Assembly (NCBI GenBank): GCA_035536815.1
Contig: DATLNJ010000082.1
Coordinates: 20,435-84,434, forward strand
From: Frankiaceae bacterium
GTDB taxonomy: Bacteria; Actinomycetota; Actinomycetes; BP-191
Length of the DNA: 64,000 bases
Direction: 5' to 3'
Shown: positions 1-64,000 of the stretch, piece by piece
Layout of the letters: every line of letters begins with the position of its first letter
How positions within the stretch are numbered: the stretch's first letter is position 1
Notes under the pieces: generated by a model
Told to the model about the DNA's origin: nothing
The model's database searches: none
Seen by the model: the letters and a program-made list of their open reading frames with translations, nothing else
Made by a program: the position numbers and the translations under genes

Positions 1-2
1 AG

Positions 3-3000
3 CTGGTCGACGGCCTCGTCCGGTCGACGACCGACGCGGACGGCGTCGCCAGGACGTTTGACTACGACGCCACGCGCAACCTCGTGGCCGTGACCGACGC
101 GCTCGGCCACGTCACCCGCTACACCTACGACGCGGCGGGCAACCGGACGGGCGAGACGACGCCGCTCGGGCACACGACGCGCTCCCGGTACGACGCACGC
201 CGCCGCCTGGTCGGCACGACGGATGCCGCGGGCGCCGAGCGTACGTACGCGTGGTCGCCTGGGGGGCGCAAGCGCTCGACCACCGACGAGAGCGGCGCCG
301 TCACGTCGGCGACGTACGACGACGCGGGCCGGATCGCGAGCGAGACGGACCCGGCCGGCGTGACGACGACATTCGGCTACGACCTCGCGGGCAACCTGGT
401 GCGCGTCGAGCGGCCAGGGGGCGCCGCGGAGACGCGTACGTACGACGCGCTCGGCCGGATGTTGACGCTGACCGACGAGACCGGCGGCGTGACGACCTTC
501 GCGTACGACTCGGACGGCACCGCCGTCACCGTCACCGACCCCACCGGCGGGGTCACCCGCAAGACCGTCGACGAGCGCGGGCGTACCACGTCGCTTACCG
601 ACCCGGTCGGCCGCGAGGAGCAGTACGCCTACGACCGCGCCGACCGCGTCGTCGAGAAGGTCCAGGCCGACGGTGGCCGGGTCGTCTCCGTGTACGACGC
701 CGCAGGGCGGAAGACGTCCGAGACGGCGCCGTCGGGCGCGGTCCGGCGCTGGACGTACACCGCCGCCGGCCGGGTGGCGACGACGGTCGAGGCCGACGGC
801 GGCACCACGGCGTTCGCCTACGACTCCGCCGGGCAGCTCCTCCGCCAGACGGGGGCGTCGGGCGGCGTGACCGCGTTCACCTACGACGCCGACGGGCGGC
901 GCGCGACATCGACCTCCCCGGGCGGACTGGTGACCCGTTTCTCGTACGACGAACGCGCCCTGCTCGTCGCACTCACCGACGCGAACGGCGACGTCGTCCG
1001 CAGCGCGTACGACGTCCGCAGGGCACTCGTGTCCGAGACCGACGGTGCGGGAGGCGTGCGGTCCTACGCGTACGACGCCGCGGGCCGGATGACGAGCGCG
1101 GTCGACGCCAACGGCGGCGTGACGCGCTACGAGTACGACCTGCGGGGCAACCTCGCCCGCCAGGTCTCGCCGACCGGCTCTGCCGACACGTTCGGCTACG
1201 ACCTCGCAGACCGGATGGTGCGCGCCACCGACCCGCTGGGCCGGGTCACAGCTCTGGCCTACGACGCCGCCGGGCGGCTGGCCGGTGTCGACGACCCGAG
1301 CGGCCGCAGCGTGGACAACTCCTACGACGCCGCGGGGCAGCTCGTCTCGCAGGTGTTCGGCGACGGCTCGGCCCGGTCGATCGCGTACGACGCGATGGGA
1401 CGGCGCACTGCAGTGACCGAGGGGTCGGCGACGACGTCGTACACCTACGACGCGGACGGCAGGCTGACGTCGACATCGCACGGGCCTGGGCGCGCGCTGT
1501 CCTACGGCTACGACCTCGACGGCAACCGCACGTCGATGACCTACCCCGACGGGACCGTCGCCCGGTACGGCTACGACGCGGACGACCGGCTGACGAGCCT
1601 GCTCCACACGACGGCGGGCCGGGTCGGGTACGCCTACGACGCGGACGGCCGTCTCGTCCGTGAGGCGCTGCCCGGCAAGAGCAGGACGTACCGATACGAC
1701 GGGACGCGGATGGTGTCGTTCACCGAGGACAACCGCACGACGAGCCTCGGGTACGACGGTGCCGGCCGCATGGTCTCGGAGGTCGGCAACGGTCAGGCCG
1801 TCTCGTACGACTACGACCCGGCGGGGCAGCTCCTCGCGGTCGTCGAGGGCGCGCGCGGGGGCGGCAGCGACGTGCACTACACGTACGACGCGGCGGGCAA
1901 CCGGCGCACGGAGCGTCGCGGCACGCACGAGCTGACCTACCAGTACGACGCGGCGAATGAGCTGCTCGCCGTCGTTGACGGACACGGCGAAGGCACCTTC
2001 TACGCCTACGACGCGGCGGGTCGGCGGACGTCGGCGCGGAGCGCGTCGGCCACGCTCGACTGGAGCTACGACGCGCAGGGCCGCATCTCCGAGGTAGCCA
2101 CCACCCGCGACCGTGCCACCTCCACGGAGGGCAGGCGCTACGACGCCGACGGCTCGCTCGGGGCGGTGCGCTTCACGAAGGCGGACGGGTCCGTGTCGTC
2201 CGAGAACGCCCTGCTGTGGGACTCGGCCCGTACCGTCCCGCAGGTCGCGGTGCTGCGTTCCGGTGCGGTCAGCACCGACGTAGTCCACGGCCACGGCCGC
2301 GCCATGGCGGTCGAGGGCACGCGCGTGACGGTGTTCGACACCGACGCGCACGGCTCGACGGTGAAGCGCGACGGCACCGGCCCGCTTGCGCGGGCCAACG
2401 GCTACGACGCATGGGGCGAGCCGACCGACGCGGCCGTGAAGGACGGGCCCGCGTTCGGCTACCGCGGCGAGCTGCACCTCGGCTCCAACGTGCACTTGCG
2501 GGCGAGGGACTACGACCCGGCGGTCGGCGCGTTCATCAGCCCGGACCCGCTCGGCGGTACGCCGGGTGGCCCGGCGTCCACGACGCCGTACCCGTACGCG
2601 GCCAACGACCCGCTGGGCAAGATCGACCCGCTCGGCCTGACCCCGACCTCGGACGAGGGCTTCTGGGCGGACGGGTTCCTATGGGACTCGGCACGGTCGT
2701 ACGCCGACTACGCGGCGACCGTGGTGTGGCACGAGGGTGTCGTTCGCGAGATGTACCTGAAGGCCGACCTCAGCGTGGGCATGGCGGCCCAGGAGATGCT
2801 CGAGGCGGGCAAGTCGGAGAGCGAGGTCGCCCGGTGGGCCGCCGAGGCTCGCAACGAGGCGCGGCGGGCGGCTCGCGCGCACAGCGAGCCGATCGTCTAC
2901 GAACTGGCCCGCAGGCAGCGCGGCGCGTGGGACATGCCCTCGTACGAGATGCTGCGCTCCGGCGACATCGCCAGCGGCCGGCTGCCGAAGAGCGACATCC

Positions 3001-3410
3001 AGATCATCGAAAGCGCGAGCCGAGGCAACCCGACCGCCACGAAGTGGGCGGGGCGGCTGCGCGTCGCCGGGCGAATCACGATCGCCCTCGACATCGGGAT
3101 CGGGCTGTGGAACGTCGCGTCGGCGCCCGAGGTGGACAGGCCGCGGGTCATGGTCGAGGAGCTGAGCCGGCTCGGCGGCGCCATCGCAGGCGGCTGGGGT
3201 GGTGCCAAGCTCGGCGCACTCGGCGCGGGCGCAGCGTGCTCGTTCATCCCCGGTGTCGGCACGGTCACGTGCGGGGCGGTCGGTGGCATCATCGGTGGGA
3301 TCGGCGGCGCGATCTTCGGTGGCTGGGCCGGGGGGAAGGCCGCGGAGTGGGTCATCGACGAGTACTTCCCACCGGAGGACACCCGGGTGGAAGGCGGCTT
3401 CACGTACTGA
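3..3410 (+). CDS. RHS/YD-repeat polymorphic toxin, 5'-truncated by the window edge, with a non-repeat C-terminal toxin domain
   Basis: The frame is open from nt 3 (LVDGLVRSTTDADGVARTFDYDATRN continues the repeat), so the GTG at 84 is not the start. There are dozens of YD repeats (YDAAGR, YxYDxxG). The RHS core-end motif PYAANDPLGKIDPLGL ends at nt 2638. It is followed by a ~256-aa non-repeat tail. Confidence 0.9.
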   Translation: MVDGLVRSTTDADGVARTFDYDATRNLVAVTDALGHVTRYTYDAAGNRTGETTPLGHTTRSRYDARRRLVGTTDAAGAERTYAWSPGGRKRSTTDESGAVTSATYDDAGRIASETDPAGVTTTFGYDLAGNLVRVERPGGAAETRTYDALGRMLTLTDETGGVTTFAYDSDGTAVTVTDPTGGVTRKTVDERGRTTSLTDPVGREEQYAYDRADRVVEKVQADGGRVVSVYDAAGRKTSETAPSGAVRRWTYTAAGRVATTVEADGGTTAFAYDSAGQLLRQTGASGGVTAFTYDADGRRATSTSPGGLVTRFSYDERALLVALTDANGDVVRSAYDVRRALVSETDGAGGVRSYAYDAAGRMTSAVDANGGVTRYEYDLRGNLARQVSPTGSADTFGYDLADRMVRATDPLGRVTALAYDAAGRLAGVDDPSGRSVDNSYDAAGQLVSQVFGDGSARSIAYDAMGRRTAVTEGSATTSYTYDADGRLTSTSHGPGRALSYGYDLDGNRTSMTYPDGTVARYGYDADDRLTSLLHTTAGRVGYAYDADGRLVREALPGKSRTYRYDGTRMVSFTEDNRTTSLGYDGAGRMVSEVGNGQAVSYDYDPAGQLLAVVEGARGGGSDVHYTYDAAGNRRTERRGTHELTYQYDAANELLAVVDGHGEGTFYAYDAAGRRTSARSASATLDWSYDAQGRISEVATTRDRATSTEGRRYDADGSLGAVRFTKADGSVSSENALLWDSARTVPQVAVLRSGAVSTDVVHGHGRAMAVEGTRVTVFDTDAHGSTVKRDGTGPLARANGYDAWGEPTDAAVKDGPAFGYRGELHLGSNVHLRARDYDPAVGAFISPDPLGGTPGGPASTTPYPYAANDPLGKIDPLGLTPTSDEGFWADGFLWDSARSYADYAATVVWHEGVVREMYLKADLSVGMAAQEMLEAGKSESEVARWAAEARNEARRAARAHSEPIVYELARRQRGAWDMPSYEMLRSGDIASGRLPKSDIQIIESASRGNPTATKWAGRLRVAGRITIALDIGIGLWNVASAPEVDRPRVMVEELSRLGGAIAGGWGGAKLGALGAGAACSFIPGVGTVTCGAVGGIIGGIGGAIFGGWAGGKAAEWVIDEYFPPEDTRVEGGFTY

Positions 3411-3419
3411 GGACGGCGC

Positions 3420-4412
3420 ATGCCCCAGGTGTACGGGCTGATCCGGTCCGGCGGCGGTGACCTCGTGGTCACCGCCGCCGGACCGGACGGCATGCTGACC
3501 CCGATCTGGTCCACCCCGGCCGAGCCCGGTGCCGTTGCAGTGCCGGGGTCGCCCGACGGGCCCGCCCTCCACGGTGGGCACGTGCTGTCCCTGCGGCTTC
3601 CCGGCCCGCGCTTCGTGCAGTGGCACGACGAGGCGGTCACGGTGCCGGGCCCCCCGGCGACCGGCCGGGTTCTCACCGAGCGCGCGACCGCCCACCCGGA
3701 CGGGACGGTCACCGCCATCGAGGGCCTGGGCCTGCGCGCCGGGCCGTCAACTCAGGACATCCTCTGGCACTGGGTTTCCGGGAAGTGGTCGGCGAGCCCG
3801 CTGCCGGCTGGCTTCCGGTGCCGTGACGTGGCGATCGACGGGGAGGACGGATACGCCGCCGGTGACGACCAGCGGGGACCGGCCCTGCTGGCGTTTGGCG
3901 GCGCCGGTGTCCGCGAGATCGATGTAGGCGAGCGGCGAGTGCTCGACCGCGGCGGGGCCAGCATCGCGCTTGTCCGTGCGCTCTCGCCGCACCTCGTAGT
4001 CGTAGGACGGTCGTGGCAGACCGATGACGTCGCAGACAGCGCGGTCCTCGTGCGCAGCGGCGACGTGTGGCGCGGCCACGTCTTCCGCCGTGCGGAGGTG
4101 TTCGGGGTGGTGCGGCACGGCGGCGATGTGCTCGCTGTGGCCTACGGCGGCGACGCCTGGAGGAGCGCCGACAGCGGCCGGACGTGGCGGCCCGCATCGC
4201 TGCGGGACGGGCTCGCGCGCGCGTGGCCAGCACCGTCGGCGCCGTACGTCACCGCGGTCGCCGAGGCGGTCGGCACGCTCGTGATCGTGGCAACCGACGG
4301 CGAGCGCACCGGCATCGCGGTCAACCACGGCCCGTCCTTCACCGTGCACCTCGCGGAGGACGACGCCGTGGTCATCGACGCGGCTGTGATCGACGCGATG
4401 CCGCCTCGCTGA
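3420..4412 (+). CDS. hypothetical protein with a BNR/Asp-box-like motif; positional candidate immunity/accessory protein for the RHS toxin
   Basis: ATG lies 10 nt after the RHS stop on the same strand. It contains SADSGRTW (the SxDxGxTW Asp-box consensus). No TM segments are evident. Codon usage is consistent with coding. Confidence 0.6.
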   Translation: MPQVYGLIRSGGGDLVVTAAGPDGMLTPIWSTPAEPGAVAVPGSPDGPALHGGHVLSLRLPGPRFVQWHDEAVTVPGPPATGRVLTERATAHPDGTVTAIEGLGLRAGPSTQDILWHWVSGKWSASPLPAGFRCRDVAIDGEDGYAAGDDQRGPALLAFGGAGVREIDVGERRVLDRGGASIALVRALSPHLVVVGRSWQTDDVADSAVLVRSGDVWRGHVFRRAEVFGVVRHGGDVLAVAYGGDAWRSADSGRTWRPASLRDGLARAWPAPSAPYVTAVAEAVGTLVIVATDGERTGIAVNHGPSFTVHLAEDDAVVIDAAVIDAMPPR

Positions 4413-4646
4413 GCCAGCAGGCTCCCGCGCGCTGGACAGCGGGCGACACCCAGCAGCGCGCACTGCTATGCGCTGCTTCATTCCGCATCCCTCGTACGGC
4501 TTGCCGGACGTTGATCTAGCAGTCTTGCGCTCACATTGGGCTCACATGTGAGCGCGGACGGCCCCGGATCGGGCCGGACGAGCCAAGACCGGATGTCGCA
4601 AAACCGCAGGTCAGGCGGGGTGTCGCCTACTGCCCCGTACTGTCTC

Positions 4647-4719
4647 GGATGGCTGTCAGAGCCCTGCTAATGCGGTTTGGGGTAACCCCCCATCCCGGGT
4701 TCAAATCCCGGAGCCTCCG
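4647..4719 (+). other. tRNA/tmRNA-like 3' relic (perfect T-arm plus acceptor 3' strand); not a foldable tRNA
   Basis: T-arm CCGGG-TTCAAAT-CCCGG (4695-4711) is followed by AGCCTCC. The 5' partner GGAtGGCT pairs only with a 1-nt bulge. No D-arm or anticodon arm can be drawn and there is no CCA. The relic is bracketed by a 14-bp inverted repeat AAACCGCAGGTCAG / CTGACCTGCGGTTT (4601-4614 / 4722-4735). Confidence 0.3.
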
Positions 4720-5061
4720 CTCTGACCTGCGGTTTCGCGGCGGTCATGCCGCGCGCGTACGCAGGATCTCCGGCTCCAGGACCGCGTGCGGTCACTCGCG
4801 GTCCACGCGCACGAAGGTCCGGCGTCTCGTCAGGGACTCGACCGTGTCCTGCTGTGACCAGTCGAGGTGCCCGGCGCGCCCTGCGGCGGGAGCCGCGCGG
4901 GCATCGGTCATGCGACGACTGTGCAGCAGATCCGTTCGTCGCGGAGGCCGGTGGGTGCCTGTCGAGGCGTTCGACCCCTCGCCCTCAGCGCCGACCCCGC
5001 GGGCTCCTGTTCGCGCTGCCTCGCACGGGAGGAAACTCGCCTGGCGTGCCACGATGACGCC

Positions 5062-5232
5062 ATGGTGCGATTCCGCAAGGGCGACCGGGTGCTCATCACC
5101 GAGGGTGCGTTCAAGGGGCAGTGGGCCGTGATCGTCGACAAGGACGTCATCGGCGACGAGCTCACGGTGGCGCTCGGTGAGGACGGCCGGGAAATCCGTA
5201 CCCACGAAGCGCACGTGGAGCCGGCGGACTAG
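5062..5232 (+). CDS. small hypothetical protein with a KOW-like motif (56 aa)
   Basis: Internal ATG of ORF 4867..5232. The sequence MVRFRKGDRVLITEGAFKGQWAVIVDKD resembles a KOW/SH3-like motif. The upstream part of the ORF is Arg/Pro-rich junk. Confidence 0.35.
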   Translation: MVRFRKGDRVLITEGAFKGQWAVIVDKDVIGDELTVALGEDGREIRTHEAHVEPAD

Positions 5233-5542
5233 CCGCTGCCCAGACGGCTTTGGGCGAACTGGAAGCGGAGCTGGCGGCCTTCGAGGAGGCGAGCGCTTAG
5301 TCCGCCGCACACGGCGGCCCGGGCGTCGAAGGCGACCTCGGCATCAGGCGGCCCAATGCGTGGCTCATGCGCGCATGCCGGTTGCCACGCGCTCTCCGGC
5401 CAACCCGCGCGGGATTGCCGCGACAGGGTCAGCGCGCGGCAACGGAAGCGGTATCAGCCGCCTGGTGCGCTCACATCGCTCACATCGTCGTGAGCGCGGC
5501 GGGTGGTGACCCGCCGCTTTCCGGGCGCGTCGTCGGGCACTC

Positions 5543-6172
5543 CTACGCCGCGAGGAGGACGGACTCCAGGGCGTCGCAGGTCCACCGGACGTAACGCTCG
5601 ACCGGCCAGCCGCGCGCCTCGGTGAACGACAGGAAGACCTCGGAGCCGACGAGTGTGAGGAGCACGTCGGTTGCCTCGTCCACGTCGACCCCGTCGCGCA
5701 GCAGGTGGCGCGCAGCCAGGGTCTCCACGTAGGCACGGAAGCCGGCGACGCGCAATGAGTCGTGGTGCGCGACCACGTCGGCCACCTCGGGTTCGGTCCC
5801 CAAGGCTGCCCGGGCGACGCGGTCGAGAGCGGCGGCGCGCGTCTCGATCACCGCGACGTTCGCGACGAACAGCTGCAGTGCGCGCCGTCCGTCCTTCGTG
5901 GACGTGCCCTCCTGCCACCACGCCGTGAGCTCCGGGGGCGTGGGGTCTTCCTCCCCCATCACCGCGTGGTCGATGGCGGCGGTCAGCAGCAGCGGCTTGG
6001 TATGGAAGACGAAGTAGACGGTCTGCACGGCGACTCCGGCGCGCTTCGCGATCGCCGCCATCGTGGTGCCGTGGTAGCCGTTGTCCAAGAACTCCCTCGT
6101 CGCCGCGGCCACGATCGCCCGGCGGGTCCGCGTCGCGCGTTCCCGTCGAGACAAGCCCTTGACGTCCTCCAT
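5543..6172 (-). CDS. TetR/AcrR family transcriptional regulator
   Basis: N-terminal HTH TRRAIVAAATREFLDNGYHGTTMAAIAKRAGVAVQTVYFVFHTK. Start taken at the ATG for MEDVKGLSRRE. It is divergent from the membrane protein gene at 6244. Confidence 0.85.
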   Translation of the reverse strand: MEDVKGLSRRERATRTRRAIVAAATREFLDNGYHGTTMAAIAKRAGVAVQTVYFVFHTKPLLLTAAIDHAVMGEEDPTPPELTAWWQEGTSTKDGRRALQLFVANVAVIETRAAALDRVARAALGTEPEVADVVAHHDSLRVAGFRAYVETLAARHLLRDGVDVDEATDVLLTLVGSEVFLSFTEARGWPVERYVRWTCDALESVLLAA

Positions 6173-6243
6173 GGCGACTGCCAGTCTAGGCGCTAGCACT
6201 AGTGACTATTACTAGTGAATCTCATTAGCCAACGGGAGGCGTC

Positions 6244-6894
6244 ATGTCTTCGGAAGCACGCGCGCGAGCCGGCCTCATCGGTCTGGTGACCGGGATCATC
6301 GGAGCGGGCGCGGCCGTGGTGCTGCTGCTCTGGCCGAGGCAGGTCTCCGACGACCTGGTGAGCTACCCGTTCACCACGGCGGGCTTCTACGTCGCCCAGG
6401 TGGTCTTCTTCGTCCACCACCTGGGCCTGCTCGTCCTGGTGGTCGCCTTCGCGAGGTCGGCGGCGTTCGGAGAGGGGCGGGTGGCCCGCGGGGGCGCCTG
6501 GCTGGCCGTCGCCGGCACCGCGGCCCTGGCCGCCGCCGAGCTGCTCGCCATGCGCTACGCCACCTGGGACTTCACCACGGCGAACGAGGGACTGATGGGA
6601 GCGGCGTACGGGATCGCGTGCAATGCCGTGGGTCTCGGCATGCTCGCCGCTGGGGTCGGCACGCTGCGCCGTCGCGTCTGGTCGGGGTGGTTCAAGTGGA
6701 CCCCGCTCGCCGTCGGCGTGACGCAGTTCGTGGTGCTGACCCCGGGCATGTTCGGCGGGTTCGTGGTCGCGCGGCTCGCCATCGGCACGTGGATGCTCAC
6801 CTTCGCCGCGCTCGGCTGGGGCCTGTACGCCGACGCGCGAGGCACGGCGCCGGCTCGTTCTCAGACCCGCCAGCATGCGGCGGCCGCCCGTTGA
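6244..6894 (+). CDS. integral membrane protein (about 6 TM), unknown function
   Basis: Multiple hydrophobic helices are present (LIGLVTGIIGAGAAVVLLLW, FYVAQVVFFVHHLGLLVLVVAF and others). Divergent pairing with the TetR gene suggests it is the regulated target. Confidence 0.7.
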   Translation: MSSEARARAGLIGLVTGIIGAGAAVVLLLWPRQVSDDLVSYPFTTAGFYVAQVVFFVHHLGLLVLVVAFARSAAFGEGRVARGGAWLAVAGTAALAAAELLAMRYATWDFTTANEGLMGAAYGIACNAVGLGMLAAGVGTLRRRVWSGWFKWTPLAVGVTQFVVLTPGMFGGFVVARLAIGTWMLTFAALGWGLYADARGTAPARSQTRQHAAAAR

Positions 6895-6979
6895 AAGCCC
6901 CCGGGTAGGGCGTCCGGCTCGGCGTGAACCGCTCGGAATCGGTGCGCGTCGCCCGGGTCGTGCCGTGTAGGAATGGGCC

Positions 6980-7645
6980 ATGGCGATCGCGACGTACAAG
7001 GACCTCTGCATCGACGCCGTCGACGCAGAGGCGATGGGGCGCTTCTGGGCAGCCGCCCTGCAGCTCGACCTGCGGGTGGATGACGGCAACGTCTGGCTGG
7101 CGGGGGCGACGCCGCGGCACACCGTGTGGATCAACCCGGTCCCCGAGCCGGTCACGGTCAAGCAGCGCATGCACCTCGACGTCTACGCCGACAGCGTCGA
7201 CGAGCTGGTCGCACTCGGCGCCGTGGTGGTAGACGCAGGCACGTTCCCCTGGACGGTGATGAAGGACCCCGAGGGCGGAGAGTTCTGCGTGTTCCCGACG
7301 AGGGCGGGCCGGCCGGCGGGGCTGAAGGACATCGTCGTGGACACCCCGGACCCGCTACGCATCTGCGCTTGGTGGGCGGGCGTGCTCGACACCGGCCACG
7401 TGGACGACCCCGAGGGGTACTCGTACATCGAGCCGGTGCCGGACGCGCCGTTCTACGGCATCGACTTCGTCCCCGTGCCCGAGCCGAAGACGGTGAAGAA
7501 CCGCATCCACATCGACGTCACCACGCCCGGCGTCCAGCTGCTTCTCGACGCCGGTGCGCGGCTGCTCCGCGCGAAGGACGACGAGATCGGCTGGCACGTC
7601 CTCGCCGACCCCGACGGCAACGAGTTCTGCGCCTTCGCCGGCTGA
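6980..7645 (+). CDS. VOC (glyoxalase/bleomycin-resistance fold) family protein, two tandem domains
   Basis: A module is internally duplicated, ending in MHLDVY...DPEGGEFCVF and IHIDV...DPDGNEFCAF. This is typical of glyoxalase-like domain proteins. Confidence 0.75.
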   Translation: MAIATYKDLCIDAVDAEAMGRFWAAALQLDLRVDDGNVWLAGATPRHTVWINPVPEPVTVKQRMHLDVYADSVDELVALGAVVVDAGTFPWTVMKDPEGGEFCVFPTRAGRPAGLKDIVVDTPDPLRICAWWAGVLDTGHVDDPEGYSYIEPVPDAPFYGIDFVPVPEPKTVKNRIHIDVTTPGVQLLLDAGARLLRAKDDEIGWHVLADPDGNEFCAFAG

Positions 7646-7734
7646 CCGCCGCGCGGCGCGGTGACGAATGCACCACGCCGGCAACGCCCTGCGGACACGT
7701 TGTCGAGAGCACGTCCAGGGGCTGGGGCAGCGCG

Positions 7735-8058
7735 GTGAGTGGCTGGGTACGTCGTGGGCTGGCGGGTCGCGACGGCGGACGTCGCGCTGGCATCTCGGAG
7801 CCGTCCGCGCGGTACGTCGAGATCGCGGGCGTTCTCGTGGACGGCACCGCCGTCGCGGGTGCGGACTACGGACCCGACACGTTCGCGGGGACGATCGTGT
7901 TCGCCGGCGAGACGACGTCGTGGATCGACGTGGCGCTGCTGGACGACGCGGAGGCGGAGGGACCGGAGACGTTCGGCTTCCGGCTCACGCACGTCATCGG
8001 GGCGGTACCCGACCCGGCGCAGCAGGTGGTCGTCGCGACGATCACCGACGACGACTGA
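7735..8058 (+). CDS. small Calx-beta-like domain protein (uncertain)
   Basis: This is the tail of ORF 7126..8058. DGTAVAGADYGPDTFAGTIVFAGETTSWIDVALLDDAEAEGPETFGFRL matches the Calx-beta pattern (A..G.DY....G.l.F..ge....i.v.i.dD...E..E.F). The GTG start at 7735 is a guess. Confidence 0.35.
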   Translation: MSGWVRRGLAGRDGGRRAGISEPSARYVEIAGVLVDGTAVAGADYGPDTFAGTIVFAGETTSWIDVALLDDAEAEGPETFGFRLTHVIGAVPDPAQQVVVATITDDD

Positions 8059-8827
8059 CGGCGAGGTCGCCCGCGCGCGTGACGGCGACGACCTCGCCGC
8101 CGCCGGCGAGCAACGGCGCCAGCACGTCGCGAACCGCCACCCGCCACCGCCGCGCCGCCGCCGGGTCGGTCGCGCGCAACGACTCCACGTCGGCCGGCAG
8201 CCGCACCAGTGCCACGCCGCCGGCGGGCGCCGCGCCCACCACAACCGGCGCGGCATCCACCTCGTCCAGCACCACGACGCCGTCGTCCGGCTGCGGCACC
8301 GGCGTCCCCGACACCGCGGCGACGACGCGCGGCGACGACAGGTGCCACTCCACGAGCAGCCGGTCGCTCGGCTCGCCGGCGTTGAGGCCGTCGCTCATCG
8401 GGCCGTAGAAGTCGACGAGGTACCCGACGCCGACGGCGCCGAGCTTCGCGACGTTGAACCACGCGTTCCTCCGCACCAGCGGGTCGAACGTCCACGTCAC
8501 GACCTCGATCCCGCGGTCGAGCGACCAGCCGCGCTGGTGCAGCTTGAGCGCCCACCCGACGTTGCCGCCGCGGGCATCCGGGAGTACGCCGGTGATGTGC
8601 GAGTGCAGCCGCACCTCGCGACCCGGACCGGACGCGAGCAGCGCGAACGACGCGCCGACCAGCCGCGAGCCGTCGTACGCGCCGGCGACGTAGCACCCGG
8701 CGTGCTCGGCCGCGCGCAGCAGCTCGGCGGTCACCTGGGGGACGGGGTTGCGCCACACCTCCTGGAACAGCGCCTGCGCCGCGCGCAGCTCGTCGAGCGT
8801 GTCCAGCGCGCGGATCGCCACCGTCAC
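8042..8827 (-). CDS. GNAT-family N-acyltransferase (candidate amino-acid N-succinyl/acetyl-transferase)
   Basis: C-terminal part of the merged ORF 8042..9772. The GTG start overlaps the stop of the upstream M20 gene (GTGA, 8824-8827). The acetyltransferase-like core is GASFALLASG...HSHITGVLPDARGGNVGWALKLHQRGW. Confidence 0.7.
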   Translation of the reverse strand: MTVAIRALDTLDELRAAQALFQEVWRNPVPQVTAELLRAAEHAGCYVAGAYDGSRLVGASFALLASGPGREVRLHSHITGVLPDARGGNVGWALKLHQRGWSLDRGIEVVTWTFDPLVRRNAWFNVAKLGAVGVGYLVDFYGPMSDGLNAGEPSDRLLVEWHLSSPRVVAAVSGTPVPQPDDGVVVLDEVDAAPVVVGAAPAGGVALVRLPADVESLRATDPAAARRWRVAVRDVLAPLLAGGGEVVAVTRAGDLAVSRRR

Positions 8828-9894
8828 GCCAGCAGCTCCCGCACCAGCCCGGCGACGAGCGCCGCGCGCTCGGGCATCGCGGACACGCTGACGTGCTCGC
8901 CCTCGGCATGCGCGCCCGCGCCGACCGCGCCGAGGCCGTCGAGCGTCGGCACGCCGATGCCCGCGGTGAAGTTGCCGTCCGAGCCGCCGCCGACCGCGAT
9001 CTGCGCCAACGCCGGCATCCCGAGCTCGGCGGCGACGCGGCAGGCGAGCGCGTAGAGCGACGCCGACGCCGACGGCGGCAACGGCGGCCGGTTGATCCCG
9101 CCACGCAGCTCCAGCGCCGTGCCCGGCGTGACCGCGACGAGCGCGCGCAACGCCGCGTCCACCCGTTGCTGCTCGGCCGGCTCCGCCGCGCGCGCGTCGA
9201 TCGCGACCGACGCGAACGCCGGCACCGTGTTCGTCGTCGTGCCCGCCGACAGCACCGTCGGCGTGACCGTGGTCCCGCGTGAAGGGTCGGCGAGCGCACC
9301 GAGCGCGAGCACCTGGTGGGCGAGCTCGACGGCGGCGTTGGCGCCGCGCTCGGGTTCGAGTCCGGCGTGCGCGGCGCGGCCGTGGACGGCCAGCGTGTAC
9401 ATGGACACGCCCTTGCGCGCGGTCTTGACGGCGCCGTCGGCGGCGGGTTCGAGGATCAACGCCGCGCGCGCACCGGCCGCGACCTCCTCGACCAGCGCGC
9501 GCGACGTGGGGGAGCCGACCTCCTCGTCCGTCGTCACGACGAACCGCACGCCGTCGAGGTCGCCGACCGAACGCAGCGCGTGGATGCCCTGGACCAGCCC
9601 GGCCTTCATGTCGAAGCAGCCGGGCCCGGTTGCGACGTCCCCGGTGACCGAGAACGGCCAGCGCGCCGTCGTGCCCAGCGGCCACACGGTGTCGGCGTGG
9701 CCGACCAGGACGACGCGGGCGTCGCCGCCGCCGGACCACACGAGGTGCGCGCGCGCCTCGGCGACCCGCCACTCGCCGCGGCTGCCGAGGTGCCGGAGGA
9801 ACAGGTCGTCGACGAGCCGCAACGCCGCCTCGGTCGCGCCGGCGTCGGCGGACGGCGACTCGACGTCGACGAGAGCCTCCAGCTCCTCGATCAC
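8824..9894 (-). CDS. M20/M25/M40 family metallopeptidase (carboxypeptidase/deacylase)
   Basis: Motifs VLVGHADTV, GPGCFDMKAG, TTDEEVGS and GGGSDGNF are present. GTG start at 9894 is preceded by AAGGAGA. The N-terminal extension of ORF 8824..10080 is not supported. Confidence 0.85.
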   Translation of the reverse strand: MIEELEALVDVESPSADAGATEAALRLVDDLFLRHLGSRGEWRVAEARAHLVWSGGGDARVVLVGHADTVWPLGTTARWPFSVTGDVATGPGCFDMKAGLVQGIHALRSVGDLDGVRFVVTTDEEVGSPTSRALVEEVAAGARAALILEPAADGAVKTARKGVSMYTLAVHGRAAHAGLEPERGANAAVELAHQVLALGALADPSRGTTVTPTVLSAGTTTNTVPAFASVAIDARAAEPAEQQRVDAALRALVAVTPGTALELRGGINRPPLPPSASASLYALACRVAAELGMPALAQIAVGGGSDGNFTAGIGVPTLDGLGAVGAGAHAEGEHVSVSAMPERAALVAGLVRELLA

Positions 9895-9967
9895 GTTTGC
9901 TCTCCTTGGCGCGGCGGCGGTTCGTCCGGCATGGTCGTACCTACCCTGCCCGAGCCGGAGGCCGCCC

Positions 9968-11074
9968 GTGAAGATCAGCGCCGTCGAGCTGCACCGCGTG
10001 CGCATGCCGCTCGTCGCGCCGTTCCGGACGTCGTTCGGGACGCAGACCGAACGCGACGTGCTGCTGGTCCGCGTCGTCACGCCCGACGCGGAGGGCTGGG
10101 GCGAGTGCGTCGCGCTGAGCGAGCCGGTCTACAGCTACGAGGACGTGGAGACCGCCGCGCACGTCCTGCGGACGCAGCTTGTGCCGCGGGTACGCGCCGC
10201 GCGCGGCCCGCTGACCGCCGCGCGGGTCGCGCCGATCGTGGAGCCGGTCAGGGGTCACCCGATGGCGAAGGCGGCGTTGGAGCTGGCGATCCTCGACGCC
10301 GAGCTGCGCGCGCACGGCCGCTCCCTCGGCGACCACCTGGGCGCGGTGAAGGACACGGTGCCGGCCGGCGTGAGCGTCGGCATCTTCGACGACGTGCCGC
10401 GGCTGCTCGACGCGGTGGAGCGCTACCTCGACCAGGGGTACGTGCGCATCAAGCTGAAGATCGAGCCTGGCTGGGACCTCACCCCGGTGCGTTCGGTACG
10501 CCAGCGCTTCGGCGACATCGGTTTGCAGGTGGACGCCAACGCCGCGTACATGCTCGCCGACGCGCGGCACCTCGCGAAGCTGGACGAGTTCGGCCTGCTG
10601 CTCGTCGAGCAGCCGCTGCCGGAGGACGACGTGCGCGGGCACGCCGCGCTCGCCCGCCTGATCCGTACGCCGATCTGCCTGGACGAGAGCATCACGAGCG
10701 CGCGGTCGGCGGCCGACGCGATCGCGCTCGGCGCCTGCTCGGTCGTCAACGTCAAGGCCGGCCGGGTCGGCGGGTACCTCGAAGCGGTCCGCGTGCACGA
10801 CGTCGCGCAGGCCAACGGCGTCCCCGTCTGGTGCGGCGGGATGCTCGAGACCGGCCTGGGCCGTGCCGCCAACGTCGCTCTGGCGGCGTTGCCGGGGTTC
10901 GTGCTGCCGGGTGACACGTCCGCGTCGGACCGGTACTACACGCAGGACGTGACGACGGCGCCGTTCGTGCTGGAGGACGGGCACGTCCGCGTGCCGACCG
11001 GCCCCGGCCTCGGCGTCGAGCCGGACCGCGACCTGCTGACCAGCCTCACGACGTCCGTGGAGACGCTGGCCTGA
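9968..11074 (+). CDS. enolase-superfamily o-succinylbenzoate synthase / N-succinylamino-acid racemase-like enzyme
   Basis: Tail of ORF 9092..11074 starting at GTG (VKISAVELHRVRMPLVAPFRTSFG). Metal/catalytic motifs are IKLKIEPGWD, QVDANAAY, LVEQPL, ICLDES and NVKAGRVGG. Confidence 0.85.
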   Translation: MKISAVELHRVRMPLVAPFRTSFGTQTERDVLLVRVVTPDAEGWGECVALSEPVYSYEDVETAAHVLRTQLVPRVRAARGPLTAARVAPIVEPVRGHPMAKAALELAILDAELRAHGRSLGDHLGAVKDTVPAGVSVGIFDDVPRLLDAVERYLDQGYVRIKLKIEPGWDLTPVRSVRQRFGDIGLQVDANAAYMLADARHLAKLDEFGLLLVEQPLPEDDVRGHAALARLIRTPICLDESITSARSAADAIALGACSVVNVKAGRVGGYLEAVRVHDVAQANGVPVWCGGMLETGLGRAANVALAALPGFVLPGDTSASDRYYTQDVTTAPFVLEDGHVRVPTGPGLGVEPDRDLLTSLTTSVETLA

Positions 11075-11077
11075 CGG

Positions 11078-11740
11078 CTACGGCACGACGGCGTACGCGC
11101 GCACCGGCCAGGTGCCTACGCCGTGCCAGGCCGGCGGCGCCGCGTGCAGCCGGGCGCCGCGGGCGGGCAGCGCGCCGAGGCCGGTCAGGTGTTCGAGGAT
11201 CAGCACGCCGGCCCGCAGCAACGTCGTGTGCGCCGGCCGGCTGCCGTCGTCCAGGTCGTCGATGTTCACCGAGTCGATGCCCACGAGCGCCGGGTGGCGG
11301 TCGGCCAGCCAGGCGGCGCCGTCGGCGGTGAGGAACGGCGCGTCCCAGGCGTACTCCGGGCCGCCCCAGCCGGCGTCGCCGCCGGTCCGGAGCAGGACGG
11401 CGGTGCCGGCCAGGTCGGTCTCGCCGAGCTCGTCGCGGAGGCGCGCGGCGTCCACCGCCCGGGCCGGCGCGTCCACGACGAGGACGGGCAGGTCCGCGAG
11501 CGCCGCCAGCGGGATCGCGGCGAGGTCGGCGCCGTCGGCGAAGCGGTGAAACGGGCTGTCCACGTAGGTGCCGGTGTTGCCGACCAGCTCGATCCGGTCC
11601 ACCTGGAACGTCGTCCCGTGCGCCGCCTCGAACTCCGCGCGGCTGCGGAACGGCGCGGTCACCGGCCCGGGGAGGCCGGGGTGCGTGAACATCCCCGGGC
11701 GGATGTCGTGGCTGAGGTCGACGAGTGGCATGCCCGCCAT
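11078..11740 (-). CDS. cyclase family protein (kynurenine-formamidase-like)
   Basis: MAGMPLVDLSHDIRPGM...GTYVDSPFH...GIDSVNID matches the putative-cyclase pattern. Only the C-terminal 220 aa of ORF 11078..12958 look coding. Confidence 0.75.
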   Translation of the reverse strand: MAGMPLVDLSHDIRPGMFTHPGLPGPVTAPFRSRAEFEAAHGTTFQVDRIELVGNTGTYVDSPFHRFADGADLAAIPLAALADLPVLVVDAPARAVDAARLRDELGETDLAGTAVLLRTGGDAGWGGPEYAWDAPFLTADGAAWLADRHPALVGIDSVNIDDLDDGSRPAHTTLLRAGVLILEHLTGLGALPARGARLHAAPPAWHGVGTWPVRAYAVVP

Positions 11741-11788
11741 CGTGCCACCCGGCAGGGGGCGCCACGGCGGGCGCCGAAGTGCGTTCGT

Positions 11789-13342
11789 ATGCGTCTCCGC
11801 TCCCTCGCGCTCTCCCTCGCGCTGACCCTCCCGCTCGCCCCCGGCCTCGGCGCCGAGGCGGCGCGCCCCGCCGGCTGCGCCGGCGTCGTGCGCGGCATCG
11901 ACCTCGACCGGGCGACCGTGCTCGACCTGCAGCGGGCGATGGCCGCGCGCAAGGTGACCAGCGTCGAGCTGGTGCGGACCTATCTCGACCGCATCAAGCA
12001 GTACGACCAGGGCCCGGCGAAGCTGAACAGCATCCGCGCGCTGAACCCCACCGCGGTCAAGCAGGCCGCCGCGCTCGACAAGGAGCGCCGTCGCGGGCGG
12101 GTGCGCGGGCCGTTGCACGGCATCCCCGTCCTGCTCAAGGACAACGTCGGCACCAAGGACCTGCCGACGACCGCGGGCTCGATCGCGCTGGCCGGGAGCG
12201 TGCCGAAGAACGACGCCACGATCACCGCCAAGCTGCGTGCCGCCGGTGCGGTGATCCTCGGCAAGGCGAACCTCTCGGAGTTCGCGAACTGGGTCGACCT
12301 CGACATGCCGAACGGCTACTCGTCGCTCGGCGGCCAGGTCGTGAACCCCTACACCGAGGGCGACCCGAGCGGGTCGTCGTCCGGGTCGGGCGTCGCGGCC
12401 GCGATGGCGTTCGCGGCGGTCACGATCGGCAGCGAGACGTCCGGCAGCATCCTCAGCCCGAGCGAGGCGAACAGCGTCGTCGGCCTCAAGCCGACGCTCG
12501 GCCTGACGAGCCGTTACGGCATCCTGCCGCTCGCGCCGGGCTTCGACGTGGCCGGTCCGATGACGCGCAATGTCACCGACGCCGCCGCCGTCATCGACGC
12601 GATCGCCGGCGCCGACCCCAAGGACGCCGTGACCAACGGCGCGAAGTCGCCGGGTGCGCTGAAGGCGTTGCGCCGCGACGCGCTGAAGGGCGTACGCCTC
12701 GGCATCCCGTCGGCCAACAACCAGCCGGCCGGCGCGCGCGGGCAGCTGTTCGACGCGGCGGTCGCGAAGCTCAGGGCGCTCGGCGCGACGATCGTCGAGA
12801 CCGACGTCGTGCCCACCGCTGGGCTTGCCTCGATCACCGAGATCGGGCTGATCCCGAACGAGTTCAAGTGGTCGCTGAACGAGTACCTCAGGACCGAGGC
12901 GCGGCCGAAGACCGGTGTGAAGACGCTGAGCGACATCATCGCGTTCAACGAGAAGCACCCGGACAAGGTGAAGTACGGGCAGGACCTCCTAGAGGCCTCC
13001 GACGCGACGCCGGGTAGCGGCGAGCTCGCGACGGCCACCGCGCTCGTGGTGCGCACGCAGGCGCAGCAGGTGATCGACGCGGCGCTCGCCAAGGACGACC
13101 TCGACGCGATCGTGGACGCCGGCGCGTCGAACGCGAACGTCGGCGCGGCGGCCGGGTACCCAACCGTCGTCACGCCGATGGGCTACGTCAACGAGTCCGC
13201 GCCGGCCGGGTTGGCGTTCACGGGAACGAAGCTCACCGAGGCGCGGCTGCTGGCGTACGCGTACGCGTTCGAGCAGAGCGGGCGGTGGCGGCAGCGGCCG
13301 ACGGCGTTGAACCCGGACCTGCGCCCGCGCGCCTGCCGCTGA
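11789..13342 (+). CDS. secreted amidase (amidase-signature family)
   Basis: Signal peptide MRLRSLALSLALTLPLAPGLGAEA. AS-family motifs are GIPVLLKDN, TTAGS and GGSSSGSGVAAA-like (GSSSGSGVAAAMAF). Confidence 0.85.
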   Translation: MRLRSLALSLALTLPLAPGLGAEAARPAGCAGVVRGIDLDRATVLDLQRAMAARKVTSVELVRTYLDRIKQYDQGPAKLNSIRALNPTAVKQAAALDKERRRGRVRGPLHGIPVLLKDNVGTKDLPTTAGSIALAGSVPKNDATITAKLRAAGAVILGKANLSEFANWVDLDMPNGYSSLGGQVVNPYTEGDPSGSSSGSGVAAAMAFAAVTIGSETSGSILSPSEANSVVGLKPTLGLTSRYGILPLAPGFDVAGPMTRNVTDAAAVIDAIAGADPKDAVTNGAKSPGALKALRRDALKGVRLGIPSANNQPAGARGQLFDAAVAKLRALGATIVETDVVPTAGLASITEIGLIPNEFKWSLNEYLRTEARPKTGVKTLSDIIAFNEKHPDKVKYGQDLLEASDATPGSGELATATALVVRTQAQQVIDAALAKDDLDAIVDAGASNANVGAAAGYPTVVTPMGYVNESAPAGLAFTGTKLTEARLLAYAYAFEQSGRWRQRPTALNPDLRPRACR

Positions 13343-13412
13343 GGCGTATTTGAACGACGGGCCGGGCCGCCGACTGCTGCGCGACCCGGCCCGTCGAAAT
13401 CGGGCGTGCGTC

Positions 13413-14234
13413 CTACCAGTTGAAGCCCGCCGGGTAGGTGACGGAGGCGAGCACCTGCTGGCCGGAGGTGTTCGGGTGGAAGTAGTCCCACGTCGACACC
13501 TGGCTCAGCACGAACTGGTAGTTGAAGACGGCGTTGCCGTCGAAGTCGCAGTTGGCGCCGTACGCGGTGCACGCCTGCGCCAGCTGCGTGTTGAAGTCGA
13601 CGACCCGCTGCCGCACGCGCTCGCGGCGGTCCACGTCGGCCTGCGCGGTCGACTGCGGGTTCGCCAGCATCGACTGGCAGATTTTGAAGCCGGACCACGC
13701 GTTGCGCGCCGAGCTGCTGTCCTTGCCGATGAACCACAGCCGCTTGACGTCCGGCACGCTCGCGACGAACACCGCGGCGTTCGGCAGGCCGGCCTTCAGC
13801 GTCGCGAGCGCCTGGTCGAGCTGCGCGCGGTACGTCGCCACCGGCGTCATCGTGGACTCGCTGCTGGTGCAGGCGTCGTTGGCGCCCATCAGGATCGTGA
13901 CGTACTTCGCGCCGCGGCTGACCGCCGTCTGCGCCTGACCGTTGAGGTCGACCATCTTCGCGCCGGACCGCGCGTCGTTGAAGTTGAAGCCGTTGATGGC
14001 GGCGTTCTTCGACCTGATGCGCAGGTAGTGGCTGTTGACGCTGGCGTAGCCGCCGGTGGACCACGAACGGTCGGTGCAGTCGCTGTACCAGCCGCAGGCG
14101 TTGAAGCCGCGGGTGATGGAGTCACCGAGCGAGCTCATCGAGCTCGGGATCGGCGGGATCGCGTGGGCGGTGCCGCCGGCGGCGAGCACGCTGCCCGCGA
14201 CGGTTGCGATGAGGAGTGCGGAACGGATGCGCAT
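13413..14234 (-). CDS. secreted SGNH/GDSL-type hydrolase (lipase/esterase)
   Basis: Signal peptide MRIRSALLIATVAGSVLAAGGTAHA. Block I is SLGDSITRGF, with GANDAC and a C-terminal DYFHPN (the DxxH catalytic block). Confidence 0.8.
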   Translation of the reverse strand: MRIRSALLIATVAGSVLAAGGTAHAIPPIPSSMSSLGDSITRGFNACGWYSDCTDRSWSTGGYASVNSHYLRIRSKNAAINGFNFNDARSGAKMVDLNGQAQTAVSRGAKYVTILMGANDACTSSESTMTPVATYRAQLDQALATLKAGLPNAAVFVASVPDVKRLWFIGKDSSSARNAWSGFKICQSMLANPQSTAQADVDRRERVRQRVVDFNTQLAQACTAYGANCDFDGNAVFNYQFVLSQVSTWDYFHPNTSGQQVLASVTYPAGFNW

Positions 14235-14380
14235 GTAGGGGCTCCCTCGTTCGTACCGGCGCACGCCGTCGTGCGCGCGGATCGGGAGATGCTCGCAGCG
14301 GCGGCTTCCCCGCACAAGATCCACCGGCGGCCAACTCGTTCGGCGGCGCGCCGCCGCTCCGGTACGATGGCGCGACACCA

Positions 14381-14453
14381 GCGCTCGTAGCTCAACGGAT
14401 AGAGCATCTGACTACGGATCAGAAGGTTGGGGGTTCGAGTCCCTCCGAGCGCG
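14381..14453 (+). tRNA. tRNA-Arg (anticodon ACG)
   Basis: Hand-folded cloverleaf. Acceptor GCGCTCG/CGAGCGC, D-arm GCTC-AACGGATA-GAGC, anticodon arm TCTGA-CTACGGA-TCAGA (ACG), T-arm GGGGG-TTCGAGT-CCCTC, discriminator G. No encoded CCA. Confidence 0.9.
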
Positions 14454-14482
14454 CTCACAAAGTCGCAGGTCAGAGGCTTGCA
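14412..14482 (+). repeat. attL: 71-bp perfect direct repeat (tRNA-Arg 3' half plus 29 nt of trailer)
   Basis: Identical letter for letter to 48484-48554 (CTACGGATCAGAAGGTTGGGGGTTCGAGTCCCTCCGAGCGCGCTCACAAAGTCGCAGGTCAGAGGCTTGCA). 9 of the next 11 nt also match. Confidence 0.85.
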
Positions 14483-14523
14483 CGGCTGTCACTGACCTCG
14501 CGGTCGGACCCTCCAGAGGCCCG

Positions 14524-14544
14524 ACTTCTAACGAACTTCTAACG
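14524..14544 (+). promoter_or_regulatory. tandem ACTTCTAACG repeats; candidate integrase arm-type binding sites (attL side)
   Basis: ACTTCTAACG-A-ACTTCTAACG lies between attL and the integrase gene. The same motif pair recurs just inside attR (48349-48368) and in degenerate form outside it (48568-48588). Confidence 0.45.
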
Positions 14545-14638
14545 GAGCTCTCCGGGTCGCGCGGTCCGGATGTGGCCCTACCGGCACCTACTGTCGGAGT
14601 GCCGCGATCGTTGCGGCCGTGGGCCGGAGGGCCGAGAA

Positions 14639-15790
14639 GTGCGTGGTCACGTAGCCAAGAAGGGCAAGCGGTACTACGTCGTGCTCGACGTGGGCGTGGA
14701 CGAGCGCGGCAAGCGGAAGCAGAAGTGGCTCTCAGGGTTCGACACCAAGAGCGAGGCCGAGCGCGGCCTCACCGAGGCGCTGAGCGCCGTCGACCGCGGG
14801 ACCTACATCGAGCCGAGCCGACAGACGTTGGAGCGGTACCTGCTCGACGAGTGGCTGCCGGCCTGCGCCGCGCGCATCCGCCCGACGACCGTCGAGTCGT
14901 ACCGCCACCTCATCGAGCTGCACGTCGTCCCGGCGATCGGCCGTACCCCGCTCGCGCAGCTCACACCGCTGTCGCTCACCAAGTTCTACGGCACGCTGCT
15001 CACGAACGGACGAGTCCGTGGCTCCGGTGGTCTGTCGCCGCGCACCGTGCGCTATGTCCACTCGATCATCCGCAAGGCAATGTCGGACGCAGTGGCATGG
15101 CGGCTCCTGCCCACGAACCCCTGCGACGGCGCCGTACCGCCGTCCGCCGCCGCGGCGAAGTCGCCGGAGATGAAGGTCTGGAACGCCGACCAGGTCCGCG
15201 CGTTCCTCGACTTCACCCGCGAGGACCGCGACTACATCACCTGGCACCTGGCCGTCTCCTGCGGCCTCCGCCGCGGCGAGGTGTGCGGACTCCGCTGGTC
15301 CGACCTCTCGCTCGATGCGACGCCGCCGACGCTCTCGGTCAAGCAGCAACTCGTGGAGTCGATGTACCGGCTGACGTTCGCGCCGCCCAAGACCGCCCGC
15401 GGCAAGCGGCTCGTCGTCCTCGACCCGGTGACTGTTGCCGCGCTGCGGGCGCACCGTGCCCGCCAGGCTGCCGAACGGCTCGCGCTCGGCGCCGCGTACG
15501 ACGACCACGACCTGGTCGTCGCGCGTCTCGATGGGACGCCGGTGCATCCGAACAACGTCGGCCAGCATTTCCGACGCCAGATCGTCAAGGCTGGCTTGCC
15601 GCTGATCCGGTTCCACGACCTCCGGCACACGCACGCGACCCTCGCGTTGCAGGCCGGCATCCATCCGAAGATCGTCAGCGAGCGGCTCGGACATGCCAGC
15701 ACGTCGTTCACCCTCGATGTCTACAGCCACGCCACGCCGACTATGCAGCAGCAGGCGGCTGACCTCATGTCTGCGGTGTTGAGCAGGTGA
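14639..15790 (+). CDS. tyrosine recombinase / phage-type integrase
   Basis: C-terminal catalytic motifs are RRGEVCGLRWSDL and FHDLRHTHATLALQAGIHPKIVSERLGHASTSFTLDVYSH (R...HxxR...Y). The maximal ORF starts at 14570. The GTG at 14639 is preferred because a GGAGG lies 8 nt upstream. Confidence 0.9.
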   Translation: MRGHVAKKGKRYYVVLDVGVDERGKRKQKWLSGFDTKSEAERGLTEALSAVDRGTYIEPSRQTLERYLLDEWLPACAARIRPTTVESYRHLIELHVVPAIGRTPLAQLTPLSLTKFYGTLLTNGRVRGSGGLSPRTVRYVHSIIRKAMSDAVAWRLLPTNPCDGAVPPSAAAAKSPEMKVWNADQVRAFLDFTREDRDYITWHLAVSCGLRRGEVCGLRWSDLSLDATPPTLSVKQQLVESMYRLTFAPPKTARGKRLVVLDPVTVAALRAHRARQAAERLALGAAYDDHDLVVARLDGTPVHPNNVGQHFRRQIVKAGLPLIRFHDLRHTHATLALQAGIHPKIVSERLGHASTSFTLDVYSHATPTMQQQAADLMSAVLSR

Positions 15791-15824
15791 AGCGTTGCAA
15801 CAACGTCGCTGCGCACCCGTCGCC

Positions 15825-15900
15825 GGGGCAGTCGGGACTCGTGTGGCGTGGCGGGGCCCTCATAATCCCTGGATCGCAGGTTCGAGCCCTGCCTGCCCCA
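15825..15900 (+). other. degenerate tRNA-like element (perfect acceptor stem and T-arm, CAT in a distorted anticodon region)
   Basis: 76 nt. GGGGCAG/CTGCCCC acceptor (7/7), T-arm GCAGG-TTCGAGC-CCTGC, discriminator A. No D-stem can be drawn and the anticodon stem has only 4 bp with a 9-nt loop. It is followed by AAAGGCGCAGGTCAGAGGC, nearly identical to the trailer of tRNA-Arg. Confidence 0.35.
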
Positions 15901-16299
15901 CACCCAAAGGCGCAGGTCAGAGGCCCGATCCGGCGCCCTGGCGAGCCCATCCGAAGATCATCTTCGGAGCCGATGCTGACAGATTGCTGACAAGCGGGTC
16001 GGGAACCTGCAACAGGTCGTGCGACCTTCCTCCTCCCGGGATCGCCGCCAGCGGCACCGGATGTCCGCCTCTGCGGGCGGTGCGAGGAGGATCCTTATGG
16101 GACGACCGCGGCAGCTATGGGCCGGGCCTGTCACGACGCGGCGACACCTACGTCTACAACTGACGCGACGCGAGCGGCCAGGTGTTCCGCCGGAAGTACA
16201 CCCCGAGGAGGCCACGCCCACGCGTGGGCAGTTCCGGCTGGGCTGGGGAGGTCTCGTCCTTCGTTTCTGCCTTCCATCAGCGCGGCATCGACCGCGATC

Positions 16300-17085
16300 T
16301 CAGCCGGGGTGGGTGACGACCGCGGCAATCTGCTCCGCAATCTCCTCGATGGTGAACTCGGCGGTGCTCATCGCCACCTTGTCCGCGAGCGACGGGCTGA
16401 ACGCACGCACGTGATCGGCGGTCAGGTCGTGCCATATCGGCAGCAGAGACTGTTCGCCGGCTACGGTTCGGGTCACCAGACCGTCGAGCTCGTGGTTCGT
16501 CCACCCCTTGCGGAAGAACGCCTCTGAGAGAACGACGACGCCGAAACGGCTCGAGCGGATGCCGTCGTCGATCTTGCGGCGCAGGCTGTGCCCGATCCGC
16601 ATCTGGGCCTCGTCGAGCCACACGCTGATGCCCATTCGGGTGAGCGCGTCCCGCAACGGCCTGGCGACGGCCGTCTTGTCCTCGCTGGCGTGGCTAATGA
16701 ACACGTCCCAGGTCTGCCCGCCGAGCAGATCGCCTTCGGGCACCTCAGGGTTTTCGCGGATCGCGACCCGTGACGCCGGGTTCTCCTCGGCGGAGCGCGC
16801 TGTCGGTAGGAAGCCGCGGGGCGGCGGTTGGACCGCGACGCTGGCTGAGATGCGTCCGGCGTACCCGCCGAGGTCGATGGCCACCACCCAGTGACCGTTG
16901 GATGGGACCGTGACGCGGAAGGGCGATCGGGTGACTCGGCCGCCGTGGTAGTGGTACCGGCGTCCCGCCTTGTAGTTTCGGTACTCGCTGCTGGTCATCA
17001 GTTGGACGTTTGCCTGGTTCTTCAGGGTCACCACGACGGTGGATCCCTTCTTAAGATTGCCCAGGTCGAAACTCAAGTGCTCCAT
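16300..17085 (-). CDS. DUF1883-like N-domain fused to a TIR domain
   Basis: Start at the internal ATG (MEHLSFDLGNLKKGSTVVVTLKNQANVQLMTSSEYRNYKAGRRYHYHGGRVTRSPFRV = DUF1883-like). The C-terminal TIR has WDVFISHASEDK, a RFGVVVLSEAFFRKGWTNHELDG block (candidate catalytic Glu) and LLPIWH. The 74 aa upstream in the track ORF are Arg-rich junk. Confidence 0.8.
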   Translation of the reverse strand: MEHLSFDLGNLKKGSTVVVTLKNQANVQLMTSSEYRNYKAGRRYHYHGGRVTRSPFRVTVPSNGHWVVAIDLGGYAGRISASVAVQPPPRGFLPTARSAEENPASRVAIRENPEVPEGDLLGGQTWDVFISHASEDKTAVARPLRDALTRMGISVWLDEAQMRIGHSLRRKIDDGIRSSRFGVVVLSEAFFRKGWTNHELDGLVTRTVAGEQSLLPIWHDLTADHVRAFSPSLADKVAMSTAEFTIEEIAEQIAAVVTHPG

Positions 17086-17096
17086 CGGTGCTTCGC

Positions 17097-17786
17097 CTAC
17101 CCCTGGGCCTTGCGCGTCTGTGCCCGCTCTGCCGCTGCCCGCTGGGCCTCCCTGCGCACGTCGGTGTGGTGAATCTCGGTTCGCAGCCGCTGCTGAGGGG
17201 AGGGCGACCCTTCTCTCACCCACTGCTCGAAGACACCGGCTTCGGCATCGAGCGCGTCGTCGTCGCCAATCTCGGCCGCGGTGAGCACTTGCTCGAGCCA
17301 GTCCCACAAGATTTCAGCTTCCGTCAGGACTGGTGCAGACGCGCTGCGCAGCACCTCCAAGGCCATCTCAGTACGCGTGTAGTGCTTTATGAGTCGTTGT
17401 TGCAGCACGTAGATGCCCTGGTGGGACAGCGTGGCAATGCGGCGGCTGCGGGTCAGAAGCTCGACGGGGCAGGCCGTGACGTCGATGAACTTGGTGGCGA
17501 AGTGCTTGCCGTCGGCTAGCTCTGCGAGCGGCATGATCCGAGGGTTGCCTTGCCATCCTGTGCCGGTCACCAGTTGGTACCGCTCGACCGGCGCGACGGT
17601 GATGCGCGGGATCAGAGCGGCGCCGGTCCGCATCGCGCATGGGTGGGCGACGATTTGGACCTTCGTGGGTTCCTCGCCGAAACCGGGCAGAACGACGTCA
17701 TCGAACACGTCACCTTGAAGCACGGGGCGTGCTCTGCTGACGTCTGCTCGCTCGTCGTACAGAGCGTCCGGCTCGATCTGATCCAT
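17097..17786 (-). CDS. hypothetical protein (229 aa), no family recognised
   Basis: Clean ORF with non-junk composition. It lies 13 nt downstream of the HTH gene and 11 nt upstream of the TIR gene on the same strand. Confidence 0.65.
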   Translation of the reverse strand: MDQIEPDALYDERADVSRARPVLQGDVFDDVVLPGFGEEPTKVQIVAHPCAMRTGAALIPRITVAPVERYQLVTGTGWQGNPRIMPLAELADGKHFATKFIDVTACPVELLTRSRRIATLSHQGIYVLQQRLIKHYTRTEMALEVLRSASAPVLTEAEILWDWLEQVLTAAEIGDDDALDAEAGVFEQWVREGSPSPQQRLRTEIHHTDVRREAQRAAAERAQTRKAQG

Positions 17787-17799
17787 CTACTCTGGGTGC

Positions 17800-18441
17800 C
17801 TACTCGTCTCGTCGTCGGATTGAGCGTTCACCGTCATCGTCGACGATCACCTCGAAGTCGCTGCGACCCTGGCGCCAGTTTGGTCTGACCCGGTCGAGCA
17901 CCTGGGCCGTCGTCTTTCGTTGCTCGGCAAGTTCGATCAACTCGGTTACATGCCCTTCGAGGTATAGGTCGAGGGGCCGAATGAAGTAGCCTGCGTCGAG
18001 GGTGAAGTCCATCTCCATCCACGCTGCGGGATCCTCGATTACACCCTTCTCCTCAAGCACGTCAAGGAGGGCTGCAATCCGAGCGAGCTTAGTGCGACTC
18101 TCCGCGCTAGCGACACCGCCCTGGCGCCACTTCCGGACGGCCGAGACGCTTACGCCGACGACCTTGGCGATATCGGACCAGCCCATGCCACGGATGTTCG
18201 AGAGTTCCTCAAGGAGGCTCGCAACGGACTTCTTGCTCTTCTCCAGGGACCGGTCAGCCAGGTCTTGCTCGCGGACCTCGCTGTGTAGTTCTTGCACCTC
18301 GCCACCGAGCAGTTCCACCTCCGTGCGCAGGTAGTCCGCGCGCACCGAGAGAGCTCGAGTCTCATTTGGTGCCGACGGCGCGTAATCGGAGACACCTCCG
18401 GTTGAGGTGCCGGTGGGCTGGCCGCCTGTTGTTACCGTCAT
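17800..18441 (-). CDS. HTH (Xre-like) DNA-binding protein with coiled-coil N-terminus
   Basis: HTH is GWSDIAKVVGVSVSAVRKWRQG. The N-terminal heptad-like region is LRTEVELLGGEVQELHSEVREQDL. Its start overlaps the upstream gene's stop by 4 nt (18438-18441). Confidence 0.7.
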   Translation of the reverse strand: MTVTTGGQPTGTSTGGVSDYAPSAPNETRALSVRADYLRTEVELLGGEVQELHSEVREQDLADRSLEKSKKSVASLLEELSNIRGMGWSDIAKVVGVSVSAVRKWRQGGVASAESRTKLARIAALLDVLEEKGVIEDPAAWMEMDFTLDAGYFIRPLDLYLEGHVTELIELAEQRKTTAQVLDRVRPNWRQGRSDFEVIVDDDGERSIRRRDE

Positions 18442-19334
18442 GACCGTGTTCCTCGGAAGAGTTCGCGGGCTTCATCAGTAATAGATTGCTGGAATGCGGT
18501 CCCGCAGGGCACATGAACGGTGGAGAGGGAGTCACGGACTGCCTCAGCGCTGAGCGGGACAGCGTCTGGGCCGCTGAAGTCCTGGAAGCCGTCGAAGTCC
18601 AGGACGAAGAACGGCCCGGAGGGGATAGCAGGGCGTTTGAGGAACTCGGGGACGACGATGGGGCCTTGGTTCAGGGCCGCGAACCGACAGTTGAGGCCCC
18701 TGCCTTCCCCCAGGTCGTAGGTGCTGACGCTCTGCGCTCCTGTTGCGGGCACACCCTCAGGGCCTACCTCGAGGTACCCGATGAGTCGGTCGTTGATCCA
18801 CGTGCTCCACTGCCGGACGTCGGTGAACTGCGCGGACACGCGCAACTCATTGATGTAGCGCAGGCCGACGCGCTGAAGGGCGGGGCGTACCTTCGCGGAA
18901 GCTAGCGCGCCGATCGCTTCCGTGACCGCTTCTATGAGCTTCTCAACGCTGGTGTATGTGGTCGTCTCATAGGTCAACGACTCCGACATGATCGTGAGCG
19001 TTTCGGTGCTGCTCGCGTTCTTAAGCACGACTCCAAGCCGCTCCTGAATCTGGGGCTGCCCTCCGCCTGGGATCAGGTTCAAGCTGACCTCGGCCCGCTG
19101 GAGCGGCTCAGCGAAGGGGAAACGCTCTTCGAGCGCGATCGTCACCTCGTCCTTCGTCTGCTGTTGCCGCAGCCGGGCCGCATCGGTGAAGCGGATCTCG
19201 GCTGCGACCAGCGCAAGCGGCGCGTTCGGGAAGACCTCGCGGTGGGGGTACACGATCGGTGAACCTACTCTCCTCGTATCGGTACAGTACCTAGACGCGC
19301 ACCGAAAGTGCAACCGAAACGTGTACCGCCGCAC
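18438..19334 (-). CDS. TIGR04255-like family protein
   Basis: FPNAPLALVAAEIRF near the N-terminus and the ~270-aa length fit my memory of the TIGR04255 family signature. The true start may be the GTG at 19253 rather than 19334. Confidence 0.6.
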   Translation of the reverse strand: MRRYTFRLHFRCASRYCTDTRRVGSPIVYPHREVFPNAPLALVAAEIRFTDAARLRQQQTKDEVTIALEERFPFAEPLQRAEVSLNLIPGGGQPQIQERLGVVLKNASSTETLTIMSESLTYETTTYTSVEKLIEAVTEAIGALASAKVRPALQRVGLRYINELRVSAQFTDVRQWSTWINDRLIGYLEVGPEGVPATGAQSVSTYDLGEGRGLNCRFAALNQGPIVVPEFLKRPAIPSGPFFVLDFDGFQDFSGPDAVPLSAEAVRDSLSTVHVPCGTAFQQSITDEARELFRGTRS

Positions 19335-19524
19335 GCGACAGCCGACCTCGTCGACTGGTGGGGCGCGGTCGGCGATGTCACCCCGTTCCGGGACATGCTG
19401 TACGCGGTGTCACGGATCGACGAGGTCCGCTCGGGGTGGCCCGTCTAGCCACGCCAAGAGACGCCGCCGCGGCACGAGGAGCGACGACGGTCACGAGTGG
19501 TCGCGCCGCTACCACCGGCGGGTG

Positions 19525-20436
19525 CTAGGCCCGCGGCCGGCCGAGCAGTTCGGCGTTGCCTTCGACGGTGGTCGCGTGGCGGGCGTTGCGGCGCAGGTCG
19601 TAGTAGAACTTCGGGACCCGCGGTGCATCCCGACGTAGCCGATACGCTTCGTCTTGGACGCGGCGGCATTCGCTCGCGGGCACGTCGGCCAGCGACGCAC
19701 GGTGTTCTTTCACGAGGTCGGTCATGTCCCGGACGAGGCGCTCGCGTCGGCCGGCGAAACGCAGATGTGTGCGACCCAACTCGACGGTGTCCAGCAGCGC
19801 GGGGCTGATCGGCAGCCCGAGCTTGATCAGGTAGTCGACGAGGGTGAGGTCCTCCAGCAGGCCGAACGCAAGGGTGCCGAGGAAGAGCATCGCGGAGACG
19901 GTCAGCAGCGCGAGACCGTAGCCACGATGGTCCGCGCGGCTCCACACGGCACTCTCCCGTTGGCACAGCAGGGCGTCGGCTGGCCAGGGCACGCCGTCGA
20001 GGTCGGTGCGGAACCACGCGTCGAAGCGACTATCCGGCTTCATCTTGCGGGCGGCGTCGGTGACGACCTCCGGTAGCGGAGGCTCGCCGGACACCGCGGT
20101 GTTCCACGGCAGCAGGAACAGTTCGGTGTCGTAGAGCTCTTGGACGTTGACGGCGGCCTCGACCTGGCGCGTCTCTGCCCATCCGAGCAACAGCCGCGAC
20201 ACGATCAGCCACGCTCCGGCGGCGGCGGCGACGTAGTCCGCAATGCCGGGCAGTTGCCAGGTAACGAGCGGCGCGGCGGCGAACGCCGCGGTGCCGACGG
20301 CGCGGATGATCCGGTAGCGCTGGCCGACCCGGTAGAGGTGGCTGTAGGCGCGTAGCCGACGTGTGTGTTCGTCGTCGTCCTGCCGGAGCGTGATCTGTGC
20401 GGACGCGCCGTAGGGAACCGGTCGGGGCTCGGTCAC
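19525..20436 (-). CDS. S-4TM-like four-transmembrane CBASS effector
   Basis: There are two pairs of hydrophobic helices (AVGTAAFAAAPLVTW / YVAAAAGAWLIVSRLLLGW and YGLALLTVSAMLFLGTLAFGLL / LIKLGLPISPALL). It lies immediately downstream of the CD-NTase. GTG at 20436 overlaps the cyclase stop (GTGA). The track start at 20529 would overlap the cyclase by 97 nt. Confidence 0.65.
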   Translation of the reverse strand: MTEPRPVPYGASAQITLRQDDDEHTRRLRAYSHLYRVGQRYRIIRAVGTAAFAAAPLVTWQLPGIADYVAAAAGAWLIVSRLLLGWAETRQVEAAVNVQELYDTELFLLPWNTAVSGEPPLPEVVTDAARKMKPDSRFDAWFRTDLDGVPWPADALLCQRESAVWSRADHRGYGLALLTVSAMLFLGTLAFGLLEDLTLVDYLIKLGLPISPALLDTVELGRTHLRFAGRRERLVRDMTDLVKEHRASLADVPASECRRVQDEAYRLRRDAPRVPKFYYDLRRNARHATTVEGNAELLGRPRA

Positions 20437-21320
20437 GACGAGGGGAACAGCGGCCCGAACAGTGCTCGCCACGCAGCGAGCGCGTCGCTGGTGCGCTTGG
20501 CCCGGTCGAGGCGCATGGCTTCGGTGCACGAGGCTTCCGCGGCACGCAGCGCAGCCTTCGCCGTCGTCATCTTCGCTGGCGCGCCGTCGAGGATGTCCGA
20601 CACGTAGGGGCCGAGTTCGGCGGGGTCGGGCCAGCCGTCGTCGATGCGCTCGGCGGCAGAGGCGAAGAACTCACGCAGTAGGTACGGCGTCTGCCCGGTC
20701 CACGGCGGGCAGAGCAGATCCAGTGCCATCACCTCGATCAGGAACGACGGCTCCACCGGTCCGCCGGCGTGGTCGTTCCACTTCTTGATCATCTTCACCA
20801 GCGGCTTCCAGTGCTCGTCGAGAGCCTTGTTCGCCGCGGTCGCCTTGTCGGCATGCACTGTCGGATCGGTTTTGATCCACTCGCCGCTGTGGTCGTCGGG
20901 GATGAGGTAGTGGTCGCCCTCGGTGAACGCCGGGACCACGTCGAAGGAGATGACCTCGCTGCTGACGTCGTTGACGACGCTGACCCCGAAGTCGACGCGG
21001 ACGGCGAAGCGATCGATGCAGACCCGGTCGGCGCCGTAGAGCGGGTCGAGGATCGCCTTGACCGCGTCGAGGACCTTGCGGGGACGCTTGTCGAGGTAAG
21101 CGCGGTCGTCGAGGACGACGAGAATGTCGACGTCACGCAGCGGCTTGGTCTTGGTGTGGCGGGCGTAGGCGCCGATCAGGAAGTCGTCGACGACGTCGAC
21201 CCCGCCGTCCTTGACTTGCTTGCGCAGGTTGCGTTGCCGCCGCGACGCCGAGTCGGACTCGGTCTCGGTGATCTCCAGGCGGCTGCTGAACTCGGTGAAC
21301 GCCTCGGCGACGGTTCTCAT
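20433..21320 (-). CDS. CD-NTase (cGAS/DncV-like nucleotidyltransferase, SMODS domain)
   Basis: Start at the internal ATG (MRTVAEAFTEFSSRLEITE). The pol-beta NTase signature is IGAYARHTKTKPLRDVDILVVL (G[SA]...DxD), with the third acidic residue in ISFDVVPAF. The upstream 76 aa of the track ORF are Arg-rich junk. Confidence 0.8.
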   Translation of the reverse strand: MRTVAEAFTEFSSRLEITETESDSASRRQRNLRKQVKDGGVDVVDDFLIGAYARHTKTKPLRDVDILVVLDDRAYLDKRPRKVLDAVKAILDPLYGADRVCIDRFAVRVDFGVSVVNDVSSEVISFDVVPAFTEGDHYLIPDDHSGEWIKTDPTVHADKATAANKALDEHWKPLVKMIKKWNDHAGGPVEPSFLIEVMALDLLCPPWTGQTPYLLREFFASAAERIDDGWPDPAELGPYVSDILDGAPAKMTTAKAALRAAEASCTEAMRLDRAKRTSDALAAWRALFGPLFPSS

Positions 21321-21841
21321 GCGCCGCTGCTGGTGTAGTAGGACAGGCCGACGCCGAGGGATCCCCCGCCGAGCGCGGTCCCGGTGGCGTGTTCGGTGAA
21401 TCCCGCGGTCGACCGGTAGGAGGTGCCGCTCCAGCCCGCGACCGTGGCGGCGCCGGGTGCGTTCTTGGCGATCACCCGATAGGTACAGCGCGAGGGGATC
21501 GCGCCGGCGCGGCGGACCGCGTAGGAGACCGTGTCCGGGTCGAGCCACAGGTCGCCGTCGCCGTCGGCGTAGTAGCCGTAGGCGATCGCGAAGTCGAACC
21601 GGCCGACCAGGTCGCGGCCGGCCTGCTTGGTCGGGTCCCAGATCTCCAAAGTGAGCTTCTGCAGGTGCCGGGAGCTGAGCCAGGTGGCGATGCCGAGTTC
21701 GAGGGTGTCCCAGCGCCCGAGCAGGTAGTCGGTGCTCAGGCCCGCTTCCCGGACGATCTGGCGGATGCTTTGCAGCACGTTCGTCGCGACGTGCGTGGTG
21801 GCGTACGCCGCGGTGTTGACGCGGACGGCGGTGGCGGTCAT
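21317..21841 (-). CDS. HORMA-like CBASS accessory protein (Cap7-like), tentative
   Basis: ~174 aa. The N-terminus TTHVATNVLQSIRQIVREAGL and the block LTLEIWDP...GRFDFAIAY resemble HORMA-domain patterns. It has ATGA overlaps with both neighbours and sits between a TRIP13-like ATPase and the CD-NTase. Confidence 0.5.
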   Translation of the reverse strand: MTATAVRVNTAAYATTHVATNVLQSIRQIVREAGLSTDYLLGRWDTLELGIATWLSSRHLQKLTLEIWDPTKQAGRDLVGRFDFAIAYGYYADGDGDLWLDPDTVSYAVRRAGAIPSRCTYRVIAKNAPGAATVAGWSGTSYRSTAGFTEHATGTALGGGSLGVGLSYYTSSGA

Positions 21842-22314
21842 GGGCGCTCCAGCTCGGCCAGGTCGATGAGGTTCCCGCCGGACGAGGTGGCCGAGGCGGC
21901 GGCGGTTACCGCGGACGCGTCGTCGTCGTCGGCGTGGGCGGCGACACGCGGATGTGCGGCGAGTGCCGCCGCGATGCTCGCGAGTTCGTCTGCCTGACAG
22001 GGCAGGGCCACCTGCCACTGGTCTTCGTCAGTCGGGTAGGCCGCCAGCGGGGACTCGTTGACCTCGTCGTCGTCGAGGGCGTCCTCGCCGTGCACCGTGT
22101 AGATGCGCACCCGAGGGCCGGCGGCGGCGGTGACGACGATCGGGTTGTCGCGCGTGCACTCCTCAGCGATGAGCATGCCGGCGACGTTGGTGACCGCGGT
22201 GAGTTCGGCGTGCGCCGGCGAGCCGGGTGCCGCGAGCAGCGCAGCGATCGCCCGCCAGGTGTCAGTAGAGGTGCGCTTCGGGACCGCGGCGATCCGCCGC
22301 GCGAGGACGGTCAC
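21838..22314 (-). CDS. small CBASS accessory protein (second HORMA-sized protein, Cap8-like?), tentative
   Basis: 158 aa with ATGA overlaps on both sides. The call rests on size and position only; there is an acidic C-terminal tail. Confidence 0.45.
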   Translation of the reverse strand: MTVLARRIAAVPKRTSTDTWRAIAALLAAPGSPAHAELTAVTNVAGMLIAEECTRDNPIVVTAAAGPRVRIYTVHGEDALDDDEVNESPLAAYPTDEDQWQVALPCQADELASIAAALAAHPRVAAHADDDDASAVTAAASATSSGGNLIDLAELERP

Positions 22315-23228
22315 GGCGCAGCGCTCCGTTCCCGCATCGCGGTCAACAGGGCTGTCTTCGTCAGCTTCGCGGGGTCACCCGCCGCGGCCGGGTCGAGTGC
22401 GCACGCCGCTGCGACGGACTTGCGGATCGCGCGCGCATCGAGCCCGTCAGCGGCCTCCGCGGCGGCCGCGATCACAGGGTCGGTGATCAGCTTGCGTACC
22501 GGTGGGAACTTCTCGGCGACCGCAGTCAAGGTGTGGCGCACGATCGTGGCGCGGGCGTCGCGGTCGGGCAACGGCACCTCGATGGTCCAGTCGGCGCGCG
22601 ACAGAAACGCGCTGTCGATGATCTGCGGCACGTTGCTGGTGGCGATGATCACCACGTTGCGGTGCTCGCGGGCCAGCGCGTCGAGTCCGACGAGTGCAGC
22701 ATCGACGGCGCGGTGAACGTCGACCGGGTTCGCGTCCATCGACAACGCGGAACGATCCGTGACCAACGTTTCCACCTCGTCGAGCAGCACCACCAGCGGG
22801 CCGGCCGCCGCCTGCTCGGTGAGCAGGGTGCCGAACAGCTGCTCGACGCTGCGCTGGCTGCGGCCCAGCGACGACGACACCAGCGTGTGCGGATTGATTT
22901 CGAGGTACAGCCACTCGCCGAGGCCCGGTACGGCCAGGGCGACCCGGTGCGCCAGCCCGCGCGCCACCGTCGTCTTGCCAACCCCCGGCGCGCCGGTGAG
23001 CAACACCGTGCCGTGCAGCGGCATCGCGGCCGAGTCGACCGCGTCACGCAGCAGCACCGTCGCCGCGACCTGACGCAGCATCCGCGACTTCATGTCCGCG
23101 GGCAGGATGATCGCGTCCCAGTCCCGCGCGAAGTCCTCTGACGGCAACAACCGCGCGTCACTGATGCCCGGCGTGTCCGACGCCCCCGGTACCCGGCGAC
23201 GCGCTCGCAACGTGGTTGGCCGTGTCAC
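22311..23228 (-). CDS. AAA+ ATPase, TRIP13/Pch2-like (Cap6-like)
   Basis: Walker A is LLTGAPGVGKTT and Walker B is LVVLLDEVETL. IIATSNVPQIIDSAFLSRADWTIEVPLP matches the TRIP13-type TSN..iD.AF.sRAD block. Confidence 0.8.
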   Translation of the reverse strand: MTRPTTLRARRRVPGASDTPGISDARLLPSEDFARDWDAIILPADMKSRMLRQVAATVLLRDAVDSAAMPLHGTVLLTGAPGVGKTTVARGLAHRVALAVPGLGEWLYLEINPHTLVSSSLGRSQRSVEQLFGTLLTEQAAAGPLVVLLDEVETLVTDRSALSMDANPVDVHRAVDAALVGLDALAREHRNVVIIATSNVPQIIDSAFLSRADWTIEVPLPDRDARATIVRHTLTAVAEKFPPVRKLITDPVIAAAAEAADGLDARAIRKSVAAACALDPAAAGDPAKLTKTALLTAMRERSAAP

Positions 23229-23489
23229 GGAACCCCCGTCCTACGTACCGAACGTCTGTTCGATCAACGTTAGCACTCTTGATACCCGAGTGCTGACGAC
23301 ACGCCCGAGTGTAAGCCTCGTCCGGACTGTCGACGGGCCCGACATACCCGGTCTCGTGGCGGCGCGCGGACACGGCGATCCCGGCCGCATCACCGTATCG
23401 ATCGGGGCTCAAGCCACCGGACGTGGTCTTCGGGCTTCGAGCAGTGGGCGGCCGGCGGAGTAGTCCGACGCGCAGGGCGATCGTCTCAG

Positions 23490-25310
23490 GTGCCGGCGTC
23501 CCGCGGGCATCTCATCTTCGTGATCGGCGTAACTTCGCGAACGAGACCGGCTGGCGGGGTCATGCTCAGCAGCGTGTCCCGCCGCCCTTCACCGTGGTTG
23601 CCTTTTCGCCGCGGCCCGTCGCTGCTCGACCCCGGCCCGCTGCCGAGCACGGTCGAGGTGCTGCGCGTGCCGTACGCGTTCAGCCAGACCGGGCTACTGA
23701 CCCCGGAAGCGTTCATCCGGAAAGCCCGGGAGCGTGGCGTTCGCCTCGACCGGGATCTCCTTCAGGTGCTGCACCGCCGCCGTCTTCTGGCTCCGTTCCT
23801 CCAGCTCCACCACCGGCCGGTCACGACCTCGGTGGACTTCCCGACCCCCGGCGCCTGGGGCACCACCGGGTTCATCACGGCAGCAGCCGCCGACGGGCGG
23901 CTCACCGACCCGGCGGCGCGCCGCTACCGACCGTGGCCGGCGCAGCGCGACGTCAACACCATCTGGTACTCGACGTTCCAGCTGCTCGCACTGCCGTCGA
24001 TCAGGGTGACGCTGCGCGCGGCGACCCACGCCGACCCGGCGAGCGGCCGCTGGCACCTTCCGCCCGCTGATCGGCCTCGACGCCTCGACGCCGCCCGCAG
24101 CCGCGCCCTCGCCGTCACCTTGGAAGTCCTCGCCCCCCGTTACCTACCTCGCGTCATGGCGCAGCTGAAAGTGGACCGCGACGCCGCCGACGAGATGAAC
24201 GCCTACGTCGATGACCACGACCCGCGCCCCCTGATCGAGCTGCTCCGCTTACCCGGCGAGCGGCTCGCCACGCAGGCCGAGGAACTTCTGTCCGACGCCA
24301 AGTCCTTCGATCCGCTCGGCTCGTGGCATCAAGTCGTCCGCATCGGTGCCCCCGGAAAATGGACCGACCTGCGCTACGACGCGCTGCTCGCTGTCGAGTA
24401 CCGGATCGCCGCAGAGATCCTGCTGCGCTGCCACGACGACATGGCAGCCGCCGGCTACACGCCACCCCTGCCGGAGGTCACCCCGCATTGGTACCACCCG
24501 CACCACGACCGATTGCAGGTCAGCGCCCGTGACCGCGCCGAGACGCTGCACGACTTCCGGCTCTCCGGCCAGCCCGCGGTGTACCTGGCGTTGGAAGGGC
24601 AGACCGAGATCCGCACTGCGGAACTCGCACTCGCCGACCTGTTCGGCCTCGACGGTGACGCCAACCTGGTGCGCCTCGTCGACCTCGACGGTGTCGACCA
24701 CGACCTCGCGCTGCTCGCCCGCGCCGTCGCCGTGCCCCGCCTGGACTTCACCGGCGACCGGCTCGCCACCGCGCGCTCACCTTTGGTCGGACTGATCGTC
24801 GCCGTCGACCCCGAGAGCCGCTACAAGACCTGCGAGCAACAGGCCAAGCATCGGGCCAACATGATCGCCACGGTGCTGAAATCACTGCCCAAGCACGCCC
24901 GCACCGACACCATGCGCGACAACATCGACCACCTCATCGACCTGCGAACCTGGGGCGAGCACAGTTTCGAGTTCGCCCACTTCACCGACCTCCAACTCGC
25001 CCGCGCCCTGCGACGTCTCGCCGGACGAGCCGCTCCGCCGCTAGCCGAACTGCGCGCCGCGCTCGCCGACTACCGCGACCGGCACCGCAACCTCGACAAG
25101 TTGTGGGCTGACTGGCCGGCGCGCATCACCAAGCCCGACCTCGCTGCGACGCTCTGGCCGATCCTGCGCCGTCGAGCGACGAGCCGGTCACGGCAGCCGC
25201 TGCCCCCTATCGTCGACGTCGTCGCCCAAGCCGTGGCCCTCGCCCACCAACTACGCCACGCCAGCGGCATGGCTGTCGAACCCGACCCGGCACCGGTGCA
25301 CCCCGCTTAG
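23490..25310 (+). CDS. large hypothetical protein with a possible C-terminal Toprim-like region
   Basis: Coding-like composition from about MLSSVSRR (23562) onward. VYLALEGQTEIRTAE ... GLIVAVDPES resembles the Toprim E...DxD/E pattern of OLD/DUF4435-type nucleases. I recognise no NTPase motif. Confidence 0.6.
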   Translation: MPASRGHLIFVIGVTSRTRPAGGVMLSSVSRRPSPWLPFRRGPSLLDPGPLPSTVEVLRVPYAFSQTGLLTPEAFIRKARERGVRLDRDLLQVLHRRRLLAPFLQLHHRPVTTSVDFPTPGAWGTTGFITAAAADGRLTDPAARRYRPWPAQRDVNTIWYSTFQLLALPSIRVTLRAATHADPASGRWHLPPADRPRRLDAARSRALAVTLEVLAPRYLPRVMAQLKVDRDAADEMNAYVDDHDPRPLIELLRLPGERLATQAEELLSDAKSFDPLGSWHQVVRIGAPGKWTDLRYDALLAVEYRIAAEILLRCHDDMAAAGYTPPLPEVTPHWYHPHHDRLQVSARDRAETLHDFRLSGQPAVYLALEGQTEIRTAELALADLFGLDGDANLVRLVDLDGVDHDLALLARAVAVPRLDFTGDRLATARSPLVGLIVAVDPESRYKTCEQQAKHRANMIATVLKSLPKHARTDTMRDNIDHLIDLRTWGEHSFEFAHFTDLQLARALRRLAGRAAPPLAELRAALADYRDRHRNLDKLWADWPARITKPDLAATLWPILRRRATSRSRQPLPPIVDVVAQAVALAHQLRHASGMAVEPDPAPVHPA

Positions 25311-25477
25311 CGGACCAGGCACGCCGACACGCGACCCACTGAGTGGTAGCCGCGCTACCGGTGCTGTCGGCGCCCACCGGGGCCGACAGTTCAGCGCGTC
25401 CGCCGCCACGATTCGGCGTAGACACCGCGACCAGGCCGACCGATGCTCGGTCGGTGTCGGAACGCAAACGTCAAGCA

Positions 25478-26338
25478 ATGTTCGACCGAGGTGCCGCCGC
25501 GTTCGCCGCAGTCGCGCCTGAGGCCCCGATCGGTCTCTACGCGTGCCCGCTGTGCCTACGCGGCTTTACCCGAGACGAAACCGCACCCGGACGCGCGTTG
25601 ACCATCGAGCATGTGCCGCCGCAGGGTCTCGGTGGCCGAGAGATGTGCCTGACGTGCCGGGGCTGCAACAGCATCTCGGGGTCTGCGCTGGACGCACACA
25701 TGGAACGACACCGGACTTTCGTCGACTTCCTCGCCGGGGTCGACACTCGTGATATCCGAGCCACGTTCACGGTGGAGGGACGTCAGCAACGCGGTGTCGT
25801 CCGATGCGAGAACGGGGCGTACGTGCTCGGCGGCGTCCTGGCGCGTGACCGGCCCGGCATCGCCGCTGCCATGATCGACCACCTCGATCAGATCGTCGCA
25901 GAGAAGGCGACTGACTGGTCTCTCGGCATCACGTTCGAAGACCCCTGGCAACAGCGACGCGTGAACATCGGCTGGCTGCGCGCTGGCTACCTGGCGGCGT
26001 TCGCGGCGCTCGGCTACCGCTACATCGCTCAGCCCGCTTTCAGCGCGGTGCGTCAGCAAATTCTCCGCCCGGATGACGATGTCGTGCGCTTGACGGTCAT
26101 GCTCGCGCGTGGCGACGCACCGCACACCACCCGCTCGATCCTCCTAGTGGAGAAGCCCAGCGAACTCCGTTCGGTCGTGGTGCAGATGGGTCGCGCGGTC
26201 GTGCTACTTCCCTATATCGGGTGCTCCGCGGGTGCGGAGATCTTCACCGACCTACCTCTCGCGGACGCAGGCAGCACCGATCTCCACGGTCAACTCCTGC
26301 CGTGGCCCGACCGGGCCGCATTCCTCCTCGACACGTGA
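25478..26338 (+). CDS. HNH-type endonuclease-like protein
   Basis: Start at the internal ATG (MFDRGAAAF). CPLCLRGF...LTIEHVPPQGLGG...CLTCRGCNSISGSALDAH fits a CxxC...EH...CxxCN...H HNH/zinc-finger core. Confidence 0.65.
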   Translation: MFDRGAAAFAAVAPEAPIGLYACPLCLRGFTRDETAPGRALTIEHVPPQGLGGREMCLTCRGCNSISGSALDAHMERHRTFVDFLAGVDTRDIRATFTVEGRQQRGVVRCENGAYVLGGVLARDRPGIAAAMIDHLDQIVAEKATDWSLGITFEDPWQQRRVNIGWLRAGYLAAFAALGYRYIAQPAFSAVRQQILRPDDDVVRLTVMLARGDAPHTTRSILLVEKPSELRSVVVQMGRAVVLLPYIGCSAGAEIFTDLPLADAGSTDLHGQLLPWPDRAAFLLDT

Positions 26339-26374
26339 GGTCGTGCGTCGACCGGGCGCTGGCAACACCGCTTG

Positions 26375-26971
26375 CTATCGCTGCTCGCGCTGCTTAGGGC
26401 CATGCAGGACAACACGCCGCCACCACGGCGTACGCGACCGTGGACGCGGCGCGTCAGCCCCGTGCGCCAGGTAGTAGGCGACAACCTCATCATCGATCGG
26501 CCCCCGCGATCGGAATGCGAGTCTGCGGATCTCGACAGGCGTCAGGTCATGTACGGCCGAGGCTGGCAGAACATCGCCGTGCAAGGCGAAACGAGAGTGG
26601 GCCGCGGTGACCCGCGCAGCCAAGTCGTCTACCTCAGCGGCAAGACGTCGGCGGCGGCGCGGCCAGCCCTCGGAAAGCCCACGAAGCTGTGCAAGAAGTT
26701 CAGTTGCGCGCTCTTGGTTGGCCCACCACTGTGACCCCAGGGACGTGTCGCGGGGTCCGGTCCACGCCGCGGTGAGAGGCGCGACAACGTGGGGCAGGAC
26801 CATGGCGAGTTCCAGCACGGCCGCTCGGAGCTGGCGCTTGCGCTCAAAGCGTTCGCTGACAATTCGTTCCAGCACAACACCGGCGATAACTGATAGCACG
26901 GTCGCTCCGGCCACCAGCCAGTCGGACGCAGTGATCCCCTCGCCTGTGGTCCCAAGCAGCGATTGCACCAA
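26375..26971 (-). CDS. hypothetical membrane-anchored protein
   Basis: N-terminal TM is DWLVAGATVLSVIAGVVL. The rest is helical and charged. No family recognised. Confidence 0.5.
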   Translation of the reverse strand: MVQSLLGTTGEGITASDWLVAGATVLSVIAGVVLERIVSERFERKRQLRAAVLELAMVLPHVVAPLTAAWTGPRDTSLGSQWWANQERATELLAQLRGLSEGWPRRRRRLAAEVDDLAARVTAAHSRFALHGDVLPASAVHDLTPVEIRRLAFRSRGPIDDEVVAYYLAHGADAPRPRSRTPWWRRVVLHGPKQREQR

Positions 26972-27071
26972 CTTCCTCCGACCATCGAACCGATGATTGT
27001 TACGCTACGCGTTCCGCTTCCTGGGGCGGCGCGCGGGCCGACCTCGGCCGGCCTGGTTCGTCTCGCCGCGG

Positions 27072-27266
27072 TCACGCCGTCGCGGCGTCATCGAGGCCGA
27101 GCTTCTGCCGGAGCCGGTCTCGCGGCACGAGGATGCGCCGCCCGATGCGGATGCTCGGGATGTCGCCGTTGCGGACGGCGGCGAAGGCGAGGCCGCGGCT
27201 GATGCCGAGCACCTTGGCGGTCTGCTCGACGGTGAGGATGGGCGGCAGGTCGTCGTCGAGTGTCAT
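27072..27266 (-). CDS. excisionase / MerR-superfamily HTH (Xis-AlpA type)
   Basis: MTLDDDLPPILTVEQTAKVLGISRGLAFAAVRNGDIPSIRIGRRILVPRDRL matches the classic excisionase-family HTH. AAGGAG lies 8 nt upstream. ATGA overlap with the upstream gene. Confidence 0.8.
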   Translation of the reverse strand: MTLDDDLPPILTVEQTAKVLGISRGLAFAAVRNGDIPSIRIGRRILVPRDRLRQKLGLDDAATA

Positions 27267-27532
27267 GACGCGTTCTCCTTGATCTCTTCGATGGCGGCTT
27301 CGGGAGCGAGGTCGAACCATTTGGGCCAGAGTTCGCAGGGGTGGTGGCCGAGGGCGATGGCGACGCGGTCGGCGATGTCCCAGCGCAGCCGGGGCGAGGC
27401 GAGGACCCGGTGCAGGGTCCGTTTCGGGAGCCCGATGGTGAGGGCGAGCTCGCAGAGCGAGAGGCCGGCCTCCCGGGCGCGGGCGGTGAGGAGCGCCCGC
27501 GCCGGCTCGGCGTCGAAGTAGTCGGCCATCAC
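27263..27532 (-). CDS. small HTH regulator (Xre-like)
   Basis: GLSLCELALTIGLPKRTLHRVL is an HTH. 4-nt overlaps with both the lipoprotein gene and xis. Confidence 0.65.
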   Translation of the reverse strand: MMADYFDAEPARALLTARAREAGLSLCELALTIGLPKRTLHRVLASPRLRWDIADRVAIALGHHPCELWPKWFDLAPEAAIEEIKENAS

Positions 27533-28173
27533 AGGTCCAGCCCGGTGTAGGCGTGGGTGTGCGGGCCGCGGTACACGTCATACGGCGGGTGCGCGCGGTG
27601 GATGTTGACGCCGGCGTAGTACGAGGTGCTCTCGACGTGGACGACGACGCGGCGGGTGCCGCAGCGGACGACGGCGGAGGTGCGGGTGACCTCGCTGGCG
27701 CTGGTGCAGCGGCCGGCGCCCTCGAGCTTCGCGTTGGTGTGGACGTCGTCCATGACGCGGCGCAGGTGGCTCATCGTCTCGTTGGACAGGGCGAGCCGGC
27801 TGCGGCTGTTGAGCTGCTGGGCGGCGGCGAGGTAGTCGCGCTGCTGTACGGCGCGGAGGAACCGCAGCGCGATCTGCGGGCCGGTGCCCTTCGGGTCGCC
27901 GACCCAGAACAGGTCGTCGAGCGTCTCGTTGCCGGTCACCCGCAGGTCGACCGAGTCGTCCCCGGTCGGGGAGGGGCTCGGCGTCGCCGGGCTCGTCGGC
28001 TCGACCTCGACGTCGGGCAGGTCGGGGATCGCGACGATGACCGTCGGCGCGGCCGGCGGCTCCGGGGCCGGGACCGGCTGCGGCTTGTCGTCGCGGCCGC
28101 ACGCCGCAGTCGCGAGGGCGATCGCGAGGCCGGCGACGACGGCAGTGCGGGTGTGGCGGTGGCTGGTTCGCAT
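27529..28173 (-). CDS. lipoprotein, unknown function
   Basis: Signal peptide with a lipobox (VVAGLAIALATAAC). A Pro-rich linker is followed by a globular domain. Confidence 0.7.
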   Translation of the reverse strand: MRTSHRHTRTAVVAGLAIALATAACGRDDKPQPVPAPEPPAAPTVIVAIPDLPDVEVEPTSPATPSPSPTGDDSVDLRVTGNETLDDLFWVGDPKGTGPQIALRFLRAVQQRDYLAAAQQLNSRSRLALSNETMSHLRRVMDDVHTNAKLEGAGRCTSASEVTRTSAVVRCGTRRVVVHVESTSYYAGVNIHRAHPPYDVYRGPHTHAYTGLDL

Positions 28174-28234
28174 GGTGCGCTCCTCTGCTTCGGGGCCGCC
28201 GGTTGGGGGCGGCTGGAGGAGCGAGAGTCGGCGC

Positions 28235-28326
28235 GGAACTTCACCGGAACCTCACCGGAACCTCACGAGCGCCGTGAGGTTGCCGTGAAGTTCTGGTGAG
28301 CCTTCGTGAGGTTCCGGTGAGGTTCA
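28235..28326. promoter_or_regulatory. 11-bp-phased repeat array (3 forward + 5 inverted GGAACCTCAC units) in the divergent intergenic region
   Basis: Forward units are GGAACTTCACC, GGAACCTCACC and GGAACCTCACG (28235-28267). After a 5-nt spacer come five contiguous inverted units: CGTGAGGTTGC, CGTGAAGTTCT, GGTGAGCCTTC, GTGAGGTTCC and GGTGAGGTTCA (28273-28326). Confidence 0.6.
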
Positions 28327-28432
28327 CCCGCGAGAGGCGGGTTGTGGCATCGCGGCTGCTCACAGTCGGTGTCCGCGGCGGGCCGTCCGGCCTTCCGGTG
28401 TCGGACCCGACCAGGAGGCAGCCATCAACACC

Positions 28433-29521
28433 TTGGGGTACGCGGCTCCGCTCCCGGCCATGCCGGCGTCGGACGTGCCCGCCGCGTTACGTGCATCGGG
28501 TCCGATCCCGAACCCGCTCGACTGGGCGCGGGACAAGATCGTCGACGGGTTCGAGTCGCTGCTGCGCCGCATCGTCGAGGACTTCATGGAAGGCCTCGTC
28601 GAGCCGGTGTCGCGGTTCGTCCTGCACACCCCGGACCTGCTCGCCGAGGACACGCTGCGCCGGCTGTGGCTGGTGTCGCTCGCCGTGCTGTTCGCGGTCG
28701 CGGGGCTGCTGGTCGCGATCAGCGCGACCGCCCTGATGACCGGCTCGACCCGGCTCGGCCTCGCCGCCCGCGAAGCGGTCAGCACCCGGCTCGCTGGGTC
28801 GATGCTGACGGCGGCGGTGTCGCTGCCGCTGGTCGCGCTGGAGGTCCAGCTCGCCAACAAGGTCGTGGACGCGTTCGTCTCCGAAGGCTTCGGTGCGGCG
28901 AGCAACCCGCTGTGGAAGACCCTCGGCAAGGCGGCGCTCGGCGACCCCGGTAGTGGCCTCGCGCTGCTCATCTCGTCGGTGGTCGCCGTCGTGCTGCTCG
29001 TCACTCTGGTCGTGCTGGGGCTGGCGCGGTGGGCCACGCTGTGGCTGCTCGTCGTCCTCGCCCCGATCGGCATGGGGTTCGCGCTGCTACCCGGCGGCGC
29101 CGGTGTCGCGCGGACCTGGTGGCGGCTCCAGCTCGCGGCGGTGTTCCTGCCGATCGCGAACGCCGTGCTCCTCGCGACCTATCTGGCGATGTTCTCCTCC
29201 GAGTCGTCTGGCCTGGTCGGCGCGCTGTCCGGCATCGCGGTCCTGGCGTTGATGTCGAAGCTCCCGGCGTGGGCGGCCGGCGCCGCCATCGGCATCGACG
29301 GCCACGACGTCACCGCCCGCGCGCACCGCGCCCGCAACACCGTCCGTCGCGTGGCGACGGTCGCCGCGGCAGGCGCCGCCGGCGGCCCGGCAGGGGCGGC
29401 GAAGGCCGCGGTGATGGGCGCTAACGGCGGCCGTAGGGGTGCCTCGGTGGGTCGGCAAGGTTCGAGGCACCCCACGAGGCACCCCCGACAGGGTGGGCCG
29501 CCTCCGCCGCACCCCCGCTGA
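28433..29521 (+). CDS. polytopic membrane protein, VirB6/TrbL-like conjugation channel component (positional call)
   Basis: At least 6 hydrophobic helices. It is the first gene of the conjugation operon upstream of pilin/VirB3/VirB4-like genes. The start is uncertain (TTG 28433 or ATG 28460). Confidence 0.55.
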   Translation: MGYAAPLPAMPASDVPAALRASGPIPNPLDWARDKIVDGFESLLRRIVEDFMEGLVEPVSRFVLHTPDLLAEDTLRRLWLVSLAVLFAVAGLLVAISATALMTGSTRLGLAAREAVSTRLAGSMLTAAVSLPLVALEVQLANKVVDAFVSEGFGAASNPLWKTLGKAALGDPGSGLALLISSVVAVVLLVTLVVLGLARWATLWLLVVLAPIGMGFALLPGGAGVARTWWRLQLAAVFLPIANAVLLATYLAMFSSESSGLVGALSGIAVLALMSKLPAWAAGAAIGIDGHDVTARAHRARNTVRRVATVAAAGAAGGPAGAAKAAVMGANGGRRGASVGRQGSRHPTRHPRQGGPPPPHPR

Positions 29522-29654
29522 CCTGCGTCTTTGCCGCCGCTGACTCGGTTGCGGGACTAGGTCGGGGAACGCTTCGCGCCCCCCGACCTAGTCCCACTCC
29601 CTCGTCAGGACAGAGGCAAAGAGAGGGAGGTCAGCGGGGGTGCGGCGGAGGCGG
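29498..29654. repeat. 157-bp compound palindrome (26-bp perfect outer arms, 15-bp perfect inner hairpin)
   Basis: Outer arms are CCGCCTCCGCCGCACCCCCGCTGACC (29498-29523) and GGTCAGCGGGGGTGCGGCGGAGGCGG (29629-29654). The inner stem is GGGACTAGGTCGGGG (29553-29567) / CCCCGACCTAGTCCC (29581-29595). Intermediate CTTTGCC/GGCAAAG and CTGAC/GTCAG pairs are also present. The left arm overlaps the stop codon of the preceding gene. Confidence 0.7.
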
Positions 29655-29698
29655 AGGTCAGCAAGCCCAGCAAGCAAGCAGAAGCAGGCAAGGAGTGG

Positions 29699-30079
29699 GT
29701 GGAGATGTGGTGGTCGAGAAGGTCACGGAAGTCCGGTAAAGGCGGTGGCGACGTCGGCAGGGCGGCGTCGCGGGTGGGTGTCGTCGTCGCGGTGGTGGCG
29801 GTCGCGGTCGTCGTCTGGGCGGGGGTCGCGCTCGCGCAGCAGGGCGGGATCGCCGAGGTGCAGCGGTTCGCGTCGCGGCTGACGAACTACGTAACCGCGG
29901 TCGCCGCGTCGGTCGCGGTGCTGTTCATCGCGGTCAACGGCGTCCGGTGGACGATGAGCTCCGGGAACCCGGCGAAGCAGGCCGATGCGAAGAACGGGCT
30001 CACCGCCGCAGGCACCGGGCTGGCGATCGCGTTGTCGGCGAACCTGGTCGTCAACCTCGTCGTGGCAGCGCTGGCATGA
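29699..30079 (+). CDS. TrbC/VirB2-like pilin candidate
   Basis: It has an N-terminal signal/TM segment (VVVAVVAVAVVVWAGVALA) and two further hydrophobic helices (VTAVAASVAVLFIAV, GLAIALSANLVVNLVVAALA). Size and position precede the VirB3/VirB4-like genes. The ATG at 29705 is probably the true start (AAGGAG upstream). Confidence 0.55.
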   Translation: MEMWWSRRSRKSGKGGGDVGRAASRVGVVVAVVAVAVVVWAGVALAQQGGIAEVQRFASRLTNYVTAVAASVAVLFIAVNGVRWTMSSGNPAKQADAKNGLTAAGTGLAIALSANLVVNLVVAALA

Positions 30080-30714
30080 GCCGCGACCCCGTCGTCGTGG
30101 TACCCGGCGACCTCGACGTCGAGGACCGCATCGCCGGTCCCGTCACGTTCCGCATGGCCGCTTGGCTCGCCGCCGCGGTGGCCGGTGCGGCGCTGATCGC
30201 GGCCGGGCGAGGTGCGATCGCGCCGACCGTGCTCGGCTTAGTGCTGCTCGTCGTCGGCGTCGCCGGGGCGTGGTGGCGGCCCGGCGGCCGTCCCGTCGTG
30301 GCGTGGGTCGCGCCGCTGCTCGCCTTCCGCAAGCGCCGCCGCTCCTACCTCGCCGCGACAGCCGCCGAGGAGGACGCGCCGGAGCCGGCCGTGGTCGAGC
30401 CCGAACCGGAGCCGACCGAGCCGCCGCCACCCGACACGGAGCCGATGAGCGAGCCGACGCAGTCCGGTCCACCGTCCAAGCAGCGCAGGTCGGGGCGGGT
30501 CGTCGCCGCTGCCGTCACCAGTGCGGCGGTCGTCACCGTAGCGGCGGTGGTGTTCACCACGTCACGCGGTGGGGAGTCCGCGCCCGCGCCGCACATCGTC
30601 GAGGTCGTCGCGCCGGAGCCGACGGCGAACCCGCCGGTCGTCGTCGTGGTGCCGGTCGACCCGTTCACCGGATGGGAGGTCGGCGATGGCGTCGACCCGT
30701 TCTGCGGATGCTGA
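30076..30714 (+). CDS. PrgI/VirB3-like small membrane protein
   Basis: The internal ATG overlaps the pilin stop (ATGA). PVTFRMAAWLAAAVAGAALIA and LGLVLLVVGVAGAWW form a helix pair followed by a Pro/Glu-rich tail. This organisation is typical upstream of VirB4. Confidence 0.55.
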   Translation: MSRDPVVVVPGDLDVEDRIAGPVTFRMAAWLAAAVAGAALIAAGRGAIAPTVLGLVLLVVGVAGAWWRPGGRPVVAWVAPLLAFRKRRRSYLAATAAEEDAPEPAVVEPEPEPTEPPPPDTEPMSEPTQSGPPSKQRRSGRVVAAAVTSAAVVTVAAVVFTTSRGGESAPAPHIVEVVAPEPTANPPVVVVVPVDPFTGWEVGDGVDPFCGC

Positions 30715-32590
30715 CCGCGTCCTCGCGCTGACCCCGCCCTACGGGCTGCGCGACGCAGACGGCCGGGCGGATGCGCTCGCCGATCTGACGGCACTGGTCG
30801 TGGGGCTCGACGCGCCCGGGCAGGTCTGGCACGGCCCGGCGCGATGCGACGTCACGGTCACCGGCGCAGGTGCCGCAGCCGAGCTGACGCGACGGCTGGC
30901 GGAGACGGCGCGTCCGCGGGAGACCGTCCTCGCCGCAACTGCATCGGAGGACGAGCCGGTCGAGGTCGTCGCCGAGAGGCGTGACCACGTCGTCCTCGCG
31001 GACGGGTCGCTGGCGCGGGTGTTCGCGCTGACCGGGTGGCCGTCGTCGGTGACGCCCGGCTGGCTCGACGACGTCGCGGTCGGGTGCGCGGTGGTCGTGC
31101 TGCACTTGGTGCCGGTGGCGCGGGAGGACGCGCTGCGGGTGCTGCGCCGGCGGCTCGCCGCGCTGACCTCGACCGCCTACCTCGATGAGCAGTCAGGGCG
31201 GCTCGCCGACCCGGTCGCAGCCGTCGCGGCGGAGACCGCGGAGGGCTTGCGGGACGCGCTCGCCCACGGCACGACGCGACTGTTCCAGACGCAGGTGCTC
31301 TTCGCGGTCACCGCGCCCGACGTGGACGAGCTGGATGCGCGGACGCGCGTGCTGCACGCGGAGCTCGCGGCGATCCTCGCCGAGGCGAAGCCGCTGACCT
31401 GGCAGCACGCGGTCGGCTGGCGGGCGGTGCAGCGCGGCGGCTCGGCGATGCGGTGGCCGTGGCGGCTGCTCGACGCGACGACCGTCGCCGCGACCATCCC
31501 GCATCCGGTCGGACCCGCTGCCGGGGTGCGCGGCGTGCTCGTGGGCATCGAGCCGGAGTCCGGGGTGCCGCTGCTGGTGGACCGGTTCGGGGAGCACAAC
31601 CCGACGCGGCTCGTGGTCGGGACGTCCGGGGCCGGGAAGTCGTACGCGGCGAAGCTGGAGCTGATCCGGCAGCGCGTCGCCGGGGCGTCGGCTGTGGTCG
31701 TCGACCCGGAGGGCGAGTTCGGGCACGTCGCGGACGTGCTCGGTGGGCTGACGCTCGCCGTCGGCGAGGAGCCGGCGGGCCTCGACCCAGTCGGGCTGGC
31801 GACGCGGCGGGGGCTCGCGGCGGCCGAAGGGCTGTCGGTGCTGGCGTCGTGGGCCGCCGCACTGCTCGGCGGGTCGCTGTCCGCGATCGACCTGGCGCTA
31901 CTCGACCGGGCGCTCGACGTGCTGCGCTCCGACGCCACGGCGGCCGCGACGGCGGGTGACCTCCTCGGGGTGGTCGCCGACCTCTCGGCGCACCCGCCTT
32001 TCCAGGGCGCGGACCTGGCGGCGCGGCTGGCGCCTGCCGCTGCGGGGACGCTGGCGTCGCTGTTCGCGCCGAACCCGGACCTCGCGGACCCGCCGCCGCT
32101 GGTGGTGTTCGACCTGCGGGCGGTGCCGGCGCGGGTCCGTCCTGCGGTGATGGCGTGCGTGCTGGCGTGGGCGTGGTGCGAGACGGTCGGCGCGTCCGTC
32201 GTGTCCCCGCGCCTCGTCGTGGTGGACGAAGCGCACCTGCTCCTCGACGACCCGCCCGCCGCCGAGCTGCTCGCACAGTTCGCCCGGCGCGCGCGGAAGT
32301 ACGGGGTCGGGCTCGAGGTCGTCACCCAGCGACTGTCCGATTTCCTGCGCCACCCGGCTGGCGAGGCAGTGCTGGCGAACGCGGCGACGAAGCTGCTGCT
32401 CGGCTGCGAGGACCACGAACGAGCCGCAATCACCGCCGGTCTCGGGCTGACCGAGCCGGAAGCCGACGAGCTGCGGCCGGGGCGGCGTGGGAGTGGGTTG
32501 CTGCTCACCCCGACCGTCCGGACGCGGATCGAGATCGTCAGCGCCGAGGTGGAGCATGCGCTCGCCGGCGCGGGACCGAGGACCCGATGA
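30686..32590 (+). CDS. VirB4-family conjugation ATPase
   Basis: Walker A is VVGTSGAGKSYAAK and Walker B is RLVVVDEAHLLLDD. Start at the internal ATG (MASTRSADADRVLAL). The upstream part of the track ORF is Arg/Ser junk. Confidence 0.85.
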   Translation: MASTRSADADRVLALTPPYGLRDADGRADALADLTALVVGLDAPGQVWHGPARCDVTVTGAGAAAELTRRLAETARPRETVLAATASEDEPVEVVAERRDHVVLADGSLARVFALTGWPSSVTPGWLDDVAVGCAVVVLHLVPVAREDALRVLRRRLAALTSTAYLDEQSGRLADPVAAVAAETAEGLRDALAHGTTRLFQTQVLFAVTAPDVDELDARTRVLHAELAAILAEAKPLTWQHAVGWRAVQRGGSAMRWPWRLLDATTVAATIPHPVGPAAGVRGVLVGIEPESGVPLLVDRFGEHNPTRLVVGTSGAGKSYAAKLELIRQRVAGASAVVVDPEGEFGHVADVLGGLTLAVGEEPAGLDPVGLATRRGLAAAEGLSVLASWAAALLGGSLSAIDLALLDRALDVLRSDATAAATAGDLLGVVADLSAHPPFQGADLAARLAPAAAGTLASLFAPNPDLADPPPLVVFDLRAVPARVRPAVMACVLAWAWCETVGASVVSPRLVVVDEAHLLLDDPPAAELLAQFARRARKYGVGLEVVTQRLSDFLRHPAGEAVLANAATKLLLGCEDHERAAITAGLGLTEPEADELRPGRRGSGLLLTPTVRTRIEIVSAEVEHALAGAGPRTR

Positions 32591-33480
32591 AGCGCCTGCT
32601 GGTCTGGACGTTCGCCGCCGTGTTCGTGCTGCCGCTGTTGATCGGCGGCGCGGCCCTCTCCGAGGGTGAAGAACCAACAGGATTTACGGAGCGTGGTGGC
32701 GGTGGCGACGAGGCGCAGGCTTCGGCGTCCCCGCCCAAGTTGCGGCCTATCTTCATCGCGGCGGCAAGGCGGTTCGTGCTGCCGCCGGCGCTGCTCGTCG
32801 CCGTCGCCGAAGTGGCGGGTGACACGTCATCCCTGATGGGACTCACCGCGTCGGAGTGGAGCCGCTTCGGCCACGGCCACCGCGGTGACGCACAGGCTGA
32901 GGTCGACGCAGCGTCGCGGCTGCTCCTCGCCGCCGGAGCGGCAGGCGACGGAGGCTGGGACGCCGCCCGCGGCCTCGCCGGCTACACCGCCACTACCGGA
33001 CGTGTCGGCGAGGTGCTCGCGCGGGCCGCCGAGTACGGCTACCGCTACAGCGCCTCCGGGCCGCCGCTCGACCCCGACCGCTACGTGTTCCCGCTCGTCG
33101 GCGACGTGTCCTACGGGCCGGCTCACCACGACTACCCCGCGACGGACATCTTCGCCGCGATCGGCGTTCCGGTCGTCGCCGCCACGCGGTCGGTGGTGCT
33201 GCGCGCGTCGCCGAGGGAGGTCGGCAAGGGCGGCATCACGGCGACCCTGCGCGGCGAGGACGGGTGGCGCTACTACTACGCACACCTCGACCGGCTCGCG
33301 CCCTCGATCCGCCCTGGTCTCGTCGTGGAGGCGGGCACGCTGCTCGGCTGGTCCGGCAACACCGGCAACGCCCGGACGACGCCGCCGCACCTGCACTTCG
33401 GCGTCTCCCTCTACGGACCCACCAAGGGCGAGATCAGCCCCTACCCGTACCTCCAGATCTGGCCGAGGGAGGCGCCATGA
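32587..33480 (+). CDS. secreted M23-family peptidoglycan hydrolase of the conjugation apparatus
   Basis: ATGA overlap with virB4. Signal peptide MKRLLVWTFAAVFVLPLLIGGAALS. M23 motifs are HHDYPATDIF (HxxxD) and PPHLHFGV (HxH). Confidence 0.8.
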   Translation: MKRLLVWTFAAVFVLPLLIGGAALSEGEEPTGFTERGGGGDEAQASASPPKLRPIFIAAARRFVLPPALLVAVAEVAGDTSSLMGLTASEWSRFGHGHRGDAQAEVDAASRLLLAAGAAGDGGWDAARGLAGYTATTGRVGEVLARAAEYGYRYSASGPPLDPDRYVFPLVGDVSYGPAHHDYPATDIFAAIGVPVVAATRSVVLRASPREVGKGGITATLRGEDGWRYYYAHLDRLAPSIRPGLVVEAGTLLGWSGNTGNARTTPPHLHFGVSLYGPTKGEISPYPYLQIWPREAP

Positions 33481-35762
33481 CATCGCAGGTTCCGCGCGGG
33501 TGGCTGCGGCTCGTGGTGCCGCGCGACAACACCTCCGCGCCGTTCACCGCCGAGCAGCTCTACGCCGCGATCCACGCCGGCACCGGCCGCCGCGAGAGCA
33601 CGCAGATCCTCCTGGCCGGCTCACCAGGCGAGGTCGGCATCTGGCTGCGGGTCGAGGAGCATCGACTCGACCCGCTCGCCGCGATGGTTCGCGCCACCTA
33701 CCCCGACGCCGAACTCGAACGAGTGCAGCCGCCGTGGCCCCGGCTGACCGCGGGCGCGCACCTCATGGGAGCGCGGTGGTCGCTGGCGCAGGAGGCGGCG
33801 TACCCGATCAAGACGGTGCGAGCGTTCGAGCACTCCGAACCGATGGCGATGACCCTCGGCGCCCTGGCCGAAGCCCGCGAGGGCGAGTTCGGTGTGCTGT
33901 CACTGGTGCTGACCCGCGCGCCGGCGCGGTTCGCGCACCGGTCCCTGGCGTTGCAGCGGGCGCTCGCCACCGGCGGCGACACCGGGCCGCTGTGGCAGCG
34001 CGCCGTGCTGCTGCCCCTCGACGCCGTGACCGCCATCGTGACGTCGCTCGTGTCACCGGCATCGCCGGAAACGATCGCGCCGCAGCCTCGCCTGTTGCTG
34101 GACGCCGACCTGGAGGCGCGGCTGAAGTGGGTGGCCGGCAAGGTCGCACAGCCCGCGTTCGCGGTCACGCTGCGCACCGCATGGCTCGCGCCCACCGCGT
34201 CCCGCGCGGCCGGCGGGCACGCGGGGCTCGCGAGCGCACTCGGGCAGTTCGCTGTCGTCGGGCAGAACGCGTTCACCCCGGGCCGCGAAGACCCGCGCGA
34301 GTGCTGGCGCGGCATCACCGCGGGCGAGGCCGCATCGCGGGAACGGGTGGTGCTCGCCATCGACGAGCTCGCCGGGCTCGTGCACAGCCCCGGCGCCGAC
34401 CTGGTGATCCCGCACCTGCGCCGCACCGGCGCCCGCACCCGCGCCGCCGCCCCGATGAGTGACGGCGGGCTGCACCTCGCCGACACCCTGCACCGCGGCG
34501 AAGCCCACCCCGTCGGGGTCACCGTGCAAGACCTGATGACCCACGCCTACGTCGTCGGCCCGTCCGGCACCGGCAAGACGACGCTGCTCGCCCGGCTCGT
34601 CCTCTCCCTCGCCGAGTCCGGGACAGCCGGGGTCGTGCTTGACCCGCACGGCGACCTCGTGCGGCAGGTACTCGCGAGGCTGCCGGAGGAGCACGCGCAG
34701 CGGGTGGACCTGTTCGACCTGACCGAGCCGGCGACGTTGCCGACGATCAACCCGCTGTGGGTCGACCCGGCTGCGCCCGGCGGCCTCCCGGTCGCCCGTG
34801 CGGTGCGGTCGGCGGCGGTGACGGCGGTGTTCGCGGACCTGTGGGGGCTGCACCGCGCCACCACACCGAACCTGTTGCACTTCCTCGAAGCGGCGCTCGC
34901 CGCGCTCATCACGACCGGCGAGGGCACCCTCGCCGACCTGCCACGGTTCCTGACCGACGGTCCGTTCCGCGCGTCCGTGGTTCGCGCGGCCGGTGACCGG
35001 CGCATTGCCGCGCGGTGGGCCGAGTTCGCGGCGCTTTCGACCGACGACCGCTCCCGCACCGTTCGCGCGATCCTCAACAAGGCCGCCGACTTCGACCGCA
35101 ACCCGATCCTCGCCGGCGTCTTCGGCGACCCCGGCCCCGGGCTGCGTCTCGACCACGTCATGGACAACGGCCGGGTGCTGCTCGTGTCACTGCCGCGCGG
35201 CCTCGTCCCCGAGGGCACCGTCGAGCTGGTCGGGTCGCTGCTCGTCAGCCTGCTCTACCAGGCGGCGCTCGCCCGCGAAGCCCGCCCGGCCGAACAGCGG
35301 CCGCCGGTCGTCGCGGTGATCGACGAGTTCCAGGAGTTCGCCCTCACCACGTTCGCCAAGGTCGTCACCGCCACGCGGAAGTACGGCCTCGGGCTGGTCG
35401 TCGCGAACCAGAACCTCTCCCGCGTACACGCCGTCTCCCCGGACGTGCTGGAGACGCTGCTCGCCAACGTCGCCACGCTCGTCACGTTCCGCACCGCGCC
35501 GGGCGACGCGGAGGTGCTCGCGCCGTTCCTGGCGCCGTTCGACGCCGATGACCTGCTCACCCTCGCGCCGCACGAGTGCTACTGGCGCATCCCCACGGCG
35601 GTCGGACCGCGCCCTGTCGCGGCGCGCACCGCACCGCTACCACCCGCGCTGCGTGCGGGCGACGACCTCGACCGCCTGGTCGCCCGGCTGCGCGCGAGCA
35701 CTCGGGAACGCGGCGGGGGCGGCAGCGACCTTCGTACGGACGACACGAGGCGGATATCATGA
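33477..35762 (+). CDS. type IV coupling protein (VirD4/TraD-like ATPase)
   Basis: ATGA overlap with the upstream gene. Walker A is VVGPSGTGKTTLLA and Walker B is VVAVIDEFQEFA. The C-terminal block is LVVANQNLSRV. Confidence 0.8.
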   Translation: MTSQVPRGWLRLVVPRDNTSAPFTAEQLYAAIHAGTGRRESTQILLAGSPGEVGIWLRVEEHRLDPLAAMVRATYPDAELERVQPPWPRLTAGAHLMGARWSLAQEAAYPIKTVRAFEHSEPMAMTLGALAEAREGEFGVLSLVLTRAPARFAHRSLALQRALATGGDTGPLWQRAVLLPLDAVTAIVTSLVSPASPETIAPQPRLLLDADLEARLKWVAGKVAQPAFAVTLRTAWLAPTASRAAGGHAGLASALGQFAVVGQNAFTPGREDPRECWRGITAGEAASRERVVLAIDELAGLVHSPGADLVIPHLRRTGARTRAAAPMSDGGLHLADTLHRGEAHPVGVTVQDLMTHAYVVGPSGTGKTTLLARLVLSLAESGTAGVVLDPHGDLVRQVLARLPEEHAQRVDLFDLTEPATLPTINPLWVDPAAPGGLPVARAVRSAAVTAVFADLWGLHRATTPNLLHFLEAALAALITTGEGTLADLPRFLTDGPFRASVVRAAGDRRIAARWAEFAALSTDDRSRTVRAILNKAADFDRNPILAGVFGDPGPGLRLDHVMDNGRVLLVSLPRGLVPEGTVELVGSLLVSLLYQAALAREARPAEQRPPVVAVIDEFQEFALTTFAKVVTATRKYGLGLVVANQNLSRVHAVSPDVLETLLANVATLVTFRTAPGDAEVLAPFLAPFDADDLLTLAPHECYWRIPTAVGPRPVAARTAPLPPALRAGDDLDRLVARLRASTRERGGGGSDLRTDDTRRIS

Positions 35763-36499
35763 GCATCGCCCTCACCGACCGCGACCGGCGGCTCATCCAC
35801 GCGGCCTGGTCCCTCGGCGCCGCCACCCACACCACGCTGCGGGCACTCGTCACCCCCGAGACCCGGGCCAACACGCTGCGCCGACGGCTCCGCCTGCTGC
35901 ACACCGAGCGCTACCTCATCCAACGCCAGCACGTCGGACCCGCTGGATGCCTCTGGCTCTACAGCGCCGGGCCACGCGGGCTCCGCTCCACCGATGCCCG
36001 GCCCTGGCGACCGAGCCTCGCGCAGATCGAGCACACCGTCGCCGTCGGCTACACCATCGTCGCGCTCACCCGCCCCGGCTTCGTGCCCGGACTGCACGTG
36101 ACCGGATGGCAAGGCGAAGCCGAGCTCCGCTCCTGGGCGGCGCCCGGCGAGCCGTTCCCCGACGCCCGCATCACATGGGAACACGGCGGCGCATCCGGCG
36201 CGTGGCTCGTCGAGGTCGACCGCGGCACCGAGTCACGCAGCGCGTGGCGGCGCAAGCTCGTCCGATACCTCATCTCGGCCACCACCGAGACCGTGCTCGC
36301 GGTCACCACGACGCAGCGCCGCGCCGCCGGCTTGGCCGCCGTCGCCGCAGACATCGGAGTCGACCTGATCGCCACCACCATCGAGGACGTCGTGCGCGAG
36401 AACCCGGATGTAGTCGACGTGCGGACCGGGACGCGCGTTCCGTTGTCCGAGGCGGGGGTACGACGAGGACGCACCGCCGCCGTGTCCAGCCGTTCGTGA
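35759..36499 (+). CDS. replication-relaxation family protein (putative relaxase-type initiator)
   Basis: ATGA overlap with the coupling protein gene. The N-terminal winged-helix-like segment is LTDRDRRLIHAAWSLGAATHTTLRALV...RRRLRLLHTERYLIQR, and the DARITWE...VEVDRGTE block is typical of this family. Confidence 0.65.
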   Translation: MSIALTDRDRRLIHAAWSLGAATHTTLRALVTPETRANTLRRRLRLLHTERYLIQRQHVGPAGCLWLYSAGPRGLRSTDARPWRPSLAQIEHTVAVGYTIVALTRPGFVPGLHVTGWQGEAELRSWAAPGEPFPDARITWEHGGASGAWLVEVDRGTESRSAWRRKLVRYLISATTETVLAVTTTQRRAAGLAAVAADIGVDLIATTIEDVVRENPDVVDVRTGTRVPLSEAGVRRGRTAAVSSRS

Positions 36500-36725
36500 T
36501 GTCGCCTGCTGGCAGGCCCCGGCTACCACTCGTTGGCGAGGATAGGAAGGCGTGACAGCCGTGTCTCTCCCCGGCGTTCTAGTGCCGTGGCAGGCAACGT
36601 TTGCCTCATTGCTGGCGTGACTCCGAGCCGGCGTTACGGGTCACTCGCTCGAGGCAGATCGACGCCGAACGCGCTTCTCCTGGGCTGATGACACGCATGA
36701 GCGAGGGATCGCGGATAGCGAGGCG

Positions 36726-38228
36726 GTGGAGGATCGGAGAGAGCGCCATCTCGCGAAACGTCAGCTACGGAACGACGAGGGCACCCCGGGCACGAGGACG
36801 AGCGGACCGATACGTTTCGCCCCAGTTCAGGACATGGTGGAGGTGGGATCCGTGGTGTGGACGTATTCGACCCCTGGCCACGTCGATGACGATCTGCCCG
36901 ACAAGGTCAAGTCGGCGTGGCACGTAAAGATTCAGGAGATCGTCCGGGGCCGATTGGCGGAGATCGGGCGGATGAAGAGCGACGGCGGGATCATCCCGTT
37001 CATCGACCCAACTGCCGAAGCCGGGGTCCCCGATGCCCGAGAACCGCTTCCGGTGCGGTGGCCGGGCTTCCCCGCCCAAGTGGCCCTGACCGCGCCCAAC
37101 CCCCAGCAGGCGCTCATCGATGCTGAGCACAAAGGCTTGACCGACCTCCATCCCTCCGCGACCGATGTGGTCGATGAGTCGGGTGCGTCGGTCGACTGCC
37201 GAGTCCGCCACCGACAGGACGAGTATCTCGAGTGGGAGGCCGAGCACGACGCCGACGGGCGGCTGGTGGCGGTCACCTTCGTGGCGGAAGGGTACGACTA
37301 CTGGTCGTTCCTGTTCGAGAAGGACCCGGAGCGGGTGGCGAAGGCCTTCCGGGACTCGACCGGCGATCCCTCGATCACCCCGGATGACCTCGAGGCGCGG
37401 GGCGATCTGTTCGTGGTCCTCGCCGATGGACGCCAGGGACTGATCGTGAAGAAGGGGAAGTACAACCCGCGGCACCAGTTCAACCAGGGGCCGGGCATCC
37501 TGCACCTCTCGCACGACGCGAACTCGCTCGGAGCCGAGTTGAGGCTGGCGATCGACTCCTGTCTCGGCCGTGAAGTCATGCTCGACGGCAAGCTCGTCCT
37601 GCTCGATGGATCCGATCCCAAGCGGTTGATGTGCTGCTCTGAGGGTGGCGCGGTGAACCGGTCCAGCGACCCGATCATCGGCGCCGCAGCGTACGCGGCC
37701 GTCACCGCGCGCGAGCCCAGCCTGTTCACCCTCACCGACCCGGTCGGCCTCTATATCCGGTCCTTCAACCACGAGGCCCTCCGGCCACCCCCGGGTAGCG
37801 ATCCGATCTCTTCACAGGATGTGTGCGACGTGGAGCGTGGCACGGGCCTGCCGGACAACGTCGGGAAGAACGGCGACGAGTCTCGGATCCTCCGCCTCCG
37901 GGTGAGCGCCCCGGAAGGCGCGGGATACGTATTGGGCGAGATGACGGTGGGCCCGGTGCCGCTGACGTCGGGAGCGCAGCTGGCCCAGCTGGTCGACATG
38001 CAGCTGTTCGTCGACATCTGGCCATCCCCGGGACCGGCCCGACGAGTGGCGTGCACGGGCGCGTGCTGCATCGGCGAGGCCCAGATCCTGGTTCCGGTCA
38101 AGCCCACCCAGACCTGCGGGCCCGGACTGGTCGATGCCTTTCCCGAACTCCGCCCGGAACAAGCAACACCCGTCCCTAGTGCGCCCAAGGCGATGGGCCG
38201 TGGCGGACGACGCATAAGGGACCTCTGA
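36726..38228 (+). CDS. hypothetical protein (about 465-500 aa), no family recognised
   Basis: Non-junk composition from about MVEVGSVVW (36834). It has a Cys-rich C-terminus (ACTGACCIGEAQ...TCGPG). Its stop lies 3 nt before the DyP start. Confidence 0.6.
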   Translation: MEDRRERHLAKRQLRNDEGTPGTRTSGPIRFAPVQDMVEVGSVVWTYSTPGHVDDDLPDKVKSAWHVKIQEIVRGRLAEIGRMKSDGGIIPFIDPTAEAGVPDAREPLPVRWPGFPAQVALTAPNPQQALIDAEHKGLTDLHPSATDVVDESGASVDCRVRHRQDEYLEWEAEHDADGRLVAVTFVAEGYDYWSFLFEKDPERVAKAFRDSTGDPSITPDDLEARGDLFVVLADGRQGLIVKKGKYNPRHQFNQGPGILHLSHDANSLGAELRLAIDSCLGREVMLDGKLVLLDGSDPKRLMCCSEGGAVNRSSDPIIGAAAYAAVTAREPSLFTLTDPVGLYIRSFNHEALRPPPGSDPISSQDVCDVERGTGLPDNVGKNGDESRILRLRVSAPEGAGYVLGEMTVGPVPLTSGAQLAQLVDMQLFVDIWPSPGPARRVACTGACCIGEAQILVPVKPTQTCGPGLVDAFPELRPEQATPVPSAPKAMGRGGRRIRDL

Positions 38229-38231
38229 CCG

Positions 38232-39710
38232 ATGACGACCATCCTCCCGGGTGAACCTGAGTTGGAAGTCGACGACATCCAGGCGCACGTGCTCATCGGG
38301 TTCGGGAGCACAGAGCAGGCGATCGGTGCCTTCACCGGCGACGACCTGCCCGCCCTCGGCGCCGTGCTCGCGGACTGGGCGGCCCGGGGACGCTTCAGGT
38401 CCGCCCGCGACCTCATGCCCCGGAAGGGCCTCAACGCCCGCCGCTTCCTTGCCGGCGCCGACATCCGCCACGACCGCACGTCCGGACCCTGGCTCGCGGC
38501 GGCCGTGTCGAAGCGCCTGCTCGCCGCCTGCGGCGTCCCGCACCAGTTCGACGACCTCTGGTTCTCCGCCGAGTCGATGCTGGAGGTCCCGGAGCTGGGC
38601 GATCGGCTGCCAGCCGGCGGCGGCCAGCTCGGCGATGACTGGGAGGTCGGCAACGGCGAGCGGCCGGTCGACGTCCTGCTGGTCGTGGGAGCCGCTCGCG
38701 CCTCGGCGGCCGACGAGATTCTGGACTGGTTCCTCGCGGCGGCGGGACCGACCGCACGCGAGGTCTACCGGGAGGAACTCCTTCCCATCGAGGGCAGCCT
38801 GGAGCATTTCGGGTTCCGGGACGGGATCTCGCAGCCAGGGGTTCTCGGCCTCGTGGGCGGCGAGCCGTTCGAAGCGTTCCGCCAAGAAGATGCCACGACC
38901 TTTCCCGAAGGTCTCCCGGGCCAGGACCTGATCTGGCCGGGTGAGTTCCTGTTCGGCTACCCGTCGCAGGGTCCGGTTCCCCGGGTCCGTGCGCCGATCC
39001 GGAGGCTCGCCGACGCCGACACGGACGCGATCGCGCGGAACGGGTCGTACCTCGTATTCCGCCGGCTCCTCCAGAACGTCGCCGCGTTCCGCGCGTTCTG
39101 CGACGCGAAGGCCGCGGAGATCCGTCACCTCCATCCAGAGGCGGACGGGGACTGGCTTGCCACCCGCTTCGTTGGCCGGACCACCGCTGGAGGGCCGCTC
39201 GTCAGCGAACCGGGTGCGCCGTTCGATCCCGATGCATCGAACGACTTCAGGTTCGATGGCGATCCCATGACCTCGGGCTGCCCGCTGGCTGCGCACATCC
39301 GTAAGGTGAACCCTCGGCGCGGGCCCAGTGATCAGCAGATCAACCCGAGGATCATCCGGCGTGGCGCACCTTTCGGCAGGCAGCACGAACCGGGCGAGAT
39401 GGCGCCGCCCGGGCGCGGCCGGGGCCTGGTGTTCCTCAGCTACCAGCGGAGCATCGACCAGCAGTTCAACACTGTGATCGTCCGCTGGATGAACGATCCG
39501 TCGAACCCCAGCGGCGGCGGCCACGACATGCTCATGGGCCAGCCGGGCCGCGGTGAGTCCCGTCACTTCACGGTGCCTGGCGAGCCCGACGACACCGAGG
39601 TCGTGGCGGGCCCCTCCGAGGCATGGGTACACACGACGGGCGGCGCGTTCTTGTTCGCTCCGTCGATCTCCACGCTCACCCGACTCGGCAACCCCACGGA
39701 GGCACGATGA
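38232..39710 (+). CDS. DyP-type haem peroxidase
   Basis: The GxxDG motif is FGFRDGISQPGV. The proximal-His region is AAHIRKVNPR, followed by IIRRGAPFG and FLSYQRSIDQQFN. These are all characteristic DyP blocks. Confidence 0.85.
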   Translation: MTTILPGEPELEVDDIQAHVLIGFGSTEQAIGAFTGDDLPALGAVLADWAARGRFRSARDLMPRKGLNARRFLAGADIRHDRTSGPWLAAAVSKRLLAACGVPHQFDDLWFSAESMLEVPELGDRLPAGGGQLGDDWEVGNGERPVDVLLVVGAARASAADEILDWFLAAAGPTAREVYREELLPIEGSLEHFGFRDGISQPGVLGLVGGEPFEAFRQEDATTFPEGLPGQDLIWPGEFLFGYPSQGPVPRVRAPIRRLADADTDAIARNGSYLVFRRLLQNVAAFRAFCDAKAAEIRHLHPEADGDWLATRFVGRTTAGGPLVSEPGAPFDPDASNDFRFDGDPMTSGCPLAAHIRKVNPRRGPSDQQINPRIIRRGAPFGRQHEPGEMAPPGRGRGLVFLSYQRSIDQQFNTVIVRWMNDPSNPSGGGHDMLMGQPGRGESRHFTVPGEPDDTEVVAGPSEAWVHTTGGAFLFAPSISTLTRLGNPTEAR

Positions 39711-39925
39711 CCGACGAGGTCATCTACCACGTCATCTACTTCAACCCGGAGGACGCCCCTGGCCGGTACGTTCTGCGGCGCTGGCACCAGGGCGAGAACG
39801 GCACCCAACCGGGCGATAGCGCCGTGTTCGACTCGCTGGAGGACGCGCGCGCCGCGCTGCCTGAAGGCGTCGAGCTGACGAACTTCCCCGAGCCCGATCC
39901 GGTGATCGTCGAGGTGTGGTGGTGA
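39707..39925 (+). CDS. small hypothetical protein (72 aa)
   Basis: Its ATG overlaps the DyP stop (ATGA). The composition is acidic and non-junk (MTDEVIYHVIYFNPEDAPGRYVLRRWHQGENG...). Confidence 0.5.
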   Translation: MTDEVIYHVIYFNPEDAPGRYVLRRWHQGENGTQPGDSAVFDSLEDARAALPEGVELTNFPEPDPVIVEVWW

Positions 39926-39974
39926 GCCGGCCCGGGCCGTCCGTGCGACCCCACGTGAACGACAGGATCACCCC

Positions 39975-41567
39975 ATGACCGCCATTGGTCCGGTACCGCC
40001 CGACACGAGCTGCGGCGCGCTGAGCAACCTCACGGGCCTCGAGCCGACGAAGATTCACCGGTTCATCGTGGGGCGAGACCAGACGCCGGCGATGATGGAC
40101 GTGCGCGAGCTCGGCGACCCGTTCGCCGCGATCGTGCTGTCGTCTGACCCTCCGCCGGCGACGGCTGAGGACGTCATTGCCCGGTTCCGGGCCGCGTTCA
40201 CCGAGGACGACCCGCGGGCGCTGGAGCGGTCCTTCCTCGTCGGGGAGGGTTCCCAGATCCCCGCGGGCGACCTCGACCCTGGCGCCCGGACGGTGCGCTT
40301 CGTTGTCGCGCTCGGCACCGACCCTGTGGACGTGATCCTGAGTGCATTCAGCCCCGACAGCACCTCCGTCGAGGTCATGGCGTGGGACGAGCAGGCGACG
40401 GGGTTCAACTTCTACCGAACGTCGGCGGACGGCGCCTGGGTGTTCGGCGGCAACTCGCGGGACGCGCTCGAGATCGACACGGACGGCAAGGGGCCGTTCG
40501 AGAGCCACACGAGCGGCAGCCTCCTCATGAAGGAGCTGCGCTTCCCGTGGGTCCACTGGCACTCCGACGCGGCCGACGCCCTCGTCGACCCAGCGGTGCT
40601 CCAGCCTGCGATCGCCACGCATCGATGGGCCCGAACCGTAGCCCAGAGCGGGACGCTCGCCGGGGCCGAGATCTGCGAGACGCAAGTGGCGATCCCTTCG
40701 ATCAAACGCTGGACCGACGCTCGGTTCGCGGCGATGCGATCGGGGAGGTTGCCTGTCCGTGCCGGGCGCGTGATGCGGCAGGTCCTTACCTGCCCGACCG
40801 TGAACCTCGTCACCAGCAACACCAAGACCAGGGACGTGACTGCGGCGACGGCGGTCGATCTACCCGCCGCGTTCTTCGTGGACGTCGAGACACTGTGTCG
40901 AGCCGACGGCCTGGGTCTCGCGCCACCTCCAGTGATCGCCGTGTCGGGCGAGTCGTTCCTCGCCCTCGTCGACGAGCTCGACGTCCACCTCGATGACGGC
41001 CGGGGTTTCCACCGAGACGGCGACACCTTCTTCCCGTTTCTCGTGCCCGAGCGGGCGTTCGAGGACATCGCGGCGGCCCTCGCCGGCATCGACTTCCTCT
41101 ACCTCGACCGGCTGCTCGCGGCGCTGCTGCTGGTCGACCTGTCGAGCCCCGTCTTCTCGTCGGAGCGGTCGACTCTCCTTCCTCTGATCGCGTCGGACGA
41201 CGATGTTCCCGAGAGCACCGCGGTCTTCTCCGAGGTGATGGCGGAACGGGTCCGAACCCGAGCACCCGAGCCGGCGAAGGCCGCGTTCCTCGAAGTGTGG
41301 GACGCGGGCGACGCGTGGCGGGACGTGGCGAACAGCCGCCTGGGCGCCTACTACGCCCGGTTGACGGCACGCCTGACCGACGATCCGACGAGCGCCTTCC
41401 GCGACTGGTTCAAGGTGGCCGAATCTCGTCGGCGCCACGCCGCGATCGACCTGCACCTGCCCATCTTCGAGTTTGCCCTCCTCATGTCGCGGTGCAACAT
41501 CCCTGCGAACCAGCGGTTCCAACTCCTCCTGGACGGCAACGTGCGCCAGACCACCATCGACGCCTGA
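39975..41567 (+). CDS. hypothetical protein (530 aa), no family recognised
   Basis: Long ORF with balanced composition on the same strand, 49 nt after the small ORF. The segment VEVMAWDEQATGFNFYRTSADG loosely echoes EYLEWEAEHDADGRLVAVTFVAEGYDYW in the 36726 protein. Confidence 0.65.
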   Translation: MTAIGPVPPDTSCGALSNLTGLEPTKIHRFIVGRDQTPAMMDVRELGDPFAAIVLSSDPPPATAEDVIARFRAAFTEDDPRALERSFLVGEGSQIPAGDLDPGARTVRFVVALGTDPVDVILSAFSPDSTSVEVMAWDEQATGFNFYRTSADGAWVFGGNSRDALEIDTDGKGPFESHTSGSLLMKELRFPWVHWHSDAADALVDPAVLQPAIATHRWARTVAQSGTLAGAEICETQVAIPSIKRWTDARFAAMRSGRLPVRAGRVMRQVLTCPTVNLVTSNTKTRDVTAATAVDLPAAFFVDVETLCRADGLGLAPPPVIAVSGESFLALVDELDVHLDDGRGFHRDGDTFFPFLVPERAFEDIAAALAGIDFLYLDRLLAALLLVDLSSPVFSSERSTLLPLIASDDDVPESTAVFSEVMAERVRTRAPEPAKAAFLEVWDAGDAWRDVANSRLGAYYARLTARLTDDPTSAFRDWFKVAESRRRHAAIDLHLPIFEFALLMSRCNIPANQRFQLLLDGNVRQTTIDA

Positions 41568-41857
41568 CCAAGGACGTCCAAGCTCGTTCTGCTAACGAAT
41601 GGCAGGAGCCGTCCCCGAAGTGCCGTTGTAGGACAGGGCGAACGTTGCCTGACGCGGCACTAGGAGCACCCGATTCGCTCGGGCTCAGACGTTCTCGCGA
41701 ATTAGACGACCATGTCGAGGCGCGCCGGGCCGCGGGCCGCGCATCCTGCGGGGCCGCCCCTCCAAGTTCAAGGGCGCTCGCTTCGCTCGCGTCGCTGCGC
41801 GACCGCCTGCGGCGGCCCTTGATCTTGGAGCCTCTGCGACCCCTCCGGACAGGAAGA

Positions 41858-41884
41858 GCGGGCAGGCAGGAACGGCCTGCCCGC
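41858..41884 (+). terminator. GC-rich hairpin downstream of the DyP operon (possible intrinsic terminator without a U-tract)
   Basis: GCGGGCAGGC-aggaacg-GCCTGCCCGC, a 10-bp perfect stem. It lies ~290 nt after the stop at 41567. Confidence 0.35.
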
Positions 41885-41987
41885 TGGGCGCGCGGCCCGC
41901 GGCGAGGGGCGCGTGGCGGTCGCCCTGGAAACCCCCGTGGTTTGTGGCGCGATGCGTGCTTACTCTCGGAGGTGGGAGGGGTGCGCT

Positions 41988-42674
41988 ATGCGGGTCGTCG
42001 TCGTCGAGGACAAGCCCGCGCTGCGCTCGTATCTCGTGCCGCTGCTGGAGCGCGACGGGTTCGACGTCGAGGCGTTCGGCACCGGGAGCGAGGCACTCGC
42101 GGCGATCCGCGACCGCCGGCCGGACGTCGTCCTGCTCGACGTCGGCCTGCCGGACCTGTCGGGCCTGGACGTGTGCCGCGAGATTCGCCGCCTGCCGGAG
42201 TACGTGCCGGTGGTGATGCTGACCGGATTGGACTCGGCCGAGGACGAGCTGCGCGGCTTCGACGCCAAGGCGGACGACTACGTCACGAAGCCGGTAGTTC
42301 CGGAGCTGCTCGTCGCCCGCATCCGCGCGCTGCTGCGCCGCACGTCTGCGGCGCGCGACGGTCACGTCGTGGCACTCGGGTCGGTCGAGGTCGACCTGCG
42401 CGCGCGTGAGGCACGCCGCGACGGCGCGCCCATCCCGTTGGGCGCGAAGGAGTTCGCGCTCCTCGCGTTCCTGATCGAGCACCCCGGCCAGGTGTTCGGC
42501 AAGACGCAACTGCTCAACCATGTGTGGGGACCGGACTACGACGGCGACACCCACGCCGTCGAGAGCCGCATGTCCCGCCTGCGAGTAGCGATCGAAGACA
42601 ACCCGAACCAGCCCGCGCACCTGCACAGCCGCCGCGGCGTCGGCTACTACCTCACGCTGGAGCCGAAGCCATGA
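41988..42674 (+). CDS. OmpR/PhoB-family response regulator
   Basis: The receiver is MRVVVVEDKPALR...DVVLLDVGLPDLSG...KADDYVTKP. The winged-helix output is EFALLAFLIEHPGQVF...VESRMSRLR. GGAGG-rich RBS upstream. Confidence 0.9.
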   Translation: MRVVVVEDKPALRSYLVPLLERDGFDVEAFGTGSEALAAIRDRRPDVVLLDVGLPDLSGLDVCREIRRLPEYVPVVMLTGLDSAEDELRGFDAKADDYVTKPVVPELLVARIRALLRRTSAARDGHVVALGSVEVDLRAREARRDGAPIPLGAKEFALLAFLIEHPGQVFGKTQLLNHVWGPDYDGDTHAVESRMSRLRVAIEDNPNQPAHLHSRRGVGYYLTLEPKP

Positions 42675-43657
42675 CCCTCGCGCTGCTCGTGACCGTGTGG
42701 CTGCTGCTGGCGGCGGTGCCGTTCGCGTGGTGGCTGACGACGCGTCGGCGGGTAGACGTGTGGCGGTCGCTTCCCGTCCCGGCGGCGTTGCTCGACGCCG
42801 ACCGGCGGGTGCGGGACCAAGCGGGGCCGGTGTCCGAGGTCACGTTCGACGTCTCGGCCGGGCTACCCGCACGCGGGCACGTGATCCGCGGTCGCTCGTC
42901 CGACGGCACTCCCATCGCGTTGGCGGGCGTCCGCGGTGGTGCGCTCGCCGTCGCGTTGCCGCGCGACCCGGTCGCCGACCGGCGCGACCACGTGCTCGCC
43001 GAGCTGGGCAGCCGGCTCGCGCACGACATCAACACCCCGCTCGACGCGCTGCGCGGGCACCTCGACCTCATCGCGCACGAGCCGATCTCCGACCCGGCCC
43101 GCGACTCCGTTCGCACCTGCCAGCGCGAGCTCGCCCGGTTGCAGACCACCGCGCAAGACCTCCTCGCGTTCACCCGGCTCCGCGCCGGCGGCGGCCGCCG
43201 CGTGCAGCACCTTGCGGGGGCGCTCGCCGAGGAGGCCGTCGCCGCGCTGCTCGACCGCGCCGACGCGCTCGGCGCGACGCTGACCGTGGACGTGCCGAGC
43301 GAGCGCGTCGTCGTCGATGTCGCGGAGGGCGACCTGCTCCGCGCGCTGCGGAACCTTGTCGGCAACGCGCTCACGCACGGTCTCGGCGAGCGCCGCGACG
43401 TCCAGGTGACGGTCAGCGCCGACACCGACACGGTGACGTTCGCCGTTGCCGACTCCGGACCCGGCCTCACCTCAGACGACCTCGCCCGGCTCTCGCAGCC
43501 GCTCGTCCGCGGCGACGGCGTGACCACCACCGGCAGCGGACTCGGGCTTGCCATCGTCAACGAGGTGCTCGCCGCCCACGGCTCCGCGCTCGACGTCGCA
43601 CCGCGCGACGGCGGCGGCACTGTCCTTTCCTTCGTGCTGCCGCGGGTCGCGCCGTGA
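42671..43657 (+). CDS. sensor histidine kinase
   Basis: ATGA overlap with the response regulator. One N-terminal TM segment, H-box LGSRLAHDINTPLDAL, N box LRNLVGNALTHG and G box DSGPGL...GSGLGLAIV. Confidence 0.85.
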   Translation: MTLALLVTVWLLLAAVPFAWWLTTRRRVDVWRSLPVPAALLDADRRVRDQAGPVSEVTFDVSAGLPARGHVIRGRSSDGTPIALAGVRGGALAVALPRDPVADRRDHVLAELGSRLAHDINTPLDALRGHLDLIAHEPISDPARDSVRTCQRELARLQTTAQDLLAFTRLRAGGGRRVQHLAGALAEEAVAALLDRADALGATLTVDVPSERVVVDVAEGDLLRALRNLVGNALTHGLGERRDVQVTVSADTDTVTFAVADSGPGLTSDDLARLSQPLVRGDGVTTTGSGLGLAIVNEVLAAHGSALDVAPRDGGGTVLSFVLPRVAP

Positions 43658-44265
43658 CTCCCGCCGCCCGCGGCGTCGGCGTGCCGCGCGCGGTCGTTGC
43701 GGCCTGGGCGCTTTCCACCCTGCTCGGCGGAACCGCGGTCGGCGTCGCCGCCACCCGACCGGAACCGCAGCCGCGCACGTTGAGCCCACGCACCGCCGCC
43801 CGCTACCTCGCCGACCTCGTGCCCGCACCCCGTGAGGACGTCCGCGTCAACGGCATCTACGGCTCCGGGCACGCCGGCGCCTGGCAGTTCGTCGCGCACG
43901 TCACGTGGCGCGACGCGAACGGCGCCATCAACGGCGGCGTCACCAACCTGCCCATCCTCGCCGGCAGCGCGCCGTGGGACAGCCCCGTCGACTCGTCTAC
44001 GTTCCCGCACGAGCACGAGATCGGCTGGACCCTCGACCAACTCGACGCCGTTCTTCGCAAGGCCCGCGACGTCGATGCCGAACTCGCGATGGTCGAACTC
44101 GAAGTCACCGCTGCGCGGGACTCCGTGATCGCCTGCCACGCTCGGCGCGCAGACGTGCTCGGGCACTGCGTCGAACGCAACCGGCGAGGCCGGGAACTAC
44201 GCCGGTTCGACGCCGCGCTCACCGACAACCCACTCGGACAGGCCACCGCGGTACAGCGCGCGTAG
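43654..44265 (+). CDS. hypothetical exported/membrane-anchored protein
   Basis: Its GTG overlaps the kinase stop (GTGA). The N-terminal hydrophobic segment is VVAAWALSTLLGGTAVGVAA. The remainder has balanced composition. Confidence 0.5.
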   Translation: MTPAARGVGVPRAVVAAWALSTLLGGTAVGVAATRPEPQPRTLSPRTAARYLADLVPAPREDVRVNGIYGSGHAGAWQFVAHVTWRDANGAINGGVTNLPILAGSAPWDSPVDSSTFPHEHEIGWTLDQLDAVLRKARDVDAELAMVELEVTAARDSVIACHARRADVLGHCVERNRRGRELRRFDAALTDNPLGQATAVQRA

Positions 44266-44330
44266 GCGCCGGTCCTGTGGACGACGCAGACCATCGGTAG
44301 CCGCTATCCACAGATTCGAAATCGACCCAC

Positions 44331-44612
44331 CTACCGCCGGTCGTTGGGTGGGAGACTCTTACTGTGAGTAAGAGCACCGTCGAAGTCGAAGAGCCAAGCA
44401 GGCGGGACACGCAGCGCGTCGGCTATCGCGAACACGACGTCCAGTGTCGGGTTGCGCTGGCCGTGCTCGATGCCGGACACGTAGCCGCCCGTGACACCCG
44501 CTCGCGCGGCTACGTCGAGTTGGCTGATCCCGGCTGCTTCCCGAAGGTCGCGAACTCGACGGCCGAACCGGACGCGAGGGTGCTCTCGCTTGTCCGGGGT
44601 TTCTCGCGACAC
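44331..44612 (-). CDS. XRE-family HTH transcriptional regulator
   Basis: FGRRVRDLREAAGISQLDVAARAGVTGGYVSGIEHGQRNPTLDVVFAIADAL is a canonical Cro/C1-type HTH. Confidence 0.8.
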   Translation of the reverse strand: MSRETPDKREHPRVRFGRRVRDLREAAGISQLDVAARAGVTGGYVSGIEHGQRNPTLDVVFAIADALRVPPAWLFDFDGALTHSKSLPPNDRR

Positions 44613-44658
44613 TCGCCCACTTTATGGCCGCTCCGCCACCCAACCTCAAGGAGGCTCT

Positions 44659-45009
44659 ATGACTGACCTTTCGCCCACGCTCGTAGACGACAGCAACCGC
44701 ACCTACCTCGTGCTCCGGGTTGCAGTCGCGCACGATCACGCCGAGGCAGCCGCGGCGACGGGGACGCGCTGGTGCGCCGACGTCGCCGATGCCGCCAGCC
44801 CACTCGCCGGCCTCTACACGTTCGCGGACTCTCTGCCCGCGGTCCGCAACGCGATCGCGACGCTCGCGTGGACGGCAGTCGCCGCGGGCGAGCTGCGCCC
44901 GTACGGCATCGACGCGGACAACGTCGCCGGCATCCACGTCGTCACCACGACCTGCGACGTGTACGAGGCGGCGTGGCTCGCCACCGCCGTCGCCAACGAC
45001 GCGGCCTGA
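44659..45009 (+). CDS. hypothetical protein (116 aa)
   Basis: ATG is preceded by AAGGAGG (44648-44654). It is divergent from the XRE gene. Confidence 0.5.
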   Translation: MTDLSPTLVDDSNRTYLVLRVAVAHDHAEAAAATGTRWCADVADAASPLAGLYTFADSLPAVRNAIATLAWTAVAAGELRPYGIDADNVAGIHVVTTTCDVYEAAWLATAVANDAA

Positions 45010-45023
45010 GAGGGGGGACACCC

Positions 45024-45536
45024 ATGACCACCAAGGAAGAACGTCGCGCTGTCATGCTCGCCGAGGTACGCGCCCGCCGTCGCGGACAGGCCTCGCCGTC
45101 GGAACCGGCAGGCACGTGGGCGGTCCGCGGCGCTTGCATCGGGCAACCGTCGTTGTTCGAGGACCCGAAGCGGACAGCGGAAGCACTCGCGATTTGTGCC
45201 ACCTGCCCGGTCCTCAACGAGTGCTACGAGTGGGCGCTCCGCAACGCGGTCGACGGCGTAGCAGGTGGCATGACGAGCGAAGCGCGAACCGCGTGGCGGA
45301 AGGCGAACAAGATCGCCGAGCCCGTCGTATCGGCCGACGCGTTCCTGCCGGGCGAGGTCGCGGCCGCGGACCGCACGACGTCTCGCATGCGATGCGATGC
45401 GGTCCTCCTCGCCGTTGCCGCGTGGACGGAGAACGGCGAGTCAGCACGGGCCATCGGGCGGCGCCTCGGTGTCACGTCCCGCAGCGTCGTTCGCTACCGG
45501 AACGTGTGCCGCGAGCGGGCGATCCTCGCCTCCTGA
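45024..45536 (+). CDS. WhiB-like Fe-S regulator fused to a C-terminal HTH
   Basis: The four-Cys WhiB pattern is GACIGQPSLFEDP...AICATCPVLNECYEWAL. The C-terminal HTH is ESARAIGRRLGVTSRSVVRYR. Confidence 0.8.
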   Translation: MTTKEERRAVMLAEVRARRRGQASPSEPAGTWAVRGACIGQPSLFEDPKRTAEALAICATCPVLNECYEWALRNAVDGVAGGMTSEARTAWRKANKIAEPVVSADAFLPGEVAAADRTTSRMRCDAVLLAVAAWTENGESARAIGRRLGVTSRSVVRYRNVCRERAILAS

Positions 45537-45688
45537 GTGACGAGCGCGGTACCGCAGCTCAGCGCCGCGCTCGTCACCGGGCCGGGTGTCCGGCTGGGTC
45601 GAGGCCGAGGTGCTGCGGCTACGCGCGGCGCATCCGCGGTGGGGCCCCGGGGGATCAGCTAGCAGAGCGGGCACGTGTCGTCGCATCC

Positions 45689-47902
45689 CTATCCGGGAGG
45701 AATCACCGTCCCCGCCCAATGAGCTCGAAGGATAGCGTGCTGGAAACTATAGCGTCCTCCCGACCGAACCAGGAGCGACAGGCTCACGACATAGTTCAAG
45801 AAGTCGACAACATCTTCGGGAAGCGGGGACTCGCGCATCATGACCCGCTGCCAGTACGCCAGACGTATGTGGAGGGCAAAGATATAGACCCGAATGATCA
45901 AGATTCCAGTCAGGGCACCGACCGCTGCCGCCGCAATGACCCACCACCACGTTCGGAACAACGGGCCAGCGGGGGCGGCATCGATATGGTTCTCGAACTT
46001 CGTCCAGAGATCCACGGTAAGATTGCTGAACTTACCCGATAGGTCCGTACGTGGAGTGACCTTTCGAGGAACCACGGTAGAGAACTGAGCCACCAACGTG
46101 CAACCGACCCCGAGAAAGGCATATATCGCGCCTACGACTAACGGAAGGATCACGTCTTCCATCGAGATGGTAAAGTGTGCAGCGGACCACCAGGTAGCTC
46201 GCGGGTCGACCTCCGGAAAGTCTGCATCCTCCTGCTTTACCTTCAGGGTGGCTGAATTGAGGATCATCCACAGGGTCAGCGCAGCTACGGTCATCAGAAG
46301 CAGCCAGGGCATTGTGCGGAGCAATGCAGAATGCCTGTCCTCTGGAACATTGCGAGGGACGAAGACGCGTGCCATGTAATAGTAGAAGGCTAGGGCGATC
46401 AGTGCGGCCACAACTGTCCGAATTGCAATCCTGACCCTGTCGGCGGATAACTTCTTCCACGACCATCCTAGGGTGTCCACCTCGGTTGACTCGTACAGTT
46501 CCTCGAACTTAGTCGATTCCGCCAGAACAATCGTCAGCAGGGATATGCTGGCGGTAAAGCCTCCGAGGATGGGGCCCCCGATGATATAACCGAGCCCGAA
46601 ACCGAGGCCGGCCGCCCCAACTCCTAGGACTAGACCGAATATCCGCTTTTTCAGGTCGCCTCTTCTGGTTACCCCGAGATGAGTTGGGGACACGATTCCG
46701 GTATAGAAGCTGGAGCCGTTGAGTTCCAAGATCCGGGCTATCCACGCCAGGCATCGCATCACTAGGTCAGAAGAATACTTCAAACTATTGCCACGCGTAT
46801 GCAGCACGTCTGATATATATGCGTCGATTAACCGCTCCTGGTGCCGACCGGCGGGAAGAGCCTCCGCAGGAGGCTCGGTCCAGTCCGTTCGAATCGCAAC
46901 CGACAAGAAGAATGGGTTTCGCAACATCTCTCGTATTGTGGGATCACGCGAGAGGCCGGATCGCCTACCGTTCTTCGCCAGGATGGCGTTGACTACCCGA
47001 TCCTCCAAGGGGAGGACCTCGACGATCGGCATCCCCAACTCCCGTTCGGAACCCTCCCTCGTGGGGCGGCTGGCAATGGCGATAGCCGTCAATCCATAAC
47101 CTTGGCGGAATTGTCTTAGCTCCCTCACGCAATCGGCCCTACGCTTCGCGTCCGAGACTTCATCCAGACCATCGAATATCAAGAACAGGCGGTTCTGTTC
47201 AAGCAAAGCGATAGTTGCCTCTGGGGGGATCGACGCTTGGTGCTTGAGCGAGCGGGCTAGCCACTGGTCCATAGGCGAGCCATCCCATTCCACAAGGTCG
47301 AGCCAAACTAGAGCAGTACGAGAATCGTGACTCTTCCGGCTTTCGGCCTGAGACGACCGCTGGGCCAGCTCAAGGAGGAGCCGGGTCTTCCCGCTTCCCG
47401 GATCGCCGGTGATCAAGACTGCTCGAAGAAGCTCGCCTCCGAAGAGCGAGTACAACTCCCGACTGTCATATTGATTGGGTTCGTGAACTCTTTGATAGGG
47501 TCCTCTGACCGGTACGTACACCTTGATCCGGACTGGAAAGCGAGAGCGCGCCGTCTCGCGGAACCCTGCGATAGCACTGCGATATCGGACCTCCTTGAGC
47601 GTCTTCTGTCCGTAGCGCTCGATCTGCTCCTGAGCGGTCGGCAGACTCGCCGAGTGCTTCGCCTCCATGCTGTCTCTGGCGCGAGTTACTATAACGGTGG
47701 AAATTATGAATACCGGCAGCAGCGCCACCCATGGGTTCCGCCGAATGGGTGCCGGAAGAGAATCGGCAACTGCGCTCTCAAGGATAGCGAGCAGCGTGAG
47801 GTTGAGTGCGACGGCAACTGCCGAGAGCCTCCTCTTCGTAGAAGGCCTCATCGAGTCACCCCTCCCTAACTCGGATTCGAACGTTGAGCGTTCCCGCACC
47901 AC
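45689..47902 (-). CDS. membrane-embedded NACHT/STAND P-loop NTPase
   Basis: Walker A is LITGDPGSGKTRLLLEL and Walker B is LFLIFDGLDEV (NACHT-type). Two N-terminal and at least five C-terminal hydrophobic helices are present. The region is clearly AT-richer than its surroundings. The start is 47902 or the ATG at 47851. Confidence 0.8.
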   Translation of the reverse strand: MVRERSTFESELGRGDSMRPSTKRRLSAVAVALNLTLLAILESAVADSLPAPIRRNPWVALLPVFIISTVIVTRARDSMEAKHSASLPTAQEQIERYGQKTLKEVRYRSAIAGFRETARSRFPVRIKVYVPVRGPYQRVHEPNQYDSRELYSLFGGELLRAVLITGDPGSGKTRLLLELAQRSSQAESRKSHDSRTALVWLDLVEWDGSPMDQWLARSLKHQASIPPEATIALLEQNRLFLIFDGLDEVSDAKRRADCVRELRQFRQGYGLTAIAIASRPTREGSERELGMPIVEVLPLEDRVVNAILAKNGRRSGLSRDPTIREMLRNPFFLSVAIRTDWTEPPAEALPAGRHQERLIDAYISDVLHTRGNSLKYSSDLVMRCLAWIARILELNGSSFYTGIVSPTHLGVTRRGDLKKRIFGLVLGVGAAGLGFGLGYIIGGPILGGFTASISLLTIVLAESTKFEELYESTEVDTLGWSWKKLSADRVRIAIRTVVAALIALAFYYYMARVFVPRNVPEDRHSALLRTMPWLLLMTVAALTLWMILNSATLKVKQEDADFPEVDPRATWWSAAHFTISMEDVILPLVVGAIYAFLGVGCTLVAQFSTVVPRKVTPRTDLSGKFSNLTVDLWTKFENHIDAAPAGPLFRTWWWVIAAAAVGALTGILIIRVYIFALHIRLAYWQRVMMRESPLPEDVVDFLNYVVSLSLLVRSGGRYSFQHAILRAHWAGTVIPPG

Positions 47903-48348
47903 CGCGAAAGCCTACCCGTATCGGATCCGGCGACGAACGTGCTCCGTGGATGGCCGAATGGGAAGAGGTCGATCCCGTTGCCGACATCAGTCGCCAGGTG
48001 TCCGGCACGGCCACGACGAGGTGCTCCGCCGTATGCCGGCCAGCCAGCCAGTGCACCTTGGGGTGGGTGGACGGCCATCGTCAGGGGCCGTGTGCGCGCC
48101 GACGCGCAATCGTCGCCTCACCCGCGGGAATCCGCGGCTGGAGGTGACGCGCCACGAACCGCTGTCGCGCTGCCCGAGGTGCTGGTCGTCGTGGCCACTC
48201 TGGCTGGGTGGCGAGCAGCGGCGCGTTATCGCACGCGGGCGTTGGCCGGCACCGGTCGCGAGAGCCGAGACGTGCCGCGAGGTGCAGCCATGCGGCATGT
48301 AACGCAGTCGACCACTGCTGCCCGACATCGAGTTCGGGGCGTCCACAT

Positions 48349-48368
48349 CTTCTAACGGACTTCTAACG
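48349..48368 (+). promoter_or_regulatory. tandem CTTCTAACG repeats; candidate integrase arm-type sites (attR side)
   Basis: CTTCTAACG-GA-CTTCTAACG lies ~115 nt inside attR. It has the same motif and orientation as 14524-14544. Confidence 0.45.
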
Positions 48369-48483
48369 AACGGGCCGATCCGTGGGATGATGGCCTGGCC
48401 GCGACGTCACGGACGGACCGCGCGACCAGCACCACCGAGCACGGAGAAGATCAAAAGAGACTGACTGACGCACTCGGCGACGG

Positions 48484-48554
48484 CTACGGATCAGAAGGTT
48501 GGGGGTTCGAGTCCCTCCGAGCGCGCTCACAAAGTCGCAGGTCAGAGGCTTGCA
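48484..48554 (+). repeat. attR: 71-bp perfect direct repeat of the tRNA-Arg 3' half and trailer
   Basis: Identical to 14412-14482. There is no 5' half of a tRNA upstream of it. Confidence 0.85.
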
Positions 48555-48619
48555 AGCCTGTCACTCGACTTCTCACGAACGTTTAACGACCTCTCCGGTC
48601 ATTCAGCTCGTACGTGGCG

Positions 48620-50224
48620 CTACCAACCACTGCGTAAGCCGCGCCGGGCGAGCGCCGCCTCGGTTGAGATCCGGACGGCGCGCGCGACGGCGAGGGCTGG
48701 CAGCAGGACGAGGAACGCCCCGACGGCGCGCGCTGCCCAGCGGTCCTCGCCGGCGAGCGTGCTCGGCAGGTCCACCAGCGGCACTCGCGCGAGCACGCGC
48801 AGCACCGGCCCGGCAACGTCGTTACCGAGGGCGGGCAGCTGGTCCCACGCCCCTCTTACCGCCGCGGCGCCGGCACCGACGACGACGAACCGAATGGCCT
48901 GCGCCAGCGCGAGCACGGTCGCGCGCGCGACAGGGGGCTTCGGCGCGGCGGCGGGCACGCCGAGCGTGCGGAGGACGAACGGCAGAAACTCCTCTCCGTT
49001 CGACCAGTACGTCGTGTGGTCGCGCAGAACGGACCCGGTGTTGTGCACGAGGACGGGCACGGCGCCCACCGGCGCTTCCGGCGACGGGACGGGGTCGTTC
49101 ACCGACCGCACGTCGTACCAGGTACGCACCGCCGGCAACGGGTCGGGTCGCACGTCCCGGACCGCGTCGCGGAGCAGCCGTTCGCCGACGTAGTACACCA
49201 GCAGGCTGCCGCCGAAGAGCAGCGCCAACGCGGGCGGCGCGCCACGACCGAGCCGGACGGCTGCGAGTAAGCAGAGCGCCAGCAGAAAGAGGAGGGCCCC
49301 CGGCAGCATGAACTTGCGGACACGGCGGCTGATCGCGCGGAGGAGCAGCGCGAGCGCGCTCGCCGCGATACCGATGCCGAGCAGGGCGGGCAGGAACCAC
49401 GGCGACGCGAGGTTCATCGACACGATCGTCCCGAGGACACCCAGCCCGGAGAGGACGCCGGCCACGGTGAGACGCGCGCGGTCGACGGGACCGGCCTCGT
49501 CGAGCCGGCGGGCGATCGTCAGCTTGTCGAGCCCCGAACCGAACGTCACGAGATCGAGTGGTGTTGCCACGGCGGGCCGCTCGCGCAGGACGCGGTGCGC
49601 GATGGCCGCGCCCTGGCTGTGCGCAAGGACGACGATCCGGACGACGCCGGGCTGCCGGGCCAGCCACTCGAGGTCGGCGACCACCCGGCTCGCGATCGCG
49701 CTGCCGAGGACGCCGTCGTCGAGCACGGCGCTGTCGCCGATCGTGCCGGTCAGCGCCACCTGCACGCGCCCCACGAGCGCGCGCACCCGGCCCACGGGTA
49801 GGGCCGAGAGCACGACGAGCAGCACGAGCAGCGTCACGGTGAGCGGGGCGAGCAGCAACGTGAGCTGGCCGGACCAGGTGAACGCGTTGTTCTCCCGGCG
49901 CCGCCACGCCTCGACGGCGAGCAGCCCCGGCGCGACCCGCCACGCCCAGCGCAGCACCTCGCGGAACGTCGGCGGCTGGAACGCGCGCGCCCACCAGGAC
50001 TCGGCGAGCAGCCAGCGCGCCGCGTCGCCGTCGCGTTCGAGCAGGATCTCCAGGTGGGCGGGGCGTTCGCGGTCTGCGTCCGGGTCCACGTCGACTCCGG
50101 CGAGGGTCACGGTGGCGTGCGGGCGCAGCGCGCGCGCCAGCGCGTCGGCGGCCTGCCGCACGGACGACCCGCGCCGTTGCTCGCCGATGCCGTGCACGAC
50201 CAGGACGCCGAGTCGTTCCACCAT
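48620..50224 (-). CDS. membrane-embedded alpha/beta-hydrolase-like protein
   Basis: Start at the internal ATG (MVERLGVLVVHGIGEQ). The GxSxG nucleophile elbow is VLAHSQGAA. Several TM helices are inserted (LTLLLAPLTVTLLVLLVVLSAL and others). Confidence 0.65.
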   Translation of the reverse strand: MVERLGVLVVHGIGEQRRGSSVRQAADALARALRPHATVTLAGVDVDPDADRERPAHLEILLERDGDAARWLLAESWWARAFQPPTFREVLRWAWRVAPGLLAVEAWRRRENNAFTWSGQLTLLLAPLTVTLLVLLVVLSALPVGRVRALVGRVQVALTGTIGDSAVLDDGVLGSAIASRVVADLEWLARQPGVVRIVVLAHSQGAAIAHRVLRERPAVATPLDLVTFGSGLDKLTIARRLDEAGPVDRARLTVAGVLSGLGVLGTIVSMNLASPWFLPALLGIGIAASALALLLRAISRRVRKFMLPGALLFLLALCLLAAVRLGRGAPPALALLFGGSLLVYYVGERLLRDAVRDVRPDPLPAVRTWYDVRSVNDPVPSPEAPVGAVPVLVHNTGSVLRDHTTYWSNGEEFLPFVLRTLGVPAAAPKPPVARATVLALAQAIRFVVVGAGAAAVRGAWDQLPALGNDVAGPVLRVLARVPLVDLPSTLAGEDRWAARAVGAFLVLLPALAVARAVRISTEAALARRGLRSGW

Positions 50225-50384
50225 CGCACCCCGCACGGTAGCGGTCTGGTAACCCGAACTTTGCCAGGCGAGGGACGGCGGCGACGTCGTGCGGGTGCTC
50301 GGGTACCTCGTCACCGTCGGCACGAGGTATCGCCCGCCCGCCACGGCGGCGACCGAGGCGGGCGGGCGACGGTGCGGCGAGCGG

Positions 50385-51281
50385 TTAGGCGGTGACGTCG
50401 ACGTTGGTCATCCACCCGCCGTTGCCGCTGTCCATGCCGTCCACGCGGAAGTCCCACATGACGATGTAGTTGTCGGGCGGCAACGGCGCGCCGGCGTTGT
50501 CCCGCGCCTGCCACTTCACGGTCCACTCCGCGCAGTCGCCGGGCGAGATCGTGATCCGGTCGTCCGTAGGCGGCGAGACCTCGTCCCACGTCCACGGCTC
50601 CGGGCCAGGTCCGCGCATCGCCTTCGCGGTGAGCCAGCGGCCGGCCTCGTCGACGGTCACGATCACCGGCGCCAGCGCCAGGTCCTCGACGCAGAGCTGG
50701 AACCCCAGGTCGCCGCCGACGCCCGCCACGAAGGTCCGCGCCCCCGTGTACTGCCCGCAGGTGTAGATCGGCGTGGCGGAGATGGTGGGGCACTCGGCGG
50801 GCGCGGTGCCCGCGGCGTACCGGTACGTCGCCGGGTACCGCGGCTCAGGGGTGTGCGTGCCGGTCGCCGTCGGCGTCGGTGATGGTGGCGGCGTCGTCGG
50901 CGACGGCGTGAGGGGCGGGAGCGTCGGCACCAGCGACTCCAGCGGGCTGGGCAGCACGACCCCCGTCGGCAACGCCGCGCCGGGCGCCTGCGGTCCCGTG
51001 GTCGGCGCGGGTACGCCGGACCGCTCCGGCGTCTCATCGTCGTCGCCTGCTGGCTCGGCGGCCGTTGCGGCGGGCGGCGACGCGGCCGGCCGCAGCCTGA
51101 TGGACGCGTCGTCGCGCGGGAAGGCGACTGTCGCGGCGATGGCGACGACGGGGACGATCGCGGTGGCGCCCAGGCGGCGGCGCGTCCGGCGCATCCGCCC
51201 GGCAATGGCAAGCATCTCGGGGTAGTCGCCGGGCCGCGGGTCGAACGACGGCGCGGCGGCGTGCGGGACGGAAGTGGTCAC
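50385..51281 (-). CDS. membrane-anchored protein downstream of the ECF sigma (candidate anti-sigma/partner) with Pro-rich linker and C-terminal globular domain
   Basis: Its GTG overlaps the sigma-factor stop (GTGA at 51278-51281). One TM segment is present (LGATAIVPVVAIAATVAF), with a Pro/Thr-rich linker. Track ORF 50385..51905 merges it with out-of-frame sequence. Confidence 0.55.
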   Translation of the reverse strand: MTTSVPHAAAPSFDPRPGDYPEMLAIAGRMRRTRRRLGATAIVPVVAIAATVAFPRDDASIRLRPAASPPAATAAEPAGDDDETPERSGVPAPTTGPQAPGAALPTGVVLPSPLESLVPTLPPLTPSPTTPPPSPTPTATGTHTPEPRYPATYRYAAGTAPAECPTISATPIYTCGQYTGARTFVAGVGGDLGFQLCVEDLALAPVIVTVDEAGRWLTAKAMRGPGPEPWTWDEVSPPTDDRITISPGDCAEWTVKWQARDNAGAPLPPDNYIVMWDFRVDGMDSGNGGWMTNVDVTA

Positions 51282-51817
51282 GACTGCCTCTCCAGTGTGG
51301 TCGCGAGGAGCTCTCTGGCTTCCGCGAGATGTCTCTTGACCGTGCCTTCGGGCCGCCGTACCGCCGCCGCGACCTCGGCGATCGGCAGGTCCGCGAAGTA
51401 GTACAGGAGCACGACCTCCCGGTACCGCCGCGGCAGGCTGCCGACAGCGATGGCGACGTCGACGTCGTGTTGGTGGTCGGGCTCGGCGGCCGGTGCGCTG
51501 CCCTGCATCGCCTTCGCCTCCCGCGCAGCGCGCCTGACGGCGTCGCGGATGAGGTTGGTCGCGATGTGGAAGACGTAGGCGCCCGGGTCGCGCACACCGA
51601 TCCAGCGGATGTACAGGCGGGCGAGCGCCTCCTGCGCGAGGTCGCGGGCCAGCTCCTGGTCGTGCACGAGCCGGTAGCAGTAGCGCGCGACGCGCCGGTA
51701 GTACTCGTCGTAGAAGACCGCGAACGACTCGTTCCGGTCGGCGCCTGCGGCCGCGGGCGCCGCCCCGAGCCGCGCTCGCGGCGTCACGATGGTCGGCTCG
51801 GTGGTCACATCTAGCAA
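51278..51817 (-). CDS. ECF-type sigma-70 family RNA polymerase sigma factor
   Basis: Region 2 is FYDEYYRRVARYCYRLV...DLAQEALARLY. Region 4 is LPRRYREVVLLYYFADLPIAEVAAAVRRPEGTVKRHL. The start is TTG 51817 or GTG 51808. Confidence 0.85.
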   Translation of the reverse strand: MLDVTTEPTIVTPRARLGAAPAAAGADRNESFAVFYDEYYRRVARYCYRLVHDQELARDLAQEALARLYIRWIGVRDPGAYVFHIATNLIRDAVRRAAREAKAMQGSAPAAEPDHQHDVDVAIAVGSLPRRYREVVLLYYFADLPIAEVAAAVRRPEGTVKRHLAEARELLATTLERQS

Positions 51818-51940
51818 GGACTATCGAACGGCGCCAACCGTTCGGACCAGTTCTCTGCAGGTGCCGAACGCGTTGCGGCTCAACCGTGGTAGCGGCGCAC
51901 CGCATAGTCTCGACCGCTGTCGGTCGAGAGGTAGGCGCGG

Positions 51941-52684
51941 ATGTCGGTCGTGCAGCGTGTCGCGAAGGGCGCGAGGGAGGTGGCGAGCGGTCGCCTGCAC
52001 CCGGGCCGCTGCCCGATCTGCGGGCCCACGCTGTTCCACCTGATTGGTGACTGGCACCGTGACGAGTACCGCTGCCGGCGGTGCGGGTCGATCCCGCGGC
52101 AGCGCGCGATCATCAAGGTGCTGCACGACGTCGCGCCGCGGTGGCGTACATCGCGCATCTTCGAGTCGTCGCCGAGCGGGCCGGCGTCCGCGTACATCAA
52201 GGACCGATGTGCCGCGTACGAGCCCTCCCAGCTGTTCTCCGACATGCCGTCCGGCACCTACGTCGACGGCGTGCGCCGGGAGGACCTCCAGGAGCTGACG
52301 CTCCCCAACGCGTCCGTCGACGTCGTGGTGACGCAGGACGTGCTCGAGCACGTGCTCGAGCCGGACCGCGCGTTCCGCGAGATCGCCCGCGTCCTCGTGC
52401 CCGGCGGGGTGCACGTGTTCACGGTGCCTATCTTTCCTCGCCCGACGACGGTCGTCCGGGCCGAGCCCGACGGCCGCGGCGGCATACGCAACCTGCTGCC
52501 TGAGGACTTCCACGGCAACCCGCTCGGCGGCGGCTCCCTCGTCACCCGCGAGTGGGGCGAGGACATCGTCGACTACATCGCGGCGGCAACGGGACATCCC
52601 ACGACGCGCTACGACACCGACGCCCGCCGGTACGGCCTGCTGGGTACGATGAAGGACGTGTTCGTCACGCGGCGCCCAGCGTGA
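51941..52684 (+). CDS. class I SAM-dependent methyltransferase with N-terminal Cys4 motif
   Basis: The Cys4 motif is CPICG...CRRCG. The methyltransferase motif region is VDVVVTQDVLEHVLEPDRAFREIARVLVPGGVHVFT. Confidence 0.8.
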   Translation: MSVVQRVAKGAREVASGRLHPGRCPICGPTLFHLIGDWHRDEYRCRRCGSIPRQRAIIKVLHDVAPRWRTSRIFESSPSGPASAYIKDRCAAYEPSQLFSDMPSGTYVDGVRREDLQELTLPNASVDVVVTQDVLEHVLEPDRAFREIARVLVPGGVHVFTVPIFPRPTTVVRAEPDGRGGIRNLLPEDFHGNPLGGGSLVTREWGEDIVDYIAAATGHPTTRYDTDARRYGLLGTMKDVFVTRRPA

Positions 52685-52801
52685 GCGGGCGCCGGTCGCG
52701 CGGCGGGACGCGCCCCGACTCAGGGGAGCTCGCGAGCCGCGCGCACGTCTCGGGCGCGCCCACGTTCGCGCGGGTATCCGCGTTTGGGCGAGCCGTCTCC
52801 A

Positions 52802-53575
52802 TCAGTGGCAGGAGCCCTTGCGGCCCTGGGTCTCGACGGGCGTCGCGCCGGGCCGGGTCCACTGCGCCACCGGCCGGCTCGTCGGCCCCCACGTGGCGTT
52901 CCCGTCGGCGTCGGCGCGCCAGAACCAGCCGCCGTCGTGACCCTCGGGCCAGCCTTCCGGGTTGTCCTCCCACGCCTCGCGGCGGCCGTACGCCGTCATG
53001 TCCAGCAGCCCGAGGGAGGGGTTGGCCCGCTCGACGCCGCGGCCGGTGGTGGCGTAGGTGAGGAACACCCGGTCGCCGTCGCGCAGGTAGCTGACGAGCT
53101 GACCCATGTCGTCGCCGACCGGTGCCGGTGCGTCGCGCACGGAGTACCACGGCTGGGTGTAGCCCATGAACTCCACGAAGCGCGCTACCTCGTCCCACGC
53201 GCCGGAGGTGAGGACGGCGTACGAGACCCCGCGCGCGTTGAGGTACGCGGGGTCGACGAGGTGCCAGGCCGTGATGGTGCAGCCCTCGCACTGCCCCTGG
53301 TGCGGCGCGCCGTCGTGCCACATGTGCTTGTAGACGACGAGCTCGTCGCGACCCTGGAACAGGTCGAGGAACGGCGCGACCCCGCCGGCGCCGGTGACCT
53401 CGATGGTGCCGTCGAACTCCACCATCGGCAGCCGCCGCCGGGCCGCGGCGATCGCGTCGCCGGCCCGGGTGTACGCCTTCTCGCGGACGAGCAGCTCGTC
53501 GCGCGCCGCCTGCCAGGTCGCCAGGTCGACGACCGGGGGCTTGCCGGGGAGATCGGTGCTTGCGGGTGTCGTCAC
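52802..53575 (-). CDS. DUF899-family thioredoxin-like protein
   Basis: WQAARDELLVREKAYTRAGDAIAAARRRLPMV and CEGCT blocks are typical of DUF899. GTG start. Confidence 0.75.
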   Translation of the reverse strand: MTTPASTDLPGKPPVVDLATWQAARDELLVREKAYTRAGDAIAAARRRLPMVEFDGTIEVTGAGGVAPFLDLFQGRDELVVYKHMWHDGAPHQGQCEGCTITAWHLVDPAYLNARGVSYAVLTSGAWDEVARFVEFMGYTQPWYSVRDAPAPVGDDMGQLVSYLRDGDRVFLTYATTGRGVERANPSLGLLDMTAYGRREAWEDNPEGWPEGHDGGWFWRADADGNATWGPTSRPVAQWTRPGATPVETQGRKGSCH

Positions 53576-53715
53576 GTGTCCTCCGCTGTCGGGTTTGCTG
53601 AGCCTGCCAGTCCAGACGACTCGGCGCGTCAGGACTCATCGTTCAACCAACCGGTTGACACCCGCTACGACCGCCACTACGTTGACCGTCAACCGATCGG
53701 TTGAAGGAGGTCGCC

Positions 53716-54075
53716 GTGGCGGCGGACGCGCTCTCGCGAGTGTTCGCGGCACTGGCCGACCCGACGCGGCGCGACATGGTCGCGCGGCTCGCGACCGGCG
53801 ACGCCACGGTGAACGAGCTGGCCGAGCCGTACGACGTCACGGTCCAGGCCGTCTCGAAGCACCTCAAGGTGCTGGCCGACGCGGGCCTGGTCAGCCGCAG
53901 CCGCGACGGCCGGCACCGCCCGGTTCACCTCGAGGCGGAGGTGTTCGACCTGATGACGAAGTGGCTGGAGCGCTACCGCCGCGAGGCGGAGGAGCGCTAC
54001 CGCCGGCTGGACGACGTGCTGCGCGCGATGCCTGACGGCGTCGCGCCGACCCCACGAAAGGGAGCGAAGAAGTGA
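53716..54075 (+). CDS. ArsR/SmtB-family transcriptional regulator
   Basis: FAALADPTRRDMVARLATGDATVNELAEPYDVTVQAVSKHLKVLADAGLV. GTG at 53716 is preferred over TTG 53701 because GAAGGAGG lies just upstream. Confidence 0.85.
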   Translation: MAADALSRVFAALADPTRRDMVARLATGDATVNELAEPYDVTVQAVSKHLKVLADAGLVSRSRDGRHRPVHLEAEVFDLMTKWLERYRREAEERYRRLDDVLRAMPDGVAPTPRKGAKK

Positions 54076-54557
54076 CGACGACAACCGCGCGCCACGAGAC
54101 CGAGATCGTGGCCGACCCGCACGTCCCGCTCATCCGCATCACCCGCGAGTTCGACGCGCCTCCGGAGAAGGTGTTCCGCGCGCACACGGACCCCGAGCTG
54201 GTCGTGCAGTGGCTCGGCCCGCGTGGCCTGGAGATGCGCGTCGAGCACTTCGACTGCCGCACCGGCGGCTCGTACCGCTACGTCCACTCGCGGGACGGCG
54301 AGGAGTACGCGTTCTTCGGCTCGTTCCACGAGGTACGGCCGGCGGAGACGATCGTGCAGACGTTCACGTTCGAGGGGATGCCGGACGGCGTCGCGCTGGA
54401 GCGCATGACGCTCGAAGCGCTGCCGGACGGCCGCACCCGGCTGGTGGGCACGTCGCTGTGCGACTCGTTCGAGGGGCGCGACGCGTTCCTCGCGAGCGGC
54501 ATGGAGGTCGGCGTCCGCGAGAGCTATGAGCGGCTGGACGAGCTGCTCGCCGGCTGA
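54072..54557 (+). CDS. SRPBCC (AHSA1/START-like) domain protein
   Basis: GTGA overlap with the ArsR gene. RITREFDAPPEKVFRAHTDPELVVQW is typical of this family, and ArsR-SRPBCC pairing is common. Confidence 0.8.
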   Translation: MTTTTARHETEIVADPHVPLIRITREFDAPPEKVFRAHTDPELVVQWLGPRGLEMRVEHFDCRTGGSYRYVHSRDGEEYAFFGSFHEVRPAETIVQTFTFEGMPDGVALERMTLEALPDGRTRLVGTSLCDSFEGRDAFLASGMEVGVRESYERLDELLAG

Positions 54558-54614
54558 CGTCGCGCGAATCCGGGGAGACGGCGCGCCGGTCGCGCACCTA
54601 CGCTGAACGGCGCC

Positions 54615-57600
54615 ATGTCCAGCCCCCCGAGCACCCCCGCGCTGCTCGAACGACTTCCGGGGCTGACGCTGCGCGACGAGCACCGGCTGCGCCGGCGGGT
54701 GCTGGCCGGCCGCGAGCCGTTGGAGAAGCTGGCCGCCGAGATCGAACGCGCCGAGCAACGGCTGGCGCGCCGGCTCGCGGCCCGGCCTGCGATCACGTAC
54801 CCGGCCGACCTGCCGGTGAGCCAGGCGCGCGACGAGATCGCGAGCGCCATCGCCAACCACCAGGTCGTGGTGGTCGCCGGCGAGACCGGGTCAGGCAAGA
54901 CGACGCAGCTGCCGAAGATCTGCCTGGAGCTCGGCCGCGGCGTGCGCGGCGCGATCGGCCACACCCAGCCGCGCCGGCTCGCCGCGCGGACGGTGGCCGA
55001 CCGCATCGCCGAGGAGCTCGGTACGGAGCTCGGCGCCGCGGTCGGGTTCAAGGTGCGCTTCACCGACCGGTCGAGCGACGACACGCTGGTGAAGCTCATG
55101 ACCGACGGCATGCTGCTCGCCGAGGTCCAGAACGACCGCGAGCTCTGGCAGTACGACACGCTGATCGTGGACGAGGCGCACGAGCGCAGCCTGAACATCG
55201 ACTTCCTGCTCGGTTACCTCAAACGGCTGCTGCCGCGCCGGCCGGACCTGAAGCTCGTCATCACCAGTGCGACGATCGAGACCGAACGCTTCTCGAAGCA
55301 CTTCGGCGACGCACCGGTCATCACGGTGAGCGGGCGGACGTACCCGGTCGAGGTGCGGTACCGGCCGCCGGACGAGGACGCTCGGGACCCGGTGCAGGCG
55401 GTGGTCGACGCGGTGCTGGAGCTGCAGGCGGAACGCCCCGGCGACGTCCTCGTCTTCCTGTCCGGCGAGCGGGAGATCCGCGACACGGCGGACGCGTTGC
55501 GGCGGCTCGACCTGCGCGACACGGAGGTGCTGCCGCTCTACGCGCGGCTGACCCACGCCGAGCAGCACCGCGTGTTCGAGAGCTCGGGGGGCAGGCGTCG
55601 CATCGTGCTTGCGACCAACGTCGCCGAGACGTCGTTGACCGTCCCCGGCATCCGCTACGTCGTCGACCCCGGCGCTGCGCGCATCTCCCGCTACAGCACC
55701 CGGCTGAAGGTGCAACGGCTGCCGATCGAGCCGGTCAGCCAGGCGTCGGCGAACCAGCGCAAGGGCCGGTGCGGTCGCGTGGCCGAGGGCATCTGCGTCC
55801 GGCTCTACTCGGAGGAGCACTTCGCGGCGCGGCCGGAGTACACGGACCCGGAGATCCAGCGCACCAACCTCGCCAGCGTCGTCCTGCAGATGACCGCGCT
55901 GGGGCTCGGGCAGGTCGAGGACTTCCCGTTCGTGGACCCGCCGGACCCGCGGGCGGTCCGCGACGGCGTGGCGCTGCTGCACGAGCTGGGCGCGATCGAG
56001 CAGGCGCGTGGCACGCCGCGGCTGACCCGGCTCGGCCGGCGGCTCGCTGCGCTGCCGCTCGACCCGCGGTTCGGCCGGATGGTGCTGGAGGCGGGGGAGC
56101 AGGGCTGCCTGCGCGAGGTGCTGGTCATCGCCGCGGCGCTCACCGTGCAGGACCCGCGCGAACGCCCCGCCGACAAGCAGCAGCAGGCCGACGAGAAGCA
56201 CGCGCGGTTCACCGACCCGACCTCGGACTTCCTGTCGTACCTGAACCTCTGGAACCACCTGCAGGAGCAGCAGGAGGCGCTGTCGTCGAGCGCGTTCCGG
56301 CGGCTGTGCAAGACGGAGTTCCTGCACTACCTGCGGGTGCGCGAGTGGCAGGACCTGCACGGCCAGCTCGCGCGGATCGTCAAGGACCTGGGCCTGGACG
56401 CCAACGACGCCACCGCCGACCCCAAGAACGTGCACGCCGCGCTGCTGGCCGGGCTGCTGTCGCACATCGGGCTGAAGGAGGGCGACCGCAACGAGTTCCT
56501 CGGCGCGCGCGGCGCGAAGTTCGCGATCTTCCCCGGCAGCGCGCTGTTCAAGAAGCCGCCGCGCTGGGTGGTCGCGGCCGAGCTGGTCGAGACGTCCCGG
56601 CTGTGGGGCCGCATCTGCGCGCGCATCGAGCCGGAGTGGGTCGAGCCGCTGGCGCAGCACCTCGTGGTGCGCACGTACAGCGAGCCGGCCTGGTCGCGCA
56701 AGCGCGGCGCCGTCGTCGCCGTCGAGCGGGTGACGCTGTACGGCATCCCGCTGGTCGTCGGCCGCAAGGTCGACTACGGCCGCATCGACCCCGCCGTCTC
56801 GCGCGAGCTGTTTCTCCGCGGTGCGCTGGTGGAGGGCGACTGGGAAACGCACCACGCGTTCTACGCCGCCAACCGCGCGCTGGTCGCCGACGTCGAGGGG
56901 CTGGAGGACCGCGCCCGGCGGCGCGACCTGGTCGTGGACGAGCAGGTGCTCCACGACTTCTACGACGCCCGCGTCCCCGCCGACGTGGTGTCCGCGCGCC
57001 ACTTCGACGCGTGGTGGAAGAAGGCACGCCGGCAGACGCCGGACCTGCTCACGCTGCCGCGCGAGCTGGTGCTGCGCGGGCGCGTCGACCTCGCCGACTA
57101 CCCGGGCGAGTGGGTGCAGGGCGACCTGCGGCTGCCGCTGTCGTACCGGTTCGACCCGGGCGACCCGGCCGACGGCGTCCTGGTGGACGTGCCGTTGGCG
57201 GTGCTGCCGCGGGTGGACGGCGACGACCTCGCCTGGCAGGTGCCGGGGCTGCGGCACGACCTCGTGACGGCGTTGCTGAAGTCGCTACCCAAGTCGCTGC
57301 GGGTGTCGTTCGTGCCGGTGCCGGACACCGCCGCGGCGATGCTGGCGCGGGTGGCGCCGCGCGGCGGCCCGCTGGTCGAGGCGCTCGCCGACGAGCTGCG
57401 GCGGATGACCGGCGTCGTGGTGCCGTACGACGCGTGGGACTGGTCGAAGGTGCCGCCGCACCTGCGCGTGACGGTCCGGGTCGTGGACGACGCGGGGCGC
57501 ACGGTCGCGCAGGGCAAGGACCTGGAGGCGTTGCGCGGCAAGGCGCAGCCGGCGGTCCGGCGCGCGCTGTCGTCGGCGGCGAGCGAGGTCGAACGCGGCG

Positions 57601-58403
57601 GGCTGACGTCGTGGGTGGACGTGCCGCGGACGTTCGCCAGCGGCACGGTGCAGGGCTACCCCGCGCTGGTGGACGAGGGCGCGAGCGTCGCGGTGCGGGT
57701 GCTCGCGACCGAGGCGGAGCAGCGTCTCGCGCACCGCGCGGGCGTGCGCCGGCTGCTGCTGCTCTCGCTGCCGAACCCGCTGCGCGCGGTCGCCGGCCGG
57801 CTGCCGAAGCAGACCAAGCTGGCGCTGCCCACGAGCCCGTACCCGACGGTGCAGGCGCTGCTCGACGACTGCGTGAGCGCGGCGCTCGACTCGTTCGTGG
57901 ACGACCTGCCGTGGACGGAGCCGGAGTTCACCGAGCTGCGCGAACGCGTGCGTCCCGAGCTGCCCGACGCGACGTACGAGGTCGTCGTCGCGGCCGCCGA
58001 GGCGCTGGCCGCGTGGCGGCGGGTGACCGGGCAGGACGACCTGCCGGACGACGTACGCCACCAGCTCGACCGGCTGGTGCACCCGGGGTTCGTCGCGGCG
58101 AGCGGGCGGGCCCGGCTGCGCGACCTGCCGCGCTACCTGCGGGCGGTCGAGGTCCGGCTGGAACGCCTCCCGCGCGACCCCGGCCGCGACCGGCTCAACA
58201 CGCAGATCGTGCGCGGCGTGGAGCAGGAGTACGACGACCTGCTCCGCCGGCTGCCACCCGCCCGCCGGTCGGACGAGGCCGTCACGCACGTCCGCTGGAT
58301 GATCGAGGAGCTGCGGGTGCAGCTGTTCGCGCCGACGATGAAGACGGCGTTCCCGGTGTCGGAGAAGCGGGTGCTGCGGGCGCTGGACGACCTGGTCGCG
58401 TAA
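54615..58403 (+). CDS. hrpA: ATP-dependent RNA helicase HrpA (DEAH-box)
   Basis: Motifs GETGSGKTTQLPK, DEAHERS, SATIE and TNVAETSLTVPGIRYVVD, plus QRKGRCGR. The length (~1260 aa) and C-terminal HrpA-specific extension also fit. Confidence 0.95.
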   Translation: MSSPPSTPALLERLPGLTLRDEHRLRRRVLAGREPLEKLAAEIERAEQRLARRLAARPAITYPADLPVSQARDEIASAIANHQVVVVAGETGSGKTTQLPKICLELGRGVRGAIGHTQPRRLAARTVADRIAEELGTELGAAVGFKVRFTDRSSDDTLVKLMTDGMLLAEVQNDRELWQYDTLIVDEAHERSLNIDFLLGYLKRLLPRRPDLKLVITSATIETERFSKHFGDAPVITVSGRTYPVEVRYRPPDEDARDPVQAVVDAVLELQAERPGDVLVFLSGEREIRDTADALRRLDLRDTEVLPLYARLTHAEQHRVFESSGGRRRIVLATNVAETSLTVPGIRYVVDPGAARISRYSTRLKVQRLPIEPVSQASANQRKGRCGRVAEGICVRLYSEEHFAARPEYTDPEIQRTNLASVVLQMTALGLGQVEDFPFVDPPDPRAVRDGVALLHELGAIEQARGTPRLTRLGRRLAALPLDPRFGRMVLEAGEQGCLREVLVIAAALTVQDPRERPADKQQQADEKHARFTDPTSDFLSYLNLWNHLQEQQEALSSSAFRRLCKTEFLHYLRVREWQDLHGQLARIVKDLGLDANDATADPKNVHAALLAGLLSHIGLKEGDRNEFLGARGAKFAIFPGSALFKKPPRWVVAAELVETSRLWGRICARIEPEWVEPLAQHLVVRTYSEPAWSRKRGAVVAVERVTLYGIPLVVGRKVDYGRIDPAVSRELFLRGALVEGDWETHHAFYAANRALVADVEGLEDRARRRDLVVDEQVLHDFYDARVPADVVSARHFDAWWKKARRQTPDLLTLPRELVLRGRVDLADYPGEWVQGDLRLPLSYRFDPGDPADGVLVDVPLAVLPRVDGDDLAWQVPGLRHDLVTALLKSLPKSLRVSFVPVPDTAAAMLARVAPRGGPLVEALADELRRMTGVVVPYDAWDWSKVPPHLRVTVRVVDDAGRTVAQGKDLEALRGKAQPAVRRALSSAASEVERGGLTSWVDVPRTFASGTVQGYPALVDEGASVAVRVLATEAEQRLAHRAGVRRLLLLSLPNPLRAVAGRLPKQTKLALPTSPYPTVQALLDDCVSAALDSFVDDLPWTEPEFTELRERVRPELPDATYEVVVAAAEALAAWRRVTGQDDLPDDVRHQLDRLVHPGFVAASGRARLRDLPRYLRAVEVRLERLPRDPGRDRLNTQIVRGVEQEYDDLLRRLPPARRSDEAVTHVRWMIEELRVQLFAPTMKTAFPVSEKRVLRALDDLVA

Positions 58404-58408
58404 CGGCG

Positions 58409-59104
58409 TTACCGCACCGCGGCGACGACCGCGTCGGCCAGCTCGCGCGGCTTGGTGAACTGCGGCCAGTGGCTGGTCGGGAGGTCCACGTACTCGACGT
58501 CGCGGAGCTTGGCCAGCTCCGCGACGAACGGGTGCTCCTTCTCGATCAGCTCGCGCAGCAGCGAGCTCGGCATCTCGCAGGCGATGACGGTGACCGGCAC
58601 GTCGTAGCGGCGCTCGTCGGAGAGCACCTGCGGGTCGCACGCCACGCCCTTCGGCTGCGGGACCGCCCGCGCGCGGAACGCCGACCGCAGGTCGTCGTCG
58701 AGGTCGCGCAGGCTGTCCTCGTCGAACGTCGACCAGTCCGGCAGCGGGATCTCGTCGCCATCCGCCGGGAGGTTGTCGTTGATGCACTGCCCGTCGCCGA
58801 GCGGTCCGGAGTCGACGTAGACGACGCGCGCGATGCGGTCGGGCCGCGCGTCGGCGACGGCGTGCGCGATCGCGCCGCCGCCGGAGTGCCCGACGAGCAC
58901 GACCGGGCCGGCGCACCCGTCGACCGCGGCGAGGACGGCGTCGACGTGGTCGCGCAGGCCGATGCCGGAGCGGTCCGCGTCGCGGGACTCGAGGCCGGGC
59001 AGCGTCAGCGCGCGCGCCCGGTGGCCGGCGCGTTCCAGCGCGGCGGGGAGGTCGCCCCACGACGACGCGTCCAGCCAGAAGCCAGGGATGAGGATGACGT
59101 CCAT
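58409..59104 (-). CDS. alpha/beta hydrolase
   Basis: MDVILIPGFW and nucleophile elbow VLVGHSGGG. The size is typical. Confidence 0.8.
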   Translation of the reverse strand: MDVILIPGFWLDASSWGDLPAALERAGHRARALTLPGLESRDADRSGIGLRDHVDAVLAAVDGCAGPVVLVGHSGGGAIAHAVADARPDRIARVVYVDSGPLGDGQCINDNLPADGDEIPLPDWSTFDEDSLRDLDDDLRSAFRARAVPQPKGVACDPQVLSDERRYDVPVTVIACEMPSSLLRELIEKEHPFVAELAKLRDVEYVDLPTSHWPQFTKPRELADAVVAAVR

Positions 59105-59177
59105 GAGCCGACCTTAGATGGCCCCGCGCTACGGTGCCGCCAGCCTCCGCGACCGTCGCGGTCGCGAAGGAGGACAC

Positions 59178-59543
59178 ATGGCCGGCAAGGCAGTCATCAG
59201 CCTGAGCACGGGGCTCGAGGACGCGGAGAAGGTCACCGTCGCGTTCCTCGTCGCCGTCGGCGCCGCGGAGACCGGGCGCCCCACGCTGATGTTCCTGGCC
59301 AAGGAGGCCGTGCGGCTCGCCTTCGAGGGCGTCGCCACCGGCGTCGCGTGCGAGGGGTGCCCGCCGCTGGCCGACCTGCTGCGGCGCTTCCAGGACGCCG
59401 GCGGCCAGTACTACGTCTGCCCGATCTGCGTCGACGCGAAGAAGCTCGGCAAGGACGGGCTGATCCCGCATGCCGAGCTCGCAGGGACGATCCCGATGTG
59501 GAACTGGATCGGCGACGAGGGCGCCACGACGTTCAGCTACTAA
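59178..59543 (+). CDS. DsrE/DsrF-like family protein
   Basis: Internal ATG with GAAGGAGG upstream. The sequence pattern is KAVISLSTGLEDAEKVTVAFLVA...YVCPICVDAK. Confidence 0.7.
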   Translation: MAGKAVISLSTGLEDAEKVTVAFLVAVGAAETGRPTLMFLAKEAVRLAFEGVATGVACEGCPPLADLLRRFQDAGGQYYVCPICVDAKKLGKDGLIPHAELAGTIPMWNWIGDEGATTFSY

Positions 59544-59599
59544 ACCCAGGTGCCGCGGCGGCGCCCGGCGTGCAGAATGCGCCGGTGCCCGCCGCGAAG

Positions 59600-60493
59600 A
59601 TGCACGAGAACGAGGTCGAGGTAACCGACGCGCTGGTCCGCCGGCTGCTGGGCGCGCAGTTCCCGCCGTGGGCGGACCGGCCGCTGCGCCGGGTCGAGTC
59701 GTCGGGGACCGACCACGCGCTCTACCGGCTCGGCCCCGACCTCGCGGTGCGGCTGCCGCGCATCCACTCGGCGATCGGCCAGGTCGCCAAGGAGTACGAG
59801 TGGCTGCCGCGGCTCGCGCCGTTCCTGCCGCTGGCGATCCCGGTGCCGGCCGCGAGGGGCGAGCCGGGCGAGGGGTACCCGTTCGCGTGGGCGGTCTACG
59901 GCTGGCTGGGCGGCGAGAACGCCGCCGTCGCGCCGGTCGCCGACCCGCGCGACGCGGCGGTCCGGCTGGGGCGGTTCGTGGCGGCATTGCAGGCGCTCGA
60001 CCTGCCGGGCGGCCCGGCGCCGGGGCGGCACAACTTCTTCCGCGGCGTCCCGCTCGCCGACCGCGACGAGTCGGTGCGCGAGCGCATCGAGGACCTGCGC
60101 GACGACTACGACACCGGCGCGCTGACGGCCGCGTGGGAGGAGTCGCTGGCCGCGCCGGTCTGGGACCGGCCCGGCGTGTGGCTGCACGGCGACCTGCACG
60201 CCACCAACCTGCTGGTCACCGAAGGGACGCTCACCGCGGCGATCGACTGGGGCGGCATGGGCGTCGGCGACCCGGCCTGCGACCTGATGCCGGCGTGGTC
60301 GTTCCTGCCGCCGGAGGCGCGCGCGGCGTTCCGCGCCGAGCTGCGGTACGCCGACGACGCGACCTGGCTGCGTTCGCGCGGGTGGGCGCTGTCGATGGGG
60401 ATCATGGCGCTGCCGTACTACCGGCACACCAACCCGGGGCTCGTGTCGCTGTCCCGCGTCTGCATCGGCGCGGCGCTGGCCGACCTCTGCTGA
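59600..60493 (+). CDS. aminoglycoside/protein-kinase-like phosphotransferase (APH family)
   Basis: This is the tail of the spurious 1574-aa ORF. The catalytic loop is WLHGDLHATNLLV and the DFG-like block is AAIDWGGMGVGDPACDL. The start is ATG 59600 or GTG 59585. Confidence 0.8.
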   Translation: MHENEVEVTDALVRRLLGAQFPPWADRPLRRVESSGTDHALYRLGPDLAVRLPRIHSAIGQVAKEYEWLPRLAPFLPLAIPVPAARGEPGEGYPFAWAVYGWLGGENAAVAPVADPRDAAVRLGRFVAALQALDLPGGPAPGRHNFFRGVPLADRDESVRERIEDLRDDYDTGALTAAWEESLAAPVWDRPGVWLHGDLHATNLLVTEGTLTAAIDWGGMGVGDPACDLMPAWSFLPPEARAAFRAELRYADDATWLRSRGWALSMGIMALPYYRHTNPGLVSLSRVCIGAALADLC

Positions 60494-60553
60494 CGGACGC
60501 GAAGAAGGGGCCGGCCCGCGAACGCGGCCGACCCCTCCCCGAAGACGAACGAG

Positions 60554-62179
60554 CTAGAAGACGTCCGGGCGCTGCGCCGGCTTGTCGACGACCGGCAGGA
60601 AGATCTCCGTGCCGCCGATGCCGGTGTAGACGGTGACCTGCGCGCCGGCCGCGAACGTCGGCACCTTGTCCGGGTGCGCCGACGCGACGACCAGGCGGAC
60701 CTTGTGGCCCTTCGGCAGCCGGTGCGCCTGCGCCATGCCGGTGAGCTTCAACGTCATGACCTCGCCGGGGACGACCACCTCGGGGTTGTAGACGCCCTTG
60801 CGCAGCTCCGGCTGGATCGCCCACGTCGCCTGCGCCATGGCCTCTTGCGAACCCGACGGGTCGACGTCGTACAGCGTGGCGTTGAGGTGGATGCGCTCGC
60901 CGAGGATCGACGTCACGAGGTTGATCTTCGGCAGGCCCACGACCAGCGTGTCCTTCGACAGCGCCGGGCTGGTGAAGACGACCGAGCTGTTCGGCGAGCC
61001 GACGCTCGGGTTGGCGATGTACGACACCTCGCCGCGCTCGGACCGGTCGTTGCCGAGCTTGCCGCCCTGCAGCGCGCGGAACGACAGCGTCCGGCTCGGC
61101 TTCGGCGGCCACACCGACGGCGTGTAGACCTTCTCGTCGTTGAGGAACACCTCGACCCGCGGGCCGGTCTGCACCTTGCGCTGCTGGAGGTGCTTGTCGA
61201 ACCACGCGTGCAGCGCCTTGGTCCACTGCTCGTCGCGGTTGCCGCCCGGGTCGTGACCCCACTGGCCGATCCACGCCTTGTCGCCGGAGCGGCGGCGGGC
61301 GTGGAACCAGTCGAGGGCGGCGACGCGCGCGGCGCCGTCGAAGATGCCGTGGACCGCGAACATCGGGATCTTGCTCTTGGTCGCGCCGGTGCGGAAGTCG
61401 CGCTCGCGGTGCCAGTCGGTGCCGGCGCCGCTGAAGTACGCCTCGCCGGTCACGCCCGCCGACTGGGTCATGCCGCAGCCCGCGTAGGTGAGGTTCTGGC
61501 CGAAGCTGTCCTCGGCGAAGCGCTCGATGGCGAGCTGCTCGTACGCCACCAGCGGGCCCACCCACTGGAGGTTGTACGGCACGCCGTGCTGGAACTCGTG
61601 GTGGTACATCCACGCGAGCCCGGCGCTCGGCACGATCGTCTTGAGGTGCGGCGGGTTCTGCGCGGCGGCCATCTGCGGCGTGGACCCGACGTAGCTGTGG
61701 CCGGTCATGCCGACCCGCCCGTTCGACCACTTCTGCTTGGCCGCCCACTCGACGATCTCGTAGGCGTCCTTCTGGTCCTTCTTGCCCATGTGGTCGAGGC
61801 AGCCCCCGGACTTGCCGGTGCCGCGCAGGTCCACGAACACCATGGCGTAGCCGCGCGGCGGGAAGTACCCGGCCATGCCGCCCTCGGGCTCGGGGAGGAT
61901 GCGGGTGCCGTTCCGGTCGGCGGCGGTGCCGTGGTACGGCGACAGCTCCAGGATCGTCGCGAACCGGCCGGACGCCTTGGGCCGGACGACCTCGACGTAG
62001 AGCTCCACGCCGTCGCTCATCTTCACCCGCATCGTGTCGCGGCGGGTGTCGTATCTCGCCTGCGAGAGGCCCTTGACCTTGGTGTAGTCGAACGACTTGG
62101 CGGTCGCGGCGGTGCCAGGGGCGTGCAGCCCCGCCAGCACGAGGGCGGCACCGAGGAAGACGGCGAATCGGGTACGCAT
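60554..62179 (-). CDS. secreted CocE/NonD-family hydrolase (X-Pro dipeptidyl-peptidase S15-like)
   Basis: It has a signal peptide. Blocks are SPYHG, FVDLRGTGKSGG and the nucleophile elbow GMTGHSYVG. The C-terminal beta-sandwich region is present. Confidence 0.8.
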   Translation of the reverse strand: MRTRFAVFLGAALVLAGLHAPGTAATAKSFDYTKVKGLSQARYDTRRDTMRVKMSDGVELYVEVVRPKASGRFATILELSPYHGTAADRNGTRILPEPEGGMAGYFPPRGYAMVFVDLRGTGKSGGCLDHMGKKDQKDAYEIVEWAAKQKWSNGRVGMTGHSYVGSTPQMAAAQNPPHLKTIVPSAGLAWMYHHEFQHGVPYNLQWVGPLVAYEQLAIERFAEDSFGQNLTYAGCGMTQSAGVTGEAYFSGAGTDWHRERDFRTGATKSKIPMFAVHGIFDGAARVAALDWFHARRRSGDKAWIGQWGHDPGGNRDEQWTKALHAWFDKHLQQRKVQTGPRVEVFLNDEKVYTPSVWPPKPSRTLSFRALQGGKLGNDRSERGEVSYIANPSVGSPNSSVVFTSPALSKDTLVVGLPKINLVTSILGERIHLNATLYDVDPSGSQEAMAQATWAIQPELRKGVYNPEVVVPGEVMTLKLTGMAQAHRLPKGHKVRLVVASAHPDKVPTFAAGAQVTVYTGIGGTEIFLPVVDKPAQRPDVF

Positions 62180-62353
62180 GCCGCTTCACTTCGCCGGAGC
62201 GCCCCGGCGATCCTCCCGCGGCCGCCCGCGGCGGAGGTGACTTTCTGGTCTCGGCCGGCCTGCCCGGGGACCGCGCGCCCCTCAACTTCCAGTGCGGGGG
62301 CATACCTCTCGTGCTCGGCGACACCGGAAGTTGGCTGAGCGCCCGCGAAGGGG

Positions 62354-62719
62354 CTACTCGCGCGGCTCGCCGCGGTTCGGCGCCTCCTTCTCGGCGTCGC
62401 GGATCTCGCGGGTGAGGAAGAAGTTCAGCGCGGTCCGGATCGCGGCGACCGCGGCCAGCTCGGCGATCTGCCGCAACGTCGGCGCGATCGCCGTCCGCAG
62501 CACGTCGGACGCGAGCTGGAAGTCGAGGCCGAGGAGCAGGAAGTGGCCGAGGTCGGCGCGGACCTCGGCGAACGTCGCCCCGAGCCGTTCGCGCAGCCCG
62601 ACGCTGACGAACCGGACGAACGCGATCGCGGTGCCGACGAACACCACGATCGCCCCGGCCGCCTCCACGAAGTGGACGAGGTGTAGGACCCACTCCTTGA
62701 GAGTGTGTTCGTCGAGCAT
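62354..62719 (-). CDS. DUF1622-like small membrane protein
   Basis: Two to three TM helices. FLLLGLDFQLASDVLRT matches the DUF1622 pattern. Its start directly abuts the ADH stop. Confidence 0.65.
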   Translation of the reverse strand: MLDEHTLKEWVLHLVHFVEAAGAIVVFVGTAIAFVRFVSVGLRERLGATFAEVRADLGHFLLLGLDFQLASDVLRTAIAPTLRQIAELAAVAAIRTALNFFLTREIRDAEKEAPNRGEPRE

Positions 62720-63889
62720 CTACGGCGTCAGCACGATCTTGTTGCACTCGTCCTGCTTGTCGCGGAAGATCCGGTACCCCTTCGGGGCGTCCGCGAGGCG
62801 CATGCGGTGCGTGATGACGTTCGTCGGGTCGATGGCGCCGCTGCGGACGTGCTCCAGCAGCGGTCGCAGGTAGCGGTGCACGTGGCACTGGCCGGTCTTG
62901 ATGGTGATGGACCTGTTCATCACCGAGCCGATCGGGAACTTGTCCATGAAGCCACCGTAGACGCCGACGACCGACACGGTGCCGGCGTTGCGGACCGACA
63001 GGATCGCCTCGCGCAGCGCGTGCGGGCGCTCGGTCTCCTGGCGCAGCGCCTGCTTCGTACGGTCGTACGCCTGGATGGCGGGGATGGCGCTGTGCGCCTC
63101 CATGCCGACCGCGTCGATGCACGCGTCCGGGCCGCGACCGCCGGTCATGTCGCGCAGCGCTTCGAGGATGTCCACGTCCTCGTAGTTCAGCGTCTCGGCG
63201 CCGTACTTGCGGGCGATCGCGAGGCGGTACTCGAACCGGTCGATGGCGACGACGCGGTCGGCGCCGAGCAGGTACGCGCTCGCCACGGCGAACTGCCCGA
63301 CCGGCCCCGCGCCCCAGACCGCGACGGTGTCGCCGGGCTTGATGTCGCACATCTCGGCGCCCATCCAGCCGGTCGGCAGGATGTCGGTCAGGAACAGCAC
63401 CTGCTCGTCGGTGAGGTCGTCCTCGATCTTCAACGGCCCCACGTCGGCGAATGGCACGCGGACGTACTCCGCCTGCCCGCCGGCGAAGCCGCCGGTCAGG
63501 TGCGAGTAGCCGAAGATGCCGGCGGTCGCGTGGCCCTGCAGCTTCTCGGCGAGGGCGGCGTTCGGGTTGGAGTTCTCGCAGAGCGAGAAGAGCTGGCGCT
63601 CGCACGCGTTGCAGGCGCCGCAGGCGATCGGGAACGGCACCACGACGCGGTCGCCGACCTTGAGGTTCCTCACCTCCGGCCCGACCTCGACGACCTCGCC
63701 CATGAACTCGTGGCCGAGGATGTCGCCCTTGCGCATCGCGGGCAGGTAACCGTCGTAGAGGTGCAGGTCCGAGCCGCAGATCGCGGTGGAGGTCACCTGC
63801 ACGATGGCGTCGCGCGGGCTGAGGATCGCCGGGTCGGGGACCTTCTCGACGGAGACCTCGGTGATCCCCATCCAGCAGAGTGCCTTCAT
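62720..63889 (-). CDS. zinc-dependent alcohol/formaldehyde dehydrogenase (MDR family)
   Basis: The zinc site is [10 protein letters not shown]...[12 protein letters not shown], with structural-zinc cysteines CGACNACE and Rossmann motif VWGAGPVG. Confidence 0.9.
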
Positions 63890-64000
63890 CGGGCGCTCCC
63901 GACGGTCTCCGGGCGGGCCGGGCGCTGCGCGAGCGTGCGGCGGGCCTTGATCCCGTCGGGGGTGCCGTCGGACACGACGACGTCGCCGGTCTCCAGCACC
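63886..64000 (-). CDS. 3' end of an unidentified upstream gene (5' part beyond the window)
   Basis: An open frame on the minus strand (..[37 protein letters not shown]) has a TGA that overlaps the ADH ATG (ATGA). It is too short to classify. Confidence 0.3.

Follow-up and report, generated by a model that had tools for sequence, protein, structure and literature searches.

To our knowledge, the NACHT proteins that have been studied mechanistically, in bacteria and in animals alike, are all soluble and sense cytoplasmic ligands. In validated bacterial defence proteins such as bNACHT01, bNACHT25 and Avs, sensing falls to short C-terminal domains, to repeats or to partner chaperones, while nucleases and similar enzymes serve as effectors. 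Mutation of the histidine in the winged-helix domain (WHD) hyperactivates bNACHT25. The animal NLRs are built in the order nucleotide-binding domain (NBD), HD1 and WHD with a histidine latch, and their WHD is contiguous and followed by HD2 and LRRs. Transmembrane (TM) segments within an NTPase are not confined to NACHT proteins, as the KAP P-loop NTPases, in an account from 2004 ascribed to Aravind et al., are said to carry TM segments inserted in the NTPase domain. A TM-bearing class of NACHT proteins is listed as category 4 in the Supplementary Discussion of Kibby et al., who define 25 NACHT clades and describe TM regions 'inserted into the NACHT module'; TM segments are not annotated in their Table S1 (bioRxiv 10.1101/2022.07.19.500537). 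The TM-inserted architecture is thus already known from bioinformatic listing and is not a one-off. The family comprises thousands of 50%-identity clusters and, as far as the literature searched reveals, no experimental study of any TM-inserted NACHT protein has been published.

The protein presented here is assigned by its sequence to this TM-inserted family. It shares with category 4 the insertion of several TM helices ahead of the NACHT module's end, as well as the motifs V-G-G-G-Y-x-F-x-H and L-x-W-S-W. It differs in being very divergent, in a degenerate PNQG motif, in its status as unameliorated cargo of an integrative conjugative element (ICE), and in its N-terminus, which consists only of a two-TM hairpin in place of an enzymatic or adaptor domain. 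Strong divergence, the lack of an enzymatic effector and an unameliorated composition are what distinguish this copy. The gene lies on the minus strand at 45689-47902 of the window, the whole 64,000-nt stretch of DNA that was analysed, and its longest ORF runs from a GTG start to a stop codon at 45689-45691. This frame encodes 737 aa and is intact, with zero internal stops on translation.

The nucleotide-dependent switch is predicted from profile, motifs and fold to be among the STAND NTPases that form the NACHT clade. The NBD (46979-47425, minus strand; aa 160-308) matches Pfam PF05729 with 36.3 bits against a gathering cut-off of 26.7, covering profile positions 1-160 of 167. An initial sequence-only reading had proposed a NACHT NTPase on the basis of its Walker motifs, and both this profile match and the translation bear it out. 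The Walker A motif GDPGSGKT (47384-47407, minus strand; aa 166-173) contains a K172 that is invariant in the family alignment, as are D244, D247 and E248 of the Walker B motif LIFDGLDEV (47156-47182, minus strand; aa 241-249), and the two conform to the NACHT-type patterns GxxxxGK[ST] and hhhhDGhDE. The sensor-1 position is occupied by ASRPT with the invariant R279 (47060-47074, minus strand), and the GxP motif is also retained. All catalytic and latch residues are present. A Foldseek search with the AlphaFold2 model returned the animal NLRs NOD2 (5irm, E = 2.4e-8), NLRC4 (4kxf) and NLRP3 (7alv) as the best structural matches, with a probability of 1.00 and E values from 2e-8 to 8e-6, at a sequence identity of ~15%. 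Roughly half of the model consists of membrane region predicted with low confidence, which keeps the TM-scores low (0.25-0.30 of the whole query). The NBD-HD1-WHD order and the histidine latch of these NLRs recur here, with a WHD that is split by the membrane bundle and closes the protein. Searches of PDB sequences, both by the protein and by the family profile, gave matches at the level of the P-loop only and no solved relative.

Hydropathy, the sole basis of the TM assignments in this protein and its relatives, reveals Kyte-Doolittle segments at aa 25-47, 57-76, 420-443, 440-463, 489-516, 526-553, 577-611 and 651-683, which coincide with long helices of the AlphaFold2 model. Two N-terminal and at least five later TM helices had been anticipated; two and six are seen. 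The N-terminal hydrophobic hairpin (47675-47830, minus strand) comprises aa 25-47 and 57-76, and the first of these segments could be a cleavable signal peptide, to judge from a putative AVA|D site. Homologous hairpins are present in 26 of the best 149 relatives (~17%). The six-TM insertion (45833-46666, minus strand; aa 413-690) has low confidence in the model, with pLDDT values of 29-64. It carries the conserved loop motif of the family as LGWSW (aa 478-482), in a loop that would be cytoplasmic, and H678 and R680 stand at the end of its last TM helix. In place of the outer-loop PNQG that the main clade of the family conserves, this protein has a degenerate TPRTDLSG. The orientation of the protein rests on the need of the NACHT module for cytoplasmic ATP, as the positive-inside bias is weak (K+R 17 versus 12).

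The first half of the predicted WHD (46667-46852, minus strand; ~aa 351-412) consists of helices at 351-369 and 378-395 and a strand at 399-400, and ends at the basic stretch RRGDLKKR. The second half (45692-45832, minus strand; aa 691-737) follows the bundle: the last TM helix leads directly into a WHD helix (698-707), the wing beta-hairpin (711-720) and GGRYSFQH, in which H722 (45737-45739) takes the position of the ADP-contacting histidine of NLRs and corresponds to the conserved WHD histidine of bNACHT25. The AlphaFold2 model shows aa 698-731 as helix, hairpin and helix with pLDDT values of 71-85. The C-terminal motif FLNYVVSLSLLVRSGGRYSFQHAILRAHWAG aligns to the family consensus FLDxAxxRILLxxVGGGYxFxHRLLLExFA, and GGRYSFQH(722)AILRAHWAG aligns to the canonical F-x-H...F/Y-A latch motif only when the insert is removed. 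With 138 family members stripped of the insert, hhalign gave a colinear alignment to NACHT proteins devoid of TM helices over 304 columns, through the histidine (E = 4.8e-34); in the control with the tail absent or reversed, the alignment ended after 223 columns. A 44-column HMM of the tail locates the F-x-H motif of the WHD where it would be expected in such TM-less proteins (P0024 889-905, P0022 632-647, P0023 474-513). AlphaFold2 prediction of the TM-deleted splice (aa 120-412 plus 688-737), run without an alignment, was uninformative at a pLDDT of 38.6. These comparisons indicate that the six-TM bundle is an insertion inside the NACHT WHD, which aa 691-737 complete. The tail would then pack on the NBD, as its sequence and secondary structure suggest. 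Since the number of inserted helices is even, both halves of the WHD would return to the cytoplasm. The earlier view of the protein as membrane-embedded is thereby retained, while its idea that TM helices replace the usual C-terminal sensor gives way to an insertion within the WHD.

The family of relatives is large. At E <= 1e-10, 2,803 cluster representatives match, and a profile search of a 5.8-billion-protein collection, which returned at least 18 proteins, added almost nothing. The family is centred on Chloroflexota, Cyanobacteria and Actinomycetota. About 130 of the best 149 non-self relatives display the same layout by hydropathy, with at least three TM-like segments at the same position, and in most relatives the terminal histidine motif is found 18-60 residues from the C-terminus. 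The motifs conserved across the family are L-x-W-S-W, H-x-x-L-R where the last TM helix ends, P-W-N-Y and V-G-G-G-Y-x-F-x-H, of which the present protein keeps LGWSW (478-482), H678/R680, P695 and GGRYSFQH. Identity to the nearest relative does not exceed 33% over the NBD and 24% over the full length. The protein aligns colinearly over its entire length with a 708-aa relative (E = 6e-37). The N-termini vary. Among the 57 that were scanned, TIR (12), Pkinase (6), EAD7 (5), BTAD (4), CHAT (3), DUF4062 (3), trypsin (1) and cyclase (1) domains were recognised, which is the repertoire of conflict-system effectors, with a TM insert that is constant throughout. The BTAD or HTH DNA-binding N-termini of some relatives suggest transcriptional rather than suicidal outputs.

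The composition of the gene sets it apart from its surroundings. The G+C content of the ORF, 57.6%, is the lowest of any 2.2-kb stretch in the window; the remaining stretches of this size average 71.4% (sd 2.7), which places the ORF at z = -5.1. The low-G+C block is limited to about 45.7-48.0 kb (45700-48000; 0.545-0.655 per 200 nt versus ~0.70-0.75 on either side) and is coextensive with the gene and its leader. GC3 is 0.66, compared with 0.72-0.97 in 22 other genes, and is even across all four parts of the protein (0.62-0.69). In synonymous-codon fit to host genes, the gene ranks last among the 23 that were scored (-1.73 versus -0.60 to -1.34). The gene lies 13.8 G+C points below its flanks, whereas homologues in 44 other genomes have a median of -1.8 points, which identifies it as an unusually unameliorated, recent import. 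The low G+C that had been judged by eye is thus confirmed by windowed G+C and codon usage, and the recent acquisition proposed from it is upheld. A search for repeats or remnants of insertion sequences bracketing the low-G+C block as an insertion scar yielded only short matches at chance level.

The gene resides in a 34,143-bp element (14412-48554; 69.4% G+C versus 72.7% in the flanks) that is predicted from its genes and repeats to be an ICE. The element is bounded by exact 71-bp direct repeats at a tRNA gene. The attL copy (14412-14482, plus strand) lies within and after an intact tRNA-Arg(ACG) gene (14381-14454), and attR (48484-48554, plus strand) contains the 3' part of tRNA-Arg and a further 28 nt. 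A tyrosine integrase (14570-15790, plus strand) adjoins attL, and the type IV secretion system (T4SS) genes in the interior include a pilin (29699-30079), a VirB4-like protein (30569-32590) and a coupling protein (33264-35762). A relaxase was not identified in the element. The NACHT gene closes the gene order on the attR side, about 580 bp inside the repeat, consistent with its initial description as terminal ICE cargo. It adjoins genes for WhiB-like and XRE regulators. High G+C, the presence of WhiB and an origin in soil describe the host, which is presumably an actinobacterium. The ICE also encodes a type III CBASS, consisting of CD-NTase, HORMA, TRIP13 and a 4TM effector, and a ThsB-like TIR protein, all of which lie at the end opposite the NACHT gene.

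This shared residence with CBASS and TIR on one ICE provides the mobile and defence setting of the locus, and an anti-phage role of the protein would be in keeping with it. The homologues elsewhere offer a more dispersed picture. The sequence-only reading had suggested surveying homologues for defence-island neighbourhoods, and the survey of loci in 37 other genomes, made without a background control, revealed neither a conserved operon nor a clear enrichment: among 144 flanking ORFs, no Pfam family occurs in more than seven, and the PADLOC matches in these flanks are generic Ser/Thr kinases. The same homologues lie outside conserved housekeeping contexts, which would have spoken against the sequence-only reading. 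Other homologues, viewed one by one, have as neighbours SIR2_2, HD and PIN; an EAD1/EAD7 protein and ParE; a Dnd-associated gene and other NACHTs; or SEFIR and a transposase. The protein matches no PADLOC or NCBIfam model of a validated NACHT or Avs defence protein significantly: the best PADLOC match is mad8 (E = 0.0028), over the P-loop only, and the NCBIfam model EruA reaches 12.8 bits where its cut-off demands 1000.

The reading that we favour, at roughly even odds, is that the gene encodes an inner-membrane STAND/NACHT switch with a TM insertion, carried as ICE cargo, which senses a membrane event and responds with abortive infection. Its steps are drawn from NLR and bNACHT biology; the switch logic of bNACHT01, bNACHT25 and Avs appears to be shared by this protein. 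At rest, the protein would be ADP-bound and closed, with the WHD histidine as a latch. The inserted bundle would sense a change within or across the membrane, for which candidates are a membrane protein made by a phage, damage to the envelope, or a membrane potential lost in the course of infection or DNA entry, and this change would displace the WHD. The latch would open, ATP would replace ADP, and the NACHT modules would oligomerise. In relatives, the output would be provided by the variable N-terminal effector, including TIR, protein kinase, CHAT/caspase-like, EAD adaptor, BTAD and HTH domains. The most economical output here, as an N-terminal effector domain is lacking, would be the clustering of the eight TM helices of each protomer, so that the TM bundle itself may act as the effector and membrane disruption as the abortive response. 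Functional analogues are found in CBASS 4TM/2TM and SLATT-type effectors, one 4TM CBASS-type representative of which is encoded on the same ICE: small TM modules damage the membrane once an upstream switch fires. They differ from the present protein, whose TM modules are fused to the switch, and no sequence relationship to them was detected.

NACHT proteins of the TM-inserted type probably connect a signal at the membrane with a defence response, and the insertion just before the histidine latch in the WHD offers a concrete model in which an event at the membrane could lead to nucleotide exchange. A more specific version, which we hold only tentatively and regard as unlikely, is that the split WHD acts as a mechanical coupling, in which movement of the bundle pulls the latch off ADP and the ring gathers eight TM helices per protomer as a lethal pore. 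If the coupling were true, the protein would be a single-chain sensor of membrane integrity, whose trigger could be a phage-encoded membrane protein, perturbed lipids or a lost membrane potential; if the pore were true, forms with a two-TM hairpin and no effector would be self-contained, membrane-embedded bacterial analogues of the 'resistosome'. The gene is a handy entry point to such questions, being a single gene of 2.2 kb. Because the protein has no extra effector domain, any phenotype must stem from the NACHT and membrane parts. That it is carried by a mobile element alongside further defence genes suggests that it works without host-specific partners.

Several other accounts of the protein can be weighed against the favoured one. 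It might transduce a non-immune membrane signal, such as stress on the envelope, a lipid or a cue from outside the cell, in the physiology or development of filamentous bacteria, and hitch-hike on the ICE. The concentration of the family in filamentous or multicellular lineages agrees with this account, as do homologues that are compositionally resident in most genomes and have metabolic and various other genes around them, where no enrichment of defence was detected; the BTAD (4/57) and HTH (3/57) N-termini moreover resemble transcription regulators. We consider it to have a minor share of the probability, as most of the recognisable N-terminal domains are conflict effectors or adaptors (TIR, CHAT, EAD7, DUF4062 and trypsin), and the present copy is foreign cargo on an ICE with CBASS and TIR and carries neither a DNA-binding nor an enzymatic output domain. 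Were the protein a non-immune sensor, it would still define the role of an abundant family. A function in the maintenance or transfer of the ICE itself, such as entry exclusion or mating-channel control, is suggested by the membrane nature of the product and by the place of its gene, at the border of an ICE of T4SS type and beside WhiB-like and XRE regulators. This we find very improbable, given a GC3 well below the 0.83-0.91 of the ICE core and homologues that are never beside conjugation genes in the loci examined. We know of no NACHT protein in the described T4SS machinery, which also counts against it.

Other alternatives concern the layout and integrity of the protein rather than its role. 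A complete NACHT module followed by an independent C-terminal membrane domain, serving as sensor or anchor with no insertion, would agree with a Pfam model that stops at aa 308, with nothing found after the TM region, and with the poor modelling of that region. This layout is quite improbable: the Pfam model spans the nucleotide-binding domain only, the tail with the WHD histidine is required for the longer colinear alignment (304 versus 223 columns with the tail reversed), the histidine motif holds its place near the C-terminus in most relatives, and Kibby et al. describe an insertion. The KAP family offers a superficial parallel, being P-loop NTPases whose TM segments likewise lie within the enzyme; the NTPase clade and the insertion point differ. 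Membership in that family has next to no probability, in view of the missing match to KAP_NTPase (PF07693) beside a NACHT match above threshold and of an insert that lies in the WHD, ~240 residues past Walker A, after Walker B and HD1 and outside the P-loop core. An artefact or dead gene, whether from a chimeric metagenome assembly or as a decaying pseudogene, might be suspected from a contig of soil-metagenome origin and a gene that is a compositional outlier, but is scarcely credible for an ORF that is intact, is colinear throughout with the 708-aa relative and retains its catalytic and latch residues. The sequence of the gene occurs in only two runs, both soil metagenomes, and an independent 3,627-nt soil-metagenome contig covers 44884-48510, including both G+C transitions, with 0 mismatches. 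As its depth of 26.6 equals that of the flanks (25-27), the gene is not an assembly chimera.

The immediate surroundings of the gene contain a few further signals. The true start of the ORF is probably the ATG at 47851, which has AGGGAGGGG upstream with a 7-nt spacer and would give a protein of 720 aa; the Shine-Dalgarno-like GGGAGGGG (47859-47866, minus strand) stands 7 nt 5' of this ATG. Both the 737-aa and the 720-aa versions are held in public protein collections. The ORFs at 47.9-48.48 kb, between the gene start and attR, and a 92-aa ORF directly downstream of the gene were dismissed for want of a coding-type GC3 pattern. The WhiB-like and NACHT genes converge on a perfect 13-bp inverted repeat with a 15-nt loop (45537-45577), which may be a bidirectional terminator.

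The NACHT gene is the minus-strand open reading frame (ORF) at 45689..47902, which begins with GTG, is open over 737 amino acids, and is the sole long ORF at this location with a sensible product. As read from the sequence, an alternative ATG at 47851 follows AGGGAGGGG with a 7-nt spacer and yields a 720-aa protein; this ATG is more likely to be the start than the GTG. Public protein sets contain both forms, with 737 aa on an NCBI contig of 132,648 nt and 720 aa on a sequencing-run contig. In the 737-aa numbering, the Pfam NACHT profile (PF05729) matches residues 160-308 over nearly its whole length (36.3 bits against a cut-off of 26.7), and the Walker motifs named in the sequence-only reading lie at residues 166-173 and 241-249. 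A Foldseek search of the PDB ranks the NLRs NOD2, NLRC4, and NLRP3 first (E from 2.4e-8), in support of the assignment as a NACHT-type NTPase. PDB sequence searches with the protein or a family profile returned no match beyond the P-loop. The catalytic and latch residues are intact, namely K172, D244/D247/E248, R279, P330, and H722, the nucleotide-latch histidine.

Hydropathy analysis places two segments at the N-terminus (residues 25-47 and 57-76) and six more within residues 420-683, in agreement with the earlier count of two N-terminal and at least five later transmembrane (TM) helices. Every segment falls on a long helix of the AlphaFold2 model, whose input alignment comprised 20 sequences and whose mean pLDDT is only 63, with values of ∼80-89 for residues 160-400, 71-85 for residues 700-737, and poor values in the membrane part. 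A cleavable signal peptide, cut between AVA and D, is a possible alternative reading of the first hydrophobic segment and would leave the topology of the rest unchanged. The positive-inside bias of the protein is weak. If the NACHT module is cytoplasmic, residues 464-488, which form the conserved LGWSW loop, would also lie in the cytoplasm, and the 42-residue loop 609-650 would face outside. The 609-650 loop, the counterpart of the main clade's PNQG loop, is degenerate in the window protein.

The sequence-only reading took the later helices to stand in for the C-terminal repeat sensor. Their position after the NTPase holds, but the bundle is an insertion in the winged-helix domain (WHD) rather than a terminal replacement. 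The first homology search retrieved only 16 non-self proteins of 25-32% identity, in all of which the NACHT module is followed by a long glycine-rich and hydrophobic stretch and, at the extreme C-terminus, by a conserved motif with the consensus FL(D/N)xAxxRxLLxxVGGGYxFxHRLLLEHFA; the window protein ends in FLNYVVSLSLLVRSGGRYSFQHAILRAHWAG. This C-terminal motif is the WHD-closing element of canonical NACHT proteins, made up of a helix, the wing hairpin, and the histidine; the equivalent sequence is GQYGFMHLGFQEYLAA in the TM-less NACHT P0022 and DTFAFMHRTFLEYFAAL in P0024. When four TM-less NACHTs and 1,000 shuffled decoys were scored with a 44-column HMM built from the family tail, three of the four real proteins ranked in the top four and the remaining one eighth, and all three displayed alignments sit exactly on the WHD histidine motif. 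When the hydrophobic insert was spliced out of 138 family members, hhalign aligned the resulting profile colinearly with a TM-less NACHT profile over 304 columns that begin at Walker A, cross the splice point, and reach the histidine (probability 99.9%, E = 4.8e-34). With the tail omitted or reversed, the alignment ended after 223 columns, at template column 254 versus 347. Independently, AlphaFold2 models a short strand (399-400) before the insert and, with good confidence, a helix (698-707), a hairpin (711-714/717-720), and a helix (723-731) after it; the last TM helix is modelled as a continuous helix, 647-691, running directly into the WHD tail. The insert holds six TM helices, an even number, as insertion into a cytoplasmic domain requires. 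Together, the tail HMM, the controlled profile alignment, the structural model, and the helix count place the bundle within the WHD, directly upstream of H722. We infer that the C-terminal tail packs physically with the rest of the WHD. The first reading is thus confirmed in what it observed and partly right in its interpretation; a WHD latch split by a membrane bundle is an interesting refinement of it.

When 1.84 billion cluster representatives were scanned exhaustively with HMMER, 5,220 matched at E ≤ 1e-3 and 2,803 at E ≤ 1e-10; only five, self included, reached E ≤ 1e-30, with the top non-self match at 33% identity over the nucleotide-binding domain. Among the 149 best non-self matches, ∼130 have a GGxYxFxH-like motif, usually 18-60 residues from the C-terminus, that is separated from Walker A by at least three TM-like segments. 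Two N-terminal TM segments are additionally present in 26, and the alignment reaches the N-terminal hairpin in several of these. The full-length relative nearest to the window protein, P0026 (708 aa), aligns colinearly with it over 678 residues (24% identity, E = 6e-37). Genomic relatives come mainly from Chloroflexota, Cyanobacteria, and Ktedonobacteria, and more rarely from Actinomycetota (Actinoplanes, Acrocarpospora), Chlorobi, Gammaproteobacteria, and one methanogen. The homologue on the Actinoplanes sp. CA-015351 chromosome (L043:9779-11992), coincidentally also 737 aa, shares the terminal motif (YRFIHLLIRDHLAA) and, across the NACHT part, 28% identity; unlike the window copy, its G+C of 0.678 is close to that of its flanks (0.693). 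Kibby et al. (10.1101/2022.07.19.500537) had already noticed the TM-inserted architecture; TM segments are not marked in their Table S1. A literature search found no paper characterizing such a protein. Within this catalogued but unstudied class, the window protein is divergent, lacks an effector, and was recently transferred; it offers a good experimental handle on the class.

Short N-termini like that of the window protein occur in 99 of 168 family members. A domain scan of 57 of the 69 longer N-terminal regions identified TIR (12), protein kinase (6), EAD7 (5), BTAD (4), CHAT (3), DUF4062 (3), HTH (3), trypsin (1), and nucleotide cyclase (1) domains. Effectors or adaptors exchanged at the N-terminus of a constant NACHT-plus-membrane core fit the pattern of STAND conflict systems and imply that the membrane insert is constant and does the sensing. 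Individual homologues adjoin SIR2_2, HD, and PIN genes; a Dnd-associated gene and two more NACHT genes; a SEFIR fragment with transposase/integrase remnants; or an EAD1/EAD7 protein and ParE, while another lies among ordinary genes with an LRR-Roc-COR protein and Uma2. At the ParE locus (L085:6980-7996 and L085:8001-10955), the TM-inserted relative P0018 is preceded, across a 4-nt gap, by an AAA_16 protein with EAD1/EAD7, and the ParE toxin gene is upstream; the pair could represent an adaptor-coupled form of the system encoded by two genes. A broader, cruder survey of 144 neighbor ORFs in 37 genomes returned 181 Pfam families, each in at most seven ORFs (kinase 7, TPR 4, Uma2 3, NB-ARC 3), and PADLOC called generic kinases only. 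Across this survey there was no conserved partner gene and no conserved housekeeping operon, a setting that the earlier reading had named as evidence against its proposal; defence-island enrichment was not demonstrated. The NACHT protein had no significant match among the PADLOC and NCBIfam models of validated defence proteins.

Beyond the demonstrated anatomy, family membership, and ICE context of the protein, NLR and bNACHT biology suggests how it may work. The resting protein would be ADP-bound, closed, and latched by H722. A conformational change in the inserted bundle would displace the WHD, permitting nucleotide exchange and then oligomerization. Since the window protein carries no effector domain, the output might, speculatively, be membrane damage caused by clustering of its own TM helices.

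The gene was also described as lower in G+C than its surroundings and thus recently acquired from a different donor. Its G+C is 57.6%, against a mean of 71.4% (sd 2.7) for all non-overlapping 2.2-kb stretches of the window (z = -5.1); it is the lowest such stretch, and the dip has sharp edges at ∼45.7 and ∼48.0 kb. The hydrophobicity of the encoded protein does not account for this deficit: GC3 is 0.66 versus 0.72-0.97 in 22 other genes and stays at 0.62-0.69 in all four parts of the protein (N-terminal, NACHT, membrane, C-terminal), and the synonymous-codon fit is the poorest among 23 genes scored. Because the window is derived from a soil metagenome, a chimeric assembly was also considered. 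In a separate (Logan) assembly of a public soil-metagenome run, one contig of 3,627 nt matches 44884..48510 with no mismatches, at a depth of 26.6 versus 25-27 for the flanking contigs; the linkage is therefore real. In 44 homologous loci, the gene-minus-flank difference in G+C has a median of -1.8 points (range -13.6 to +4.7), so that TM-inserted NACHT genes are usually compositionally at home. The window copy, at -13.8, departs from this norm, and a recent arrival in the ICE from a donor of lower G+C is thereby supported. A second soil metagenome, from another study (run X2), contains 236 nt of the gene with one mismatch.

The ICE is bounded by a 71-bp exact direct repeat (14412-14482 and 48484-48554), with no extension on either side, that comprises the 3' 43 nt of tRNA-Arg(ACG) (14381-14454, the single tRNA gene found) and the next 28 nt. 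The element spans 34,143 bp at 69.4% G+C, versus 72.7% in the flanks. The repeats enclose a tyrosine integrase (14570-15790) and genes for a T4SS pilin, a VirB4-like ATPase, a type IV coupling protein, a histidine kinase, an XRE regulator, and a WhiB-like protein; no relaxase was recognized among the unannotated ORFs at 36.7-42.4 kb. An orphan histidine kinase at 42524-43657 (+) adjoins no response regulator, and a 492-aa ORF at 38232-39710 (+) weakly matches the Dyp-peroxidase C-terminal domain. The left end is rich in defence genes, all on the minus strand: a DUF1883-TIR protein (16300-17307) matching the ThsB and PDC-S66 models, and a complete type III CBASS operon (19525-23228) of a 4TM effector (19525-20529; Pfam S_4TM E = 1.6e-67), a CD-NTase (20433-21548; PADLOC cyclase E = 2e-112), HORMA (21838-22314), and a TRIP13 ATPase (22311-23228). 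This 4TM effector may be, speculatively, an analogue of the membrane-damage output proposed for the NACHT protein. The stretch 16300-19334 (-), which continues past the DUF1883-TIR protein with an HTH protein and two ORFs without family match, is a second lower-G+C patch (GC3 0.72-0.78) and probably a further cargo module beside the integrase.

The description of the NACHT gene as terminal ICE cargo is fair, as it is the final gene before attR and the intervening 580 bp lack a coding signature. In this interval (47903-48483), G+C rises to 0.73 and ORFs show no coding-type GC3 pattern; it is probably a non-coding leader with an att-flanking region. Neither an empty-site nor an excised-circle junction contig was seen in the soil-metagenome runs X1 and X2. 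In these runs, assembly depth is ∼1,143 over the tRNA/att segment 48340-48606 versus ∼27 elsewhere, which reflects tRNA sequence common to many genomes in the sample. Immediately adjacent to the NACHT gene are an XRE-type HTH gene (44331-44612, -) and a WhiB-like gene (44772-45536, +) whose product has a long N-terminal extension (170 aa only in the public gene call). Both genes have intermediate GC3 (0.72-0.74) and may be ICE regulators or arrivals with the cargo. Between the convergent WhiB-like (stop 45536) and NACHT (stop 45689) genes lies a perfect 13-bp inverted repeat with a 15-nt loop (45537-45577); a simple terminator scan did not call it, as it has no T-run, and it looks like a shared terminator hairpin.
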